A stretch of 53,524 bases of DNA from a virus (lineage: Duplodnaviria; Caudoviricetes): positions 1-53,524 of the IMG/VR virus record IMGVR_UViG_3300049444_000105; one strand, given 5' to 3'. The notes beneath the pieces are model-generated. The model saw only the letters and a program-made list of their open reading frames with translations, was not told the DNA's origin and ran no database searches. This document shows, piece by piece, positions 1 to 53,524 of the stretch (the first letter of the stretch is position 1; each line of letters opens with the position of its first letter). Both the position numbers and the translations under genes were made by a program.

Positions 1-22
1 GGCATAGGTTCCTTTCTCGTAT

Positions 23-478
23 CTAGTACCGCAGCTGCGGGTTATAGGTCTTCGTCGCAGGCTGGCGCGGGCCGGGAGTCGGGGTCGGGGCTGCCTGCTG
101 GGCTTTGGCCACGTCGCGCCACCAGCTCATACACGCCTCTTCGGTCGCCTGCCGCTCGACTTCTGGCGTCGACCACCGGCCGTCATACAGCGACTCTACA
201 ATGGCTTCGTGCCACATGCGGGTGGCGGTGTCGAGGTTTTCCTCGGTGTAGTAGCGCCGCGTCTGGCTGAGCACATCGCTCCGCGTATAGCCGAACGCGC
301 TGCGCTCGGTGGCGCGGCGCCAGGCAAAGATGCCGAGGGTGCGGCAATACTGCTCGGCACGGCTGAGGCCAGGGACCACGATGGCGGGTTCCGCCTCGGC
401 CAGCGCGGCCCACGCCACAAGTAGCAGGGCGGCCAGCGTCCAGACGAGGGTCCAGGCGACAATACTCTTGCGGGTCAT
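23..478 (-). CDS. Hypothetical protein with N-terminal signal peptide/TM helix
   Basis: AAGGAG RBS before ATG at 478; MTRKSIVAWTLVWTLAALLLVAWAALAEA. Confidence 0.7.
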   Translation of the reverse strand: MTRKSIVAWTLVWTLAALLLVAWAALAEAEPAIVVPGLSRAEQYCRTLGIFAWRRATERSAFGYTRSDVLSQTRRYYTEENLDTATRMWHEAIVESLYDGRWSTPEVERQATEEACMSWWRDVAKAQQAAPTPTPGPRQPATKTYNPQLRY

Positions 479-561
479 GGTAGACTCCTTCTTCGTGTCA
501 GTGTGCGCGTCATGGCGGGGGACGGGTGGCACGGTCGGTGACCCGTCCCCTCTCCCGGGGC

Positions 562-732
562 CTACCCGCCATGGCGGCGCACGTAGGCTTCATACTCGGC
601 ATGGCTGCCCTTCAGCACGGCGTGACAGGCGTTGCAGATGATGCAGAGCCAGTCCTTCTTGTGGGTGATGACGTTGTACGCATGCCACGTAAAATACTGC
701 GCCGGGGGATGCACACAGGGCGTCTTCTTCAT
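562..732 (-). CDS. Small Cys/His-rich protein (56 aa, not in ORF track)
   Basis: AAGGAG 7 nt before ATG; MKKTPCVHPPAQYFTWHAYNVITHKKDWLCIICNACHAVLKGSHAEYEAYVRRHGG. Confidence 0.6.
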   Translation of the reverse strand: MKKTPCVHPPAQYFTWHAYNVITHKKDWLCIICNACHAVLKGSHAEYEAYVRRHGG

Positions 733-791
733 GGGGCATCTCCTTGGTGGATGCTGGGGGGCTCTCCGTGCCCCCCGCTCGCGGTGTGTGG

Positions 792-1286
792 TTAATACGG
801 TCTTCCTTCAGGTGCCAGCGCCGGGCCGAGGCACAGCTCATCCTTCGCACAGATAAAGCTGTACTTGTGCCCCCCTGGGTGAAAGCACACGCGGCCATCA
901 CTGAGGATGCGGGCGTAGCCATGGTCGCCACTGAGCATATGGTAGGCATGCACTGGCGCGGCGGTGGGCGCCGTGGCCGTGGCGAGAGAGGCGCGGGCCT
1001 TGCGCACAAGTGAGGCAGCCCATCTGTGCTTGCACCGGCCGTCTGGGGCGCGCTCCACGTCGGGACAGTCACAGGTCCGCATCACGACGTACCTGACCTC
1101 GGGATCACTGCCACTGCGCACAAAGGCATGGCCATTCTCTGCCAGCGTCACATGGCCGTTTAAGGCCAGGACGAGGCCCCGGTCAAGGCGAGCGGCTTCG
1201 CCGGGGTAGCGGGTGCGGGCCTGGTCCGCGAGGGCACGCAAGGCGGCATCAAACTGTACAACGCTCTGGGTGTGTGCTACGCTCAT
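792..1286 (-). CDS. SWIM zinc-finger protein
   Basis: CDCPD...CKHRWAA (CxC-xn-CxH) motif; AGGAG RBS. Confidence 0.8.
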   Translation of the reverse strand: MSVAHTQSVVQFDAALRALADQARTRYPGEAARLDRGLVLALNGHVTLAENGHAFVRSGSDPEVRYVVMRTCDCPDVERAPDGRCKHRWAASLVRKARASLATATAPTAAPVHAYHMLSGDHGYARILSDGRVCFHPGGHKYSFICAKDELCLGPALAPEGRPY

Positions 1287-1376
1287 CGGCGTATCTCCTA
1301 TCTCTCTAGAAGGTGGTGGATACTGAGGGGCGCCAGAGAAACTTGTCTAGGGTGGCTCTGGCGCCCTTTGCAACGG

Positions 1377-1565
1377 CTACGCTCCAAAGTGCAGGTGTCG
1401 GTATCTCAGGCAGTCCAGGCACACGCAGCCTGACGCGGCTTCGTCTCGGTCCATCTCGGCCTTATGGTCTAAGCAATCCGTACACACATTCACGTCATGC
1501 CAGCGGGCGATAATCACCGTGTCGCTTCCGTCTCTGTCGCACACGTCACAGCATAATGCTGCCAT
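1377..1565 (-). CDS. Small Cys-rich (CxxC) hypothetical protein
   Basis: Three CxxC motifs; GAGGAG RBS. Confidence 0.55.
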   Translation of the reverse strand: MAALCCDVCDRDGSDTVIIARWHDVNVCTDCLDHKAEMDRDEAASGCVCLDCLRYRHLHFGA

Positions 1566-1657
1566 CGTCGTCTCCTCGTGGGTGGTGGGGGCCGGGCGGC
1601 CCCGTGGTGCTTAGGCGCTGGTCGCCTGCTGCCAGGTCTGATACGCCTCAGTTGTTG

Positions 1658-1894
1658 CTACCCTGGCCTGGGGACACTGCAATAGTAGGGGTCCAGGTAC
1701 TGCATGGGGTCGCTACCACTGTTGTAGCGGTGTACGGCTTTCAGATACGCTTTCTGCGCGCTACAGAGCAAGAGGTAAAAACCCTGGCCGCGCTGGCCGG
1801 TAAAGGGGTTGCGCACGGTCAAGAGATAGCCTTCCTGCTTAAAATCCAGCTCCGTCCAGGCATGTATGCTGTGTTCGAGCGGCTTTAGTTGCAT
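1658..1894 (-). CDS. Hypothetical protein
   Basis: AAGGAG RBS; co-oriented with the early gene string. Confidence 0.6.
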   Translation of the reverse strand: MQLKPLEHSIHAWTELDFKQEGYLLTVRNPFTGQRGQGFYLLLCSAQKAYLKAVHRYNSGSDPMQYLDPYYCSVPRPG

Positions 1895-1906
1895 GCTCTT
1901 CTCTCC

Positions 1907-2149
1907 TTAGTTCTTGGGGAAGTAGTGGGCCTCAAAACAGGGTTCGCAGCGGTGTACGCCCTCGGCGGTGTCGGTGCCGTGTCCGGTGTCGCAGGCAAAC
2001 GTGGTGCCACAGTCACGGCACGCATGGTCATGCCAGCCGCCCCAGGTCATGGCCCAGGTGCGGGCCTCGGCGGGGGTTCGGGTTTCCACGATGTGGCGGC
2101 TATAGGCCTCTTGCCGGGCGCGGTAGACACGGGCGGGGATACGTTTCAT
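1907..2149 (-). CDS. Hypothetical zinc-ribbon protein
   Basis: CRDC and CEPC motifs; AAGGAG RBS. Confidence 0.6.
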   Translation of the reverse strand: MKRIPARVYRARQEAYSRHIVETRTPAEARTWAMTWGGWHDHACRDCGTTFACDTGHGTDTAEGVHRCEPCFEAHYFPKN

Positions 2150-2201
2150 CGGTCTCTCTCCTTGAGGTTTCTGCCCATTGCAGGGCGGGGGCGCTCTGCG
2201 T

Positions 2202-2408
2202 TTAGCGTATCCGTTCGATCATCTGCTGCCGTTTCCAGAACCAGTAATCCTCCGCCTTCGGGAGCTTCTTGGGGTCTGGCGTGGGCGTCGTCGCCTCGAC
2301 ATAGGCTATCTCTAAGAGAATCTGCGCCATACCCTCCAGGACCACATAGCCGGTGTCGGTTGTGTGGGCGAGGAGGTCGTCAAGGGCTGTCGTCTTCGTG
2401 CCTGCCAT
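2202..2408 (-). CDS. Hypothetical protein (MAGTKTTALDD...)
   Basis: GAGGA RBS before ATG at 2408; the upstream ORF-track extension looks non-coding. Confidence 0.55.
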   Translation of the reverse strand: MAGTKTTALDDLLAHTTDTGYVVLEGMAQILLEIAYVEATTPTPDPKKLPKAEDYWFWKRQQMIERIR

Positions 2409-2677
2409 ACGGTGTCCTCTCAATTTGTGCTGCCTGGGAACAGCTATGCACCATGCATAGGTGATTACACCGTGCTTGAAAGTCGCTGACCTACCCTTGA
2501 CTGCTGCGCCACACGCCATTCCCCTCGTGCCCGTTTGGGTCCTCAGCACCGATCCTGTATAGGAAGGGCCTAGTCGTCGTGCGCGGTATGCTCGCCTCTT
2601 TGGGGGACTCGGTATTTGTCTCGGGCTGCCTGTGCAACCCTTGGGCTTCCCCGTCTGCCTCGCCATCAACTAAGGAG

Positions 2678-2706
2678 AGTGTACCGCATGGGCGAACAGG
2701 TGTCAA
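2678..2706 (-). promoter_or_regulatory. Sigma70-type leftward early promoter
   Basis: Minus strand TTGACA (2706-2701), 17 nt spacer, TACACT (2683-2678), beside an AT-rich stretch. Confidence 0.75.
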
Positions 2707-2775
2707 GGGATATAATTCGCTATTGCGGTATTATTTTTATGCGCTATATTTATTGCTATAGAAGGAGATCGTTAT

Positions 2776-3006
2776 ATGGCAGATAGCATAGGCGAACGAC
2801 TCAAACAGGCACGACACAAGCATGGATGGAGTTTGCGCGACCTGGCGGATCGTGCGCAAGTCCCACTCTCGACGCTGTCGTATGTGGAAACCGGCAAGCG
2901 CCCAGGACATGGTTTGTCCCTGGAAACGAGCAAACGGTTAGCGGTGGCGCTCCAGGTGAGTCTTGACTGGTTGGCTTTCGGTAAGGAGGATGCTCACCAT
3001 GGGTGA
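2776..3006 (+). CDS. XRE-family HTH regulator (Cro/CI-like)
   Basis: IGERLKQAR...WSLRDLADRAQVPLSTLSYVETG...LAVALQVSLDWL; divergent from the early promoter. Confidence 0.9.
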   Translation: MADSIGERLKQARHKHGWSLRDLADRAQVPLSTLSYVETGKRPGHGLSLETSKRLAVALQVSLDWLAFGKEDAHHG

Positions 3007-3046
3007 TGGGCTCTTTGGTGGCGACTAGGCTTACGTCACTTTGCGC

Positions 3047-3075
3047 TTGACGCGCGTGTCTCTTCTGATTACTCT
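3047..3075 (+). promoter_or_regulatory. Putative sigma70 promoter
   Basis: TTGACG, 17 nt, TACTCT. Confidence 0.45.
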
Positions 3076-3271
3076 CTTAGTAATAGATAGTAGTAGTATA
3101 GTAGTTCTATCTCTATCTATCTTCTCGAACTATGCCTACGCTCCATAAATATCTAACTCGCTGATTTCCCTGGTGCTTACGCTGATACGATAGGGCGACT
3201 TTACGCAACTATGCGGGCTCATGGCTGCCGCCTCACTCCCTGGTGTGCTTGGACCACGTGACACTTTTGTG

Positions 3272-3311
3272 TTGACATTTCACCTTAACTATTTACCCTA
3301 CGCGTAGGGTA
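3272..3311 (+). promoter_or_regulatory. Putative late promoter with overlapping palindromic operator
   Basis: TTGACA, 16 nt, TACCCT; the -10 is the left end of a perfect 18-bp palindrome TACCCTACGCGTAGGGTA (3294-3311). Confidence 0.5.
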
Positions 3312-3409
3312 TCGACGCTGCCAGCCCCATACTCCCCTCTCCGCGCACTTCTCGTATGGGGCTGGCTTCAGCTACTTGCCTCTCACGCGCAAGGAACGAC
3401 ACGCTTATC

Positions 3410-3871
3410 ATGGCTTTCTATCCTGAGCCGCTCTTCCCACAGATTACACAACAAAACAAGAAAGCTTTCCTCGCCGCTTACGCGCATTGTGGGCGTATTC
3501 GTCGGGCTTGTACCGCTGCCAACATTAGCTGGAAAAGCCATTATCTCTGGATGAAAGACGATGCCGTCTACGCGTCGGCATTTGAGGACGCGACGCGCAT
3601 GGCCGGGGATTTCCTGGAAGATGAGGCCATCCGCCGCGCGACAGAGGGCGTCGAGCGCAAGATTTTCCACCAGGGTGAGCATGTCGATAACGAGACTGTC
3701 TATAGTGATACGCTCCTGATTTTTACCCTCAAAGGTGCCAAACCGCAGAAATACCGTGACAATATCAAGATTGAGCAAGAGATTACGGTGCATCTTGAAT
3801 CCTCCCTGTCGCAAGGCATGAAACGGCTTGAGGAGTTACGCGCCAGTGGCGATATCCGTCGCATTGCCTAA
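3410..3871 (+). CDS. terS: Terminase small subunit
   Basis: N-terminal HTH-like region plus LEDEAIRRATEG...YSDTLLIFTLKG.KP.KYRD; directly upstream of terL. Confidence 0.8.
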   Translation: MAFYPEPLFPQITQQNKKAFLAAYAHCGRIRRACTAANISWKSHYLWMKDDAVYASAFEDATRMAGDFLEDEAIRRATEGVERKIFHQGEHVDNETVYSDTLLIFTLKGAKPQKYRDNIKIEQEITVHLESSLSQGMKRLEELRASGDIRRIA

Positions 3872-5318
3872 AAACTTGACGGAACTGGCCGTCGCCTGCC
3901 AGCTGGACCCGCTGCAATTTGTCTGCTGCGCCTACCGCTGGGGTGAGGGCTTGCTCGATGGCGAGGCAGGCCCGGATGGCTGGCAAATCGAGGTGTTAGA
4001 GTATCTCGGTCACGCCCTGCTTGATCCGGCCCACGATGGCGCCATCAAGATTGCCATTGCGTCGGGGCACGGCATCGGCAAGGGCGCACTCTCGGCCTGG
4101 ATTATCCAGTGGTATATGACCACCCGCCCACGACCGCAAATCGTCGTCACCGCCAATACGCAGTCGCAGCTCCTGACCAAAACCTGGCGGGAGCTGGCGA
4201 AGTGGCACAACCTCTCGGTGTTTCAGGGCTGGTTTGAGTGGACGAAGACCGGCTACTTCAAAAAAGGTGCGGAAGAATCCTGGTTTGCGGCGGCCATTCC
4301 CTGGAATGAGCGCAAGTCTGAGGCATTCCAGGGTGCCCATGATAAGTATGTCCTTATCTTAGAGGATGAGGCATCAGCCATCCCCGATACGATTCATGAC
4401 ACCATTGAGGGCTCGATGACGACGCCGCAGGCGCTCTGGCTCAAACTGGGCAACCCTACGCGCAATATCGGGCGCTTCCGGGAGATTTTCCCTGGTGGGC
4501 GCTTTGCGCATCGCTGGTGGACGCGGCAAGTAGACTCGCGGGCCTGCAAGAAGGCCGACAAGGGCCAGATTGCGCAGTGGGTGCAGGATTACGGCGAAGA
4601 TAGTGACTTCGTGCGGGTGCGCGTCCGTGGTGAGTTTCCCCGTGCCGCGAGCACGCAGTTTATTGGCGAGGATCTGATTGCGCAGGCGCAGCAGCGCGAC
4701 GCCCTTCCCGACGAGATTGCTCCTGTGGTGGTCGGCGTAGACGTGGCCAGGTTTGGCGATGATCGCTCGATCATTCAGGTGCGTAAGGGGCCACAGCTGC
4801 TCGCGCGGCATAGCTATAGAGAACAGAGTACGGTGCAAGTGGCGGGCTTTGTGGTGGAGGTGATGGAACGTTGGAAGCCGCAAGCGGTCTTTATTGATAC
4901 CGATGGCGTGGGTGGGGGCGTGTATGATCTCGTGGTGGATCGTGGCTTCCGGGGCGTGCATGAGGTGCATAGTGGGGGCAGTGCGCAAGCGCCCCAGCAT
5001 TATATGAATAAGCGGGCCGAGATGTGGGCCAGGGGCAAAGCCTGGTTGGAGCATCGCGGGCAGTTGGGGCGGGGCGATGAGGGCCTTATTGGCGAACTCA
5101 CCAGTATCGAGTATGGCTATGATGCGAAAGGGCGCTTGCAGATGGAGCGCAAGGTCGATATGAAGCGGCGTGGGTTGGCGTCGCCCGATGAGGCTGATGC
5201 CTGGTGCTTGACGTTTGCCGAGCATGTGGCGCCCGTAGAGCCGTTAGCGCCGGTGGAGCCGGACGGCTGGCACTATGGGCACACGAACGTGCCGTCACCG
5301 ACAAGCTGGATGGGGTAA
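3846..5318 (+). CDS. terL: Terminase large subunit
   Basis: ASGHGIGK Walker A, DEAS Walker B, GNPT, GVDVARFGDD nuclease motif, SPDEADA; start uncertain (GTG 3846 or 3828). Confidence 0.95.
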   Translation: MAISVALPKNLTELAVACQLDPLQFVCCAYRWGEGLLDGEAGPDGWQIEVLEYLGHALLDPAHDGAIKIAIASGHGIGKGALSAWIIQWYMTTRPRPQIVVTANTQSQLLTKTWRELAKWHNLSVFQGWFEWTKTGYFKKGAEESWFAAAIPWNERKSEAFQGAHDKYVLILEDEASAIPDTIHDTIEGSMTTPQALWLKLGNPTRNIGRFREIFPGGRFAHRWWTRQVDSRACKKADKGQIAQWVQDYGEDSDFVRVRVRGEFPRAASTQFIGEDLIAQAQQRDALPDEIAPVVVGVDVARFGDDRSIIQVRKGPQLLARHSYREQSTVQVAGFVVEVMERWKPQAVFIDTDGVGGGVYDLVVDRGFRGVHEVHSGGSAQAPQHYMNKRAEMWARGKAWLEHRGQLGRGDEGLIGELTSIEYGYDAKGRLQMERKVDMKRRGLASPDEADAWCLTFAEHVAPVEPLAPVEPDGWHYGHTNVPSPTSWMG

Positions 5319-5539
5319 GGTATGAGCGGCGGGGGCGGATGGCATTATTGTGTGGGGTGGCCTGGACGCCAGTTGGGACCCGCTGGCCGGCAGGCGCTTA
5401 TGTTACTGACGCAGGACGATGTTGGAGCGCGGGGGCAGCCGCGGCCGCTGCGCGAGGGGGCGGACTGATGGCGACAACGACGCTGACGCCAGCGCAGGTG
5501 CAGGGCATGGTGCCGGATACGCCCGCCTAGGAGTGACGC

Positions 5540-6046
5540 ATGGCCTTTACCTGGACCGAGGAGCACCTGGACGCCCTCGCTGCCGACATTGCGGCTGATC
5601 CTGGCCTCAGTACGCTGCCCAAGAACAGCGACGGGGCCTGGGCGATTGCGCAGGCATACAATCTGCCGGCCTCTCCCGACTTCTGGGTGTGGAAGACGAG
5701 CCTCATGGAGCAGGACGTCTACGAAGCGACGGTGGACGACGCAAGCTGGAACTGGGCTACCTACAAAGCCCAGACGCTCCAGGACCGCGACTCGTGGGCG
5801 ACGATGTGGCGTCCAGGGCAGGTCAATCCGGCGCTGGCGCAGACGCGCAGTGGCTGGCAGGCCATCTTCGGGGGCCAGGGGGCGAGTCAGGTTCAGCAGA
5901 ATTACCTCCTCGCCGTGGGCCGACGGGTGGCGACACGCACGGAGAAGCTGTACGCCACGGGGCCAGGGACGACAGCACAACCGGCGACGATGACCTTTGA
6001 GGGGACACTGAGCCCGAGCATCGTGGAGCAGTCATGGGCCGAGTAG
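5540..6046 (+). CDS. Hypothetical (probable virion accessory) protein
   Basis: AGGAG RBS; overlaps the next gene. Confidence 0.7.
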   Translation: MAFTWTEEHLDALAADIAADPGLSTLPKNSDGAWAIAQAYNLPASPDFWVWKTSLMEQDVYEATVDDASWNWATYKAQTLQDRDSWATMWRPGQVNPALAQTRSGWQAIFGGQGASQVQQNYLLAVGRRVATRTEKLYATGPGTTAQPATMTFEGTLSPSIVEQSWAE

Positions 6047-6834
6047 CCGACTATCCCCGCACGCAGCGGCTTCAGGATGAGCAGGGCGTACAGATTCGCT
6101 TGGACTGTTTCTGCCATACTTGCCGGCTCTGGCACAAGCCAGGCCCGAAGACTCCTGACCAGTTTAGCCACGAACTGTGGGAGTGGTATGCCAAACACGT
6201 CGGGCATGACTTTGAGTTTCTCTCGACCAGACGACGGCTGCCACGACGGTTCAAGGATTGGTTCTGGCAGCAGCTAGGCTATGCGCCGTGGTGGCTGGAA
6301 TACGGGGAGAATACCAACTTTAAGTTGGCGTATGGCGCGGCGACGGCGCTGACGTGTACGCTGGCCTCGCTGGCAACGTCGAGTACGTGGATTGCAGGAC
6401 GCTCATCGGCGGCAGTGGATAACAGTAGTGCGCGGAACATTGACTCAGAGATTACCGCCCAGGTGCGGGCGGGCTCGTCAGCGCCAACGGCTGACACCGA
6501 GATCCGCGTCTACGGGGTGCAGGCACTCTATCCAGATACGACGGTCGTATGGCCGGATGCCGCAAGTGCGACGAATTTAGGCACTGATGCAGCAGTCGCG
6601 TTTACGAGTACCTATACCCGTGATGGCGGCGTCAAGCCCCTGCTCGGGTCAACGGCGGTGGCGGCGACGACAGCGGTCTACTACTCGATTGCGTGTTTGA
6701 GTACGGCGCAGGCGTGGGGCAAGGAACCGAAACGCTGGTGTGTGTTTGTGACGCATAGCACGGTGGCGGCGCTGCATGCGACGCAGGCGACCAATGTGCT
6801 GACGTATACCTCAGCCTATCTCACGGATACCTAG
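6034..6834 (+). CDS. Hypothetical: Cys/His N-terminal domain plus beta-rich virion-type domain
   Basis: CFCHTC...H...KH..H, then a Ser/Thr/Ala-rich domain (LTCTLASLATSS...VDN). Confidence 0.7.
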   Translation: MGRVADYPRTQRLQDEQGVQIRLDCFCHTCRLWHKPGPKTPDQFSHELWEWYAKHVGHDFEFLSTRRRLPRRFKDWFWQQLGYAPWWLEYGENTNFKLAYGAATALTCTLASLATSSTWIAGRSSAAVDNSSARNIDSEITAQVRAGSSAPTADTEIRVYGVQALYPDTTVVWPDAASATNLGTDAAVAFTSTYTRDGGVKPLLGSTAVAATTAVYYSIACLSTAQAWGKEPKRWCVFVTHSTVAALHATQATNVLTYTSAYLTDT

Positions 6835-6838
6835 CCCT

Positions 6839-7714
6839 ATGCCAGCATCGCTCGGTGTGCGCTCCCTCAACTACGGTGCTCCCGTCAACGGGCAGGCACC
6901 ACTCAATCGGGGTCTGGTGGCGTGGTGGCAGGTGCTGCCCATGACCAGTGGCGGGAGTACGTGGCATGACCTCACGGGGCGCTATGACGGCACGCTCACG
7001 GCGATGGGGGTCAGTAGTAGCACGAAAGGGTGGAACAGCACGAAGCGCCTCGGCGGCTATGGGGAACTGCGGTTTGTCACCACTGGGGGAGTGCAGGTGC
7101 CGGTGCTCCCAGCGCTGGACCTTGTCCCGGCCTTTACGCTGAGTACGTGGGTGCGGCAGACGACGCTCGATGTGACGGCGTATGTCTGGCACAAGTATGC
7201 CACGACGCCGCTCCAGATCGCGCTGGATACCTTTACCGATGGGAACGTGTATTTTGAGGTGAATGGCGCGACCACGGGGTATGCCTTCCTCGATTATTCG
7301 ACGGTGGTCACGGCCAATCAATGGTTTCATCTGGTGGCGGTCTATAACGGCGCCGGAGCGACCAATGCGGACCGGGCGCAACTCTATGTCAACGGGCGGC
7401 TCCCAGCCGGCATCGGGTATAGTGGGACGATTCCCGCCATGACGACGGATCTGACCGGCATCCCGTTCTGGTTGGGACGCCATCACAGCGGCACGGGCGT
7501 CTTGAACGGGGCGCTGGATGATGTGCGGCTCTATAGCCGTCCGCTGACCGCCACGGACGTACGGACGCTCTATCAGGCTGGGATGACACGCAGTCCCCAA
7601 GAACTCACGTATCAGGTCTGGCCGCCCGCCTGGGCTGCGGTGGTGGGCGCCGTCCAGGCGAAAGCACCACCCCCACGTCGCCAACCCTGGCGCTTCTTTC
7701 GGAGGGCTGCGTAA
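6839..7714 (+). CDS. LamG/concanavalin A-like lectin domain protein
   Basis: GLVAWW...FTLSTWV...WFHLVAVY...LYVNG...GALDDVRLYSRPL. Confidence 0.9.
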   Translation: MPASLGVRSLNYGAPVNGQAPLNRGLVAWWQVLPMTSGGSTWHDLTGRYDGTLTAMGVSSSTKGWNSTKRLGGYGELRFVTTGGVQVPVLPALDLVPAFTLSTWVRQTTLDVTAYVWHKYATTPLQIALDTFTDGNVYFEVNGATTGYAFLDYSTVVTANQWFHLVAVYNGAGATNADRAQLYVNGRLPAGIGYSGTIPAMTTDLTGIPFWLGRHHSGTGVLNGALDDVRLYSRPLTATDVRTLYQAGMTRSPQELTYQVWPPAWAAVVGAVQAKAPPPRRQPWRFFRRAA

Positions 7715-8217
7715 TGCCACGACTGTACAAAGTCGCTGCCTCCATGCCGGTGACGATTGCTGGGGGCAATACCGATTTTCTGCAACTCACGGCGGCCACG
7801 GGTAAGCCTATCCGCTTGGTAGGCTTTCGTCTGGGCAACTCGACGGATGTTCAAGACGCAGGGGAGATGGGCTTGGAGCTGCAACTCGTGCATATGACGG
7901 GGGGTACGCTGACCGATGGTGGGGGCACCGGCTCGACACTCATCACCCCTACGACGGTGCCACGGCCGGCGATTGGGCAAGCGGCCGGTTTTACCGCCCG
8001 TGTCAACTCGCCCACCATCGCAACGAGCACGGGGACGACAACCGTACTGGAGTACGTTGGGTGGATTAATCGGAGCACGCCACTCGATGTGTTTTATCCT
8101 GAGCAGAAATGGTGTTGTGAAGCGACGGGGGGCGAGGCACTCATTCTCCGGTATACCGGCACGCTCACGTCCGATATGACGATGCAGCTGACGGTGTTTG
8201 TGGAGGAGGAAGGCTAG
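7714..8217 (+). CDS. Hypothetical beta-rich protein
   Basis: TAATG stop/start coupling; beta-strand-like composition. Confidence 0.7.
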   Translation: MPRLYKVAASMPVTIAGGNTDFLQLTAATGKPIRLVGFRLGNSTDVQDAGEMGLELQLVHMTGGTLTDGGGTGSTLITPTTVPRPAIGQAAGFTARVNSPTIATSTGTTTVLEYVGWINRSTPLDVFYPEQKWCCEATGGEALILRYTGTLTSDMTMQLTVFVEEEG

Positions 8218-8218
8218 G

Positions 8219-8641
8219 ATGGTGGCGTTCAACAAATTCAACGTGTTTCAGCAAGACTTACTCCTCGGCTCGCACCGGCTGGCGGCGGCGGCCGATATTG
8301 TGAAAGCGTGTCTCACCAATACGCTGCCGCTGGCGACCAACACGGTGAAGGCGAATATTACCGAGATTACGGCGCAAAATGGCTATCCGGCGGGGGGCAC
8401 GGACATTGCCAACGATGTCACCCTGGCGACGGCGGTCGGGCAACTCGTGGGGACGGACGTGACCTGGACGGCAAGCGGCGGGAGCTTCGGGCCGTTTCAG
8501 TACGTGGTGCTCTATAATGATACCCAAACCACGCCAGCGAAGCCGCTCATCGGCTGGTACAACTACGGGTCGGCGATTTCGGTGAATGACACAGAGTCCT
8601 TTACCGTAGACTTCGGGGCAACAGTACTCACCCTGACGTGA
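8219..8641 (+). CDS. Phage virion-associated protein (AFNKFN...NGY.AGG type)
   Basis: GGAGG RBS; motif EITAQNGYPAGG...GPFQYVVLYNDT...PLIGWYNYG. Confidence 0.75.
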   Translation: MVAFNKFNVFQQDLLLGSHRLAAAADIVKACLTNTLPLATNTVKANITEITAQNGYPAGGTDIANDVTLATAVGQLVGTDVTWTASGGSFGPFQYVVLYNDTQTTPAKPLIGWYNYGSAISVNDTESFTVDFGATVLTLT

Positions 8642-8643
8642 CG

Positions 8644-8991
8644 CTACGGCTGGGCAAAGAAGTCTTCCAGGAGGACCTGCACGTCCCAGTCGTACTGCGT
8701 GAGGGCCTCGGCGCGGGTGTCCCATGCGGCAATGTCGAACGTGGCGAGGCGGTGCAGCGCGACCAGGAACGTCTCGCACTCGGCGACTTCATGGCGGTAC
8801 GCGGTGGGGGGTGTCTCCTGGTCTTGGACCCAGAACCATTCGACGAGATAGGAGTCGTCGGGGAGGCGGTAGAGGGCCAGATCGAGCACAGGGCCAGGGA
8901 GATGCAGGCGATGCTCGGGCAAGGTCTGGGCACAGAGGACCGCGTCAGGCGGAATCGGCTGTCGGTGTGGGCTATACTGAGCGTCAGCCAT
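8644..8991 (-). CDS. Inverted moron-like gene, hypothetical 115-aa protein
   Basis: GAAAGGAG RBS before ATG 8991 (MADAQYSPH...); fills the gap exactly, converging on the stop at 8641. Confidence 0.7.
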   Translation of the reverse strand: MADAQYSPHRQPIPPDAVLCAQTLPEHRLHLPGPVLDLALYRLPDDSYLVEWFWVQDQETPPTAYRHEVAECETFLVALHRLATFDIAAWDTRAEALTQYDWDVQVLLEDFFAQP

Positions 8992-9060
8992 GCGACTTGC
9001 TCCTTTCAGCAAGAAGAGTGGTGAGGGTGCTGCGGTGCTGATGACATCGTAGCACCCGCG

Positions 9061-9071
9061 AGTATAGCACA
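9061..9071 (-). promoter_or_regulatory. Extended -10 promoter for the inverted gene
   Basis: Minus strand TGTGCTATACT (TGn-TATACT). Confidence 0.5.
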
Positions 9072-9088
9072 GTGCGGGGTGCACGCCT

Positions 9089-10120
9089 ATGCCCGTGTGG
9101 ATTGTGACCCCGCGTCGTCCGCTGCGGCGGCCACGGCGGGTGGTGTTCAGCAAGGCGGCGGCGGCTGGCGCGTATACGCTGCCGGCCGATCCTGGCGCGT
9201 TGGCCCACGTCGGGACCGCGACGCCCTTACGGATCTCGCTGCTGGCGGCGAGTGGCAGTAGTGCGGTAGCAGGGACGGAGACCCCGTCGCGCGTGAGCCT
9301 CGCTGCCACGAGCGGGGCGGTGGTAGGCAGTGGCACGGCGGCGACGTTGCGCCGCGCCATCCGCATGCCTGCCGACGCTGGCGCGCTGGCACTTGCTGGC
9401 ACGGCAGCCACGCCACGCACAAGCCTGAGTGCGACGAGCGGCTCTGTGGCTCTCGCCGGGACGGACACGACGCCCGACCTGGTGCTGCCAGCCACAAGTG
9501 GCGCGGAAGCGCTGGCGGGCACGGCCGCAACCCTGCGAGCGGCCTACCGGGTGGTGGCAGACCCTGGGGCCACCTCCGCGACCGGCACAGCCACGACGCC
9601 TCGGCTGTCCTTGAACGCCGGGACTGGCGCCGTCAGCCTGGCGGGGACCGCCACGACGCCCGATGTGGTCATGGCGGCGAGTAGCGGGGCGGTGGGCCTC
9701 ACGGGCACGCAGGCGACGCCCGATGTGGTGCTGATCGCCACCAGTGCCAGCAGTACGGTGGCAGGGACAGCGACCAGTCCCCGGCTCAGCCTGGGCGCCA
9801 GTAGTGGCAGTGTCAGCCTCGCCGGGACGGCCACGACCCCCGAGGTGGTGTTGCCAGCGCTCGCAGGCGCCGTCAGCCTCGCGGGGACGGACGCGACGCT
9901 CAGCAAAGGCGTGCCACTCACGCTGAGTGCGACGTCCGCTGACCTCGTGCTGGTCGGCACGGTGACGGTGCCCCGGCTACGGATGCCCGCGAGTAGCGGG
10001 AGTAGCACCGCCCTGGGCAGTGATGCGGACCTGGTGGAGGGTGGCCCGGTGGCGGCAGGGACTTTGGTGCAGTGGCGCGGGGCGTATGGGATATGGCACC
10101 GATCAGCCACGATGGTTTAG
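9089..10120 (+). CDS. Ala/Thr/Gly-rich repeat protein (about 14 x 20-aa repeats)
   Basis: Repeated unit such as LSLGASSGSVSLAGTATTPE. Confidence 0.8.
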   Translation: MPVWIVTPRRPLRRPRRVVFSKAAAAGAYTLPADPGALAHVGTATPLRISLLAASGSSAVAGTETPSRVSLAATSGAVVGSGTAATLRRAIRMPADAGALALAGTAATPRTSLSATSGSVALAGTDTTPDLVLPATSGAEALAGTAATLRAAYRVVADPGATSATGTATTPRLSLNAGTGAVSLAGTATTPDVVMAASSGAVGLTGTQATPDVVLIATSASSTVAGTATSPRLSLGASSGSVSLAGTATTPEVVLPALAGAVSLAGTDATLSKGVPLTLSATSADLVLVGTVTVPRLRMPASSGSSTALGSDADLVEGGPVAAGTLVQWRGAYGIWHRSATMV

Positions 10121-10128
10121 GGGGACCG

Positions 10129-10335
10129 ATGGGAAAGCGACGGAAGCCGAGACCAGCCTATCTCCGGCTGGTGCGCCCTGGGGACGACCGCACGGACCAC
10201 TGGATGCACGTGTATCGGCAAGCGTTGCAGGCGCATGAAGCGCAGTATCGGCAGCGGCAACAGCAGTTAGCGGCCCTATTTGCGGAGGTGATGGGATGGG
10301 AGAGCGACGACAGCACCGAGAGCCGCACGAGGTAG
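10129..10335 (+). CDS. Small hypothetical protein
   Basis: AGGGGG RBS; MGKRRKPRP... Confidence 0.5.
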   Translation: MGKRRKPRPAYLRLVRPGDDRTDHWMHVYRQALQAHEAQYRQRQQQLAALFAEVMGWESDDSTESRTR

Positions 10336-10904
10336 CGGACGCGCTGCCCTCAGAGCAGGAGTTGGAGGAGGCGCACCGCCACGCCCATAACTTTCTGGCG
10401 GCGTATGAGGGCGTGGGCACGCTGAGAGACGTGCTGGCGGTGACCCTGCACGCGCGCCAGCAGTATGACGCGCTCCAAGCGGCCACGGCGCAGAGTGAAC
10501 AGGAGAGCCGGGACGCGGCGGCAGAGTGTACGCGTCTCACGCAGGAGCAGCGACAGCTCGCGGCCGAGTACGCGAAGAACCGGAGCCAGGCGGAGGCGGA
10601 GCATGAGCAGGTGATGGCGCGGCTGCACCAGGAACAGAGCGAGCTCGAAGGCCCGCTCCAGGCGGCCCGGACCGAGATGCGTGAGGCACAGGCGCAGGCG
10701 CAGCAGGTGCGCGACACGATGCACGCGGCGGCGCAGCAGCGCGTCCAGATCGCCACGGCGCATGCGCAGGAGGAAGTAGCACACTTGCGCGAGACCAGTC
10801 AGCGGCTGCGCGGAGAGATTGAGGAGTTGACGCAGAAGAAGGCCAGCATTCAGGCCGATCTCAGTGAAATTGTTGGGCGCGTCAGTGCCGGACAGGGGGT
10901 GTGA
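10296..10904 (+). CDS. Coiled-coil protein
   Basis: E/Q/A/R-rich heptads; GGAGG RBS. Confidence 0.75.
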   Translation: MGERRQHREPHEVADALPSEQELEEAHRHAHNFLAAYEGVGTLRDVLAVTLHARQQYDALQAATAQSEQESRDAAAECTRLTQEQRQLAAEYAKNRSQAEAEHEQVMARLHQEQSELEGPLQAARTEMREAQAQAQQVRDTMHAAAQQRVQIATAHAQEEVAHLRETSQRLRGEIEELTQKKASIQADLSEIVGRVSAGQGV

Positions 10905-10905
10905 C

Positions 10906-11217
10906 ATCGCCAACGTTTTTCGCGAAAGAAGGTTCATTATTGATACCCCTGGAGCAACGCTTTTACGAGCGGCTCTTGCTCCTGGTGAGTCAGCTAACTC
11001 GCTCAATGTGAAGGCCATACGCTGGGTCGGGGCTACCACGGCGGGCCATGCGTGCGTGATTCAGGACTCTGACGGCATCGTCTATTGGGAATCCGTGGCG
11101 GCAGGCTCCAACTACGTGGAAAGCGACCTGACGGAGCGGGTCTTTCAGAAGGATTTTGCGGTGCCGACGCTGGCGAGTGGCCGCCTGTACATCTACCTGT
11201 CGCAAGGGCGTGTGTAG
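10906..11217 (+). CDS. Hypothetical protein (start codon uncertain)
   Basis: Globular-looking ANVFRERRFIIDT...PTLASGRLYIYL; the best RBS precedes ATC at 10906. Confidence 0.6.
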   Translation: MANVFRERRFIIDTPGATLLRAALAPGESANSLNVKAIRWVGATTAGHACVIQDSDGIVYWESVAAGSNYVESDLTERVFQKDFAVPTLASGRLYIYLSQGRV

Positions 11218-11230
11218 TAGGAAATAAATT

Positions 11231-11395
11231 ATGCCTAGTAAGTCGAAGGCTCAGCAGCGGTACTTCGGCGTTCAGCTTGCCAGGAAACGGGCGGGCAAAG
11301 CCACGAGCGTGGACATGACGGAGGCGCAACTGAAGGAATTTGCACAGACGCCCCTCGGCAAATTGCCCAACAAAGTGAAAAAGAAGAAGACCTAG
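11231..11395 (+). CDS. DUF3008-like small basic protein (not in ORF track)
   Basis: MPSKSKAQQRYFGVQLARKRAG...MTEAQLKEFAQTPLGKLP. Confidence 0.7.
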   Translation: MPSKSKAQQRYFGVQLARKRAGKATSVDMTEAQLKEFAQTPLGKLPNKVKKKKT

Positions 11396-11397
11396 CT

Positions 11398-11688
11398 ATG
11401 GCCACCAAGATGCCCCAGCACAAGAAGAAGCACAGCGGCTACGAGACGACTACGAAGGAGATAGCCCCCTTGAAGGAAACTCTTGTGGAGCAGATAAAGC
11501 GCCTAGCGTATGCGCGGCTTCTCACACGCATGCTCATGGTCTACTATAAGACTGCGGAGCGTGCCCACGAGCGCTATGGGTGTGGGGAGGATATGCGGCG
11601 GTGTCGCCAACTCTGGCAGGCGACGGACGCGCTGTGCATACTGGACTATGCGCGTAGGCAATACCGGAAGGTCAGAAGTCATGCCTGA
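11398..11688 (+). CDS. Hypothetical protein
   Basis: Fills the gap and overlaps the portal start. Confidence 0.5.
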   Translation: MATKMPQHKKKHSGYETTTKEIAPLKETLVEQIKRLAYARLLTRMLMVYYKTAERAHERYGCGEDMRRCRQLWQATDALCILDYARRQYRKVRSHA

Positions 11689-14023
11689 GACCTCCTACGC
11701 CTCCGTCCCTGCCCTGGACCTCTACGGCTCACGCCAGGTGGAAGACCAGCAGCAGCTCCTGGCCCGCGTGCGCCGCTGCTTTACGCAGGCGGAAGACTAC
11801 GAGGGCCAAAACCGCCGCCGCCAGGTCGAGTGGCTCACCTTTCGCAAAGGCGAGCAATGGGAGCAGGCCGAGTATCAGCGCCGCATGGCCGCCGGCCGCC
11901 CGTGCCTCACCATCAACACGCTGCCGCAAAGTGAGCACCAGATTACCAACGCCTTTCGCGCCAACATGCCCACCATTGCCGTGTTGCCGGTGGGCGACGG
12001 CGCGGACGTGGAGACGGCCAAGCTCCTCAAGGGCTTGATACGCCACTGTAACGAGCGCAGTCATGCCGAGTTGGTGCGGCAAACGGCCTTTGACTCGGCG
12101 GTGCGCATTGGCTGTGGCTATTACCGCATGGTGCTCGACTACGACGGCTGGGACAGCTTTGACCAGGAGCCCCGCCTCGCGGCGCTCAGAAACCAGTTTG
12201 CCTGCTACTTAGACCCGGCCTGCGTGTCGCCGGTGGGACGTGGGGCGGACTGGGGCTTTGTGTTTGAGCACCACGACAAAGACCGCTTTCAGGAAGAGTG
12301 GGGCACCGATACGGGCACCCTCACGGCGTGGCAGAGCGTGGGCGATAGCTGGATTGCCTCCAACCACGTGCGGGTGGCGGAGTATTTCTGGAAAGACCGC
12401 AAGCGCATGACGCTCGCCCAACTCCAGGGCGGCGAGGTCATGATGCTGGAGCCCTACTTGCTGGAGGCACTCCCCATGCTGGAGCAGGCGGGGCTGGGCA
12501 CGCGCGCCTTCCAGAACTTTGTGAGTCATCTGCTGACCCCCGCCCCCCGGTGGGCACCGCTGCTGGAGTGGATTCAGGCACAGAACCGCACCGTGGTCAA
12601 CTGGTTAGACGGCCTGCCGCCGGAGTTTGTCGAGGGGTATGCGCAGAAAGTGCATGATCTGGTGGCCGTGTTGGTGAAAGTGCGCCCCACCATATACACC
12701 AGCGTGCGCTGGATTAAAACCAACGGCCATGTCATCCTCGAAGAATCGATCTGGCCGGGGGAGCATATCCCGCTGCTGCGCATGGTGGGGGAAGAGATCG
12801 ACATCAACAACGAGGTCTGGCGCTCTGGCATTATTCAGAACGCCATGGACCCGATGCGCTTAGAGAACTATGCCATTACCATGATGGCGGAAAATGTGGC
12901 GTTGTCACCGCTCCCCGGCTATATCTATGACCCGCGGCAGATTACCGGCTATGAGCATATCTGGCGCACCGCGAACCGGGTTCCTCACGCCGGGCTGCCG
13001 TACAACGCCAGTGTGACGGGGCCTGGCGGGGCACCCCTGGGACCGCCGACGCGCTCGGCCTTTGAGCCCCCCATTCAGGGGATTAGCGTGCTCCTCCAGA
13101 TGTTTCAGCAGTATACGCAGCAGGCGATCGGCATCTATCAGGGCAACGTCGGGGCGCCGTCCCGCGAGAGAAGCGGGCGGGCGATTGCCGCCAAGGATGA
13201 GCAGACCGATACGGGCACGGCGCACTACTCCGCGCACGCCGCTGATACCATGCGCTATGAGGGCGAACTCTACATCGGGGTTATTCCCAAAGTGATGAAT
13301 CCGGCCAAAATTCAGCGCATCCTGGGCGATGACGGCTCCCCGCAGATGATGCGCATGGCCGGGAGCCCGGAGGAAAAGCAGGCGATGATGGACGACCCGA
13401 TGCTCATGGAGGGCATGGCCGGGGTCTACGACATGAGCAGCGGCCAGTATGATGTGCTGGTGGACATTGGGCCGTCGTATGCGACCAAGCGCCAGGAAGC
13501 GGCCGACCAGATGCTGCAGATGATGGAGCGACTCCCTGAGATTATGGGACCCATCGCCAGCCAGGTCGTGGAAAAGATGGACTGGGAAGGGGCCAAAGAG
13601 TTGGCCGACCTCATCAAGCGCCTCCCCGGGCAGATTCTCCCGGAGGGCAACGTCAACAAAGACCAGCAGTTAGCCATTATGCGCCAGCAACTGACGCAGG
13701 CCGGGCAGCACCTACAGGCCCTGGACGCCCTGGCGCAGCAGCAGCAGCAGCAACTGGCCCGCTTTGCCGACGACAATAAGACGCTCAAAGAGGCGCATGA
13801 CTTAGAAGCCTTGAAGGTGCAGGATATGCAGCGCGATAGTACGCTGGCGGAGCGTGAAGCGGCAGTGAAGGCGCAGATTGAGTTTGGCAAGCTGGAGCTT
13901 GACCGCGAGCGGGTGGCGCTGGAGCGGGAGAAGCTGGGACTGGAGAGGCACCGCATCGAGGTCGAGGCGGCGTACAAGCGCGAGACGGCGCGGCAGGAGC
14001 CAGAGCCAGGAGGGTTGCCATGA
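11681..14023 (+). CDS. P22-like portal protein
   Basis: GEQW...RPCLTIN, RVAEYF, SGRAI, G.YDV.VD.GPSYATKRQEA, C-terminal Q-rich helical barrel. Confidence 0.93.
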   Translation: MPETSYASVPALDLYGSRQVEDQQQLLARVRRCFTQAEDYEGQNRRRQVEWLTFRKGEQWEQAEYQRRMAAGRPCLTINTLPQSEHQITNAFRANMPTIAVLPVGDGADVETAKLLKGLIRHCNERSHAELVRQTAFDSAVRIGCGYYRMVLDYDGWDSFDQEPRLAALRNQFACYLDPACVSPVGRGADWGFVFEHHDKDRFQEEWGTDTGTLTAWQSVGDSWIASNHVRVAEYFWKDRKRMTLAQLQGGEVMMLEPYLLEALPMLEQAGLGTRAFQNFVSHLLTPAPRWAPLLEWIQAQNRTVVNWLDGLPPEFVEGYAQKVHDLVAVLVKVRPTIYTSVRWIKTNGHVILEESIWPGEHIPLLRMVGEEIDINNEVWRSGIIQNAMDPMRLENYAITMMAENVALSPLPGYIYDPRQITGYEHIWRTANRVPHAGLPYNASVTGPGGAPLGPPTRSAFEPPIQGISVLLQMFQQYTQQAIGIYQGNVGAPSRERSGRAIAAKDEQTDTGTAHYSAHAADTMRYEGELYIGVIPKVMNPAKIQRILGDDGSPQMMRMAGSPEEKQAMMDDPMLMEGMAGVYDMSSGQYDVLVDIGPSYATKRQEAADQMLQMMERLPEIMGPIASQVVEKMDWEGAKELADLIKRLPGQILPEGNVNKDQQLAIMRQQLTQAGQHLQALDALAQQQQQQLARFADDNKTLKEAHDLEALKVQDMQRDSTLAEREAAVKAQIEFGKLELDRERVALEREKLGLERHRIEVEAAYKRETARQEPEPGGLP

Positions 14024-14406
14024 CGCCTCCCGGCGTGATGACCTATGCGGGGCTCGGCTTGCACTACCGCTTTGCGGGGGAGGCGCGGCGCTGGGTGGAC
14101 TGGTTTGCGGCCCATCCCGCCATGGCCCTGGTGCTCTACGAGGCGGTGCGGCCGCTCTATCAGGCGTTTGGGCGGATCATGCCGCTGACCCTGACGCTGG
14201 TGCCCGATCCGGAGGGGGGCGACGCGGTGGCGCGCGTGGTCGTCCAGGTCCCGGCCGACTGGCAGGGCGATCCTGACGAGGCGCTGCGTACGTTTGATGA
14301 AGTGTGGTGGCTCCGCAACTGTTCCCGCAGTGGGGGGCTGGTGGTGTGGGACGCTGAGCAGGCGCCGGCCCCCGTGCCCGTGCTGCTGGATGCGAGCGAG
14401 GACTAG
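14020..14406 (+). CDS. Hypothetical protein
   Basis: ATGA overlap with the portal; GGAGG RBS. Confidence 0.65.
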   Translation: MTPPGVMTYAGLGLHYRFAGEARRWVDWFAAHPAMALVLYEAVRPLYQAFGRIMPLTLTLVPDPEGGDAVARVVVQVPADWQGDPDEALRTFDEVWWLRNCSRSGGLVVWDAEQAPAPVPVLLDASED

Positions 14407-14408
14407 CG

Positions 14409-15422
14409 ATGCCGCCCTACGCCACCCCCTACGCCTCCAGGCGCTACCAGCAGCCGGGCACGGACGTGTACGCCGCCTACCTGGACCGCTTAGCCAGGAC
14501 GCCACTGGGGGGCGTGAACGTGCATCCCGAGATGCAGGCGGAGTGGCGCGGCGGGCCGTCCTGGATCGGCGAGCAGGCGATTGAGGCCATCCCGCTGGGG
14601 GACGTGGCCGACCCGGTGAGTCAGGTGGCGGGCTTCATGGCTCCAGGGATGCTGCGGGGCATGCGCGGTCTGGGGGAAGCAATCACGACGCCGGGGCCAC
14701 GACTCGGGAGCCTGACGAGTGAGCGCGGCAATCTGGGGCCGCCGCCGCTGGGACCGCGCGGGGAGCCGCTGCCGGAGAGTGCGCTCAGGACACCGGAGGG
14801 ACAGTTGCAGCGCTACTACCATGGGACCGGCGGGGCGTATCCGGACTTCGATCTGCTGTATGCCGGCAGGGGGGCGGGTGGCGATCTCTACGGGCCGGGG
14901 GTGTACATGACGGCAAGTCCCAAGATCGCCAGCGAGTATGCGCGGGGGGATGCCTCCAAGGTGTTTCCCACCCATGTCCAGGCCCAGTATGCGGCACGGG
15001 AGATGGGCACGGAGGTGATTCCGGTCACGGTGCGTGGGCAGGTGACGGGCTATAGGGTGCCTCTGACCCGTGAGGGTGCTAACCTGCGCCCGGTGTATGC
15101 CAACCTGAAAAAGCCGTTTGATATTGAGGCCCCTGCCGATCCATCGATGGTTAAAAACTTTGAAGAGTGGGGGTTTAATTATCACGTGAAGCCGGACGGC
15201 TCGCCCGACATTACGACGAACAAAGACGTGTATGAAACGTTGTTGCGGACCTTCGGCTACAAAGATGAGGTCAATGATTGGTTGCTGGAGAACGGGTTTG
15301 ACGGGATCATCCACCTTGGGGGGAGTGGAGCGAAGGCCCACAAGGTTTCTATAGCTTTTAGTCCTGAGTCAGTTTATCCTAGTTTTGGTATTGACGCCTT
15401 ATTGCAGAAACCGATTGAATAG
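14409..15422 (+). CDS. Putative ADP-ribosyltransferase-fold protein (ART-PolyVal-like)
   Basis: YYHGT...F...G.G.YGPGVYMT...A.EYA...VYANLKKPF...GFDGII pattern. Confidence 0.7.
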   Translation: MPPYATPYASRRYQQPGTDVYAAYLDRLARTPLGGVNVHPEMQAEWRGGPSWIGEQAIEAIPLGDVADPVSQVAGFMAPGMLRGMRGLGEAITTPGPRLGSLTSERGNLGPPPLGPRGEPLPESALRTPEGQLQRYYHGTGGAYPDFDLLYAGRGAGGDLYGPGVYMTASPKIASEYARGDASKVFPTHVQAQYAAREMGTEVIPVTVRGQVTGYRVPLTREGANLRPVYANLKKPFDIEAPADPSMVKNFEEWGFNYHVKPDGSPDITTNKDVYETLLRTFGYKDEVNDWLLENGFDGIIHLGGSGAKAHKVSIAFSPESVYPSFGIDALLQKPIE

Positions 15423-15572
15423 GGGCGACTCATGAGCAAAACCTAGTATCCCAGGAGACGACGCGGGCAGGCCGCCAGGGCCCGCCGCGGGGTGCAACTC
15501 CCCGGCTCGCAGTGAGAACAGAATAGTCCCGTGTACTTGCTGACTTAGCTAGTCAGCGGGCACACCTACCTG

Positions 15573-15619
15573 ATGGGCAGGTACAAGGTCATGACCCCTT
15601 GTACCTGCCCATTTTTTTT
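15573..15619 (+). terminator. Intrinsic terminator
   Basis: 16-bp stem ATGGGCAGGTACAAGG / CCTTGTACCTGCCCAT followed by a T8 run. Confidence 0.85.
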
Positions 15620-15641
15620 GGTTTACACGGGACTAGACCGC

Positions 15642-15740
15642 ACCGCAACGCTCACGGATTTGAGCGCGTTGGAGCACGACCGCAACGCTCACGGATTTGA
15701 GCGCGCCCAAGCACGACCGCAACGCTCACGGCATTGAGCG
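15642..15740 (+). repeat. Three 37-nt-period hairpin repeats upstream of the scaffold RBS
   Basis: ACCGCAACGCTCACGGATTTGAGCG at 15642 and 15679; variant (CGGCAT loop) at 15716. Confidence 0.9.
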
Positions 15741-15761
15741 AGACCGCGAAAGGAGCCAGCA

Positions 15762-16757
15762 ATGGCCGGAACCATGGTCGGATTTACCCCGGAGTTGGGG
15801 CTGCACACCATCTCAAGTGATGGCACGCCACCCCCAGCGCCCGTAGAACCAGACGCCCCGCCAGTGGCGCCGAATGGCACGCTGGAGGAGGACGGCGGGG
15901 AGGACGGCGGGGAGGACGGCAGTCCCCCGGCCGCCCCCGATGACGAAGAGGAGGCGTTAACCGGGTCGGAGTCGAAGCGCCAGCGGGGCTTTACGTCAAA
16001 GATGGTGCGCGAGAACGAGCGACTCCGCGAGCAACTCGCCCGCCAGGAGGCCCTCAACGCCTACCTCGCGGAGCAAGCCCAGGCGCGCCGGGCTCCACCC
16101 CAGGAGCGTCCAGCGCCGCCGCCGCAGTACGAACAACCGAGTCAGTTACGGGCGCCGCGCCAGCAGGACTACAACTTCGAGCGTGCCGATGAGGTGGCAC
16201 GCTGGAATGTTGATGTCGAGCGCTACTGGCGCGGCATTGCCCGCGAAGAACATCTCGCGGCCCAACTTGAACGCGACGAATACCTCATGCAGCAAGACAT
16301 TCAGGCGCTGCATCAACAGGTCAATCGGCGTGTCGAGGAGGGCCGGAACAAATATGACGACTTTGACGAGGCCATTGACTCCATCAACGCCCGCCTCCAG
16401 GGACAACCCGTCTTTGGGGTGCTCAAGCAATATGCCGCCCAGAGCCCGAAAGGCAGTGACGTGCTGCGCTACGTGGGCCGCCATCCCGAGGTGATGCAAG
16501 AGTTACGCTACCGCACCGTGGAAGGCGCCGAGCAGTACCTGAGTAAGCTGGAAGCGCAGCTCGGCAAAGCAGCGAACGGCGCGTCGCGGCAGGCCGCCCG
16601 CACGGGCGGGGCGCTGCCCCCTGCCGTCCAGCCGCTCACGGGCGGGGGCGGTATCGCCCGGCCCCAGGGGAGTGCGCCGCAGGACATTGCCAACGGCAGC
16701 GGGAGCTTTCTCGATTACTGGCGCGCTATGAAGGGGCAGGAAAAGTCGCGGCGTTGA
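15762..16757 (+). CDS. Scaffolding protein
   Basis: Acidic disordered N-terminus, coiled coil, KYDDFDE, P.V.PL C-terminus; lies between portal and coat. Confidence 0.75.
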   Translation: MAGTMVGFTPELGLHTISSDGTPPPAPVEPDAPPVAPNGTLEEDGGEDGGEDGSPPAAPDDEEEALTGSESKRQRGFTSKMVRENERLREQLARQEALNAYLAEQAQARRAPPQERPAPPPQYEQPSQLRAPRQQDYNFERADEVARWNVDVERYWRGIAREEHLAAQLERDEYLMQQDIQALHQQVNRRVEEGRNKYDDFDEAIDSINARLQGQPVFGVLKQYAAQSPKGSDVLRYVGRHPEVMQELRYRTVEGAEQYLSKLEAQLGKAANGASRQAARTGGALPPAVQPLTGGGGIARPQGSAPQDIANGSGSFLDYWRAMKGQEKSRR

Positions 16758-16795
16758 TCCAGAGGTAAGTGGCCCTAGAAGGACAGCAGAAGACT

Positions 16796-18019
16796 ATGGC
16801 CAATCTGTTTCTCACACCCGCCGACGTGACGATGCGGGCCGCGTACCGCTTTTTTAACAATCTGCACTTTGTCCGCATGATTGATCGGCAATATTCGAAT
16901 ATGTTCGCGCAACAAGGCGCGAAGCGCGGCAACCAGATTTTCATTCGCTTGCCGCCGCGCTATATCGTGACCGATGGGCCGGTGGCCCAGGTGCAGGACA
17001 TTACCGAGACGACCGTGCCGCTCATCCTAGATCAGTATAAGGACGTGGCGCTGACGTACTCCTCCCAGGACCTCACGCTCGACATTGACGACTTTGACAA
17101 TAGGATTTTGGCCCCGGCCATGGACCAGTTAGCCAACGAAGTCGACCGCGTGGTGCTCTCTCTCGTGATTGACCAGGTGGCGAACTCGACGGGCTCTCCG
17201 GGGACGCGGCCCAACGATAGCCAGTTCTTTCTCGATGCCAAGGCCATTATGGGCAACGAAAGTACGCCGCGCGACCAAGCCTGGCAAGCGCTCCTCACCA
17301 ACCTCTCCGAAGCCTCGATGGTGAAAGCCCTCCAGGGCCTCTTTAATGCCCAGATGGAAATTGGCGAGCAGTACCGCCAGGGGGCCATGGGGCATGCCCT
17401 CGGCTTTGACTGGGACGTCGACGAGAATATGCCCACGCATGTCAACGGGGCGCAAGGCGGGACGCCGCTGGTGAACTTGGGGAGTCAAACGGGCTCGACG
17501 ATTAACTCCAAGGGGTGGACGGCGAGTACCGGGCAACTCCTCAGGGGCGATGTGCTGACGTTTGCGGGCGTTTTTCAGGTAAACCCGCTGTCGCGGCGCT
17601 CCACGGGCCAACTGCGGCAGTTTGTGGTCACGGCCAATGCGACGGCGGACGTGTCGGGCAACATGGCCATTCCGATTAGCCCGCCGCTGACGCCGCCGGA
17701 CAGCGCGGGCAATCCGACGCAGTTTCAGACGGTCAGTGCCTCGCCGGCGAACAATGCCCCGATTACGGTGCTGGGGGCGGCGAGCGTCTCCACGCCGCAG
17801 AACCTGTGCTTTTACCCGAAATTTTGTACGGTGGCGTTTGCGGATTTGTCGATGCCGTATTCGGGGAGCGCGTACAGAGTGAGTGACGAACAACTGGGGA
17901 TTTCGTTCCGCCTGTGGCAGGACTCGACCTGGGGGACGGATACCCACGGCACCAGATGTGATGTGCTCTTTGGGGTCGCGGTCCCGCGTCCGCAGTGGGC
18001 CTGTCGGGTGGCCTCATAG
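16796..18019 (+). CDS. Major capsid protein (P22 gp5-like)
   Basis: MANLFLT...DRQY...G..I.IRLP...PAM.QLAN.VD...RCDVLFG....RPQWA. Confidence 0.93.
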   Translation: MANLFLTPADVTMRAAYRFFNNLHFVRMIDRQYSNMFAQQGAKRGNQIFIRLPPRYIVTDGPVAQVQDITETTVPLILDQYKDVALTYSSQDLTLDIDDFDNRILAPAMDQLANEVDRVVLSLVIDQVANSTGSPGTRPNDSQFFLDAKAIMGNESTPRDQAWQALLTNLSEASMVKALQGLFNAQMEIGEQYRQGAMGHALGFDWDVDENMPTHVNGAQGGTPLVNLGSQTGSTINSKGWTASTGQLLRGDVLTFAGVFQVNPLSRRSTGQLRQFVVTANATADVSGNMAIPISPPLTPPDSAGNPTQFQTVSASPANNAPITVLGAASVSTPQNLCFYPKFCTVAFADLSMPYSGSAYRVSDEQLGISFRLWQDSTWGTDTHGTRCDVLFGVAVPRPQWACRVAS

Positions 18020-18030
18020 AAGGAAACTTT

Positions 18031-18435
18031 ATGGCAGAGAGACCAATGATGACGGCCATGGAAGAGGTGATCTTCCAGCCGCTCTACCTGTTCCATCCCA
18101 ACCAACCGGGCGGCGTCCTCGTAGAAACGCAGGACGTGTACGACAAGTTGCGCGCCCAGGGAGGGTGGGTCGAGAGTCCCGCCGAGTTTGGGGTCATTAC
18201 CGCCCCCAATACCGATCAGGCGATTCTTCAGGGGGCAGCCATTATGCCGGCCCCGCCGCCAGAGGCCCGCACCACGGGACCGGCAGTGGCGGTCCTCGAA
18301 ACCGAAGTGGCCTCGCTGCAAGCCTTACTCACGGCGGTCACGGAACGGCTGGAGGCCCTGGAAGCGAAAACGGACGCTTTAACCACGCCGCCGGAGGAAG
18401 ACGATACCCCTCATGCGACGCGAGGGAGGAAATAA
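18031..18435 (+). CDS. Hypothetical protein
   Basis: GAAGGA RBS; follows the coat gene. Confidence 0.7.
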   Translation: MAERPMMTAMEEVIFQPLYLFHPNQPGGVLVETQDVYDKLRAQGGWVESPAEFGVITAPNTDQAILQGAAIMPAPPPEARTTGPAVAVLETEVASLQALLTAVTERLEALEAKTDALTTPPEEDDTPHATRGRK

Positions 18436-18914
18436 TGCCGGGAACTTTAAACACGAGTGTGAGCAACCTCGCCGCCCCGACCTGGCTTGCCAAAGCGGGT
18501 CTGGCCAAATATACGAAGGTGTTTTCGGTGCCGACCCTGTCTACGCTGTCGAATGCGGCGGTGAACCACTGGACACCGGGTCATAAGGGGCGCATTACCA
18601 AGGTGACGTGGGTAACGTATGCCCCCGCCACCACGGCCGCCAAGCTGGCCACCATTACGCCGTCCATTGATGGCGTGGACGTGACCGGCGGGGTGCTGGC
18701 CCTCACGACGGTAGCGGCGAATACCCTCAACAAAGAGTTAGCGGGGACCGCCATTACCGCGAATAATGCCTTTACGGCGACTAGCACGATCACGCTGACC
18801 GCCTCCGCGGTGACGGCCTTTGTGGAAGGGTCGGGCGAGATTCAGTTAGAGGTGGTCAACGATGATACGTTAGAGAGCGGCGCGATCATCGGCCAGATGC
18901 GCGCTGCGGTCTGA
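18435..18914 (+). CDS. Probable capsid decoration/virion protein
   Basis: GGGAGG RBS, TAATG coupling; Thr/Ala-rich beta protein. Confidence 0.6.
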   Translation: MPGTLNTSVSNLAAPTWLAKAGLAKYTKVFSVPTLSTLSNAAVNHWTPGHKGRITKVTWVTYAPATTAAKLATITPSIDGVDVTGGVLALTTVAANTLNKELAGTAITANNAFTATSTITLTASAVTAFVEGSGEIQLEVVNDDTLESGAIIGQMRAAV

Positions 18915-19597
18915 TGGCGCGGGCGCGCGTCTTTTTGGCGTACCCTCATTATGGCCCCGTCGTTTTGGCGTCAGCGCTGGCGGCGGCGCACGCCTCGCAC
19001 GCGCATGACGTGATGATCTGGCCCAGTGAAGACAGCCGCTTGCCCCACTCGTTTAATAAGTTGTGGTGTGCAGCGCTGAACACGCGCCAGGCCCAGGGGT
19101 GGACGCATTTTGCCATGCTCCACAGTGATGTGGCCCCGGTGGGCCTGGAGTGGTTGGATACGCTGCTGGCGGTGATGCAGGCGGCGGCGGTGCAGGTGCT
19201 GTCGTGTGTCATCCCGGTGAAGGACGGGAGCGGGCTCACCAGTACGGGGCTCTACGACTGGGAGACGAAGGGGGTCAGGTGCTTGACGCTGCGGGAGGTC
19301 GCCACGCTGCCCCCGACGTTTACGGTGGCCGACACCAACTGGCCGGAGCAGGTGTTACTGGTCAATACGGGCTGCTTTGTCTGTGACTTTACGCAGCCAT
19401 GGGTGGAACAGATCGTGTTTCGGTTTCATGATGAGATTTTTAAGGACGCACAGGGGGTGTTCCAGGCGCGGACGCTGAGTGAAGATTGGGGACTGAGCAT
19501 TCAGTGGGCACGCTTGGGGGTGGCAGTCGCCGCTACGCGCTGCGTGCCACTGGTGCACTACGGAAGCCAGGGGTATCCCAACTATGACTGTACGTGA
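18914..19597 (+). CDS. GT-A (GT2-like) glycosyltransferase
   Basis: THFAMLHSDV (DxD-like), TGCF, SEDW, H.G motifs. Confidence 0.7.
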   Translation: MARARVFLAYPHYGPVVLASALAAAHASHAHDVMIWPSEDSRLPHSFNKLWCAALNTRQAQGWTHFAMLHSDVAPVGLEWLDTLLAVMQAAAVQVLSCVIPVKDGSGLTSTGLYDWETKGVRCLTLREVATLPPTFTVADTNWPEQVLLVNTGCFVCDFTQPWVEQIVFRFHDEIFKDAQGVFQARTLSEDWGLSIQWARLGVAVAATRCVPLVHYGSQGYPNYDCT

Positions 19598-20345
19598 CCT
19601 CATTACCACCGCCTTACTCAAGCTCGGCATCGTCGGGGACGATGAAATCCCGTCTGCTAGCATGGCCGCTGGGGGCTTACGGTGCCTCAACTCCCTGCTG
19701 GATGCCTGGGCGCTGGAAGACCTGCTGGTGTACGTCATCGACCGCCAGATCTTCTCCTTGGTAGGGGGCATGCAGACGTACACGCTTGGCCCTGGCGGGC
19801 TGTGGAATACGACGCCGCTCTATGGGGCGGGGTGTCCGCGCCCGATCCAGATCAGCCAAGCGTGGTGGCAGGAGCCGGCGACCCTCATTGAAGAGCCGAT
19901 TGCCGTGTTGCGCGATCACCAGGACTATCAGAACCTGCGCTCCGTGCCGATGACCATTGGCTCGCAGGTGACGGCACTCTGGTATGACCCTACTGCGCCG
20001 CTCGGTCGCGTCTTTGTGTATCCGACGCCAACCATGGTCGCCAATATCATTCTCTATCTGTGGCATCCCTGGAATGCCGCCAATACCTTAGATACGGTGA
20101 TGGTGCTGGCTCCAGGATACCAACGCATGCTGGAGTATAACCTCCCAGTGGAAATTTCCAGTGAATATCCGGGGACACTGCGCCCAGACATCCTGGCGCT
20201 GGCAAACGAGAGCCGCGAGCGGGTCCAAATTCGCAATGTACGTGTGCCTCGCATGACGAGCGATGTCGCTGGGGTGACGGGCCATGGGGGCGAGGGACGC
20301 CGCTCGCTCTGGGGCTTTACCGATTGGTTGACGGGGAGCGATTAG
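19584..20345 (+). CDS. Head-to-tail adaptor (P22 gp4-like)
   Basis: MTVRDLITTALLKLG...LN.LLD.W...PGYQRMLEYNL. Confidence 0.75.
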   Translation: MTVRDLITTALLKLGIVGDDEIPSASMAAGGLRCLNSLLDAWALEDLLVYVIDRQIFSLVGGMQTYTLGPGGLWNTTPLYGAGCPRPIQISQAWWQEPATLIEEPIAVLRDHQDYQNLRSVPMTIGSQVTALWYDPTAPLGRVFVYPTPTMVANIILYLWHPWNAANTLDTVMVLAPGYQRMLEYNLPVEISSEYPGTLRPDILALANESRERVQIRNVRVPRMTSDVAGVTGHGGEGRRSLWGFTDWLTGSD

Positions 20346-20347
20346 GT

Positions 20348-21787
20348 ATGCCCAGGCTTCAGTGGATCGGGCAATCATCCAGATATAAGAATCCGCAGCT
20401 AGATTCCATGCGCCTTATCAATGCCTTTGCCGAGCTGGTCGAGAGCAAGCAGGGAGCCACCGTGACCGCCCTCATTGGCACGCCTGGCCTGAAGCTCTTT
20501 GTGACCTTGCTGGCTGGGGGACCCGTCCGTGCGCTCTATCAGTCCTCCGACCAACGCCTCTTTGCCGTGCAGGGCAATGCGTTTGTCGAGATTTTCGTCT
20601 CAGGTGCTCTCGCACAGTACGGGACCTTAAATAGTATTAATGGCCCCGTGAGCATGGTGGATAACGGTATCCAGCTCATGCTGGTTGATGGCGTGGACGG
20701 CTACTATCTCACGCTGGCGACCAACATCTTTACGCGCATCACCGATGGCAACTTCCCAGGCTCCACACACGTCACGTACCTCGATGGCTATTTTGTCTTC
20801 CCGGTGCCAGGGACGCAGCAAATCGGCTGGACCGACCCGCTCAGTGTCACCTTTGACGCGCTCAACTTTACCGCCGTGGAAGGCTCTCCCGACCAGATGG
20901 TGAGCCAGATTGTGGTGCATAAGGATCTGTGGAACTTTGGCGAGCATACGACCGAAGTGTTGGCCGATGTGCGCGATCCCGACCGCCCCTTCCAGCCTAT
21001 TCCTGGCGCGTTTATCCATCAGGGCTGCGCTGCCAAGTTCTCCCCCTCGCGCGTGGGGGAATCGCTCTACTGGCTCTCACGCGGCGACGACGGGCGGGGG
21101 CTCGTGGTCCAAGCGCAGGGGTACAATCCGCAGCGCGTCTCCACGCATCCCGTGGAAGAAGCGATCCAGAGCTATAGCACGATTGACGACGCGATCGGTT
21201 GGGGGCAGCAGTACCGGGGGCACCATTTTTACTGGCTCACATTCCCGACCGCCAATGTGACGTGGGTACTCGACACCACGACGGGGCTGTGGCACGAACG
21301 TGGCGCGTGGGAGCCCGTCATGGGCACCATCGGCAGGCATCGGGCGAACTGTTACGTGTTCGCCTACGGCAAGCATCTTGTGGGCGACTATGTGGACGGG
21401 CGCATCTACGAGTTAGACCCGGACACGTATACGGACGCCGGGGCGCCGCTCGTGTTTGAGGCCGGGCTGCCGCCCCTATTCGACAGCGAGGGTTCCAGCC
21501 GAGTGCGGCATGATAGGTTACAAATTCTGTGTAAGACAGGTGTAGGGCTCGACGGCATCCAACTCGGGGAGGACCCGGTCGTGGACCTGCTCATCAGTAA
21601 TGACGGCGGGAATACCTACGGCATTGTGCGTTCGATGGAACTCGGGCGTATCGGCCAGGTGCGTACTATGGTCGAATTTCGTCAGCTCGGGAGTGCCTAC
21701 GACCGCAGGTATAAACTGCGCGTGTCGTCGCCAGTCGAGCGGCAAATCTATGCCGCCCTTGTCGATTATGAAGTGTTGGGAGCCTAG
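20348..21787 (+). CDS. Packaged-DNA stabilization / tail nozzle protein (P22 gp10-like)
   Basis: TPGL, YLDGYFVF, E.SPD, RVSTH.VE, GH.FY.LTFP, WHER, SNDGGNT. Confidence 0.9.
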   Translation: MPRLQWIGQSSRYKNPQLDSMRLINAFAELVESKQGATVTALIGTPGLKLFVTLLAGGPVRALYQSSDQRLFAVQGNAFVEIFVSGALAQYGTLNSINGPVSMVDNGIQLMLVDGVDGYYLTLATNIFTRITDGNFPGSTHVTYLDGYFVFPVPGTQQIGWTDPLSVTFDALNFTAVEGSPDQMVSQIVVHKDLWNFGEHTTEVLADVRDPDRPFQPIPGAFIHQGCAAKFSPSRVGESLYWLSRGDDGRGLVVQAQGYNPQRVSTHPVEEAIQSYSTIDDAIGWGQQYRGHHFYWLTFPTANVTWVLDTTTGLWHERGAWEPVMGTIGRHRANCYVFAYGKHLVGDYVDGRIYELDPDTYTDAGAPLVFEAGLPPLFDSEGSSRVRHDRLQILCKTGVGLDGIQLGEDPVVDLLISNDGGNTYGIVRSMELGRIGQVRTMVEFRQLGSAYDRRYKLRVSSPVERQIYAALVDYEVLGA

Positions 21788-21789
21788 CG

Positions 21790-22434
21790 ATGCCGGGAAC
21801 CCTAACCACCTCGCTCGCGCGCACCCCAATGATAGACGCACGGAGCGGGCTCATCACGCGGCCCTGGTTGCTCCATCTCGACACGCTGGGACAGGAGGAA
21901 CAGATGGCAGTGCCCTATGCAGACCTGGCGAGGCGCGGGCAACTGTTCCTGGCCGCGATGCAGGCGCCGGTGCTCTTTCCAGTGGGCTTAACGACGGTGG
22001 GCAGTGGCCTGACGCTCTTTAATCCGGCAGATGCCTTGGTCATGCTGGCGGTGCTCCAGTGTACGGTGTCGATGACCGGGACGCCGACCGCCGCCGTACA
22101 AGCCAACACGGTCATGGCCTATGCCGCCAATGTCGGGACGCCGACGAGCGCGGTGCCGATTGTGCCCGTCAATGGGCTGGTGGGGGGCACGGTGGCGCCG
22201 GTAGGGCAGGCGTATAGCTCGTGTACGCTGCCGGCTGGGCTCGTGGTCGTGCGTCTGCATCCCGTGAGTCTCAGCCATGAGACGGCGGTGGGCGGGCAAC
22301 GCTTGAGCGCCGTGGATCAGGTTGATGGGGCGCTCTGTCTGGCACCAGGGTCGCTTGTCAGCCTGCAGAACCTGGGGTCAGCCTTCGATGCGATGATATC
22401 AATATGCTGGGCGGAATTGCCGCTGAGAGGATAA
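21790..22434 (+). CDS. Hypothetical virion protein
   Basis: N-terminal P.ID..SGLITRPW motif; follows the gp10-like gene. Confidence 0.65.
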   Translation: MPGTLTTSLARTPMIDARSGLITRPWLLHLDTLGQEEQMAVPYADLARRGQLFLAAMQAPVLFPVGLTTVGSGLTLFNPADALVMLAVLQCTVSMTGTPTAAVQANTVMAYAANVGTPTSAVPIVPVNGLVGGTVAPVGQAYSSCTLPAGLVVVRLHPVSLSHETAVGGQRLSAVDQVDGALCLAPGSLVSLQNLGSAFDAMISICWAELPLRG

Positions 22435-22438
22435 GGGT

Positions 22439-24139
22439 ATGGCCGGAACAGTCCGTACAGAAGCGTACCCTGAGCAGAAGCCGCTCGACGCGAACCCACA
22501 GGACTATGGTGATAGGGCTTTTCCTGATATACCTAAAGGATATAAGACATGGACAGATTACGTGAAGGCCGTCCTCACCGCCAACGAGAGCGGCAACAAG
22601 GGACCGCAGCCGTATAACCAATACGGCGACCAGGCGAACGGCGAGTCGCCAATGGCGTGGCTCCAGAGCACGCTTGGGTATGCGCGCCTGGCCCCATACC
22701 TCGATCAGGCGGACCCGCAGATTCAGGGCATGCTCGACAATATGTACTACGCGGGCTCCTCCTACGATCAGTACAACCCTCTAGGCGATCCCTTCACCTC
22801 AGCGCTCGCCGTCCTCGGCGCGGCGGTGGGCGGCGCCTCGCTGTACGGGGCGCTGGGCGGCGCGGCAGAAGCGGCTGGAACGTTTGCCGGTGGCGCGGGC
22901 ACAGACTTGCTCTATGGCGGCGCCGTCGGGGGTGATCTGCTGGCCGGTGGTGGCGGCGCGGGGCTCACGGCTGGCCAGGCCGCAGCCCTTGGGGGTGGTG
23001 GTGCGGGTGCGCTCGGTGGCAGTGCAGCGCTGGGTGGCGCTGGCGGTGGTGGTGCAGGCTTTCTCGCGGGGGCCGCTCCAGCGGCGGCAGCCGCAGCGCC
23101 AGCAGCCGCGGGAAGTTTAGGAGGTATCTTGGGCAGCATTGGACCGTATGCACCCCTCATTGGCACAGGGCTGACGGTCGCGGGCAATCTGGCTGGTGGC
23201 GCCATAGCGAGTGGGGCGGCCAAGAGCGCCGCCAATACGCAAGCCGCCGCCGCCGCCGAGGCGAACCGCATCCTCCAGCAGCAGTATGAGCAGAGTCGGG
23301 CCGACCTGGCGCCCTACCGCGAGGCGGGCTACCGGGGGCTGGCGGCGCAAGAAGCACTCACGAATCAACCGATCGGCTTTGACCCGTACACGGCCACGCC
23401 GACGCTCGACCCGGCGCAGTATGCCTTTACGGCGCCTAATCAACCGCTCGACCCGGCGGCCTACAAGTTTGCGCCGACGACCGGGCAGCAAGTGCTCGAT
23501 GACGACCCCGGCTATCAGTTCCGCTTGAGCGAGGGCATGAAGGCGCTGCAATCGACCAATGCCGCCAAGGGCGGGCTCCTCTCGGGGGGCGCCGTCAAAG
23601 GGGCGCTGAAATACGGGCAGGGGCTGGCGAGTCAGGAATACGAGAAGTCGTATGCGCGTGGGCTCGCGCGCAATGAGCAGGACTGGAACCGGGCCATCTA
23701 CGGCAATGAGATGACCTACAACCGCGCGCTCAAAGAGAATGAACTGGGCTATGGACGGTCGTATCAGCAAAACGCCGACCTGGCGGCGCGCAACCGCGAT
23801 CAGTACTCCACCAATTATCAGGCGCAGATGGGCACGCGGCAGCAGCGCTTTAACGAGCTGGCCTCGCTGACGGGTCTGGGGCAAACAGCCACCAAGGAAG
23901 GCAACCTGCTCGGGGCCAATCTGGGGGGGGCGCTCTCGGGCAACATTACCGGGGCGGGGGCGGCCAGAGCAGCCGGAGACGTGGGATCGGCCAATGCCTG
24001 GAGCGGCGCTCTTGGTGGCATCGGCAATGCCGCGAACAATTACCTCCAGTACAGCCTGCTCAGTCAGCAGCTAGCGAATCAGCAGCGGCAGCCCACCTAC
24101 GGCTACCGAGGCCCATACGGAGGTGGCTATGGCTTTTAA
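22439..24139 (+). CDS. DNA ejection/transfer protein
   Basis: Gly/Ala hydrophobic region; DPGYQFRL.EG...GGLLSG...YGQ.LASQEY motif. Confidence 0.8.
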   Translation: MAGTVRTEAYPEQKPLDANPQDYGDRAFPDIPKGYKTWTDYVKAVLTANESGNKGPQPYNQYGDQANGESPMAWLQSTLGYARLAPYLDQADPQIQGMLDNMYYAGSSYDQYNPLGDPFTSALAVLGAAVGGASLYGALGGAAEAAGTFAGGAGTDLLYGGAVGGDLLAGGGGAGLTAGQAAALGGGGAGALGGSAALGGAGGGGAGFLAGAAPAAAAAAPAAAGSLGGILGSIGPYAPLIGTGLTVAGNLAGGAIASGAAKSAANTQAAAAAEANRILQQQYEQSRADLAPYREAGYRGLAAQEALTNQPIGFDPYTATPTLDPAQYAFTAPNQPLDPAAYKFAPTTGQQVLDDDPGYQFRLSEGMKALQSTNAAKGGLLSGGAVKGALKYGQGLASQEYEKSYARGLARNEQDWNRAIYGNEMTYNRALKENELGYGRSYQQNADLAARNRDQYSTNYQAQMGTRQQRFNELASLTGLGQTATKEGNLLGANLGGALSGNITGAGAARAAGDVGSANAWSGALGGIGNAANNYLQYSLLSQQLANQQRQPTYGYRGPYGGGYGF

Positions 24140-24656
24140 CGATCAGTTTGGCATGCAGCAGCAATATGGCCAGAGCCCCTGGCAGCGCCGCCGCCGCTCA
24201 ATGGGCATGGGTGGCATGGGCATGGGCGGGTACGGTCAGGGCGCTGGTGGTTGGGGTTCTCAGGCGATGCAGACCCCGCTTGGTCAGACGCCGTATGGCG
24301 GGCAAGGCGGCGGGCAGGACGTGGACTGGAACGCACAGAGGCAGGGGTGGCAGGCGACGGGCGCGGACCCAGCGCAGATGCAAGCGAATACGGCGGCGGT
24401 GCTGCGCCAGCAGCAGGCCAACCAGATGGCGATTGCCAACCAGGATCGGGCCAACCAGGAGGCGGGAGGCGTCAGTGGGCAATCTCCCTACTCTGGCCCT
24501 GGCATGACGATGGGCGACTGGGGCGGTGGCATGGGCATGAACCTGGACGACGACTACTGGGCACGCAAGCGCCGCCAGCAGGGCGGCAATGACCAGATGA
24601 TGTACTGGGGGAGCCCGCAGCAGCAACTCATGAATCAACCCCTAGGTTGGTACTAA
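24129..24656 (+). CDS. Q/G/M/Y low-complexity protein in the ejection module
   Basis: GGAGG RBS; overlaps the upstream gene. Confidence 0.65.
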   Translation: MAFNDQFGMQQQYGQSPWQRRRRSMGMGGMGMGGYGQGAGGWGSQAMQTPLGQTPYGGQGGGQDVDWNAQRQGWQATGADPAQMQANTAAVLRQQQANQMAIANQDRANQEAGGVSGQSPYSGPGMTMGDWGGGMGMNLDDDYWARKRRQQGGNDQMMYWGSPQQQLMNQPLGWY

Positions 24657-24659
24657 ACT

Positions 24660-26828
24660 ATGGCAATTGACCCTCGAATTTCCTTGGCCGCTACCGCCCC
24701 CATTATCCAGCCGCCCGACCTGGTGGGCACGATGGTCGCGGCGGGCCGGTTGCGTGAGCAGCAGAGCATCAACAACTTGCGCGACCTGCAAGCCTATCAG
24801 GCAGCGGAAGACTATGCCGCGGACCAGCGCATCGCCAAGATTATCCGCGACCATTATGCAAGCCAAGGCGGCATGGGCGTGCCGGGGGGGGCGCTGCCGA
24901 GCCCGGCCCCGCTGACTCCCTCACCGCTCGCTCGTCCAGCGATGCCCGCCGCCGTGACCCAGACCCCCCTGGGCGCGACACCGGCCCCCCCCACCGCAGG
25001 CGACCCGTTTGGCACAGGGCCTGGTATCAACAACCGGTTTGGGAGTTGGGGCACCGCGAAGGGGACACCCATTCCCGAGGCACCGCCACCAGCGTCGATG
25101 AGCCAACCCGCTGCACTTCCAGGACAGCCGGCACCGGCATCCCCAATGGCGTCTGGCGTGCCGAAAGAAGGCTACCTGGGTGTGCAGGATTTAGGCGGCG
25201 GGAACATCGCCACCGTGCTCACGCATACGGTGACCGAGCCCAGCATTAACGGCGGACGCCCGACGAATATCCCGCTCATTGTGCCAGGGATTAGCCCGGA
25301 GGAAATCAAGGCCATTGCGCGTGGTGCGCAGCCCTCTGAGGAAGCCTATGGGCGCTCCATTCGGCATGCCCAGCAACGCCTCGCCAATGGCGAGCAGATT
25401 CCTTCGTATAGCACGATCGATGAGGCCGTAGCGGCGGCGAAGAGTGAGTCAGCGCAGCGCGGACAGGCGAATCAACCCCCCGGCGTGGCCCCGCCCCCCG
25501 CACCAGCACCAGACACGGGCGCCGCCGCACCGCCACCGCCACCAGCACCAGCCCCCGGCGCCGGCGCCGGCGCACCTGCGGCAACCCCCACGCTGGCGCC
25601 AACGCCGCTCCCCGGCATGCAGATGATGCGCCGGCCGCCCTATGAACAACTGCTGGGCGAGGGCCGTCGGGGCATGGTGGCCGTACAGGGGCTGCAACAG
25701 ATGGAGAGCGCCGAGCAGACGAGGCAAGCCAGTCAGCAGACACAACAACTCAACCAGGCGAAAACGCTCGAAGCGGGGATTACGTATATGCAGCATGCCC
25801 TCGCGCTGCCCACCGACCAGGCCACCTATGACGCGATGCTGCAAAAAATGGCCAGCGACGGGCCAGCCTACGCCCAGATGGCTGCTCAGTTGCCGAAAAC
25901 CTATGATCCCGCCCAGGTGGAGGCGACGCTTAGGCGGCTGGCCATGATTAAGCAACGAGCGCAAGGCAACCAGCTCGGCATGCAGCCGATCCCTGCCACG
26001 AGGGACGGAAAACATATTATCCTGCGCATGGCGCCGGGTGGTCTGGAAGAAGCCCAGGCACCACCAGGGGTGGAGGTGACGCCGCAGGGCGTCATCCGCG
26101 AAGACACCGGCACGGAAATCATTTTGCGCGACCGTGCCGGAAACATTCTCTCCAGGCAACCCAAAGAGGTCCAAAAGGCGGCAGAGCAGAAGGCCACCGG
26201 CACGGCATCGGGCAAGGCGGCGGGCGAACTCCCCGAGAAGCTGCGGGACGCCCAAACCACCATCGCCAGCATCGGCGACCAGCATGGTCGAGTGAACAAG
26301 GCGATTGATGCGGCGCTTTCGACCATGGATAGACCAGGAGAATTGCCAGCGACCGGCACCGTGTCGACGCTGTATAACGTCTTTGGTGAAACCAATGCGC
26401 GGATGCTCCGCAATCAACTCAAAATCATTGTCTCCAACATGGGCCTCGATCAATTACTGACGCTGGCGAAGGCTGGCGGGAGGCTCGGCTCCGTGACCGA
26501 AGCCGAACACAAATTGCTGCAAAGCACCATTGCGGCCCTTGACCCCGAAGGGACGGTGGACTCGATCAAACAGCAGTTGCAAAATGTGCGCGATGCCGTC
26601 GTCCAGAGCCGGCAACGCATCCAAGAAGCCTATGACCGCGATGTGGCGGCATTGCAGCAAGCGCAGCCGGGGACGGGGCAGCGGCAGCCAGGGCAGGGCA
26701 CGCCACCGCGGACGGTGATCCCGAAGGATCAGGCCGAGCGCGTCATTCAACAATTCATCCAACAAGGCGGCACACGCGAGCAAATCCTTGAAACGTGGCG
26801 CCAGAAGCATATTGAGGTGGGACAGTAG
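24660..26828 (+). CDS. DNA ejection protein
   Basis: MAIDPRISL start, Pro-rich linker, helical C-terminus; position in the ejection module. Confidence 0.7.
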   Translation: MAIDPRISLAATAPIIQPPDLVGTMVAAGRLREQQSINNLRDLQAYQAAEDYAADQRIAKIIRDHYASQGGMGVPGGALPSPAPLTPSPLARPAMPAAVTQTPLGATPAPPTAGDPFGTGPGINNRFGSWGTAKGTPIPEAPPPASMSQPAALPGQPAPASPMASGVPKEGYLGVQDLGGGNIATVLTHTVTEPSINGGRPTNIPLIVPGISPEEIKAIARGAQPSEEAYGRSIRHAQQRLANGEQIPSYSTIDEAVAAAKSESAQRGQANQPPGVAPPPAPAPDTGAAAPPPPPAPAPGAGAGAPAATPTLAPTPLPGMQMMRRPPYEQLLGEGRRGMVAVQGLQQMESAEQTRQASQQTQQLNQAKTLEAGITYMQHALALPTDQATYDAMLQKMASDGPAYAQMAAQLPKTYDPAQVEATLRRLAMIKQRAQGNQLGMQPIPATRDGKHIILRMAPGGLEEAQAPPGVEVTPQGVIREDTGTEIILRDRAGNILSRQPKEVQKAAEQKATGTASGKAAGELPEKLRDAQTTIASIGDQHGRVNKAIDAALSTMDRPGELPATGTVSTLYNVFGETNARMLRNQLKIIVSNMGLDQLLTLAKAGGRLGSVTEAEHKLLQSTIAALDPEGTVDSIKQQLQNVRDAVVQSRQRIQEAYDRDVAALQQAQPGTGQRQPGQGTPPRTVIPKDQAERVIQQFIQQGGTREQILETWRQKHIEVGQ

Positions 26829-26830
26829 GC

Positions 26831-29023
26831 ATGGCCGACTACTCTGATTCCCAACTCCTGGCCATCGCGCAACCCAAGACGGACTGGGCGACCAAGCTGC
26901 GCTTTCCCGTCTATGAAGAAAAAGGCGGATTGCCGCAAGGGTGGCTCTCCGCCGTGATGCAGGAGGAATCGGCGGGCAATCCCGCCGCGGTGAGTCCGAA
27001 AGGAGCAAAGGGGCTGTTTCAGTTGATGGACCCGACCGCCGCGCAGTATGGGGTGGACCCGTTTGACCCCCAGCAAGCGGTAGAAGGGGCGACGGCAGAA
27101 TTTCAGCAACTCTTCAAGAAGTATAAAGGCCATGTGCCCAGTGTGATTGCGGCGTGGAATTGGGGGCAGGGCAACCTCGACCAGTATGGGTTAGAGAAAG
27201 CGCCACAAGAGACCCGCGACCTGACACAGCGCGTGATGAACCGGCTCGGCTCGGCCAGTGCCCCGGCACAGCCACAGCAAGCCGCCGTGCTGAGTGATGC
27301 CGACCTGTTAGAGATGGGCAGAGGGACTGCATCCACGCAGCCTGTCGCGCCCAGCCCTGCGCCGACCGTCAGGCCACAAGCCCCGCCGGGCATGGCGGTG
27401 CCCGGCGGGACGCAGCCGGTCGGTCCCAGCGCCACGCCGCCGCCGACGCACTCCCTCAACCCGGCCATGGGGCTCCAGGGCGAGGCGCTCACGCCGGAGA
27501 CGCCTTCAGGGCCGCGCATCCCGCGCTCGGCCTTCGCCATGTCGGGCGATCTGATCGAGGACATCAGTGGCGTGACACCGACGCGCGCCCGCATGCCATC
27601 CGACATGGTGCTGGACATTCGCAAGCCCAGCACGCCGCAACCTGTCCCCTTGCCAGGCATGGCCGTCACGCCGCCGGGTCTCCCGTCTCCTGCGGACACT
27701 ATTCCCAGCGCTGCACAGATTGTGGCGCTGCCGGGACAACTCAAAGACCTCGCCATCACCGCTGCGCCCTATGCCATCAGCACGATCGGTGGTGTCGGAG
27801 GCGCGGCGCTAGGCACCTTCCTTGGTGGACCTGTCGGGGGCCTGTTTGGGGAGTCGATAGGCTCGCTGGGTGCCCGCAAGCTCAACGTGGCACTGGGCCT
27901 CGAAGAACCTGGTCTCACAGGCGATATTATTGCCGGGGCCTCGCCCGCCGCCATGCGTGGGGTGCTTGGGGTGGGCAAGCGACTCTTTCGCAACCTGCCA
28001 GGCACGAGTCCGGTCGCCCATGAGGTGGCGCAGGAAGCCCTCGAACAGGTGCCTGGGAAGCTCGCCCCGGCGACAGCGGCCACGGACCTGTGGCAGGAAG
28101 CGGCGAAGCATCATCCTCCGGTGCCTATGCCAGAGGTGGACCAGACAGCGGCAAAGATTATGCGTGAGCAACTCCGGATGCAACCCACCTCCCGCCAGGG
28201 CGAATTACTCAAGCGGGCAGAAGATCTCCAAGACCTGATTCGGACACACGGTGGCAACGTCCCCCTCGACCTGATGGACGAACACCGCAAAGAATATGGG
28301 ATCAGGATTGCCGAAGCTGCTGGGTCAAAAGATTGGCGTCTGGAGAAGGGCCTCAAGGAACTCTATGGCGCCTTCCATCGAGACCTCGACACGGCGGCGG
28401 CCCGAGCGACTCCAGGGGCCGAGGGCCTCCAGTCCGCCATTCAAGCGACGCGCAGAGAAAAAGCCGTTGAGGATCTCGCGCTGCTCTGGGGGCCAGGGCG
28501 CGGCATTGCTCCAGCGGTCGGCGGCGAGCATATGCAGGTGAATGGCCGGGGGATTCTCAGGCAGTTTGAAAAGATGGTGGCCGAGGACGAGGTGTTTGCC
28601 AAATCTTTTGCTCCAGGCGAACTCAAAAAGATTCGTGAGACGCTCAAGGACGTGGCCAGGATGACGACCCGGCCCGCCACTAATGTCAGTGGGCTGGGCA
28701 GTCGGGTCATGCCCTATGTAGCGCATGGGACGGTCTTAGGGGGTGCTTTGAAGGGCAACATGCCGATCATGGCGATCGGCATGGCCATGGAAGCGGCGCC
28801 CTACGCCATTGCCGAAGCCATCCAGACACCACTCGGGCGGGCCGCGATACGCCGCGCATTTCAAGAAGGCGGGGGGCATCTCACCGCCGCAGGGATTGCG
28901 CTCATTAACGAGAGCTTGCGGGAGCAACCAGAAGGCACGGTGCGCGCGACCATCAGGCAAGGCGAGGGGCAGGCGCCAGCCGCACCGCCGCGCTTGTCAC
29001 TACCAGGCATGGGAGGACAATAG
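26831..29023 (+). CDS. Ejection protein with N-terminal lytic transglycosylase (SLT/GH23)
   Basis: EESAGNPAAVSPKGAKGLFQLM...AAWNWGQG...ETR. Confidence 0.85.
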   Translation: MADYSDSQLLAIAQPKTDWATKLRFPVYEEKGGLPQGWLSAVMQEESAGNPAAVSPKGAKGLFQLMDPTAAQYGVDPFDPQQAVEGATAEFQQLFKKYKGHVPSVIAAWNWGQGNLDQYGLEKAPQETRDLTQRVMNRLGSASAPAQPQQAAVLSDADLLEMGRGTASTQPVAPSPAPTVRPQAPPGMAVPGGTQPVGPSATPPPTHSLNPAMGLQGEALTPETPSGPRIPRSAFAMSGDLIEDISGVTPTRARMPSDMVLDIRKPSTPQPVPLPGMAVTPPGLPSPADTIPSAAQIVALPGQLKDLAITAAPYAISTIGGVGGAALGTFLGGPVGGLFGESIGSLGARKLNVALGLEEPGLTGDIIAGASPAAMRGVLGVGKRLFRNLPGTSPVAHEVAQEALEQVPGKLAPATAATDLWQEAAKHHPPVPMPEVDQTAAKIMREQLRMQPTSRQGELLKRAEDLQDLIRTHGGNVPLDLMDEHRKEYGIRIAEAAGSKDWRLEKGLKELYGAFHRDLDTAAARATPGAEGLQSAIQATRREKAVEDLALLWGPGRGIAPAVGGEHMQVNGRGILRQFEKMVAEDEVFAKSFAPGELKKIRETLKDVARMTTRPATNVSGLGSRVMPYVAHGTVLGGALKGNMPIMAIGMAMEAAPYAIAEAIQTPLGRAAIRRAFQEGGGHLTAAGIALINESLREQPEGTVRATIRQGEGQAPAAPPRLSLPGMGGQ

Positions 29024-29923
29024 ATGGCCGTCGCACTCGGGCCGGTTCCTCGATTCAGGGCCTTTGACGCCAACGGCAATCCGCTCGCAGGGGGGAAATT
29101 ATTCACGTTTGCCACGGGGACAGGGACGCCCTTGGCGACGTACACCGATGCCAACGGCGCCACGCCCAATCCTAATCCTACCATCCTCGATTCTAGCGGC
29201 GAAGCGAATGTCTGGTACACCATTGGCTCTAGTTACCGCGTGCGGCTCACCGACGCCACGGAAGCCATTGTCTACTATGACATTGGTGGTCTCACGTCGG
29301 GGAGCGTCGGGTCGCTGCTCCTCATCGATGACTATAGCGCCACGATAACCCAGATGCGCGAACTCGCCGACCCCGGCGAGGTGGGCACCGAGAGCCTCGC
29401 CACCAACGCCGCCGGCGAGATTACGCGCAACCGGGCGGTGATGCGCGAGATGAAAGGCACGACGCAGTGGTATGAGACGTACACCACGCGCACGACGACG
29501 GGCACCTTTACGTTGCCGAGCGCCGATGGCACCTGGACGCCCACGGGCACCACGATTGCCTTTTATCGCTTCCATATCCCTGATGGCTGGCTCCCTGGGA
29601 GTGATGTGTTTCTCTTTTACATGCGCCGCGCGGCGGGGGGCGGGGGCACCAAGGCCCGTATGACGGCCCAAGTGCTCCGCCACCGCAACAATACGGCCCT
29701 GGCGGTGCTGGCCTCGGCCGATGTGGACTTTCAACCGGCCGATGTCCAGAACCATCTGGGATCGATCTTGATTAGCGGGGGATCGCTCGCGGTGGGGGAT
29801 TTTATCAATGTGCAGATTACGCGGCTGGGCGATTATGTGGGGCCTCCGGGCGGCGACGATGATCTGCCTGCCGTGGCGCCAGACGGGCATTACTTCCAAT
29901 ATACCGGCATTGCCTCACGCTAA
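29024..29923 (+). CDS. Tail protein with head-binding/attachment N-terminal domain
   Basis: DANGNPLAGGKLFTF..GT.TP.ATYTD...PN.NP.ILDSSGEA. Confidence 0.75.
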   Translation: MAVALGPVPRFRAFDANGNPLAGGKLFTFATGTGTPLATYTDANGATPNPNPTILDSSGEANVWYTIGSSYRVRLTDATEAIVYYDIGGLTSGSVGSLLLIDDYSATITQMRELADPGEVGTESLATNAAGEITRNRAVMREMKGTTQWYETYTTRTTTGTFTLPSADGTWTPTGTTIAFYRFHIPDGWLPGSDVFLFYMRRAAGGGGTKARMTAQVLRHRNNTALAVLASADVDFQPADVQNHLGSILISGGSLAVGDFINVQITRLGDYVGPPGGDDDLPAVAPDGHYFQYTGIASR

Positions 29924-29932
29924 GGGGGACTG

Positions 29933-30313
29933 ATGCGACGATTCCTGTATGTGCTTGTCCTGGGGCTGTGGCTCTTGCCGCTGCCTGCCGTGGCGCAACT
30001 CTCGACGGAGGACTGTCGCGGCCGCCGCATCCTCATTAACGGCGCCAACCAGGGCACGGATTTCACGGTGGGGGCGACGTCACTGACCATTCTCGACGAG
30101 AATGCCGCGCGCTGTAAAGTCACCATTCGCAACAAGGGTACCGCCCCCATGCGCTGTATGCCGACGCAGCAGGGCACGCCGACGGCCACGCGCGGGTTGG
30201 AGTTTCTGCCGGACAAACAACTCACGTTGGAGACGTCGAGTCGCCCCGCGTGGCTGTGTATCCGGACCACGGGAGCCTCGACCATCGCCGAAACCATCGA
30301 GGAATTGCCATGA
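29933..30313 (+). CDS. Small signal-peptide protein
   Basis: MRRFLYVLVLGLWLLPLPAVA|Q; four Cys. Confidence 0.75.
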   Translation: MRRFLYVLVLGLWLLPLPAVAQLSTEDCRGRRILINGANQGTDFTVGATSLTILDENAARCKVTIRNKGTAPMRCMPTQQGTPTATRGLEFLPDKQLTLETSSRPAWLCIRTTGASTIAETIEELP

Positions 30314-31971
30314 TCCTGCGCCGTGCTGCCGCCATCGCCGTCACCCTGCTCCTTGGCGCACTGCTCGGGAGCCTCAGCCTGGGGCCTGCCTACGCCCTCA
30401 TCTGGTCCACCGGCGAGGCGCCCGTCCTGGTGCGCGGAGCGCTGACGAGTGGCCGCAGCGGGACCGTGCGGGTTACCGAAATTGATGGCACGCCGTCGGG
30501 GAGCTTTACCACGCTCAAGTTTTCCAACGGCTCCCTCGCCGATAATGGCGACGGCACCGCCACCATTACCACCGGCGTCGGCGGCGGGGGCGATGCCTCC
30601 ACCAACACGGCGGTGGCGGTCGATGGCGAAGTGGCCGTGTTTTCCGGCACCGGCGGCAAGACGCTCAAGCGCGGGACAGGCACGGGGATTGCCAAAGTGA
30701 CCGCCGGGGTACTCTCTGCCGCCGTGGCGGGCACCGATTACGTGCTGCCAGGCGGCACTGTGGCCACCGCTACCACGGCGGGCTCCCTCGCGGCGAATGG
30801 CGGCAACTGTACCTTGCCGAACTTCCCCCTTGGGGTGGATGCCTCTGGTGCAGTCGAGGGCTGTACCGCGCTGCCCACGAGTATCACGGGGACGGTCAAC
30901 GAGATTACGGCGTCTGCCGCCACCGGCCCGGTCACGCTGTCGCTCGCCTCCATCGTCAATCTCTCTACCAAGACGCTGCGCATTCCCAATAGTGCGACAC
31001 CGCCTACGTGTTCCACCGGCGACATCTATATGGACATCGACGCCCCGAGCGGGCAACGCCTCCTCCTCTGCGAAGGGGGTACGTTTGTCCAGCAAGGTGG
31101 CAGTGCTGGTCCCGGTTCCACCGCCTTTAGTGCCATTACCGGCGGGGACAACACGGGCGCCGCGATGCGGGTCGACACGGGCGCCAGCCTCACCTACATC
31201 AACGGCGGCTCGATTAACGCCAGCGCCCTGGCGGGAGTCCCGGCGTCGAGCTACCTGACCACCACGAATGCGGCCATTGTCTCTGGCAAGCAACACGTCC
31301 CGCGCGTCGTGCCGACTCCCGCCTCTGGCACCAACGAAGTGCAAATGAACGCCGATACGACGGATGTGGCAGCCATTCCGGTGCTCACGGCTGGCGTGAC
31401 CATCCTGGCCCCCATCGCCACCGGCGCAAACCCGCGCGACCAGCAAGAGATTGATATTGTGTTCGCCCCAACGACAACCCCCCGCAGTATCACTTGGAAC
31501 AACAGTTGGTCCCCTCTGGGCGGCTTTGACTTACCCACCGCCACCACGGGGGATAGTGCGAAATACGACTTCTGCAAGTTCCGCTGGATCCCGGCGCTGA
31601 GTAAATGGGTGCTGGTCGCTACGACAATGGGAGCCGCACCGGGTATTACCACGCTGCCGAGCAATGCGAGCTATCTTTGCCCACAGTTAAGTAGTCGTAG
31701 CTGCCACATGTACCACACTGGAACCCCCGGAAACGTCAACATAGAGATTCCCTCTGGAGGGGCACCTGCCAACGGGAAGCAGCTAGTTCTAAAAATCCGT
31801 TGTGATAACGCCCAGTCGATTACGTTCACCACGGGAGTGGGCGGGTTTATCGCCTCGCCGAACGTGCCTATTACCGGGCTCACGTGCCCAGCAGGCGCGG
31901 CGGCATGGACGGCCATAGGCGTTGAGTATTCCAGTGATCTCAACCGGTATCAGGTCTATGCGACCAACTGA
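30310..31971 (+). CDS. Tail-fibre-like protein with signal peptide
   Basis: MILRRAAAIAVTLLLGALLGSLSLGPAYA|; fibre-like segments (DNGDGTATIT, AVFSGTGGKTLK, AAVAGTDY); two C-terminal beta domains. Confidence 0.75.
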   Translation: MILRRAAAIAVTLLLGALLGSLSLGPAYALIWSTGEAPVLVRGALTSGRSGTVRVTEIDGTPSGSFTTLKFSNGSLADNGDGTATITTGVGGGGDASTNTAVAVDGEVAVFSGTGGKTLKRGTGTGIAKVTAGVLSAAVAGTDYVLPGGTVATATTAGSLAANGGNCTLPNFPLGVDASGAVEGCTALPTSITGTVNEITASAATGPVTLSLASIVNLSTKTLRIPNSATPPTCSTGDIYMDIDAPSGQRLLLCEGGTFVQQGGSAGPGSTAFSAITGGDNTGAAMRVDTGASLTYINGGSINASALAGVPASSYLTTTNAAIVSGKQHVPRVVPTPASGTNEVQMNADTTDVAAIPVLTAGVTILAPIATGANPRDQQEIDIVFAPTTTPRSITWNNSWSPLGGFDLPTATTGDSAKYDFCKFRWIPALSKWVLVATTMGAAPGITTLPSNASYLCPQLSSRSCHMYHTGTPGNVNIEIPSGGAPANGKQLVLKIRCDNAQSITFTTGVGGFIASPNVPITGLTCPAGAAAWTAIGVEYSSDLNRYQVYATN

Positions 31972-31984
31972 GCGAGGAGGTGAT

Positions 31985-34579
31985 GTGCAGTATCCACCTG
32001 CTGTTGTGCTGCTCGTCCTGCTGCTGTGGCCGCTGGCGGCGTTGGCCATTCCACCGGTACTCTCTAGCACGCCACACTACCAGAGTCCGGTGGTGGCGGA
32101 GCCCGATGCCCTGCTGCTGCTGCCAGGCGCCACCTTGGCGGCGACCGATGTGGTCGTGTACCAGGCCCTCAGTAATACCACCGCCACGCTGACGCCGCCG
32201 CTGACGACTCCGACGACGCGCACCGCCACGACCGGGACCGCGCCTATCGCCAGTACCGCACGGGTGCCTGACGCCCTCGTGGTGTATCTCCCCCCAGTCC
32301 TCACGCCTGGCCAGTCCTACGCGCTCTGGGTGCGCAATACCATGGGCGAGTGGAGTAACGGGGTGAAGGTGAACGATGCCCGCCCGCTCTGGCTGACTCC
32401 GGAACTGGGCTACGCCACGGCGCTCTCGCCGGGCCTCCCGACGCGCTATCTCAAGGTGGTAGGGCGCAACCTGGCCCCAGCGCCGGGACAGACCACGCAG
32501 GTGCGCCTCGTGGGACCCGCCACGTATACCATGACCGCGAGCAATGACGGCGATACGACGACGGTCATTGAAGACTACGCCGCCACCGTGACTCTGCCCG
32601 GCACCATGACGGTGGGCACGTATACCGTCGCCGTCAACCGGGATGGGGTCAGCTGGGTCTCGGTGGCTGGCCAGAGCTTTACGGTGAGTGCCAATCCGGC
32701 GACGCCACCGACGTTTAGCCCGACGAGTTACGGGGGATGTGTGGCCGGGGATGCGGGCGATGATGTGGTGTGCATGCAGGCCGCGGCGAATGCGGCGGCG
32801 GCGGCTGGCGGTGGGACGGTGCTCTTAGGCGCGGGGACCTGGCGCATGAATGATGGAACGGTGGGCGGCAGTTCTGACCCCACGTACGGGGCCTGGCTCC
32901 CCATCGGTGTCAACCTTCAGGGGGCCGGGGCTGGCTCCACGACGATTGCACGCGGCGCTGGGTGGAATCCCAACCTGGCCGGTGGCGGCTGGTCCACGAG
33001 TTTTACGCTCCTTGGCAACAATATCGTGAGCGGCATCACGTTTACCGATGAAGCGACGTATGCCCCCACACAGACGGGGCTGCAGCGCATCCTCCGCGTG
33101 GGGGACACGTTTGACGTCACCACCACGGTTGACCGCGTCACGATTACCGCGAATGTCTTTACCAAACCCTATATTGCTCTCGACATTGGGAATCACCGCC
33201 TCAACCATCTGACCGTGACCGCGAACACGTTTGGCGCCTATTTTGCCGCGCTCCGCATGCTGGGCAGCGTCGGCACGTACGGCGACGGCGGCAAGTTTGT
33301 GAACCACCACCTCATCCTCACGGGCAACACGTTCTATCCTGGCAGCTATCTGAACGTCGCAGGGGCGCAAGGCACCGTAGCCGGATTTCTCAGCTCGACC
33401 CGGCGCGCGGACGTGAGCCAGAATACCATCGACGGCACGGCCACCACGTATCTGCAGGTGCCTGGCAGCGATGCGAAAGGCTGGCGCGCGGGCCTGTTCT
33501 GGACCAATCATAGCAGTATCGAGATGAACCTGGTGGCGCGGAACACGTTCACCTGTACGGGGGATAAGGCCGGGGATGGGGAAGCGATTGCCTATGACGG
33601 CACGGACAATCCGACCTTTGCCCACGCGCAGCCCGTCCTCACCGCCACCGCAACAACGGTGAAAGTGCCTGGACCACTCCCCGCCACTGATGTGCACGGC
33701 ACGGCGCTCGATCCGGCCTACTTCTCGGGCGATCTGTGGCTGCTGGTCGTCGACGGGCCGGGGGTGGGGCAAATGCGCCGCTCGGTGGGTGCCGTCACCG
33801 ATGGTTCCGGGACCGTGTTTACGGTGAGCCCGGCGTGGGACGTGACCCCGACCACCGCGAGCAAGCTCACCATGGCCAATGCCTACTGGCAAGTGTATAC
33901 CATTGATAACATGATTGATAGCCGCACGCCGCTGTGCCTCAAAAGCAATCGGAACGTCCCCCAGGCGGGGCTCATTACGCTCTATGGCGGGCCACAGGCC
34001 GACAGCGTGGTGGCGGGGAATAGACAGTATGACTCCGATGGGATTTACCTCAATCTGCGCTATTTTGCGACCGACCCCGCCGCGCCTGGCTACAACCCAG
34101 ACATTCGCACCCACTATTTTGTGGAAGTCCGCCAGAACGTGATTGCCCAGGAATATGACGCCGCCAACGCGGCGAGCCAATCGGGGATTCGCCTCAATCT
34201 CAGCGCCGCGCCAACGCCGACCTATCCCCCGCCAGTCCTGGGGTACGGGATCACCCTGGCGCACAACACCATCAACCACGCGGACAGCCTCTACGGGGCG
34301 ATTGGCCCGTTTAGTGGCTTTGGCTCCAGCGTGTGCGGCCCGGACCCGGACAACTGGCCGGTCATCCAGCATCTGCTGCTTGACCACAATACCCTGACAG
34401 ACCTGGTGGGCGGGACGGGCATCGGGCTGCCGCTGGCCTGTCTCTGGCATACCATCCTGTTGCAGAACACCGTCACGAATGTCACCACGCCGCTCAGCGA
34501 TAGCGCTACGGCGACGGTGCTCTATAGTCCTCCGGCACTGGCCGTGACGACGGGATATTTTCCCGTCTTTCAACCCTAG
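31985..34579 (+). CDS. Tailspike-like right-handed beta-helix protein with Ig-like N-terminus and signal peptide
   Basis: GAGGAGG RBS plus GTG; VVLLVLLLWPLAALA|; DD...QAA..AAAAAGGGTV.L.AGT beta-helix cap. Confidence 0.8.
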   Translation: MQYPPAVVLLVLLLWPLAALAIPPVLSSTPHYQSPVVAEPDALLLLPGATLAATDVVVYQALSNTTATLTPPLTTPTTRTATTGTAPIASTARVPDALVVYLPPVLTPGQSYALWVRNTMGEWSNGVKVNDARPLWLTPELGYATALSPGLPTRYLKVVGRNLAPAPGQTTQVRLVGPATYTMTASNDGDTTTVIEDYAATVTLPGTMTVGTYTVAVNRDGVSWVSVAGQSFTVSANPATPPTFSPTSYGGCVAGDAGDDVVCMQAAANAAAAAGGGTVLLGAGTWRMNDGTVGGSSDPTYGAWLPIGVNLQGAGAGSTTIARGAGWNPNLAGGGWSTSFTLLGNNIVSGITFTDEATYAPTQTGLQRILRVGDTFDVTTTVDRVTITANVFTKPYIALDIGNHRLNHLTVTANTFGAYFAALRMLGSVGTYGDGGKFVNHHLILTGNTFYPGSYLNVAGAQGTVAGFLSSTRRADVSQNTIDGTATTYLQVPGSDAKGWRAGLFWTNHSSIEMNLVARNTFTCTGDKAGDGEAIAYDGTDNPTFAHAQPVLTATATTVKVPGPLPATDVHGTALDPAYFSGDLWLLVVDGPGVGQMRRSVGAVTDGSGTVFTVSPAWDVTPTTASKLTMANAYWQVYTIDNMIDSRTPLCLKSNRNVPQAGLITLYGGPQADSVVAGNRQYDSDGIYLNLRYFATDPAAPGYNPDIRTHYFVEVRQNVIAQEYDAANAASQSGIRLNLSAAPTPTYPPPVLGYGITLAHNTINHADSLYGAIGPFSGFGSSVCGPDPDNWPVIQHLLLDHNTLTDLVGGTGIGLPLACLWHTILLQNTVTNVTTPLSDSATATVLYSPPALAVTTGYFPVFQP

Positions 34580-34584
34580 CGAGG

Positions 34585-35079
34585 ATGTTCTGTATGTTCT
34601 TGCTTGTCGTCCTGACGCTACTTCTGGGAAGTATCGCCCCGGCGTGGTCTGCCTCCGTTACATGGCTACCAGGACCAGTACAAACATGGCTCAATGGGAC
34701 GGGCGCCCTCGCCAATAACACCCTGGTGCTGTCCGGGGTCATTACGCTGACCTCGGGGGGCTATACCAAAGCGGTCTGCGAGTTGTTTGTGCCGACGTTT
34801 TCGGGCGCCGTCACCGCCAATACGGCCGTGAACGTGTGGATTCTGCGCCAGGTGGACGGCACCAATTACGAAGATAACACGGATGCCACGACCCCGGCCC
34901 GCAACCCGGACATGGTGTTCCCCTTGCGCGCGGTGAGTACAGCGCAGCGCGTGGCCCTGCCGAGTATCGACTTGCCACCGGGGCTCTTTAAGGCGCTGGT
35001 GAAAAATGATGGCACCGGCGTGACGATGAACACGACATGGACACTCAAATGCTTACCCTACGTCTTACAGTCATCCTAG
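34585..35079 (+). CDS. Signal-peptide beta-sandwich protein
   Basis: MFLLVVLTLLLGSIAPAWS|; DGTNYED...LPP..FK.LV.N. Confidence 0.75.
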   Translation: MFCMFLLVVLTLLLGSIAPAWSASVTWLPGPVQTWLNGTGALANNTLVLSGVITLTSGGYTKAVCELFVPTFSGAVTANTAVNVWILRQVDGTNYEDNTDATTPARNPDMVFPLRAVSTAQRVALPSIDLPPGLFKALVKNDGTGVTMNTTWTLKCLPYVLQSS

Positions 35080-35897
35080 CGCTGCTCTGGAGCACGCCAG
35101 CCTGGGCACAGCGCGTGAACATGCAGGCCGCCACGGCGCGCGGTCTCGTCAGTTGGTGGCGCGCGATGCCCCCCACGAGCGGCGGGCAGCAGTGGTACGA
35201 CCTGCTCGGGCGTGCCCCGCTGACCCTGACCAACATGACGAGCGCCGACACCTCGGGGACCACGGCCACGGCGCGGCCGGGCGGCGCGGGCGAAGTACGG
35301 TTCGACGGCACCGATGATTACGCCGTCACGCAGGTGGATGCACGGCTGCTCCCAGCTGAAGCCACCTACACGCTCTGGGTGAAGCGCACGGCGACGGGCG
35401 AATCGTTGCAGGTTCTCTGGGGCGCCGCCACGGGAGCCGGGGATCGTGAGGTGTTTGTGAAAAATAGCGGCGTGCTGGGTTATGCCATTACCTTTACCAC
35501 GGGGAACTTTTCCGGCGATTTTACCGGTCCCACGCTGGCGGTGGGGACCTGGTATCACGTCGCCGTGCAGCACAGTGCGGCACGCGGCTTTCAGCTGCAC
35601 GTCAACTGTGTGCTGGCGCAAGCCTTTGGAGTCGATGGCTCGACGTTTGTCCCCCTGACCCGTGCCCTCATGTTCGGGGCGCATGAGGGCATTGGGGCCT
35701 TTCTCACCGGGGCGATGGACGATATCCGGGTGTATAACCGGGCCTTGAGTGATGCCGAACTGTGTCAGATCGTGCGGGAGTCCAGCGCGGGAGAGCCGCG
35801 CCTGCTGCCGCCGCCGGCCCTGGTGGGGCTCGTGGCTCCGGCGCTGCCGACCGGTGGCAAGCGTGGGAGCTTTTTCAACTTTTTCCAAGCGCAATAA
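35049..35897 (+). CDS. LamG domain protein with signal peptide (paralog of 6839-7714)
   Basis: MLTLRLTVILALLWSTPAWA|; GLVSWW...FDGTDDY...WYHVA...MDDIRVYNRALS. Confidence 0.88.
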   Translation: MLTLRLTVILALLWSTPAWAQRVNMQAATARGLVSWWRAMPPTSGGQQWYDLLGRAPLTLTNMTSADTSGTTATARPGGAGEVRFDGTDDYAVTQVDARLLPAEATYTLWVKRTATGESLQVLWGAATGAGDREVFVKNSGVLGYAITFTTGNFSGDFTGPTLAVGTWYHVAVQHSAARGFQLHVNCVLAQAFGVDGSTFVPLTRALMFGAHEGIGAFLTGAMDDIRVYNRALSDAELCQIVRESSAGEPRLLPPPALVGLVAPALPTGGKRGSFFNFFQAQ

Positions 35898-35905
35898 GGG
35901 TCACA

Positions 35906-38900
35906 ATGATGCTGTTCTGCCTCTGGCTGCTCGTGCTGGTCCTCGCGCTCCCCGTCTCCGGGCAGGCGGCGGTGTACTATATTGCGCCGAGTGGCAACGA
36001 CGGTTTTCCGTGCACCGAGGCGCAACCCTGCAAGAGTATCAACAAAGGGCGCAGCATGCTTGGCCCTGGCGACACGCTGTACTTCCTGGGTGGAGTCTAT
36101 AATGATGCCTTTAATATCAATACATCCAACAATTTACCGAGTGGTCCAAATGCAGCGACCCCCACCGTGATTGCTGGAAAACCTGGTGAAGTCGTTACCC
36201 TAACCAATAGCGGTGGCATTAATATTGGCTTTTCTAGCGACCCGTATCATGCCTGTGGACTTCTTCAGCATGTCCTCTTCAAGAACTTTGTGATTGATGG
36301 GGGGACCATATCCACGCAAGGCTGTGGGCAACCTCCCAATATGAGCGTCGGCCCGCATTTTATCCGGTTTGAAGATATTGAAGTCAAGAATAATGGCTCA
36401 GGGGGTGGGGTCGGCAATGGGTACGGAGCCACCGACCTCAGTTATCTCCGCATCCATATCCATCATAATGGCATTGATCGTCTGGATCATGGGTTGTATG
36501 TCGCCGCACCGCGTACTGTCTATGATGGCATCCACACGCACCATAATAGTGGCTCAGGCTTCCAGTTGTTTGACATAGACCCCAACTGCTTTCCGACCTG
36601 TGCCATAGATGTCGTTATTCGCAATAGCTTTTTCCATGAAAATGCCACCTGGACAGGCGCTGGGTCTGATGGTGCAGGATTGACCACGTCAGGGGCACCG
36701 AACCTTCAGGTGTATAACAACATTTTCTGGAATGAACGGTTTTTCGGTCTGGACCTCAAGGCCACCGTGACGAATGCCCAGGTCTACAACAACACCATTG
36801 TCAACGGCGGAGATATTGGCCTCTACCTCAACAATGATATGGTTGGTCTCAATATTCGAAACAATATTATCCATAGTAATCCTGTCAACGTCCGTGTCAA
36901 CACGTACACCGGGTCAACCTTTAACCATAATTTATGTAATAGTACCAATGCTGTCTGTGATATAACCGGCGATCCACACCTGACGAACCCTCCAGGGTGG
37001 GTCTTTAGCTTAGAAGCGAACAGTGCCGCCCGCAATACTGGCACGCCACTTACACTCTTTTCCACCGATTATATAGGGACACATCGTCCGCAAGGCGCAG
37101 GATGGGACATTGGGGCCTATGAGTTTGTCGAGGGTGGGCCACCGCCCCAGACCTGCGGCCCCAACGAAACGGGCACGCCCCCCAACTGTGTGCCAACCTG
37201 TCCGTCGCCTCACCCGAGTTGTCCTCCCGTCACCTGTCCGCCTAATTGTCCACCAGGCGCGGGGGTCAAAGCTTTTCCCACCGCCGAAGGGCTTGGCGCC
37301 GTGGAAACGACAGGGGGACGTGGTGGTGTCGTGATGGAAGTGAAAAACTTGAACGACAGCGGAGCTGAGAGCCTGCGCGCCTGCGCCGAGGCGACTGGAC
37401 CACGGACCTGTGTGTTTCGCGTGGGCGGGGTGATCGAGCTGCAAAGTCCACTGGGGATTTATGAGGCCAATTCTTACCTCACGATTGCCGGCCAGACTGC
37501 CCCAGGGGAAGGCATTACCCTCAAATACTGGCCCGTACAGATATCCTACGGGGCGCATGACGTGATTATTCGCCATCTGCGCCACCGCCAGGCGTATGAC
37601 ATAGTGCCAGAAGACGGCAACAATGCCTGTGGCGCGTTTGTCGTCTATGGGGCTGACTCCCCCTGTCCCTGTCCACCGGGTTTGGGACGCTCTTATCATA
37701 CCTATAACGTCATCCTCGACCACATCTCCGCAGCCTATACCTGTGACGATTCCATGCAAGGGGTGGGGTATGTCAGCAACGTCACGTTTCAGTGGAGCTT
37801 AACGGGGGAGGGGTATGAAGGTTCGCAGGGCGATCCTTTCGGCTCCTCCAAGGGCTATATCGGCCAGGCCAATCAGGCAGAATCGCCGCAGGCCAGTGTC
37901 TCCTATCATCACAATATGATTGTGCACTCCTTCGCCCGCAATCCGGCGGTGAGTCCGTTTGGCCTCTTTGATTATCGCTATAATCTCGTCTATAACTGGC
38001 AAGCCTGCACGGGGAGCGTGAATTTCGGCGACGCCAACGACCATGTTGATACCTCATTACCAGATAACGTCAACTTTGTGGGGAATATCTATCTGGCTGG
38101 CCCCAACACACAGGCTGACTTTACCGGGGCGGGGTGCTGGCTCGGCAACTTGTATAGACATAGCCCGTTGCAAATTTATGTGCAGGACAATGAGACGCCG
38201 TGGTGTGGCGGCAGTGCCTGTGCAGCCAATGCCTGGAATATTGGGTGGGGCACAGATTCTCCGCCCTTTTACGATTATCCTCCCAACGAGGCAGTCTTAC
38301 GCAAAGCCACCCCGCACGCGGCGCCGTCCGTGCCCGCCCTCCCCAGAAACCAACTAGAATCCACGCTGAGCACAAGAGTGGGGGCGACGGTGCCGAAGCG
38401 CGACTCTCTGGATACTCGCATTCTTGGCGAGTTAGCAGCGCGTACCGGCAATATTGGCCGCTTAGGGGCGCCGTTTCCGACCGTTGCTACGTGTAATGGC
38501 ATATCCACCACGCCGCCGTGTACCGCGGCGCCTGCGGACACCGACCATGACGGCATGCCGGATGCGTGGGAAGACGCGCACGGCCTGGACAAGAACAATG
38601 CTGCCGACCGCAACGCTAAGACGACGTTTCCGAACGGCACCGGCAACGGCTATACGAACGTGGAGAACTACCTCAACGAATTGGCTGGGGATGCCATTCC
38701 CACAGGAACACAAGAGGGTCCGACAGGCAATCCTATCTATGTGGCGGCCACGGGCGGGACTCCGACCACCGACTGTGTTGCCGCTGAGAACCAGGCGACA
38801 CCCATACGGACGATTGCTACGGCGATGCTGTGCATGGGCACGGTCCCTGGCAAAATCATGTACATTAAAACAGGCACGTACACCGATTGCATCGATACGT

Positions 38901-39901
38901 CGGCGACGCCCATCAAAGGAGGCAACGGCCCGAGCTACACCGACGCCACCATGATCAGGACCTTTGGCACCGATGCTGTCACCATTAAACCAACCTCCTG
39001 CCCATTGACCGGCGTGGGGGTGTTCTTTCGCAATGGTGCGAACGATAGCTATATTGTCCTTCGCGGCTCTGCCACGAATAAGCTCGTGTTGGATGGAACC
39101 AATGTCGGCAACAATATTGCCTTCTACCCCAACGCCAACCATATCCGTTTTGAGTATGTCGATGTGGTGGCCTCTGCGACCTTTGAAGCCATTTATGCCC
39201 AACAGGCAGCCAACATTGAGTTTGTGGATTCCCTGATCCATGGGGGGGCGACTGACGGGATAGTCTTTATTGATAGCGCGCTCAACTGGTTGTTTGAACG
39301 CACCATGATCTCCAGTCACGGCAGACATGGCATTATTCAGAACTCGGGCACCGTGACGGGACTGACGGTCAAAGAAAGCACGGTGAAGAGTAACCTAGAG
39401 CGAGGGATAGCGATAGGCAACTCCACGGGTGTTACCATCCTGAACAGCCTGATCCATAGCAACGGTGGTATTGGTCTCCATCTGGCGTCCCCTGCGTCTG
39501 GACCCAAGGTGTCGAACAATACGATCGCTGGGAACACCGGCAATGGCTTCCAGTGTGATCTTGGGGTCAGTGGGGCTGAAGTCAAGAATAGTATCGTCTT
39601 CGGGAATACGCCTGGCAACCTGGTCAACACCTGTACCGCTGCGGTGGTGACGAACCTCACCACTGATCCGCTCTTTGTCAATGCGGCGGGAGGCGACTAC
39701 CACCTGGCCGATGGTTCGCCTGGGATCAATGCCGGTACGCCAGATGCAAGCATCACCGTGGACCTGGACGGCAATGTGCGTCCAGACCTCGGGGGTACCA
39801 TTGACATTGGCGCGTATGAGCGCGGACAGGTGCCACCCGATCCTGGCGAGAACATGGCCATATTACAAAGAATCCTACGCTATGCAGGATTTTTCTTTTA
39901 G
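35906..39901 (+). CDS. Multidomain exported protein: beta-helix, PL1-like pectate lyase, beta-helix
   Basis: Signal MMLFCLWLLVLVLALPVSGQA|; AFPTAEG.G..TTGGRGG, TIAGQTAPG, VILDH, RNP, DTDHDGMPDAWE; two DIGAYE ends. Confidence 0.88.
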   Translation: MMLFCLWLLVLVLALPVSGQAAVYYIAPSGNDGFPCTEAQPCKSINKGRSMLGPGDTLYFLGGVYNDAFNINTSNNLPSGPNAATPTVIAGKPGEVVTLTNSGGINIGFSSDPYHACGLLQHVLFKNFVIDGGTISTQGCGQPPNMSVGPHFIRFEDIEVKNNGSGGGVGNGYGATDLSYLRIHIHHNGIDRLDHGLYVAAPRTVYDGIHTHHNSGSGFQLFDIDPNCFPTCAIDVVIRNSFFHENATWTGAGSDGAGLTTSGAPNLQVYNNIFWNERFFGLDLKATVTNAQVYNNTIVNGGDIGLYLNNDMVGLNIRNNIIHSNPVNVRVNTYTGSTFNHNLCNSTNAVCDITGDPHLTNPPGWVFSLEANSAARNTGTPLTLFSTDYIGTHRPQGAGWDIGAYEFVEGGPPPQTCGPNETGTPPNCVPTCPSPHPSCPPVTCPPNCPPGAGVKAFPTAEGLGAVETTGGRGGVVMEVKNLNDSGAESLRACAEATGPRTCVFRVGGVIELQSPLGIYEANSYLTIAGQTAPGEGITLKYWPVQISYGAHDVIIRHLRHRQAYDIVPEDGNNACGAFVVYGADSPCPCPPGLGRSYHTYNVILDHISAAYTCDDSMQGVGYVSNVTFQWSLTGEGYEGSQGDPFGSSKGYIGQANQAESPQASVSYHHNMIVHSFARNPAVSPFGLFDYRYNLVYNWQACTGSVNFGDANDHVDTSLPDNVNFVGNIYLAGPNTQADFTGAGCWLGNLYRHSPLQIYVQDNETPWCGGSACAANAWNIGWGTDSPPFYDYPPNEAVLRKATPHAAPSVPALPRNQLESTLSTRVGATVPKRDSLDTRILGELAARTGNIGRLGAPFPTVATCNGISTTPPCTAAPADTDHDGMPDAWEDAHGLDKNNAADRNAKTTFPNGTGNGYTNVENYLNELAGDAIPTGTQEGPTGNPIYVAATGGTPTTDCVAAENQATPIRTIATAMLCMGTVPGKIMYIKTGTYTDCIDTSATPIKGGNGPSYTDATMIRTFGTDAVTIKPTSCPLTGVGVFFRNGANDSYIVLRGSATNKLVLDGTNVGNNIAFYPNANHIRFEYVDVVASATFEAIYAQQAANIEFVDSLIHGGATDGIVFIDSALNWLFERTMISSHGRHGIIQNSGTVTGLTVKESTVKSNLERGIAIGNSTGVTILNSLIHSNGGIGLHLASPASGPKVSNNTIAGNTGNGFQCDLGVSGAEVKNSIVFGNTPGNLVNTCTAAVVTNLTTDPLFVNAAGGDYHLADGSPGINAGTPDASITVDLDGNVRPDLGGTIDIGAYERGQVPPDPGENMAILQRILRYAGFFF

Positions 39902-39911
39902 GAGCATGAGC

Positions 39912-42170
39912 ATGACCCACCTCGTCGCTAGCCTTCTCGCCATGGTGCTCTGTCTCTGCAGCATGACGCTGCGACCCGTCGCAGCCGAGCCCAAAGCGTT
40001 CCCTAGCGCAGAAGGATTCGGAGCCCTGGAGACAAAAGGGGGAAGGGGTGGGAGAGTTATAAAGGTAACAAACTTGAACGACAGTGGAGCTGGCAGTCTG
40101 AGGGCGTGTGCGGAAGCCACTGGACCACGCTATTGCCTCTTTGAGGTCGGCGGGGTTATTACGCTCAACAGTCCCCTCCAGATTGCGGCGGCCAACTCCT
40201 ACCTCACCATCGCCGGGCAGACGGCGCCGGGCGACGGCATTACCCTCAAGTGGGGTCCGGTCATCATTGCCTACGGCGCGCATGATGTGATTATTCGCCA
40301 TCTGCGCCACCGCCAAGCCTACGATGACGTCTCACAGGCCACCAATAGCTCGTGTGGCGGCTTCATGGTCTATGGGCCTTTTGATGCCAGTTCCGGGAAG
40401 TCCCTGCACGTCTCCAACGTCATCCTCGATCACGTCTCCGTGGCGTATGCCTGCGATGACTCGGTGCAGGGTGTCGGCTATGTGACGGGCGTCACGGTGC
40501 AGTGGAGCCTCATCGGGGAAGGCTACGAAGGCAGCAAGGGCGATCCCTATGGTAGCTCGAAGGGCTATATCGGCCAGGCCAACCAGCCAGAATCGCCGCA
40601 GGCCCAGGTCGCCTTTCACCACAATCTCATCATCAATAGCGCCAGTCGCAATCCTGCCGTCAGCCCCTTTGGCCTGTTTGACTATCGCTACAACCTGGTC
40701 CATAACTGGTCGGCGTGCACGGGCAGCGTGAATTTTGGCGACGCCAACGACCATGTGCCCACGCACCTGCCCGACAATATCAACTTTGTGGGCAATATCT
40801 ACCTCGCCGGTCCCGATACGCAGCAGGACTTCACGGGAGCAGGGTGCTGGCTGGGGGCCTTCTACGACAATAGCCCGCTACAAATCTATGTGAGGGACAA
40901 TGAGACGCCGTGGTGTGGCGGCAGCGCCTGTGCGGCCAACGCCTGGAATCTCGGCTGGGGACGGATTTCCCCGACGCACGGCGATGCCTACCCGGCGCCC
41001 GAGTCCCCGTTTCGCAAAGCGACGCCGCATCCCGCGCCAGCCGTGACGGCCACGCCGCGGGCAAGCCTGGAAGCGACGCTGACGGCCAGCGCTGGCGCGA
41101 CGGTGCCCAAGCGCGATAGCCTAGATACTCGGCTACTGGAGGAGCTGCGTCAGCGTACGACTGGGAGCGTGGGACGCCGGGGGGCACCGTTTCCCACCAT
41201 CGCCACGGCCACCGCGCCCCTGGCCGACAAGGACACCGACAAGGACGGCATGCCCGATGCCTGGGAAGTGGCGCAGGGGCTCAAGCCGAACGATGCGAGC
41301 GATGGGCCAAAAATGGCGCGCAACGGCTACACCAACCTGGAAAACTACCTCAATGCGCTGGCAGGAGACACGATACCTGGTGATGAAGGCCCTGGTCCTG
41401 GGCCGGGGCCAACACCGCCAGAGCCGCCTATTGTGACGCCTGTACCCCCGAGTGGAAATGACGTCTACGTCGCCAAAAATGGCGCAGACAGTAACGATTG
41501 TCCTCGAGCAGAATCGCCCGACACGCCCAAGCTCACCATCGGCTCTGCCCTGACCTGCCTGACAACGCCCGGCAAGCATCTCATCATCAAGGCAGGCGTG
41601 TACACGGAGGCCATCGACACGCAGCAGCAACCGCTGACTGGGGGCACGTCCTGGGAGCAGCCGACGACCATCGAAACGTACCAGAATGATGCCGTCACCA
41701 TCCAACTGCCTGAAGGTGGCGAGATCGCCTTTCGCCTGCGTAACGGTGCCAAAGACCAGTACCTGCTCATCCGGGGGTCCGTCGCGCAGCCGCTCGTCAT
41801 TGACGCGGCGCAGCGGCCAGGCAGCAGTGGCGTCCAGCTTGAAGGCGTGCAGCACATCCGCCTGGAGCAAGTCGAGGTGCGCAACACGGTCTACGAGGCG
41901 GTCTACGCCACGGGCACGAACGATATTACCTGGAGCGACGCTTTCCTCCACCATGCCGGGTACGTGGGGCTCCTCTTCGATGGCACCAACGCCAACTGGA
42001 CGCTGGAGCGCGTGTCGATAACGAGCAATGGGTGGCATGGGATCCTGCACAAGAGCGGGGCTGTGGAGAAGCTGGTGATCAAGGAATCTACGATCAAGCA
42101 TAACGCCAGTCCTGGCATGACTCTCGGGGCGTCCACAGGCGTGCAGGTGCTCAACAGCGTTATCCAATAG
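39912..42170 (+). CDS. Second PL1-like pectate lyase plus C-terminally truncated beta-helix, with signal peptide
   Basis: AGGAG RBS; HLVASLLAMVLCLCSMTLRPVAA|; AFPSAEGFG...GGRGG; close paralog of 37268-39460. Confidence 0.85.
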   Translation: MTHLVASLLAMVLCLCSMTLRPVAAEPKAFPSAEGFGALETKGGRGGRVIKVTNLNDSGAGSLRACAEATGPRYCLFEVGGVITLNSPLQIAAANSYLTIAGQTAPGDGITLKWGPVIIAYGAHDVIIRHLRHRQAYDDVSQATNSSCGGFMVYGPFDASSGKSLHVSNVILDHVSVAYACDDSVQGVGYVTGVTVQWSLIGEGYEGSKGDPYGSSKGYIGQANQPESPQAQVAFHHNLIINSASRNPAVSPFGLFDYRYNLVHNWSACTGSVNFGDANDHVPTHLPDNINFVGNIYLAGPDTQQDFTGAGCWLGAFYDNSPLQIYVRDNETPWCGGSACAANAWNLGWGRISPTHGDAYPAPESPFRKATPHPAPAVTATPRASLEATLTASAGATVPKRDSLDTRLLEELRQRTTGSVGRRGAPFPTIATATAPLADKDTDKDGMPDAWEVAQGLKPNDASDGPKMARNGYTNLENYLNALAGDTIPGDEGPGPGPGPTPPEPPIVTPVPPSGNDVYVAKNGADSNDCPRAESPDTPKLTIGSALTCLTTPGKHLIIKAGVYTEAIDTQQQPLTGGTSWEQPTTIETYQNDAVTIQLPEGGEIAFRLRNGAKDQYLLIRGSVAQPLVIDAAQRPGSSGVQLEGVQHIRLEQVEVRNTVYEAVYATGTNDITWSDAFLHHAGYVGLLFDGTNANWTLERVSITSNGWHGILHKSGAVEKLVIKESTIKHNASPGMTLGASTGVQVLNSVIQ

Positions 42171-42185
42171 CATGAGGGGCGAGTA

Positions 42186-42593
42186 GTGCCTGATGAGGTG
42201 CAGGGGAGTGTCACCGGCGGCAATGGCAAGGTCGAACTCAAAGTCGGTGATAAGAGTCTCGGCATCGGCGGCAAAGATATTGTCCTCATCATTTTCATCA
42301 TTCTCGTGGGGGCGATGTCCTACGTGCGCACGCTTACCCTCGACCGCGGCATGACGGAGCTGAAGACGGGGCAAGTTACGCTTGCCGCCGAGATGCATAA
42401 GCAAAACGATCTTGTTGCGTCGCAAACCGCCGAACTCAGAGCCGACATGGAAAAGCAGAACGTGCTCCTCAACACCAATAACACTACGCTCAAGCAGATG
42501 CTGCTGCGCCACGATTACAACATGAGCCATGAGGCGGAGCAACACCTGCCGTTGGATCTGACCGCGCCCCTGCCCACAGAACGAGGACGCTAG
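42186..42593 (+). CDS. Single-TM plus coiled-coil protein, putative holin/antiholin
   Basis: IVLIIFIILVGAM TM segment; directly upstream of the endolysin. Confidence 0.55.
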   Translation: MPDEVQGSVTGGNGKVELKVGDKSLGIGGKDIVLIIFIILVGAMSYVRTLTLDRGMTELKTGQVTLAAEMHKQNDLVASQTAELRADMEKQNVLLNTNNTTLKQMLLRHDYNMSHEAEQHLPLDLTAPLPTERGR

Positions 42594-42595
42594 CT

Positions 42596-43096
42596 ATGCC
42601 TATCTCCGACGCCGGTATTGCCTTCTTACGCGAACTAGAGGGCACCAGGAGCCATATGTACCATGATAGCGGGGGGCTGCCCACCATTGGGGTGGGCCAC
42701 CTGCTCACCAAAGATGAAGTGCGCTCTGGTAAGGTCCTCATCGGGGGCGAGTCCATCCACTGGCGCGACGGCCTCACCGAGGCCCAGATTGAGACGCTCT
42801 TGCGGCAGGACCTCGCCGCCCTGGCAGAGCCCCTCCAGCATATTGAGACCGCGCTCCCGGTCATCCTCACCCAGCAGCAACGGGACAGTTTGGCCTGTTT
42901 TATTTTCAACGTTGGGCCGACAGCGTTCCTGAAGTCCACCCTCTGTAAACGGCTACAAACAGGGGATCTCGACGCGGTACCAGCCCAGATGCGGCGATGG
43001 TTCTATAGCGCAGGCAAACGGGACCCAGGACTCGTCAACCGGCGTGAACGCGAAATCGCGCTGTGGGAAGGCGGCAGCGGGTCAGCGCTGGCGTAA
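42596..43096 (+). CDS. Endolysin, GH24 lysozyme
   Basis: LEG....Y.DSGGLPTIGVGH, F.FNVG, STL, GLVNRR.RE. Confidence 0.93.
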   Translation: MPISDAGIAFLRELEGTRSHMYHDSGGLPTIGVGHLLTKDEVRSGKVLIGGESIHWRDGLTEAQIETLLRQDLAALAEPLQHIETALPVILTQQQRDSLACFIFNVGPTAFLKSTLCKRLQTGDLDAVPAQMRRWFYSAGKRDPGLVNRREREIALWEGGSGSALA

Positions 43097-43104
43097 GGAA
43101 GCCT

Positions 43105-43266
43105 ATGTTACTGATTTTACTTGTCCTGTTAATTTTGCTCGCTATCGGGGGAATTCCTGCGGCTCCCTGGGGTGCATGGCATTCTTACGGCTATTATCCT
43201 TCGGGTATCGTTACGGTCATTGTAGTGTGCTTGTTGATTTACCTGTTGCTTGGCCATCGGCTCTAG
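43105..43266 (+). CDS. DUF3309-like small membrane protein
   Basis: MLLILLVLLILLAIGG.P...HSYGYYPSG......LLIYLLLG. Confidence 0.7.
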   Translation: MLLILLVLLILLAIGGIPAAPWGAWHSYGYYPSGIVTVIVVCLLIYLLLGHRL

Positions 43267-43431
43267 GCTATGCTGGCCGCTGTGCACCTTGCGAGTGTGG
43301 TGTCAGAGTAGGTCGTGCGCGGCCCTAGTGGCTGGCGTCCTTCATCGGGGCGGCAGCGTGGTGCAAGTCCACGCCGCGTGCATCTCACTGCCAAGGCCCC
43401 GGCTATTCCCCTTTCACCCAAGGAGCATCCT

Positions 43432-43629
43432 GTGGGCGAACCACAACGACCTGACGATGAAGACAAAGAACATCCTCACGGCGGAGCCCCCGGCCAGACT
43501 GGCCAGCATCCCGTCCATCCTAGGGGCGGGCCTCCAGGGCAGGATAAGCCTGACGAGGAAGACGACCCTGTGCCCAGTCATCCTATCGTGATCCCCGAAG
43601 AACCAGACGAGGAAGAGAGCCCCGCGTAG
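43432..43629 (+). CDS. Small Pro/acidic disordered protein
   Basis: AAGGAG RBS plus GTG. Confidence 0.45.
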   Translation: MGEPQRPDDEDKEHPHGGAPGQTGQHPVHPRGGPPGQDKPDEEDDPVPSHPIVIPEEPDEEESPA

Positions 43630-43638
43630 TCCGTCTCC

Positions 43639-43839
43639 TTATGGCGTGCTGTCCTCACGATCTGGGGTCAGCCGCGCCAATCCCCACACCAGCCCCACGA
43701 TCAGTCCCCCGGTGCCGAGCCAGAGCCCGCCCCACCACAAGAGCACCGTCCAGGTCCAGCCGGCGAGCAGCACCACGCCCAGTTGCAGCACGCCCACGAG
43801 CAGCGCCAGCAGTCAGGAGGGGGCGAGATGGTTAGCCAT
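43639..43839 (-). pseudogene. Two-TM membrane protein gene interrupted by an in-frame TGA
   Basis: AAGGAG RBS; MANHLAPS*LLALLVGVLQLGVVLLAGWTW...; TGA at 43815-43813. Confidence 0.55.
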
Positions 43840-44020
43840 GGGGGTCTCCTTGGCGCATCAGCCACTGGCTGGGCAGCACGGCCAGGTACGCCTCGACCAC
43901 GTCGGCGTAGCCTTCCGTGAGCAGAAAATCCAGCAGTAAGGCATCCGCGAGTGCCTGGATCGAGCCTTCGTCCATCGCGAAGAGCGCCGCGAGGGCCTCG
44001 AGAAGCTGCTGGCGCGTCAT
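43832..44020 (-). CDS. Small hypothetical protein
   Basis: GAAGGAG RBS, ATGA coupling. Confidence 0.6.
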   Translation of the reverse strand: MTRQQLLEALAALFAMDEGSIQALADALLLDFLLTEGYADVVEAYLAVLPSQWLMRQGDPHG

Positions 44021-44937
44021 ACCGCGTCTCCTTCTTCCGCCGCCGCCCAGATGGCCATGAGCCGTTCCAAGAGCACCGGATCGCGGTACGGCAGGCTGCG
44101 GCGTACATAGTGCTGCCCCACCGCCTCCCGCACGCTGGGGCGTCCCGCCGCACGCAGGTGGGACATCCGCTGCCGGGCTTCCGTCTCCTGCCCACGCTCC
44201 CAGAGGGCCACCACCAGGTACGTGCCGCTCGGGCGGTGCTGCGGGTTACTGGCCACCGCCGCCCGCAGCCACAGCTCCGCCTGCGCCCAGTGCGCCTGGG
44301 CCTCATCGCCAGCCGTCAGCAGCCCCCAGACACCGCAGGCATGCCCGAGATAATAGGGCAGGTGATAGGTGTGGAGGAGGGCCGCGAGACCTGCCTGCGG
44401 CGCGGGGAGGAGATGCGCCAGGGCCTGTGCCGGCTCTCCGCCATAGGTGAGGGCATGCGCCCAGAGGGTCTCGGCGCCGACCGCGTGGGGGTCATAGGTT
44501 AGCGCCTCCTGGGCACTGGCGATAGCCGAGGCGTGCGCGTGCGCAATATAGAGCTGCACCCAGCCGAGTTGTTCTAAGGCTATGGAAAGCACAGCGGCTG
44601 GTGTGGGAGGCTGTCGGGCCAGCCGGACCGCTTCCGTGGCATCCTGGAGGGCGAGAGCCTCTGACTGCGCGCGGTCGGCGGTCCAGGCGAGGTTGCCGTC
44701 TTGGCGGTGCGTCGCCGCGCGCATGGCGCGGGCCGCGATATGGCTCGGGTCCGCCTGCAACACCTGGGTAAAGCAGACGCGGGCGTGCGCATTGGCCCTG
44801 GCGGTCGACAGCCGATAGGCTGCCAGGCCCGCCTCATACAGCGCGAGGGGGGAGGCGGCGGCGGTCGAGTGGCTGAGGGGCAGGAGCGGCAGCAGCGTCG
44901 CCCCCGCCGCCTTCTGGAGCAGGTCACGTCGAGTCAT
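44017..44937 (-). CDS. TPR-repeat protein with twin-arginine (Tat)-like signal
   Basis: MTRRDLLQKAAGATLLPLLPLSHSTAAA; TPR-like helices (VLQADP, ALTYDP, AVASNP). Confidence 0.75.
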   Translation of the reverse strand: MTRRDLLQKAAGATLLPLLPLSHSTAAASPLALYEAGLAAYRLSTARANAHARVCFTQVLQADPSHIAARAMRAATHRQDGNLAWTADRAQSEALALQDATEAVRLARQPPTPAAVLSIALEQLGWVQLYIAHAHASAIASAQEALTYDPHAVGAETLWAHALTYGGEPAQALAHLLPAPQAGLAALLHTYHLPYYLGHACGVWGLLTAGDEAQAHWAQAELWLRAAVASNPQHRPSGTYLVVALWERGQETEARQRMSHLRAAGRPSVREAVGQHYVRRSLPYRDPVLLERLMAIWAAAEEGDAV

Positions 44938-45005
44938 TATGTTCCCTTTCTTGCGACTCCAGCGTGGGCGTTAGAGTTGCCATGCCGTGGCCTTGCACGG
45001 GGCCC

Positions 45006-46871
45006 CTACCCTCCGACCGGTGCGGTGGCTTCATACTGATGAGCGGCCAACCAGTCCATCACGTCGGGCAATTCCGTGAGCAACTCCTCGGCACTGGCTT
45101 TGCGCACGATGACGCGGAGCGGGTAGCCGTGGGGACTCACCGCCTCGACCTGCAGTTCATACGGATCACTGCGCAGCGGCAGGCCCTGCGTGAGCGCCTG
45201 GGTGATGAGTTTATCCAGGGCCGTCTCGGCATGCGTCACCTTGTCGTGGTCTAACTCTATCTGCCGTTTGATATAGGCATGCATGTCTTCGACACAGGCC
45301 ATAGCGTCTTTGCCGGTATCCGTGAGCCACGCAGTCACTTTGCTCTGGAAGTGCTGCATGAAGCCTTGGAGCAGCGCTTCATGATCGAGCCAGGCGGGCG
45401 TGGGGGTGACCGCCGCGACCACGGCAGGCGGGGTGACAGGCTCCGGGATGTCGTCCGGCTCTGGCCGCACCGGTTCTGGTGGGGTGCCGAGCAGCGGCGC
45501 GGACGGGGGGGCAATCGTGTCGTGCGGTGCAGCCATGGGGGTCTCCTTCTCCGCAGTAAAATGATGGACCGTTAAGAAGCACAAGGTATTTTTGGCGCGG
45601 GTGATGGCGGTGTACGCCCACTGGGCCAACTCGTCTTTCCGGCCACCACGGCGACTGGAGGCCGCATATTTCAGCAAGTCGGGCATCGAAATATAGACCA
45701 GGGGCCATTCGCCTCCCTGCGCGGTGTGACAGGTGAGGCAATAGCCAAAGCGAAAGGGGATGGCTTTGGGCACAATCCATTCCCCGTCAATCTCTTCCAG
45801 ATGGGCATAGAGGCTGGTGACACTCCCAAGGGCATCTTCGACGGTAATCCAGCGGCTATCGTCCGCATCCACCTCCAGGATGCGAAACAGACCATTGTTA
45901 TAGAAGCCCAGGGCGCGGTCGTCCTGCGAGGTGGAGCGACACACCAGGGGCTCCCCGACGTGGAGCAGGTCCTTCGCAAAGCCCAGGGCCTGGCGAATGG
46001 CGTGGGTACACTCCAGGCGCGTCACATTGCGCCACACGAGTAAGGGGGCATCGAGAAAGTCACGGGCGGCAGCCTGAGCGCAGGGCCACACATCGCCCTG
46101 CAAGGCGTCATCGAGGCGGCGAAGCTGGTCCCGCCAGAAGGGATGCCCCTGCCGCGCCTGATACGCCAGCTGAATGATCGGCGAGTCTGCCGCCTGGCGG
46201 TGAATCTCGGTGAGATCGATGCCAGGCGCCGTGGGCAGCACGGGGGTATCTTTCACTGGCGGCAACTGGCCAGGATCGCCAATCAAGATAATCTGCGGGT
46301 ACGCTTCCTGACACATCGCCAACATCGAGGCGCCGACCATGCTGGCCTCGTCAATCAGCAGCACGCCTGTGCCTTTTTTGGGACCAAAGCCGGCAAAAAA
46401 GTCTTTGCCGTGGAGGCCGACACTGGAGAGCAGCCGCTTGGCCGGATAGCGCTGGCGTTGCAAATTGTGGCCGGTGGCAAGGTCCGGGTCGACAGCCGTA
46501 TGCACGAGATACGGGAGGCCGTCCACGTCCGGATGCGGCTCCTCACCATCGCGGTACGCCACCTCCGCCCCCAGCCACTCCAGCGCCCGGGTATAGTCGG
46601 GCGTAAAGTGCGGCATCAGGGCATGGGCGTGGGTCGTGTCCGCATCATGTAAGCCTTTATTACGCAGGATCATCGCCGCGCGGTTCGTCGGGGCACTCAC
46701 CACGGTGCGGATCTGGTGGGCGCTGAGGGAGGCACGCAGGGGAGGAATTAAACTCGTCTTTCCCGTGCCCGCTAGTCCTTTTAGGGCTATGAGGGGGGCA
46801 CCATCCCGGATAGCCTGCACGACAAAGTCGAGGGCGGCCTGTTGGTGGGGCGTGAGGGCAATGTCGGTCAC
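45006..46871 (-). CDS. SF1B RecD/Dda-like helicase with C-terminal extension
   Basis: GLAGTGKT, APTNRAA, DEASM, GDPGQLPP, HRQ, TCHTAQGGEW, YTAITRA. Confidence 0.92.
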   Translation of the reverse strand: MTDIALTPHQQAALDFVVQAIRDGAPLIALKGLAGTGKTSLIPPLRASLSAHQIRTVVSAPTNRAAMILRNKGLHDADTTHAHALMPHFTPDYTRALEWLGAEVAYRDGEEPHPDVDGLPYLVHTAVDPDLATGHNLQRQRYPAKRLLSSVGLHGKDFFAGFGPKKGTGVLLIDEASMVGASMLAMCQEAYPQIILIGDPGQLPPVKDTPVLPTAPGIDLTEIHRQAADSPIIQLAYQARQGHPFWRDQLRRLDDALQGDVWPCAQAAARDFLDAPLLVWRNVTRLECTHAIRQALGFAKDLLHVGEPLVCRSTSQDDRALGFYNNGLFRILEVDADDSRWITVEDALGSVTSLYAHLEEIDGEWIVPKAIPFRFGYCLTCHTAQGGEWPLVYISMPDLLKYAASSRRGGRKDELAQWAYTAITRAKNTLCFLTVHHFTAEKETPMAAPHDTIAPPSAPLLGTPPEPVRPEPDDIPEPVTPPAVVAAVTPTPAWLDHEALLQGFMQHFQSKVTAWLTDTGKDAMACVEDMHAYIKRQIELDHDKVTHAETALDKLITQALTQGLPLRSDPYELQVEAVSPHGYPLRVIVRKASAEELLTELPDVMDWLAAHQYEATAPVGG

Positions 46872-46987
46872 GGGTTCTTCCTTCAAAGGTAACAAAATAA
46901 TAGCGCAAAAAAAAGAAAGAGGGAGGAAGAGCTCTTTGGTCCAAGTAACACTTTAACTCCGCTTTTCCTCGTTCCTTCCTCTCTTCC

Positions 46988-47596
46988 TTACCGCCGCCAG
47001 CCCCTCCCACTGGTGGGCGTCTGGGCGGGCTCAGGAGGCGTCGTGGGTTGCGGCGCACTTCGCCAGGCCGCCCTGGGTGCCTGCGTGGCTTGTGCGGCCT
47101 GTGGGGGGCCTTCTTGCGGCGGTTGTGCCGGAATGAAGGGGTCCGGCGTCAGGGTGTGGCCGCGGCTGTCGTACTGCGCCTCGTACTGCTTAATCGGTGA
47201 AAAGCGCGGATTCTCGTGCTTCTTGGTGCCCGCGAAGCGAATCTGCAGCAACCCCCCCGGCGCGAACCGTGCCTCGGCCTTGCTCTGCGCCTCTTTGAGG
47301 GCCATGAACAGGTTGGAGGGGATTTGCGCCCAGATGCTGCGGTCCTCGCCGACACTGTGCGGCCCTTCTAAGACTTTCACGTTAATGACGGCGGCCATCT
47401 TGGGGCGCTGCTTTTCGGCATCCCAGAACGCCGGCTCCCCTGTCTCAAAGTCGGTGCTCTGCAACGACTTCGCGGGCTCCACGATCTCCAGGGTGAACAC
47501 CGTGCCAATGGGCAGGTCGCGCCAGGACAGGCTCGGGATACTCTCATAGTCAAACGGATCCACGGGTTGATCGGTATTGGGGCGTTGGTACGTCAT
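46988..47596 (-). CDS. Probable single-stranded DNA-binding protein
   Basis: OB-like core (TDFETGEP.FW...PKM) plus disordered tail; in the replication module. Confidence 0.6.
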   Translation of the reverse strand: MTYQRPNTDQPVDPFDYESIPSLSWRDLPIGTVFTLEIVEPAKSLQSTDFETGEPAFWDAEKQRPKMAAVINVKVLEGPHSVGEDRSIWAQIPSNLFMALKEAQSKAEARFAPGGLLQIRFAGTKKHENPRFSPIKQYEAQYDSRGHTLTPDPFIPAQPPQEGPPQAAQATQAPRAAWRSAPQPTTPPEPAQTPTSGRGWRR

Positions 47597-47656
47597 GGGG
47601 TTGCTCCTGTGTTGCGCTGTGTGCGCTGGGGTCAAACGGCCTCACCATGAGACCCT

Positions 47657-47700
47657 GTCTTGGTGTCATCAAGTATGACACCAAGACGCTAAGATGTCAA
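47657..47700 (-). promoter_or_regulatory. Promoter with inverted-repeat operator over the -10
   Basis: Minus strand TTGACA, 17 nt, CATACT; 13-bp arms GTCTTGGTGTCAT-N5-ATGACACCAAGAC. Confidence 0.75.
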
Positions 47701-47704
47701 GACG

Positions 47705-48307
47705 TCATACAAGTTTGTGAAAAGGCTCCACGATTAAGGCTCCTAACGTTTCCAGCGGTAATTCAAACCACTCGCCGTGCTGGCGGTGTGCGGCATAGCG
47801 CATGTGTAAAAGACGTTCTAAGGTGGCTGGGTCAGCCGTGGGGATTTCTCGCAGCACTCGTAATGGAAATGGGGAGCCACTCCGCAAGCCATCGAGACGG
47901 CCTTGCGGGTTGGTACTGTACCCAATCTTGATGCGTGTGGTGCCTTCGGCGAGCAAGATATAGACCACGGGAGGGCGCGAGACTTTCGGGCTTGCGATTT
48001 CCTGCGTTAACACCGGCGCCTTTGGCGGCAATCTATCGATCAATGGTTTACGCCAAACATCTGGCAACTGACCTCGCACTGACCAATCTAGAAGCTTTTT
48101 CAGGTACTGCTTGAGTTCCGCGCGGGTGGTTTCAGATACAAAGCGGAACAAGAGATGCAGCCCATACTTGTATCCCTGATAGTAACCTCGGCGATAGTGG
48201 CGCTCTTCCGCGTGGTCACAACACGTCCTCCTAGGATATTGTTTGTGTATAGGCATCCTACCTGGTGGAGCCTCGCGCAACTTTGCAAATTCTTCGGCAG
48301 AAAGCAT
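47705..48307 (-). CDS. T5orf172 / GIY-YIG-like domain protein
   Basis: VVYIL......IKIGYS.NP..RL..L...SP...E..LH......GEWF. Confidence 0.85.
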   Translation of the reverse strand: MLSAEEFAKLREAPPGRMPIHKQYPRRTCCDHAEERHYRRGYYQGYKYGLHLLFRFVSETTRAELKQYLKKLLDWSVRGQLPDVWRKPLIDRLPPKAPVLTQEIASPKVSRPPVVYILLAEGTTRIKIGYSTNPQGRLDGLRSGSPFPLRVLREIPTADPATLERLLHMRYAAHRQHGEWFELPLETLGALIVEPFHKLV

Positions 48308-48325
48308 CTCATTTCTCCCGCGTTC

Positions 48326-48596
48326 CCGTGAGACGACAGCGTAACGCCAATGTTTTCAATGATGTTACCGTGTTACCGTGAGGCGACAGCGTAACGCCAA
48401 TGTTTTCAATGATGTTACCGCGTTACCGTGTTACCTCCCCCCTCCAACCTTTATACGTGCGCGAGGGGTGCGCGAGGGGTAGGTATTTTTTCTGTTTCCA
48501 TATATACATATATTCATAGGTAACATAGGTAACACGGTAACAAGGGGCTAAAATACTGGGCAAAACCGTGTTACCTGGAGGTAACATCGGTAACAC
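48326..48596. repeat. Putative replication origin: GTTACC/GGTAAC iterons, 50-bp tandem duplication, AT-rich core
   Basis: Duplication 48326-48375 / 48376-48425; many GTTACC and GGTAAC copies around an ATATATACATATAT stretch; directly after the primase stop. Confidence 0.7.
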
Positions 48597-50666
48597 CTAA
48601 AACGGTACGACGGGGCGCTTGCGCCACACTTTGATAGTGCGCGTGCCTTTGCGCGCTGTCGTGCTGTACCACCCTAACGCTTTGAGCGAAGCAATGATTT
48701 GAATTTGCAAATTCTTATCCTTCCAGCGCTCAGGCTCTGCCTTGAGATAGCACAGGGCAATTTCCTGCCAACTCGTCTCATCTTTGGTAAAAGTGACAAG
48801 CCCGCCTTCAAGGTCGTGATACGGATGTTTCCATCGAGTCTCTTCGAGCCATTCTTCAAGGGGGCCTTCATACACCTGCGATATGCGGCGTTGTTCACGC
48901 TCCACTTGAGCAATCGTCTGTGCTTCAGGTGACAACAACCAGAAATCGGCCACATGGCTATAGTAATACACGAGAGCCTCGGCAAAGAGTTGTGTCCGCA
49001 TCTGGAGAAACTGCTCATGGTCAATCGGATCGGGCAGGGCCAGCGGCAAGTAGCGTGTGCCGCCAGTCTGATCTTTCATCCACTGGCTATCATTGGTCGT
49101 GCCAATGAAGATTGCTCGACGTTCGAGGCGCTGTCGAAAGTTGGAGTATTTGGGAATAAAGGAATCTTCGCGCATGGTAATAAACGCTTTAAGTCTGGCC
49201 TCGTCAGTGCGTGACACACTATCGAGTTCGACCAATTCGGCAATCCATGCCCCTTGCAGCATCATATGGGCTTCTTTCGTTTCAAAGCCCATCATTAATG
49301 GGACATACCAATCTTGACTCGCAAGGTTGAGCACTAAGGCGCTTTTGCCAAATTCTTGGGCACCTTCAAAAACGACGACATAACGGTAATGACAACCGGG
49401 GACAAGAGCACGAGCTACCATTGACACTATGAGCATGCGACTTACTTCATCGCAGTAAGTATCACGGGACAACCCCGCGATATCGTGCAGCCATGTAAGC
49501 AGTCTCGGCTTACCATCCCACGGTTCCAGACCATTGAGCCAGATTTGCAGCAAGTCTCTGGGTGAGGCTTTACACCGGGCTACAACACATTTTTCGAGCA
49601 TGGCCAGGCTCGTAATGGGCAGGCGTTCGACACCGCCAAACCAGGCAGCAATCTCCATCATGCGTTTGTCCGTAATCTCGCTCTCGCCGCACATGGGCGT
49701 GCCCCGAACACTGTCCCACCAGAGTTGATGCTCAGGCTCCTGCCAATAGCCGTGGTTTTCGAGAATGACCGTGAGGTTGTACGCATTTTGCGTGAGATCG
49801 CGCTCTTTCTTGCTCTTGTAGAACAATCCACGGCGCCAGGCCGTGCTATATAAGTCTGGTGGCAGCGCTTGCTCACCTGCCCAGCCGGGAGGTGCCTGCC
49901 CCTGATCGTCAATCACCGGCGCATACTTCTGCACACTCTGCGCCATACGATCGAGGGCCGCGTTGTCGAGCGGGGGCACACATTTCTCATTTTCGATAGC
50001 TAAGGCCGCGCGTACCGTGTCGTAGGTCGCCCCATGGCGGCGCATGGCGCCTGCCATGCGCATCAGTGTGGCTTCGCGCTGACCGTGAAGGATGGGGCTG
50101 TCGGGGTCGTGCAGCGGCTGAGACGAAGCGGTGGGGGGATTGACGAGCGCGGCCAGCCATTCCGGGGGCTCTTGCACGTCAAGATCGTCGGGGCCAAAGT
50201 CGGCTTCCCAGCAATACGGCTCATGGGTGTCAGGATGGATACTCGGCGGCAGGATGATATACGACCCTGGGCCTTGCACGTCCAGTCCTGATCCGAGCTT
50301 GGCTTTGTTCTTGGCGGTGCCTTGCCAGAGGTAGTGGCAACTCCCTCCGCCTGAGCCTGTGAGACTCGTGACCGTCCTGGGCAATGGAGCATAGCGCTGC
50401 TCTAACGCGCGCAGGGTGTCCGGACCCTCATGGCGTGCATCACAGTCTAATGCCCAGATTGCGCCCATGGCGCACCCGATATTGGCCATGGGCGCATCCG
50501 TCCACCACTGGCGAATGCGCTCGGGATCTGCGCTAGCCACACGTTGCCACTGCTTCATCATCGGGCGTTTGCCCCGGCAGGGAAACACGGGCCAGCCCAT
50601 GGCGGCATACCACAGTGCCCACTCACCCATCGAGGCGGTTAAACTTGGCATTGGTGGTCCAGGCAT
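48597..50666 (-). CDS. Bifunctional primase-polymerase plus PriCT plus VirE/VapE-like ATPase
   Basis: GWPVFP, ANIG, LDCD, H.LW, Y.ILPPS.H; G.RE.TL..MAG.M; G.QEFGKS, RRAIFIGTTN. Confidence 0.92.
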   Translation of the reverse strand: MPGPPMPSLTASMGEWALWYAAMGWPVFPCRGKRPMMKQWQRVASADPERIRQWWTDAPMANIGCAMGAIWALDCDARHEGPDTLRALEQRYAPLPRTVTSLTGSGGGSCHYLWQGTAKNKAKLGSGLDVQGPGSYIILPPSIHPDTHEPYCWEADFGPDDLDVQEPPEWLAALVNPPTASSQPLHDPDSPILHGQREATLMRMAGAMRRHGATYDTVRAALAIENEKCVPPLDNAALDRMAQSVQKYAPVIDDQGQAPPGWAGEQALPPDLYSTAWRRGLFYKSKKERDLTQNAYNLTVILENHGYWQEPEHQLWWDSVRGTPMCGESEITDKRMMEIAAWFGGVERLPITSLAMLEKCVVARCKASPRDLLQIWLNGLEPWDGKPRLLTWLHDIAGLSRDTYCDEVSRMLIVSMVARALVPGCHYRYVVVFEGAQEFGKSALVLNLASQDWYVPLMMGFETKEAHMMLQGAWIAELVELDSVSRTDEARLKAFITMREDSFIPKYSNFRQRLERRAIFIGTTNDSQWMKDQTGGTRYLPLALPDPIDHEQFLQMRTQLFAEALVYYYSHVADFWLLSPEAQTIAQVEREQRRISQVYEGPLEEWLEETRWKHPYHDLEGGLVTFTKDETSWQEIALCYLKAEPERWKDKNLQIQIIASLKALGWYSTTARKGTRTIKVWRKRPVVPF

Positions 50667-50705
50667 GGGCCTCCTTTCTGGGTAACGAGGCAATGATGTC
50701 TAGAA

Positions 50706-50788
50706 GTCTTGACTTGAAGCTATCATGATGTCATATTGTATGTCAAGGCGTCTTTGTGCTAACATTTCATGAGGAATTGACATCATGA
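50706..50788. promoter_or_regulatory. Divergent promoter/operator region
   Basis: Plus strand TTGACT, 17 nt, CATATT (50709-50737); minus strand TTGACA at 50746-50741; TGACATCATGA in both orientations. Confidence 0.6.
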
Positions 50789-50988
50789 CTTCTGAGGTGA
50801 TCTCCTTGGCTGACAAAAAACCACGAGCAACTACTTTGCGGGTGGACCCTGAGCTCTTGCGGGAAGCTCGGTTTTTCCTCGATGAGGAAGATAAAAGCGT
50901 CAACGAGTTTCTCCTGGAGCAACTGACGGCCTATGTCCAACGCCGTAAACGGGAACGGCCTCGACGCTCAACAGAGGAGTGTGCCTAA
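50785..50988 (+). CDS. Ribbon-helix-helix (Arc/CopG-like) regulator
   Basis: ATTLRVDPELLREAR......KSVNEFLLEQL. Confidence 0.75.
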   Translation: MTSEVISLADKKPRATTLRVDPELLREARFFLDEEDKSVNEFLLEQLTAYVQRRKRERPRRSTEECA

Positions 50989-51027
50989 TGCCCGGCTCTC
51001 TCTCTGACCAGCACAAGGAGCCCCCGC

Positions 51028-51360
51028 ATGCCTGAGCCCCTGGACACCCTGACCACCATTCTGGCCAAGCAAGACGACCACCTTGCCCGCCAAGATGAGA
51101 TACTTGCGACGATGGATCGCCACCTTGTCCAACAAGATGCCTACATGGCCAGGATGGACGACCACCTTGCACGCCAGGACGAGATCCTCGCGCAGCTCAT
51201 GACCCTCACCGATATTGCGCGCCAGGAAGCGACAGCGGCGCATCAGGCCATGGCCGTCGCTCTGACGCGCTACGCCGAGACACGACTGGACGTGGACCGT
51301 TTCATCGCCACGGCTGAGCGCGTGCTGGCGGCCTGGGAACGCCACGCCGGCGCGTCGTAG
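51028..51360 (+). CDS. Heptad-repeat coiled-coil protein
   Basis: LAKQDDH LARQDEI LATMDRH LVQQDAY MARMDDH LARQDEI; AAGGAG RBS. Confidence 0.7.
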   Translation: MPEPLDTLTTILAKQDDHLARQDEILATMDRHLVQQDAYMARMDDHLARQDEILAQLMTLTDIARQEATAAHQAMAVALTRYAETRLDVDRFIATAERVLAAWERHAGAS

Positions 51361-51375
51361 CCGGGCGCGTGCTCC

Positions 51376-52428
51376 TCAGAACAGGGTGAGTTGTGCGGTC
51401 TGCTCGGTGTGTAAGCAGGCCGGGCTCATCCACAGCACTTCGCGGGACTTGTTCGGGTTTGCGCCTGGCGGTCCCTGATTACTAAAGCCGCCGTTGGCCG
51501 TCCACGTCGCTTTGCGCCAGCCATGGCCCAGCAGCTCATCGTGTACTTCTCCGTACCCGCACAGTGCTATGCGGAGTAGCGGATTGTCCCCGTTGGCCTT
51601 ACACCAATCACGCACCTGATGCGCCACCTGCAGGTCGTCTACGGCATAGAGGCGAGGGTCGCGGCCTTCCTCTTGGGAGTAGGGTGGATCAAGAACTATC
51701 CCAGTGAGACCATGCTTAAACGTCACGCTGGGCCCCAGGACCCGCGTCCAATCGCCACAGCACACGCGCACGTAGCGCAGGCGAGCTTGCAGGGCAGCAA
51801 ACCAAGCGTACAACCCTTCTGCGCCTCGCCCGGCACTGCCCAGATGCACGAGCTGGCGGTGTACCACTTGCCCGGCATCGCCCAGATGCACGCGCTTGCT
51901 GTGTACCCCTCGCCCGGCACTGCCCAGATGCACGAGCTGGCGGTGTACCCCTTGCCCGGCACTGCCCAGATGCACGAGCTTGCCGTCAATGCTCTGCCAT
52001 GCCCCCTGGCCGCTACACCAGCCGGAGCCGATCCAGCAACAGATACCGTAGAGCCAGCGGCCGGCAATTTTGGCGTCATAGTAATCTGGGTCACCCATAA
52101 GGCGAGCGGTAAATTCCTCCCGCTGTGTGACCAGCCACGTATGGATAGCATGCTGATCGGCTTCATTGGGAGCATGGTCGCACCACGCAGCTACCTCGTC
52201 TGGGTCAGCACGCAGGGCACGAAACACGTTGGCCACGAAGGCATCTTTATCATTGACGGTTTCAATCTTCGGGGCATGGGGACGGTTCAGGAGGACAGCG
52301 AGCGATCCTGCAAAGCTCTCGACATAGTTCTGGACATTGCCCAGTGCTTGCCAGATGAGCGGGGCGGCAAGGGTCTTTCCCCCGAACCATGGCATAGGGG
52401 CCTTCAAAGGCGGAAACAGGTCGGACAT
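51376..52428 (-). CDS. DNA adenine methyltransferase (Dam/D12-like) with internal 14-aa repeats
   Basis: PWFGGK, ESFAGS, VND.D, DPPY motifs. Confidence 0.88.
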   Translation of the reverse strand: MSDLFPPLKAPMPWFGGKTLAAPLIWQALGNVQNYVESFAGSLAVLLNRPHAPKIETVNDKDAFVANVFRALRADPDEVAAWCDHAPNEADQHAIHTWLVTQREEFTARLMGDPDYYDAKIAGRWLYGICCWIGSGWCSGQGAWQSIDGKLVHLGSAGQGVHRQLVHLGSAGRGVHSKRVHLGDAGQVVHRQLVHLGSAGRGAEGLYAWFAALQARLRYVRVCCGDWTRVLGPSVTFKHGLTGIVLDPPYSQEEGRDPRLYAVDDLQVAHQVRDWCKANGDNPLLRIALCGYGEVHDELLGHGWRKATWTANGGFSNQGPPGANPNKSREVLWMSPACLHTEQTAQLTLF

Positions 52429-52431
52429 CGG

Positions 52432-52641
52432 TTAGCGCTCCTCTGGTCCGGCCACCTGTGCGACGTTATGCGCCAGGAGTCCCCGCTGCGGGCACCTGTG
52501 GACCGTCAGGACGCGCGCAAAGCCGTCGGGCAATACGCCAGTGAGGGTCAGGGTCTGCAAAGGCAACCACAGCCATCCTCGGGCCTCGGCGGGCAGCGAC
52601 GCGCGGAAGGGCACCGCCTCTTCGGTCATCGGTCTAGGCAT
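52432..52641 (-). CDS. Small hypothetical protein
   Basis: GAGGAG RBS; tight packing. Confidence 0.55.
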   Translation of the reverse strand: MPRPMTEEAVPFRASLPAEARGWLWLPLQTLTLTGVLPDGFARVLTVHRCPQRGLLAHNVAQVAGPEER

Positions 52642-52656
52642 ACTCAAGGCTCCTCT

Positions 52657-52782
52657 CTAGTGCCATAGCAAGCAGAGACTCAGCATCATAAACAGGCCCG
52701 CGAGGGCGAGAGCAATGATGACGCGGGAACTCCAACGATCCAGCCAGCGGTCGGCCTGCGTCAACCACTCGTTCCAGTCCAT
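52657..52782 (-). CDS. Small TM protein (41 aa, not in ORF track)
   Basis: MDWNEWLTQADRWLDRWSSRVIIALALAGLFMMLSLCLLWH. Confidence 0.55.
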   Translation of the reverse strand: MDWNEWLTQADRWLDRWSSRVIIALALAGLFMMLSLCLLWH

Positions 52783-52785
52783 GGC

Positions 52786-52992
52786 TCAGGGCTTCTCATC
52801 TGTGGGCTGCACATCGGGTTCGTAGACATAGGTTGTACGCCCGGCCTGACCCTCTGCGGTCAGCAGGTAGCTCACAAACGTGCTCACCGTGCCCCGCTGC
52901 CAGCACTGGGCAGCGACCGTCCACACGGCGCCGTCGTAGCGCACGCGCTCGCCCAGGGCGTAGCGGAAGGTGAGGCGCAGGCGCTCGGGCAT
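52786..52992 (-). CDS. Small SH3-like hypothetical protein
   Basis: FRYALGERVRY...; GAGGAG RBS. Confidence 0.55.
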   Translation of the reverse strand: MPERLRLTFRYALGERVRYDGAVWTVAAQCWQRGTVSTFVSYLLTAEGQAGRTTYVYEPDVQPTDEKP

Positions 52993-52994
52993 GG

Positions 52995-53222
52995 CTAGGG
53001 CTCCTCGTGGAGCAGGCGATACGTGGCCTCCAGGATGGCCTGCACGTGGGCACAACTCCCCGTGTGAAAGCGATACGTCACCGCCGCCGTGGTATCCCAG
53101 ATCGTGTGGCGCGCCATATCGCGGCCCCACAGATACTGCATCACCGCCTGGGGCGTGTCCCCCTCCCAGTCGAGAGGCGACTGACAGCCGCAGTAATGAG
53201 CGTGCTGCACGAGGTAGCGCAT
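52995..53222 (-). CDS. Small hypothetical protein
   Basis: GAGGAG RBS; tight packing. Confidence 0.6.
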   Translation of the reverse strand: MRYLVQHAHYCGCQSPLDWEGDTPQAVMQYLWGRDMARHTIWDTTAAVTYRFHTGSCAHVQAILEATYRLLHEEP

Positions 53223-53225
53223 GGC

Positions 53226-53450
53226 TCAGGGCTCCTCGTGGGCTGGTGGTGTGCCGGGGCGCATCGCCCCAAGCTGGCCGGGGGCGGTGCCGTAGCCGTC
53301 CGCGCCTGCCTGCGTATGGGGACCAGGGCGGTTCCCGGTGAGCTTCGCCTGATCGATGCCGTTTCCGTCGTGGACGCTCTGAGCATATGGTGGACTGCTT
53401 ACCGCCATATCGACCAACCCCACCGCTGCCGCCTCACCGGGCCGCGCCAC
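53226..53450 (-). CDS. Stand-alone methyltransferase fragment with SPPY motif
   Basis: AAAGGAG RBS plus GTG; VDMAVSSPPY; no SAM-binding motif I. Confidence 0.5.
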   Translation of the reverse strand: MARPGEAAAVGLVDMAVSSPPYAQSVHDGNGIDQAKLTGNRPGPHTQAGADGYGTAPGQLGAMRPGTPPAHEEP

Positions 53451-53524
53451 AGAGACTCCTTTCTGGGGGCTCTCTCCTTCAGGGGAGAGGGGAAAGAAAG
53501 GTTGACGCAGAGCGTCAAGAGTTT

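Follow-up and report, generated by a model that had tools for sequence, protein, structure and literature searches.

The closest described counterparts are the distal-tail genes of cultured Cellulophaga phages: phi10:1 gp091-095, phi39:1 gp25-26, phi3:1 gp8-9 and phi13:2 gp084/086/087. These phages have two to five signal-bearing genes that are consecutive, except in phi13:2, where the signal-less gp085 intervenes. The genes lie between tail or head genes and holin-like or lysis genes, and include a pectate-lyase domain. GenBank record notes list several of the products (phi10:1 gp091-094 and phi39:1 gp25-26) as found in virions by MS/MS. In full-text literature searches we found no paper that points out these signals. 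Beta-helix glycan-cutting proteins that are exported by an N-terminal signal to act on the cell's own polysaccharide are known from bacterial exopolysaccharide pathways, where they are encoded in host polysaccharide gene clusters (e.g., WceF, which uses a Tat signal (PMC7949094), and VexL (PDB 6fi2)). Bdellovibrio MAT fibre proteins are phage-tail-fibre-like adhesins of a predatory bacterium that carry signal peptides and work outside the cytoplasm; they are about 1000 aa long and many have S74 chaperone-protease ends (PMC10769870). Classical phage depolymerases (tailspikes such as those of P22, HK620 and CBA120) share the right-handed beta-helix fold and lie next to tail genes, but have an N-terminal particle-binding domain and no signal, and fold in the cytoplasm. 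Cellulophaga phi13:1 gp024 is an example, as it carries the same lyase domain behind a signal-less fibre N-terminus. Other phage genes predicted to use the host's general secretion pathway include five from Porphyromonas gingivalis phages that obey the Q rule (PMC10367356), 5% of prophage CAZymes (PMC13507307) and one viral NosD-like protein (PMC13452462). These are scattered single genes of unknown role, and none is described as a contiguous block of tail-module proteins.

We analyzed the tailed-phage (Caudoviricetes) record IMGVR_UViG_3300049444_000105 (the window, 53,524 nucleotides in full), in which 12 kb between the tail and lysis genes encode seven proteins with predicted export signals. 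A first-pass annotation had described seven consecutive genes with Sec-type signal peptides at this location, and this observation is confirmed, with coordinates and N-termini as it gave them. The block differs from that of the Cellulophaga phages in that their hosts are Bacteroidota, their particle types differ, their proteins contain few Cys (0-4), and MS/MS notes exist only for them.

Table. Features of the predicted export block and its comparison genes (cleavage sites and domain assignments are predictions).
Feature	Coordinates	Strand	Length (aa)	Cleavage after	Mature Cys	Description
29024 product	29024..29923	+	299		0	Tail fibre or adaptor-like protein without a signal
ORF1	29933..30313	+	126	PAVA	4	Small exported protein
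ORF2	30310..31971	+	553	PAYA	9	Fibre-repeat protein with an RR-containing signal and a conserved C-terminal domain
ORF3	31985..34579	+	864	AALA	6	Two beta-sandwich domains and a right-handed beta-helix; bacterial secreted family
ORF4	34585..35079	+	164	PAWS	2	Jelly-roll protein; signal-bearing member of a large, mostly signal-less phage family
ORF5	35049..35897	+	282	PAWA	2	LamG/ConA-like lectin-fold protein; paralogue of the 6839 product
ORF6	35906..39901	+	1331	SGQA	32	Three-part enzyme: N-terminal beta-helix, pectate-lyase-like middle, C-terminal beta-helix
ORF7	39912..42170	+	752	PVAA	10	Pectate-lyase/VexL-like enzyme; paralogue of ORF6 residues 449-1184; ends inside the beta-helix
Lysis genes	42186..43096	+				Membrane protein (holin/spanin-like) and a lysozyme without any signal or SAR-like segment
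6839 product	6839..7714	+			0	Signal-less LamG paralogue of ORF5, between terminase and portal

We calculated N-terminal hydropathy for 43 ORFs. The seven block ORFs start with a Leu-rich hydrophobic core, and have a best 12-residue Kyte-Doolittle mean of 2.28-3.14 starting at residues 2-8. Among the 28 plus-strand ORFs upstream (1556..29923) the highest value is 2.21 (1889-2464), so none reaches the lowest value of the block; the 29024 product scores 0.86. The only other high value is in an internal membrane segment of the holin/spanin-like ORF (3.56 at residue 32). The cleavage sites proposed in the annotation are all present. Position -3 is A/G/V and position -1 is A/S in 7 of 7, and a Pro or Gly lies a few residues upstream of each site. 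Only 3 of 7 signals have a net positive n-region. The assignment rests on hydropathy, the -3/-1 rule and conservation, and uncleaved signal anchors cannot be excluded.

The gene starts are well constrained. Those of ORF1 and ORF4 are the first possible starts in their frames, and spacing from the 29024 gene through to the first lysis gene is +9, -4, +13, +5, -31, +8, +10 and +15 nt. GGAG/GAGG-like (Shine-Dalgarno-like) motifs precede ORF1, ORF2, ORF3, ORF4 and ORF7. For ORF3 (31985 GTG or 31958 ATG) and ORF5 (35049 or 35037) either start includes the hydrophobic core. The block is also rich in Cys, which accounts for 65 of 3913 mature residues (1.66%), against 43 of 7474 (0.58%) in 20 other ORFs.

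Whether homologues lack the hydrophobic N-termini had been named beforehand as a way to disprove the signals; they are kept in homologues of ORF1, ORF2 and ORF3. Both homologues of ORF1 (2 of 2) retain a signal and all four Cys, and the nearest ESM Atlas clusters are viral and unnamed. The seven closest homologues of ORF2 all have hydrophobic N-termini, and six of them align through the signal. For ORF3, 81 of the 120 homologues listed (of 166) pass a crude hydropathy threshold of 2.0, and the signal is followed by a conserved mature N-terminus. In the ORF4, LamG and ORF2 families, the mature N-terminus of signal-bearing members aligns with the very N-terminus of signal-less relatives. Thus, the signal is a clean addition. 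In two families Cys pairs track the signal. The Cys65/Cys156 pair of ORF4 is present in 12 of 16 signal-bearing and 0 of 112 other members, and a LamG pair in 2 of 3 signal-bearing and 0 of 5 other members, although the pairing may reflect one or a few clades rather than independent events. The signal status of ORF4-like and LamG neighbours agrees in 13 of 13 viral loci (2 both with and 11 both without, with some near-duplicates).

The block is a mosaic. ORF1, ORF2, ORF4 and ORF5 are phage-type proteins whose usual relatives lack signals. ORF2 residues ~101-157 form a repeat that is 55-67% identical to fibre-like ORFs in 56 viral contigs, and 50 of these 56 ORFs lack a signal. The ORF4 family has 559 representatives; of the best 150, 17 are signal-bearing and 133 are not. 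The ORF4 model (pLDDT 90.9) has weak CBM6/35/36 and C1q-like fold matches. ORF5 matches Pfam PF13385 (3.8e-22) and is 32% identical to the 6839 product, aligned from residue 23. A model of an ORF4-ORF5 complex scored 0.68, against 0.06 for the best of three controls; that mark was reached by 58 of 80 solved complexes and 2 of 110 mismatched pairs. The three runs agree in at least 60% of contacts, with partner pLDDT of at least 87.

In contrast, ORF3 belongs to a secreted beta-helix family found on bacterial chromosomes. Its listed homologues are 34-52% identical and occur on contigs up to 630 kb, and in 34 bacterial genome loci no other gene of this phage lies within 10 kb. The ORF3 model (pLDDT 86.3, pTM 0.90) has GH110, AlgE epimerases, GH28 and GH87 as its top fold matches. 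Tailspikes rank lower (HK620, APK14 and CBA120 spikes at a Foldseek E of about 1e-5). ORF6 matches Beta_helix (1.1e-20), NosD (2.7e-12) and the pectate lyase phrog_27797 (1.6e-32), and is atypical in composition (GC 0.555). ORF7, which is 58.7% identical to ORF6, matches a solved pectate lyase (9buj, 1.1e-12) and VexL (6fi2, 1.1e-10), has matches in 36 GenBank phage records, and is homologous to the pectate-lyase domain of the Cellulophaga phages. Because it ends inside its beta-helix it may be a decaying copy.

Of the flanking genes, the 29024 product matches phrog_26190 (3.9e-09). Its residues 1-99 are 42-46% identical to short fibre-like ORFs in three viral contigs (L002-L004), and residues 101-299 are 49% identical to an ORF in another contig (L001). 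In L003 and L004 only small ORFs, and no large signal-bearing ORFs, follow that gene. The lysis genes match an Rz-like spanin (phrog_739, 0.007) and Phage_lysozyme (1.7e-31). Parts of the same block recur in two other viral contigs (L127 and L128), and L127 encodes a 1595-aa signal-bearing relative of ORF6. Similar runs of signal-bearing large ORFs lie before lysis genes in L118, L123, L127 and L128.

The interpretation offered in the annotation is partly supported. The N-termini behave as genuine, conserved export signals, and the fibre-like, beta-helix, LamG and pectate-lyase assignments and the Cys enrichment hold. Its premise that phage fibres normally lack signals holds for most relatives, although the pattern is not unique to this genome. 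It proposed that the proteins either join virions at or after lysis or act as released enzymes, and the evidence is divided between these alternatives.

We consider it somewhat more likely than not that the seven genes form one late-expressed module of exported proteins that bind or cut surface polysaccharide. The N-terminal features, their conservation, the Cys distribution and the domain matches are direct results of the sequence analysis, whereas expression, export, cleavage, disulfide formation and activity are inferred. In this view the genes would be transcribed with the tail and lysis genes, as inferred from the shared strand, the short gaps and the absence of a convincing intergenic promoter or terminator. 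Each product would be taken across the inner membrane by its signal and cut by signal peptidase I; ORF1 and ORF2 have an RR pair, so Tat export is not excluded for them. The mature parts would fold in the oxidising periplasm and form disulfides, as inferred from Cys pairs that appear only in the signal-bearing members of two families. ORF4 and ORF5 may form a complex through their most conserved motifs, which is supported by the model only. The proteins would be released together with the virions when the holin and lysozyme act. ORF3, ORF6 and ORF7 begin their conserved domains right after the signal, leaving no room for a particle-binding domain, and most likely act as soluble depolymerases on the host's capsule or exopolysaccharide, in the periplasm before lysis and around the burst cell afterwards. 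The fibre-like and lectin-like proteins (ORF2, ORF4/ORF5 and perhaps ORF1) would bind glycan, and may or may not dock onto particles. The virion notes for the Cellulophaga phages favour virion association for at least some such proteins, and ORF1, ORF2, ORF4 and ORF5 sit where receptor-binding genes usually sit. The likely host group is gammaproteobacteria such as Steroidobacteraceae or Nevskia, but this is a weak inference from the named ORF3 homologues. Together with the pattern in cultured marine phages, the block suggests that some phage surface-binding proteins mature outside the cytoplasm.

A possible, but less likely, alternative is that most of the seven are true receptor-binding appendages that mature in the periplasm and dock onto particles built in the cytoplasm only when lysis mixes the two compartments, either on the C-terminal domain of the 29024 product or through the ORF4 adaptor. 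In phi10:1, 4 of the 12 MS/MS-flagged proteins are the consecutive gp091-094, and in phi39:1 the flagged signal-bearing proteins are gp25 and the pectate lyase gp26. However, the notes cannot exclude co-purifying secreted proteins. phi10:1 gp093/gp094 and phi13:2 gp086/gp087 share the signal plus the first ~20 mature residues and then diverge, which is the usual pattern of a conserved anchor with a variable tip. The fibre repeats of ORF2, the modelled docking of the conserved N-terminal motif of ORF5 onto ORF4, the position of the block and the similar runs in other viral contigs also fit this reading. Against it are the lack of phage context for ORF3 in 34 loci, the absence of an N-terminal attachment domain in ORF3, ORF6 and ORF7, and the presence of a signal-less fibre (29024) and a signal-less LamG copy (6839) in the same phage.

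It is unlikely that the exported proteins protect the infected cell or lysogen by removing or masking the phage's own receptor glycan from the inside, which would block superinfection and stop progeny from sticking to debris. Export signals with glycan-binding and glycan-cutting folds are compatible with this, and signal-bearing exclusion proteins such as Llp, Cor and Lom lie next to tail genes in T5-like and lambda-like phages. However, 12 kb and seven proteins is a lot for exclusion, no integrase or repressor was seen among the ORFs scanned, no strong intergenic promoter was identified for the block, and Sec export alone does not reach the outer face of the outer membrane.

Slightly less likely still is that the hydrophobic N-termini are not used for export during infection, and that the proteins stay cytoplasmic or tethered to the inner membrane and assemble onto virions in the classical way. 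Four of the 7 n-regions lack a net positive charge, and the MS/MS notes for similar Cellulophaga proteins could be read in this way. However, the c-regions fit the -3/-1 rule in 7 of 7, bacterial ORF3 homologues carry the same kind of signal, and Cys pairs arise together with the signal. In addition, the 12 Cellulophaga N-termini inspected all place Gln just after the hydrophobic core, which fits the Bacteroidetes Q rule for signal peptidase I substrates (PMC10367356). We found no evidence for a gene-calling artefact (wrong starts or chance hydrophobic stretches), which is very improbable given the two earliest-possible starts, the tight packing, the Shine-Dalgarno-like motifs, the conserved N-termini, and the contrast of 7 of 7 block ORFs against 0 of 28 upstream ORFs reaching the lowest hydropathy score of the block.

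The record is a whole viral sequence of 53,524 bp, in which we found no terminal repeat and no tRNA. PHROG matches give a P22-like gene order on the plus strand, and replication genes lie on the minus strand. The coordinates of the features discussed here are collected in the table below, where ORF1 to ORF7 are the seven consecutive genes located between the tail protein and the lysis genes.

Coordinates of features in the phage record and in comparison sequences
Sequence	Coordinates	Strand	Feature
This record	3828-5318	+	Terminase
This record	5540-10120	+	Unusual set of genes between terminase and portal
This record	5540-6046		Signal-less product with a signal-bearing relative in L127
This record	6034-6834		Candidate ORF4-like partner of the signal-less LamG copy; 25% hhalign probability
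This record	6839-7714	+	Signal-less, Cys-free LamG paralogue of ORF5
This record	7714-8217		Candidate ORF4-like partner; hhalign probability below 1%
This record	8198-8641		Candidate ORF4-like partner; hhalign probability below 1%
This record	9089-10120	+	DUF4097 toastrack-like protein (2e-06)
This record	11510-14023	+	Portal (2e-96)
This record		+	Scaffold
This record	16769-18019	+	Major head protein (1.8e-68)
This record	20324-21787	+	Hc3-type head-closure protein (1.1e-102)
This record	26831-29023	+	Transglycosylase protein, among the ejection-type proteins
This record	29024-29923	+	Tail protein, 299 aa
This record	35906-39901	+	ORF6
This record	39912-42170	+	ORF7
This record	42186-43096	+	Membrane protein and lysozyme
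This record	44017-44937	-	306-aa protein with a twin-arginine-like N-terminus
This record	47705-48307	-	T5orf172/MUG113-domain protein (5.5e-18)
This record	51376-52428	-	D12-class adenine methyltransferase (5.1e-08)
Cellulophaga phage phi10:1 (KC821618; L170)	41847-48878		Run of signal-bearing distal-tail proteins
Cellulophaga phage phi39:1 (L164)	3839-7386		Run of signal-bearing distal-tail proteins
Cellulophaga phage phi3:1 (L168)	2828-7359		Run of signal-bearing distal-tail proteins
Cellulophaga phage phi13:2 (L167)	2380-8359		Run of signal-bearing distal-tail proteins
Viral contig L118 (96 kb)	9119-18059		Three large ORFs with signal-like N-termini
Viral contig L123 (48 kb)	6531-13431		Three large ORFs with signal-like N-termini
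Viral contig L127	8584-9219		Relative of the 5540-6046 product, with a signal-like N-terminus

The first-pass annotation had reported that each of the seven genes begins with a hydrophobic core and a plausible cleavage site, and this observation holds. We examined 43 ORFs. The seven ORFs of the block have a 12-residue N-terminal hydropathy of 2.28-3.14, starting at residues 2-8, whereas the 28 upstream ORFs reach at most 2.21. The cleavage regions proposed in that annotation are present and follow the -3/-1 rule in 7 of 7 (A/G/V at -3 and A/S at -1), with a Pro or Gly a few residues before. The n-region has a net charge of +2, +2 and +1 in ORF1, ORF2 and ORF5, and 0 in ORF3, ORF4, ORF6 and ORF7, although homologues of ORF4 mostly have Arg or Lys there. 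By inspection only, the N-termini do not resemble SAR (signal-arrest-release) domains, as the cores are Leu/Val-rich and are followed by small-x-small sites. Wrong starts are unlikely: two starts are the earliest possible in their frames, gaps to the neighbouring genes run from -31 to +15 nt, and Shine-Dalgarno-like motifs precede five of the starts. A consensus scan gave no convincing intergenic promoter or terminator, and we infer that the block is read together with the tail and lysis genes. The features of a moron or lysogenic-conversion cassette (its own promoter and terminator, and unusual composition) were not found, as GC3 is 0.74-0.79 in six of the genes, like the rest of the phage, and only ORF6 deviates, at 0.62.

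We evaluated the predicted signals by their conservation. ORF1 has only two homologues, both of which keep a signal and all four Cys. The seven closest homologues of ORF2 all have hydrophobic N-termini, and six align through the signal. Among 120 proteins that share the ORF2 repeat, 59 have hydrophobic N-termini; among 56 viral-contig fibre ORFs, 6 do, and five of those six are the same protein. For ORF3 there are 166 homologues, 120 of which were listed (34-52% identity). Of these 120, 81 pass a crude hydropathy threshold, and the signal is followed by a strongly conserved mature N-terminus. Several of the 39 that fail the threshold start at or beyond that conserved N-terminus, and so look truncated.

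ORF4 belongs to a family of 559 representatives, and only 17 of the best 150 carry a signal. Among 128 members of 130-200 aa, 12 of the 16 signal-bearing ones have the Cys65/Cys156 pair and none of the 112 others does; the remaining four signal-bearing members each have two Cys elsewhere. These may represent few independent events. ORF5 is 32% identical to the LamG paralogue located between terminase and portal, aligned from its residue 23. Two of three signal-bearing LamG relatives share a Cys pair that is absent from five signal-less ones. In all three phage-type families (ORF2, ORF4 and LamG), the predicted mature N-terminus lines up with the very N-terminus of the signal-less relatives. 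The mature Cys density is 1.66% in the block and 0.58% elsewhere. Taken together, these points support real export into an oxidising compartment.

ORF3 is confidently modelled (pLDDT 86.3, pTM 0.90) as two beta-sandwich domains plus a right-handed beta-helix. Its best fold matches are bacterial secreted enzymes (GH110, AlgE epimerases, GH28 and GH87), and tailspikes and RbmB rank lower. Homologues of ORF3 lie in 34 genome loci of Steroidobacteraceae, Nevskia, Methylococcaceae, Dyella and others, and no other gene of this phage lies within 10 kb of them. A conserved bacterial cluster of the seven genes is rejected: a tblastn search of 43 proteins of this record against the 34 loci hit only ORF3, plus one weak LamG match at 1.5e-4. 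ORF3 is thus a member of a bacterial secreted family, although its GC3 matches the phage.

ORF7 matches a solved pectate lyase (9buj, 1.1e-12) and the periplasmic depolymerase VexL (6fi2, 1.1e-10). For ORF7 and the middle part of ORF6, phrog_27797 was matched at 3.9e-39 and 1.6e-32. Pfam gave only Beta_helix/NosD at E of 0.01 or better, with no match to a pectate-lyase family model, and we refer to both proteins only as lyase-like. ORF7 is 58.7% identical to residues 449-1184 of ORF6 and has its own signal. It stops in the middle of the C-terminal beta-helix, and no remnant of the missing part was found downstream of its stop. ORF6 has much lower GC (0.555) and GC3 than the rest of the phage, which suggests recent acquisition. 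In ORF3, ORF6 and ORF7 the conserved mature domains start directly after the signal, without the N-terminal particle-binding domain of a phage tailspike. Only the 299-aa tail protein has a shared fibre N-terminus.

ORF2 carries a fibre repeat (residues ~101-157) shared at up to 67% identity with ORFs in 56 viral contigs, and its hits carry Mtd_N, collagen and similar domains. ORF5 matches Pfam Laminin_G_3 with 79.5 bits, against a gathering cut-off of 27.6. ORF1 and ORF4 resemble only unnamed viral clusters. ORF4 is modelled as a jelly roll (pLDDT 90.9) with weak likeness to CBM6/35/36 and C1q, but a Foldseek search of the PDB gave no match at E of 0.001 or better. None of 28 members of the ORF4 family matched any PHROG, and only two stray Pfam hits appeared.

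ORF4-like and LamG genes appear to change compartment as a unit. In 13 viral loci an ORF4-like gene is followed directly by a LamG gene; both carry signals in 2 loci (L127 and L128), neither does in 11, and none is discordant, although L142-144 and L147/L159 are near-duplicates. A complex model of mature ORF5 with mature ORF4 scored 0.68, against a best control of 0.06. That mark was reached by 58 of 80 solved complexes and 2 of 110 mismatched pairs, counts that hold only roughly because our own alignments were used. The runs agree in at least 60% of contacts, and partner pLDDT is at least 87. The interface uses the most conserved motifs of both families (ORF5 residues 41-71, and ORF4 residues 77-83, 106-116, 125-129 and 142-143). 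The model supports binding but does not show it. An ORF4-like partner for the signal-less LamG copy was sought by hhalign among three nearby products (table) and ORF1, which also scored below 1%; none was shown. In other viral contigs, the ORF4-like/LamG cassette and relatives of the 8198-8641 product also lie near the terminase.

Parts of the block recur in other viral contigs. L127 comes from a different kind of phage, with a 1603-aa central tail protein. It carries five signal-bearing ORFs in a row: an ORF2-like ORF, a relative of the signal-less 5540-6046 product, an ORF4-like ORF, a LamG ORF and a 1595-aa ORF6-like ORF, followed by holin-like genes. The second of these would be a further family that switches compartment, after the ORF4, LamG and ORF2 families. 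L128 has signal-bearing ORF2-like, ORF4-like and LamG ORFs, followed by an ORF6-like ORF. L118 and L123, which are unrelated to these and to this phage, each have three large ORFs with signal-like N-termini after the head genes, although two of the three in L118 score just below our cutoff of 2.2 (2.18 and 2.11). One ORF in L118 has tailspike-type PHROG matches, and holin-like and lysozyme-like genes follow it. Other searches for relatives gave little. Among GenBank phages, megablast of positions 29024-42170 found nothing, nor did tblastn with ORF2, ORF3, ORF4 and the signal-less LamG copy. A single-protein scan of viral contigs with ORF2 found no relative, and one scan of metagenome contigs with the ORF2 alignment gave only a 1.3-kb fragment and one weak hit.

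Cultured phages show the same pattern: cultured Bacteroidota phages have runs of two to five signal-bearing distal-tail proteins. The lyase domain of ORF7 hits 36 GenBank phage records, 21 of them Cellulophaga phages. In phi10:1, gp091-gp095 are five consecutive proteins with signal-like N-termini, located between tail genes and holin-like genes. Of the 94 CDS of 40 aa or more in this phage, 12 have such N-termini, and the other seven are small lipoprotein-like or membrane proteins. Notes in the record, reportedly based on Holmfeldt et al. 2013, flag 12 proteins as MS/MS virion components, four of which are gp091-094. In phi39:1, gp25 and the pectate lyase gp26 both carry signals and both are flagged. 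Signals are also carried by phi3:1 gp8-9 and by phi13:2 gp084, gp086 and gp087, whereas phi13:1 gp024 carries the same lyase domain behind a classical signal-less fibre N-terminus. All 12 signal-like N-termini inspected in these Cellulophaga phage runs place Gln just after the hydrophobic core, which fits the Bacteroidetes Q rule for signal peptidase I substrates (PMC10367356). The pairs phi10:1 gp093/gp094 and phi13:2 gp086/gp087 share the signal and about the first 20 mature residues, then diverge.

We consider export to be well supported. The hydrophobic N-termini, their conservation and the associated Cys pairs are observed in the sequences, whereas export and cleavage, joint transcription, lyase activity and the binding of ORF4 to ORF5 are inferred from sequence or models. 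The interpretation in the first-pass annotation, that exported proteins either join virions at or after lysis or act as released polysaccharide-degrading enzymes, is partly supported, as the evidence favours export but does not settle the choice between these fates. A soluble-enzyme role is favoured for ORF3, ORF6 and ORF7, because their closest family or fold relatives are bacterial secreted or periplasmic enzymes (although the ORF7 lyase domain also occurs in phage records) and they have no room for a particle-binding domain. The phage also keeps a signal-less fibre and a signal-less LamG copy. In addition, viral contigs L003 and L004, found through the N-terminus of the tail protein, go from that gene to small ORFs, one of which in L003 has a membrane-like segment, without any such block. 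We therefore conclude, as somewhat more likely than not, that the genes encode an exported, periplasm-matured module that acts on surface glycan.

Completion of virions outside the cytoplasm is the main rival, and remains possible but less likely. It is kept alive by the Cellulophaga MS/MS notes, by the phage-type nature and position of ORF1, ORF2, ORF4 and ORF5, and by the modelled anchor-like docking of ORF5 on ORF4. P22 heads accept tailspikes in vitro, so completion after lysis is physically plausible. In this tentative view, a class of tailed phages, in at least Pseudomonadota and Bacteroidota hosts, would route receptor-binding proteins through the host's secretion pathway, and the virion would be finished at or after lysis with periplasm-matured fibres, lectins and depolymerases. 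As far as our searches reach, this assembly route has not been described for Caudoviricetes.

Bacterial exported tailspike-like or fibre-like proteins are known, including WceF (PMC7949094), VexL and the Bdellovibrio MAT fibres (PMC10769870), and scattered signal-bearing phage genes have been reported (PMC13507307; PMC13452462; PMC10367356). Full-text literature searches, which also led to PMC5723332 and bioRxiv 10.1101/2020.10.09.334284, found no description of a contiguous tail-module block of signal-bearing proteins, nor any mention of the signals on the Cellulophaga phage structural proteins. Textbook assembly of tailed phages takes place entirely in the cytoplasm, yet here a whole receptor-interaction module carries predicted export signals. 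Either phages release periplasm-matured cocktails of depolymerases and adhesins at lysis, or some virions are completed outside the cytoplasm. Both outcomes bear on how host range, biofilm penetration and depolymerase production are understood, and on how virus-encoded carbohydrate-active enzymes are counted in metagenomes. The question is open to direct testing, because cultured phage-host pairs with existing virion proteomics show the pattern.

The 306-aa protein located just beyond the lysis genes, on the opposite strand, has an RR pair followed by a hydrophobic stretch and a weak TPR match (TPR_19 at 2.4e-4, below the cut-off). It would be a further exported protein. The T5orf172/MUG113-domain protein and the adenine methyltransferase lie among the replication genes, and no integrase was seen among the ORFs scanned. 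The exact ORF2 and ORF1 proteins, and ORF3 from a start 7 codons downstream (857 of 864 aa), are on record from 7-12 contigs, the longest of 62,062 bp. This phage or a near-identical one has therefore been assembled repeatedly, once on a contig longer than this record.
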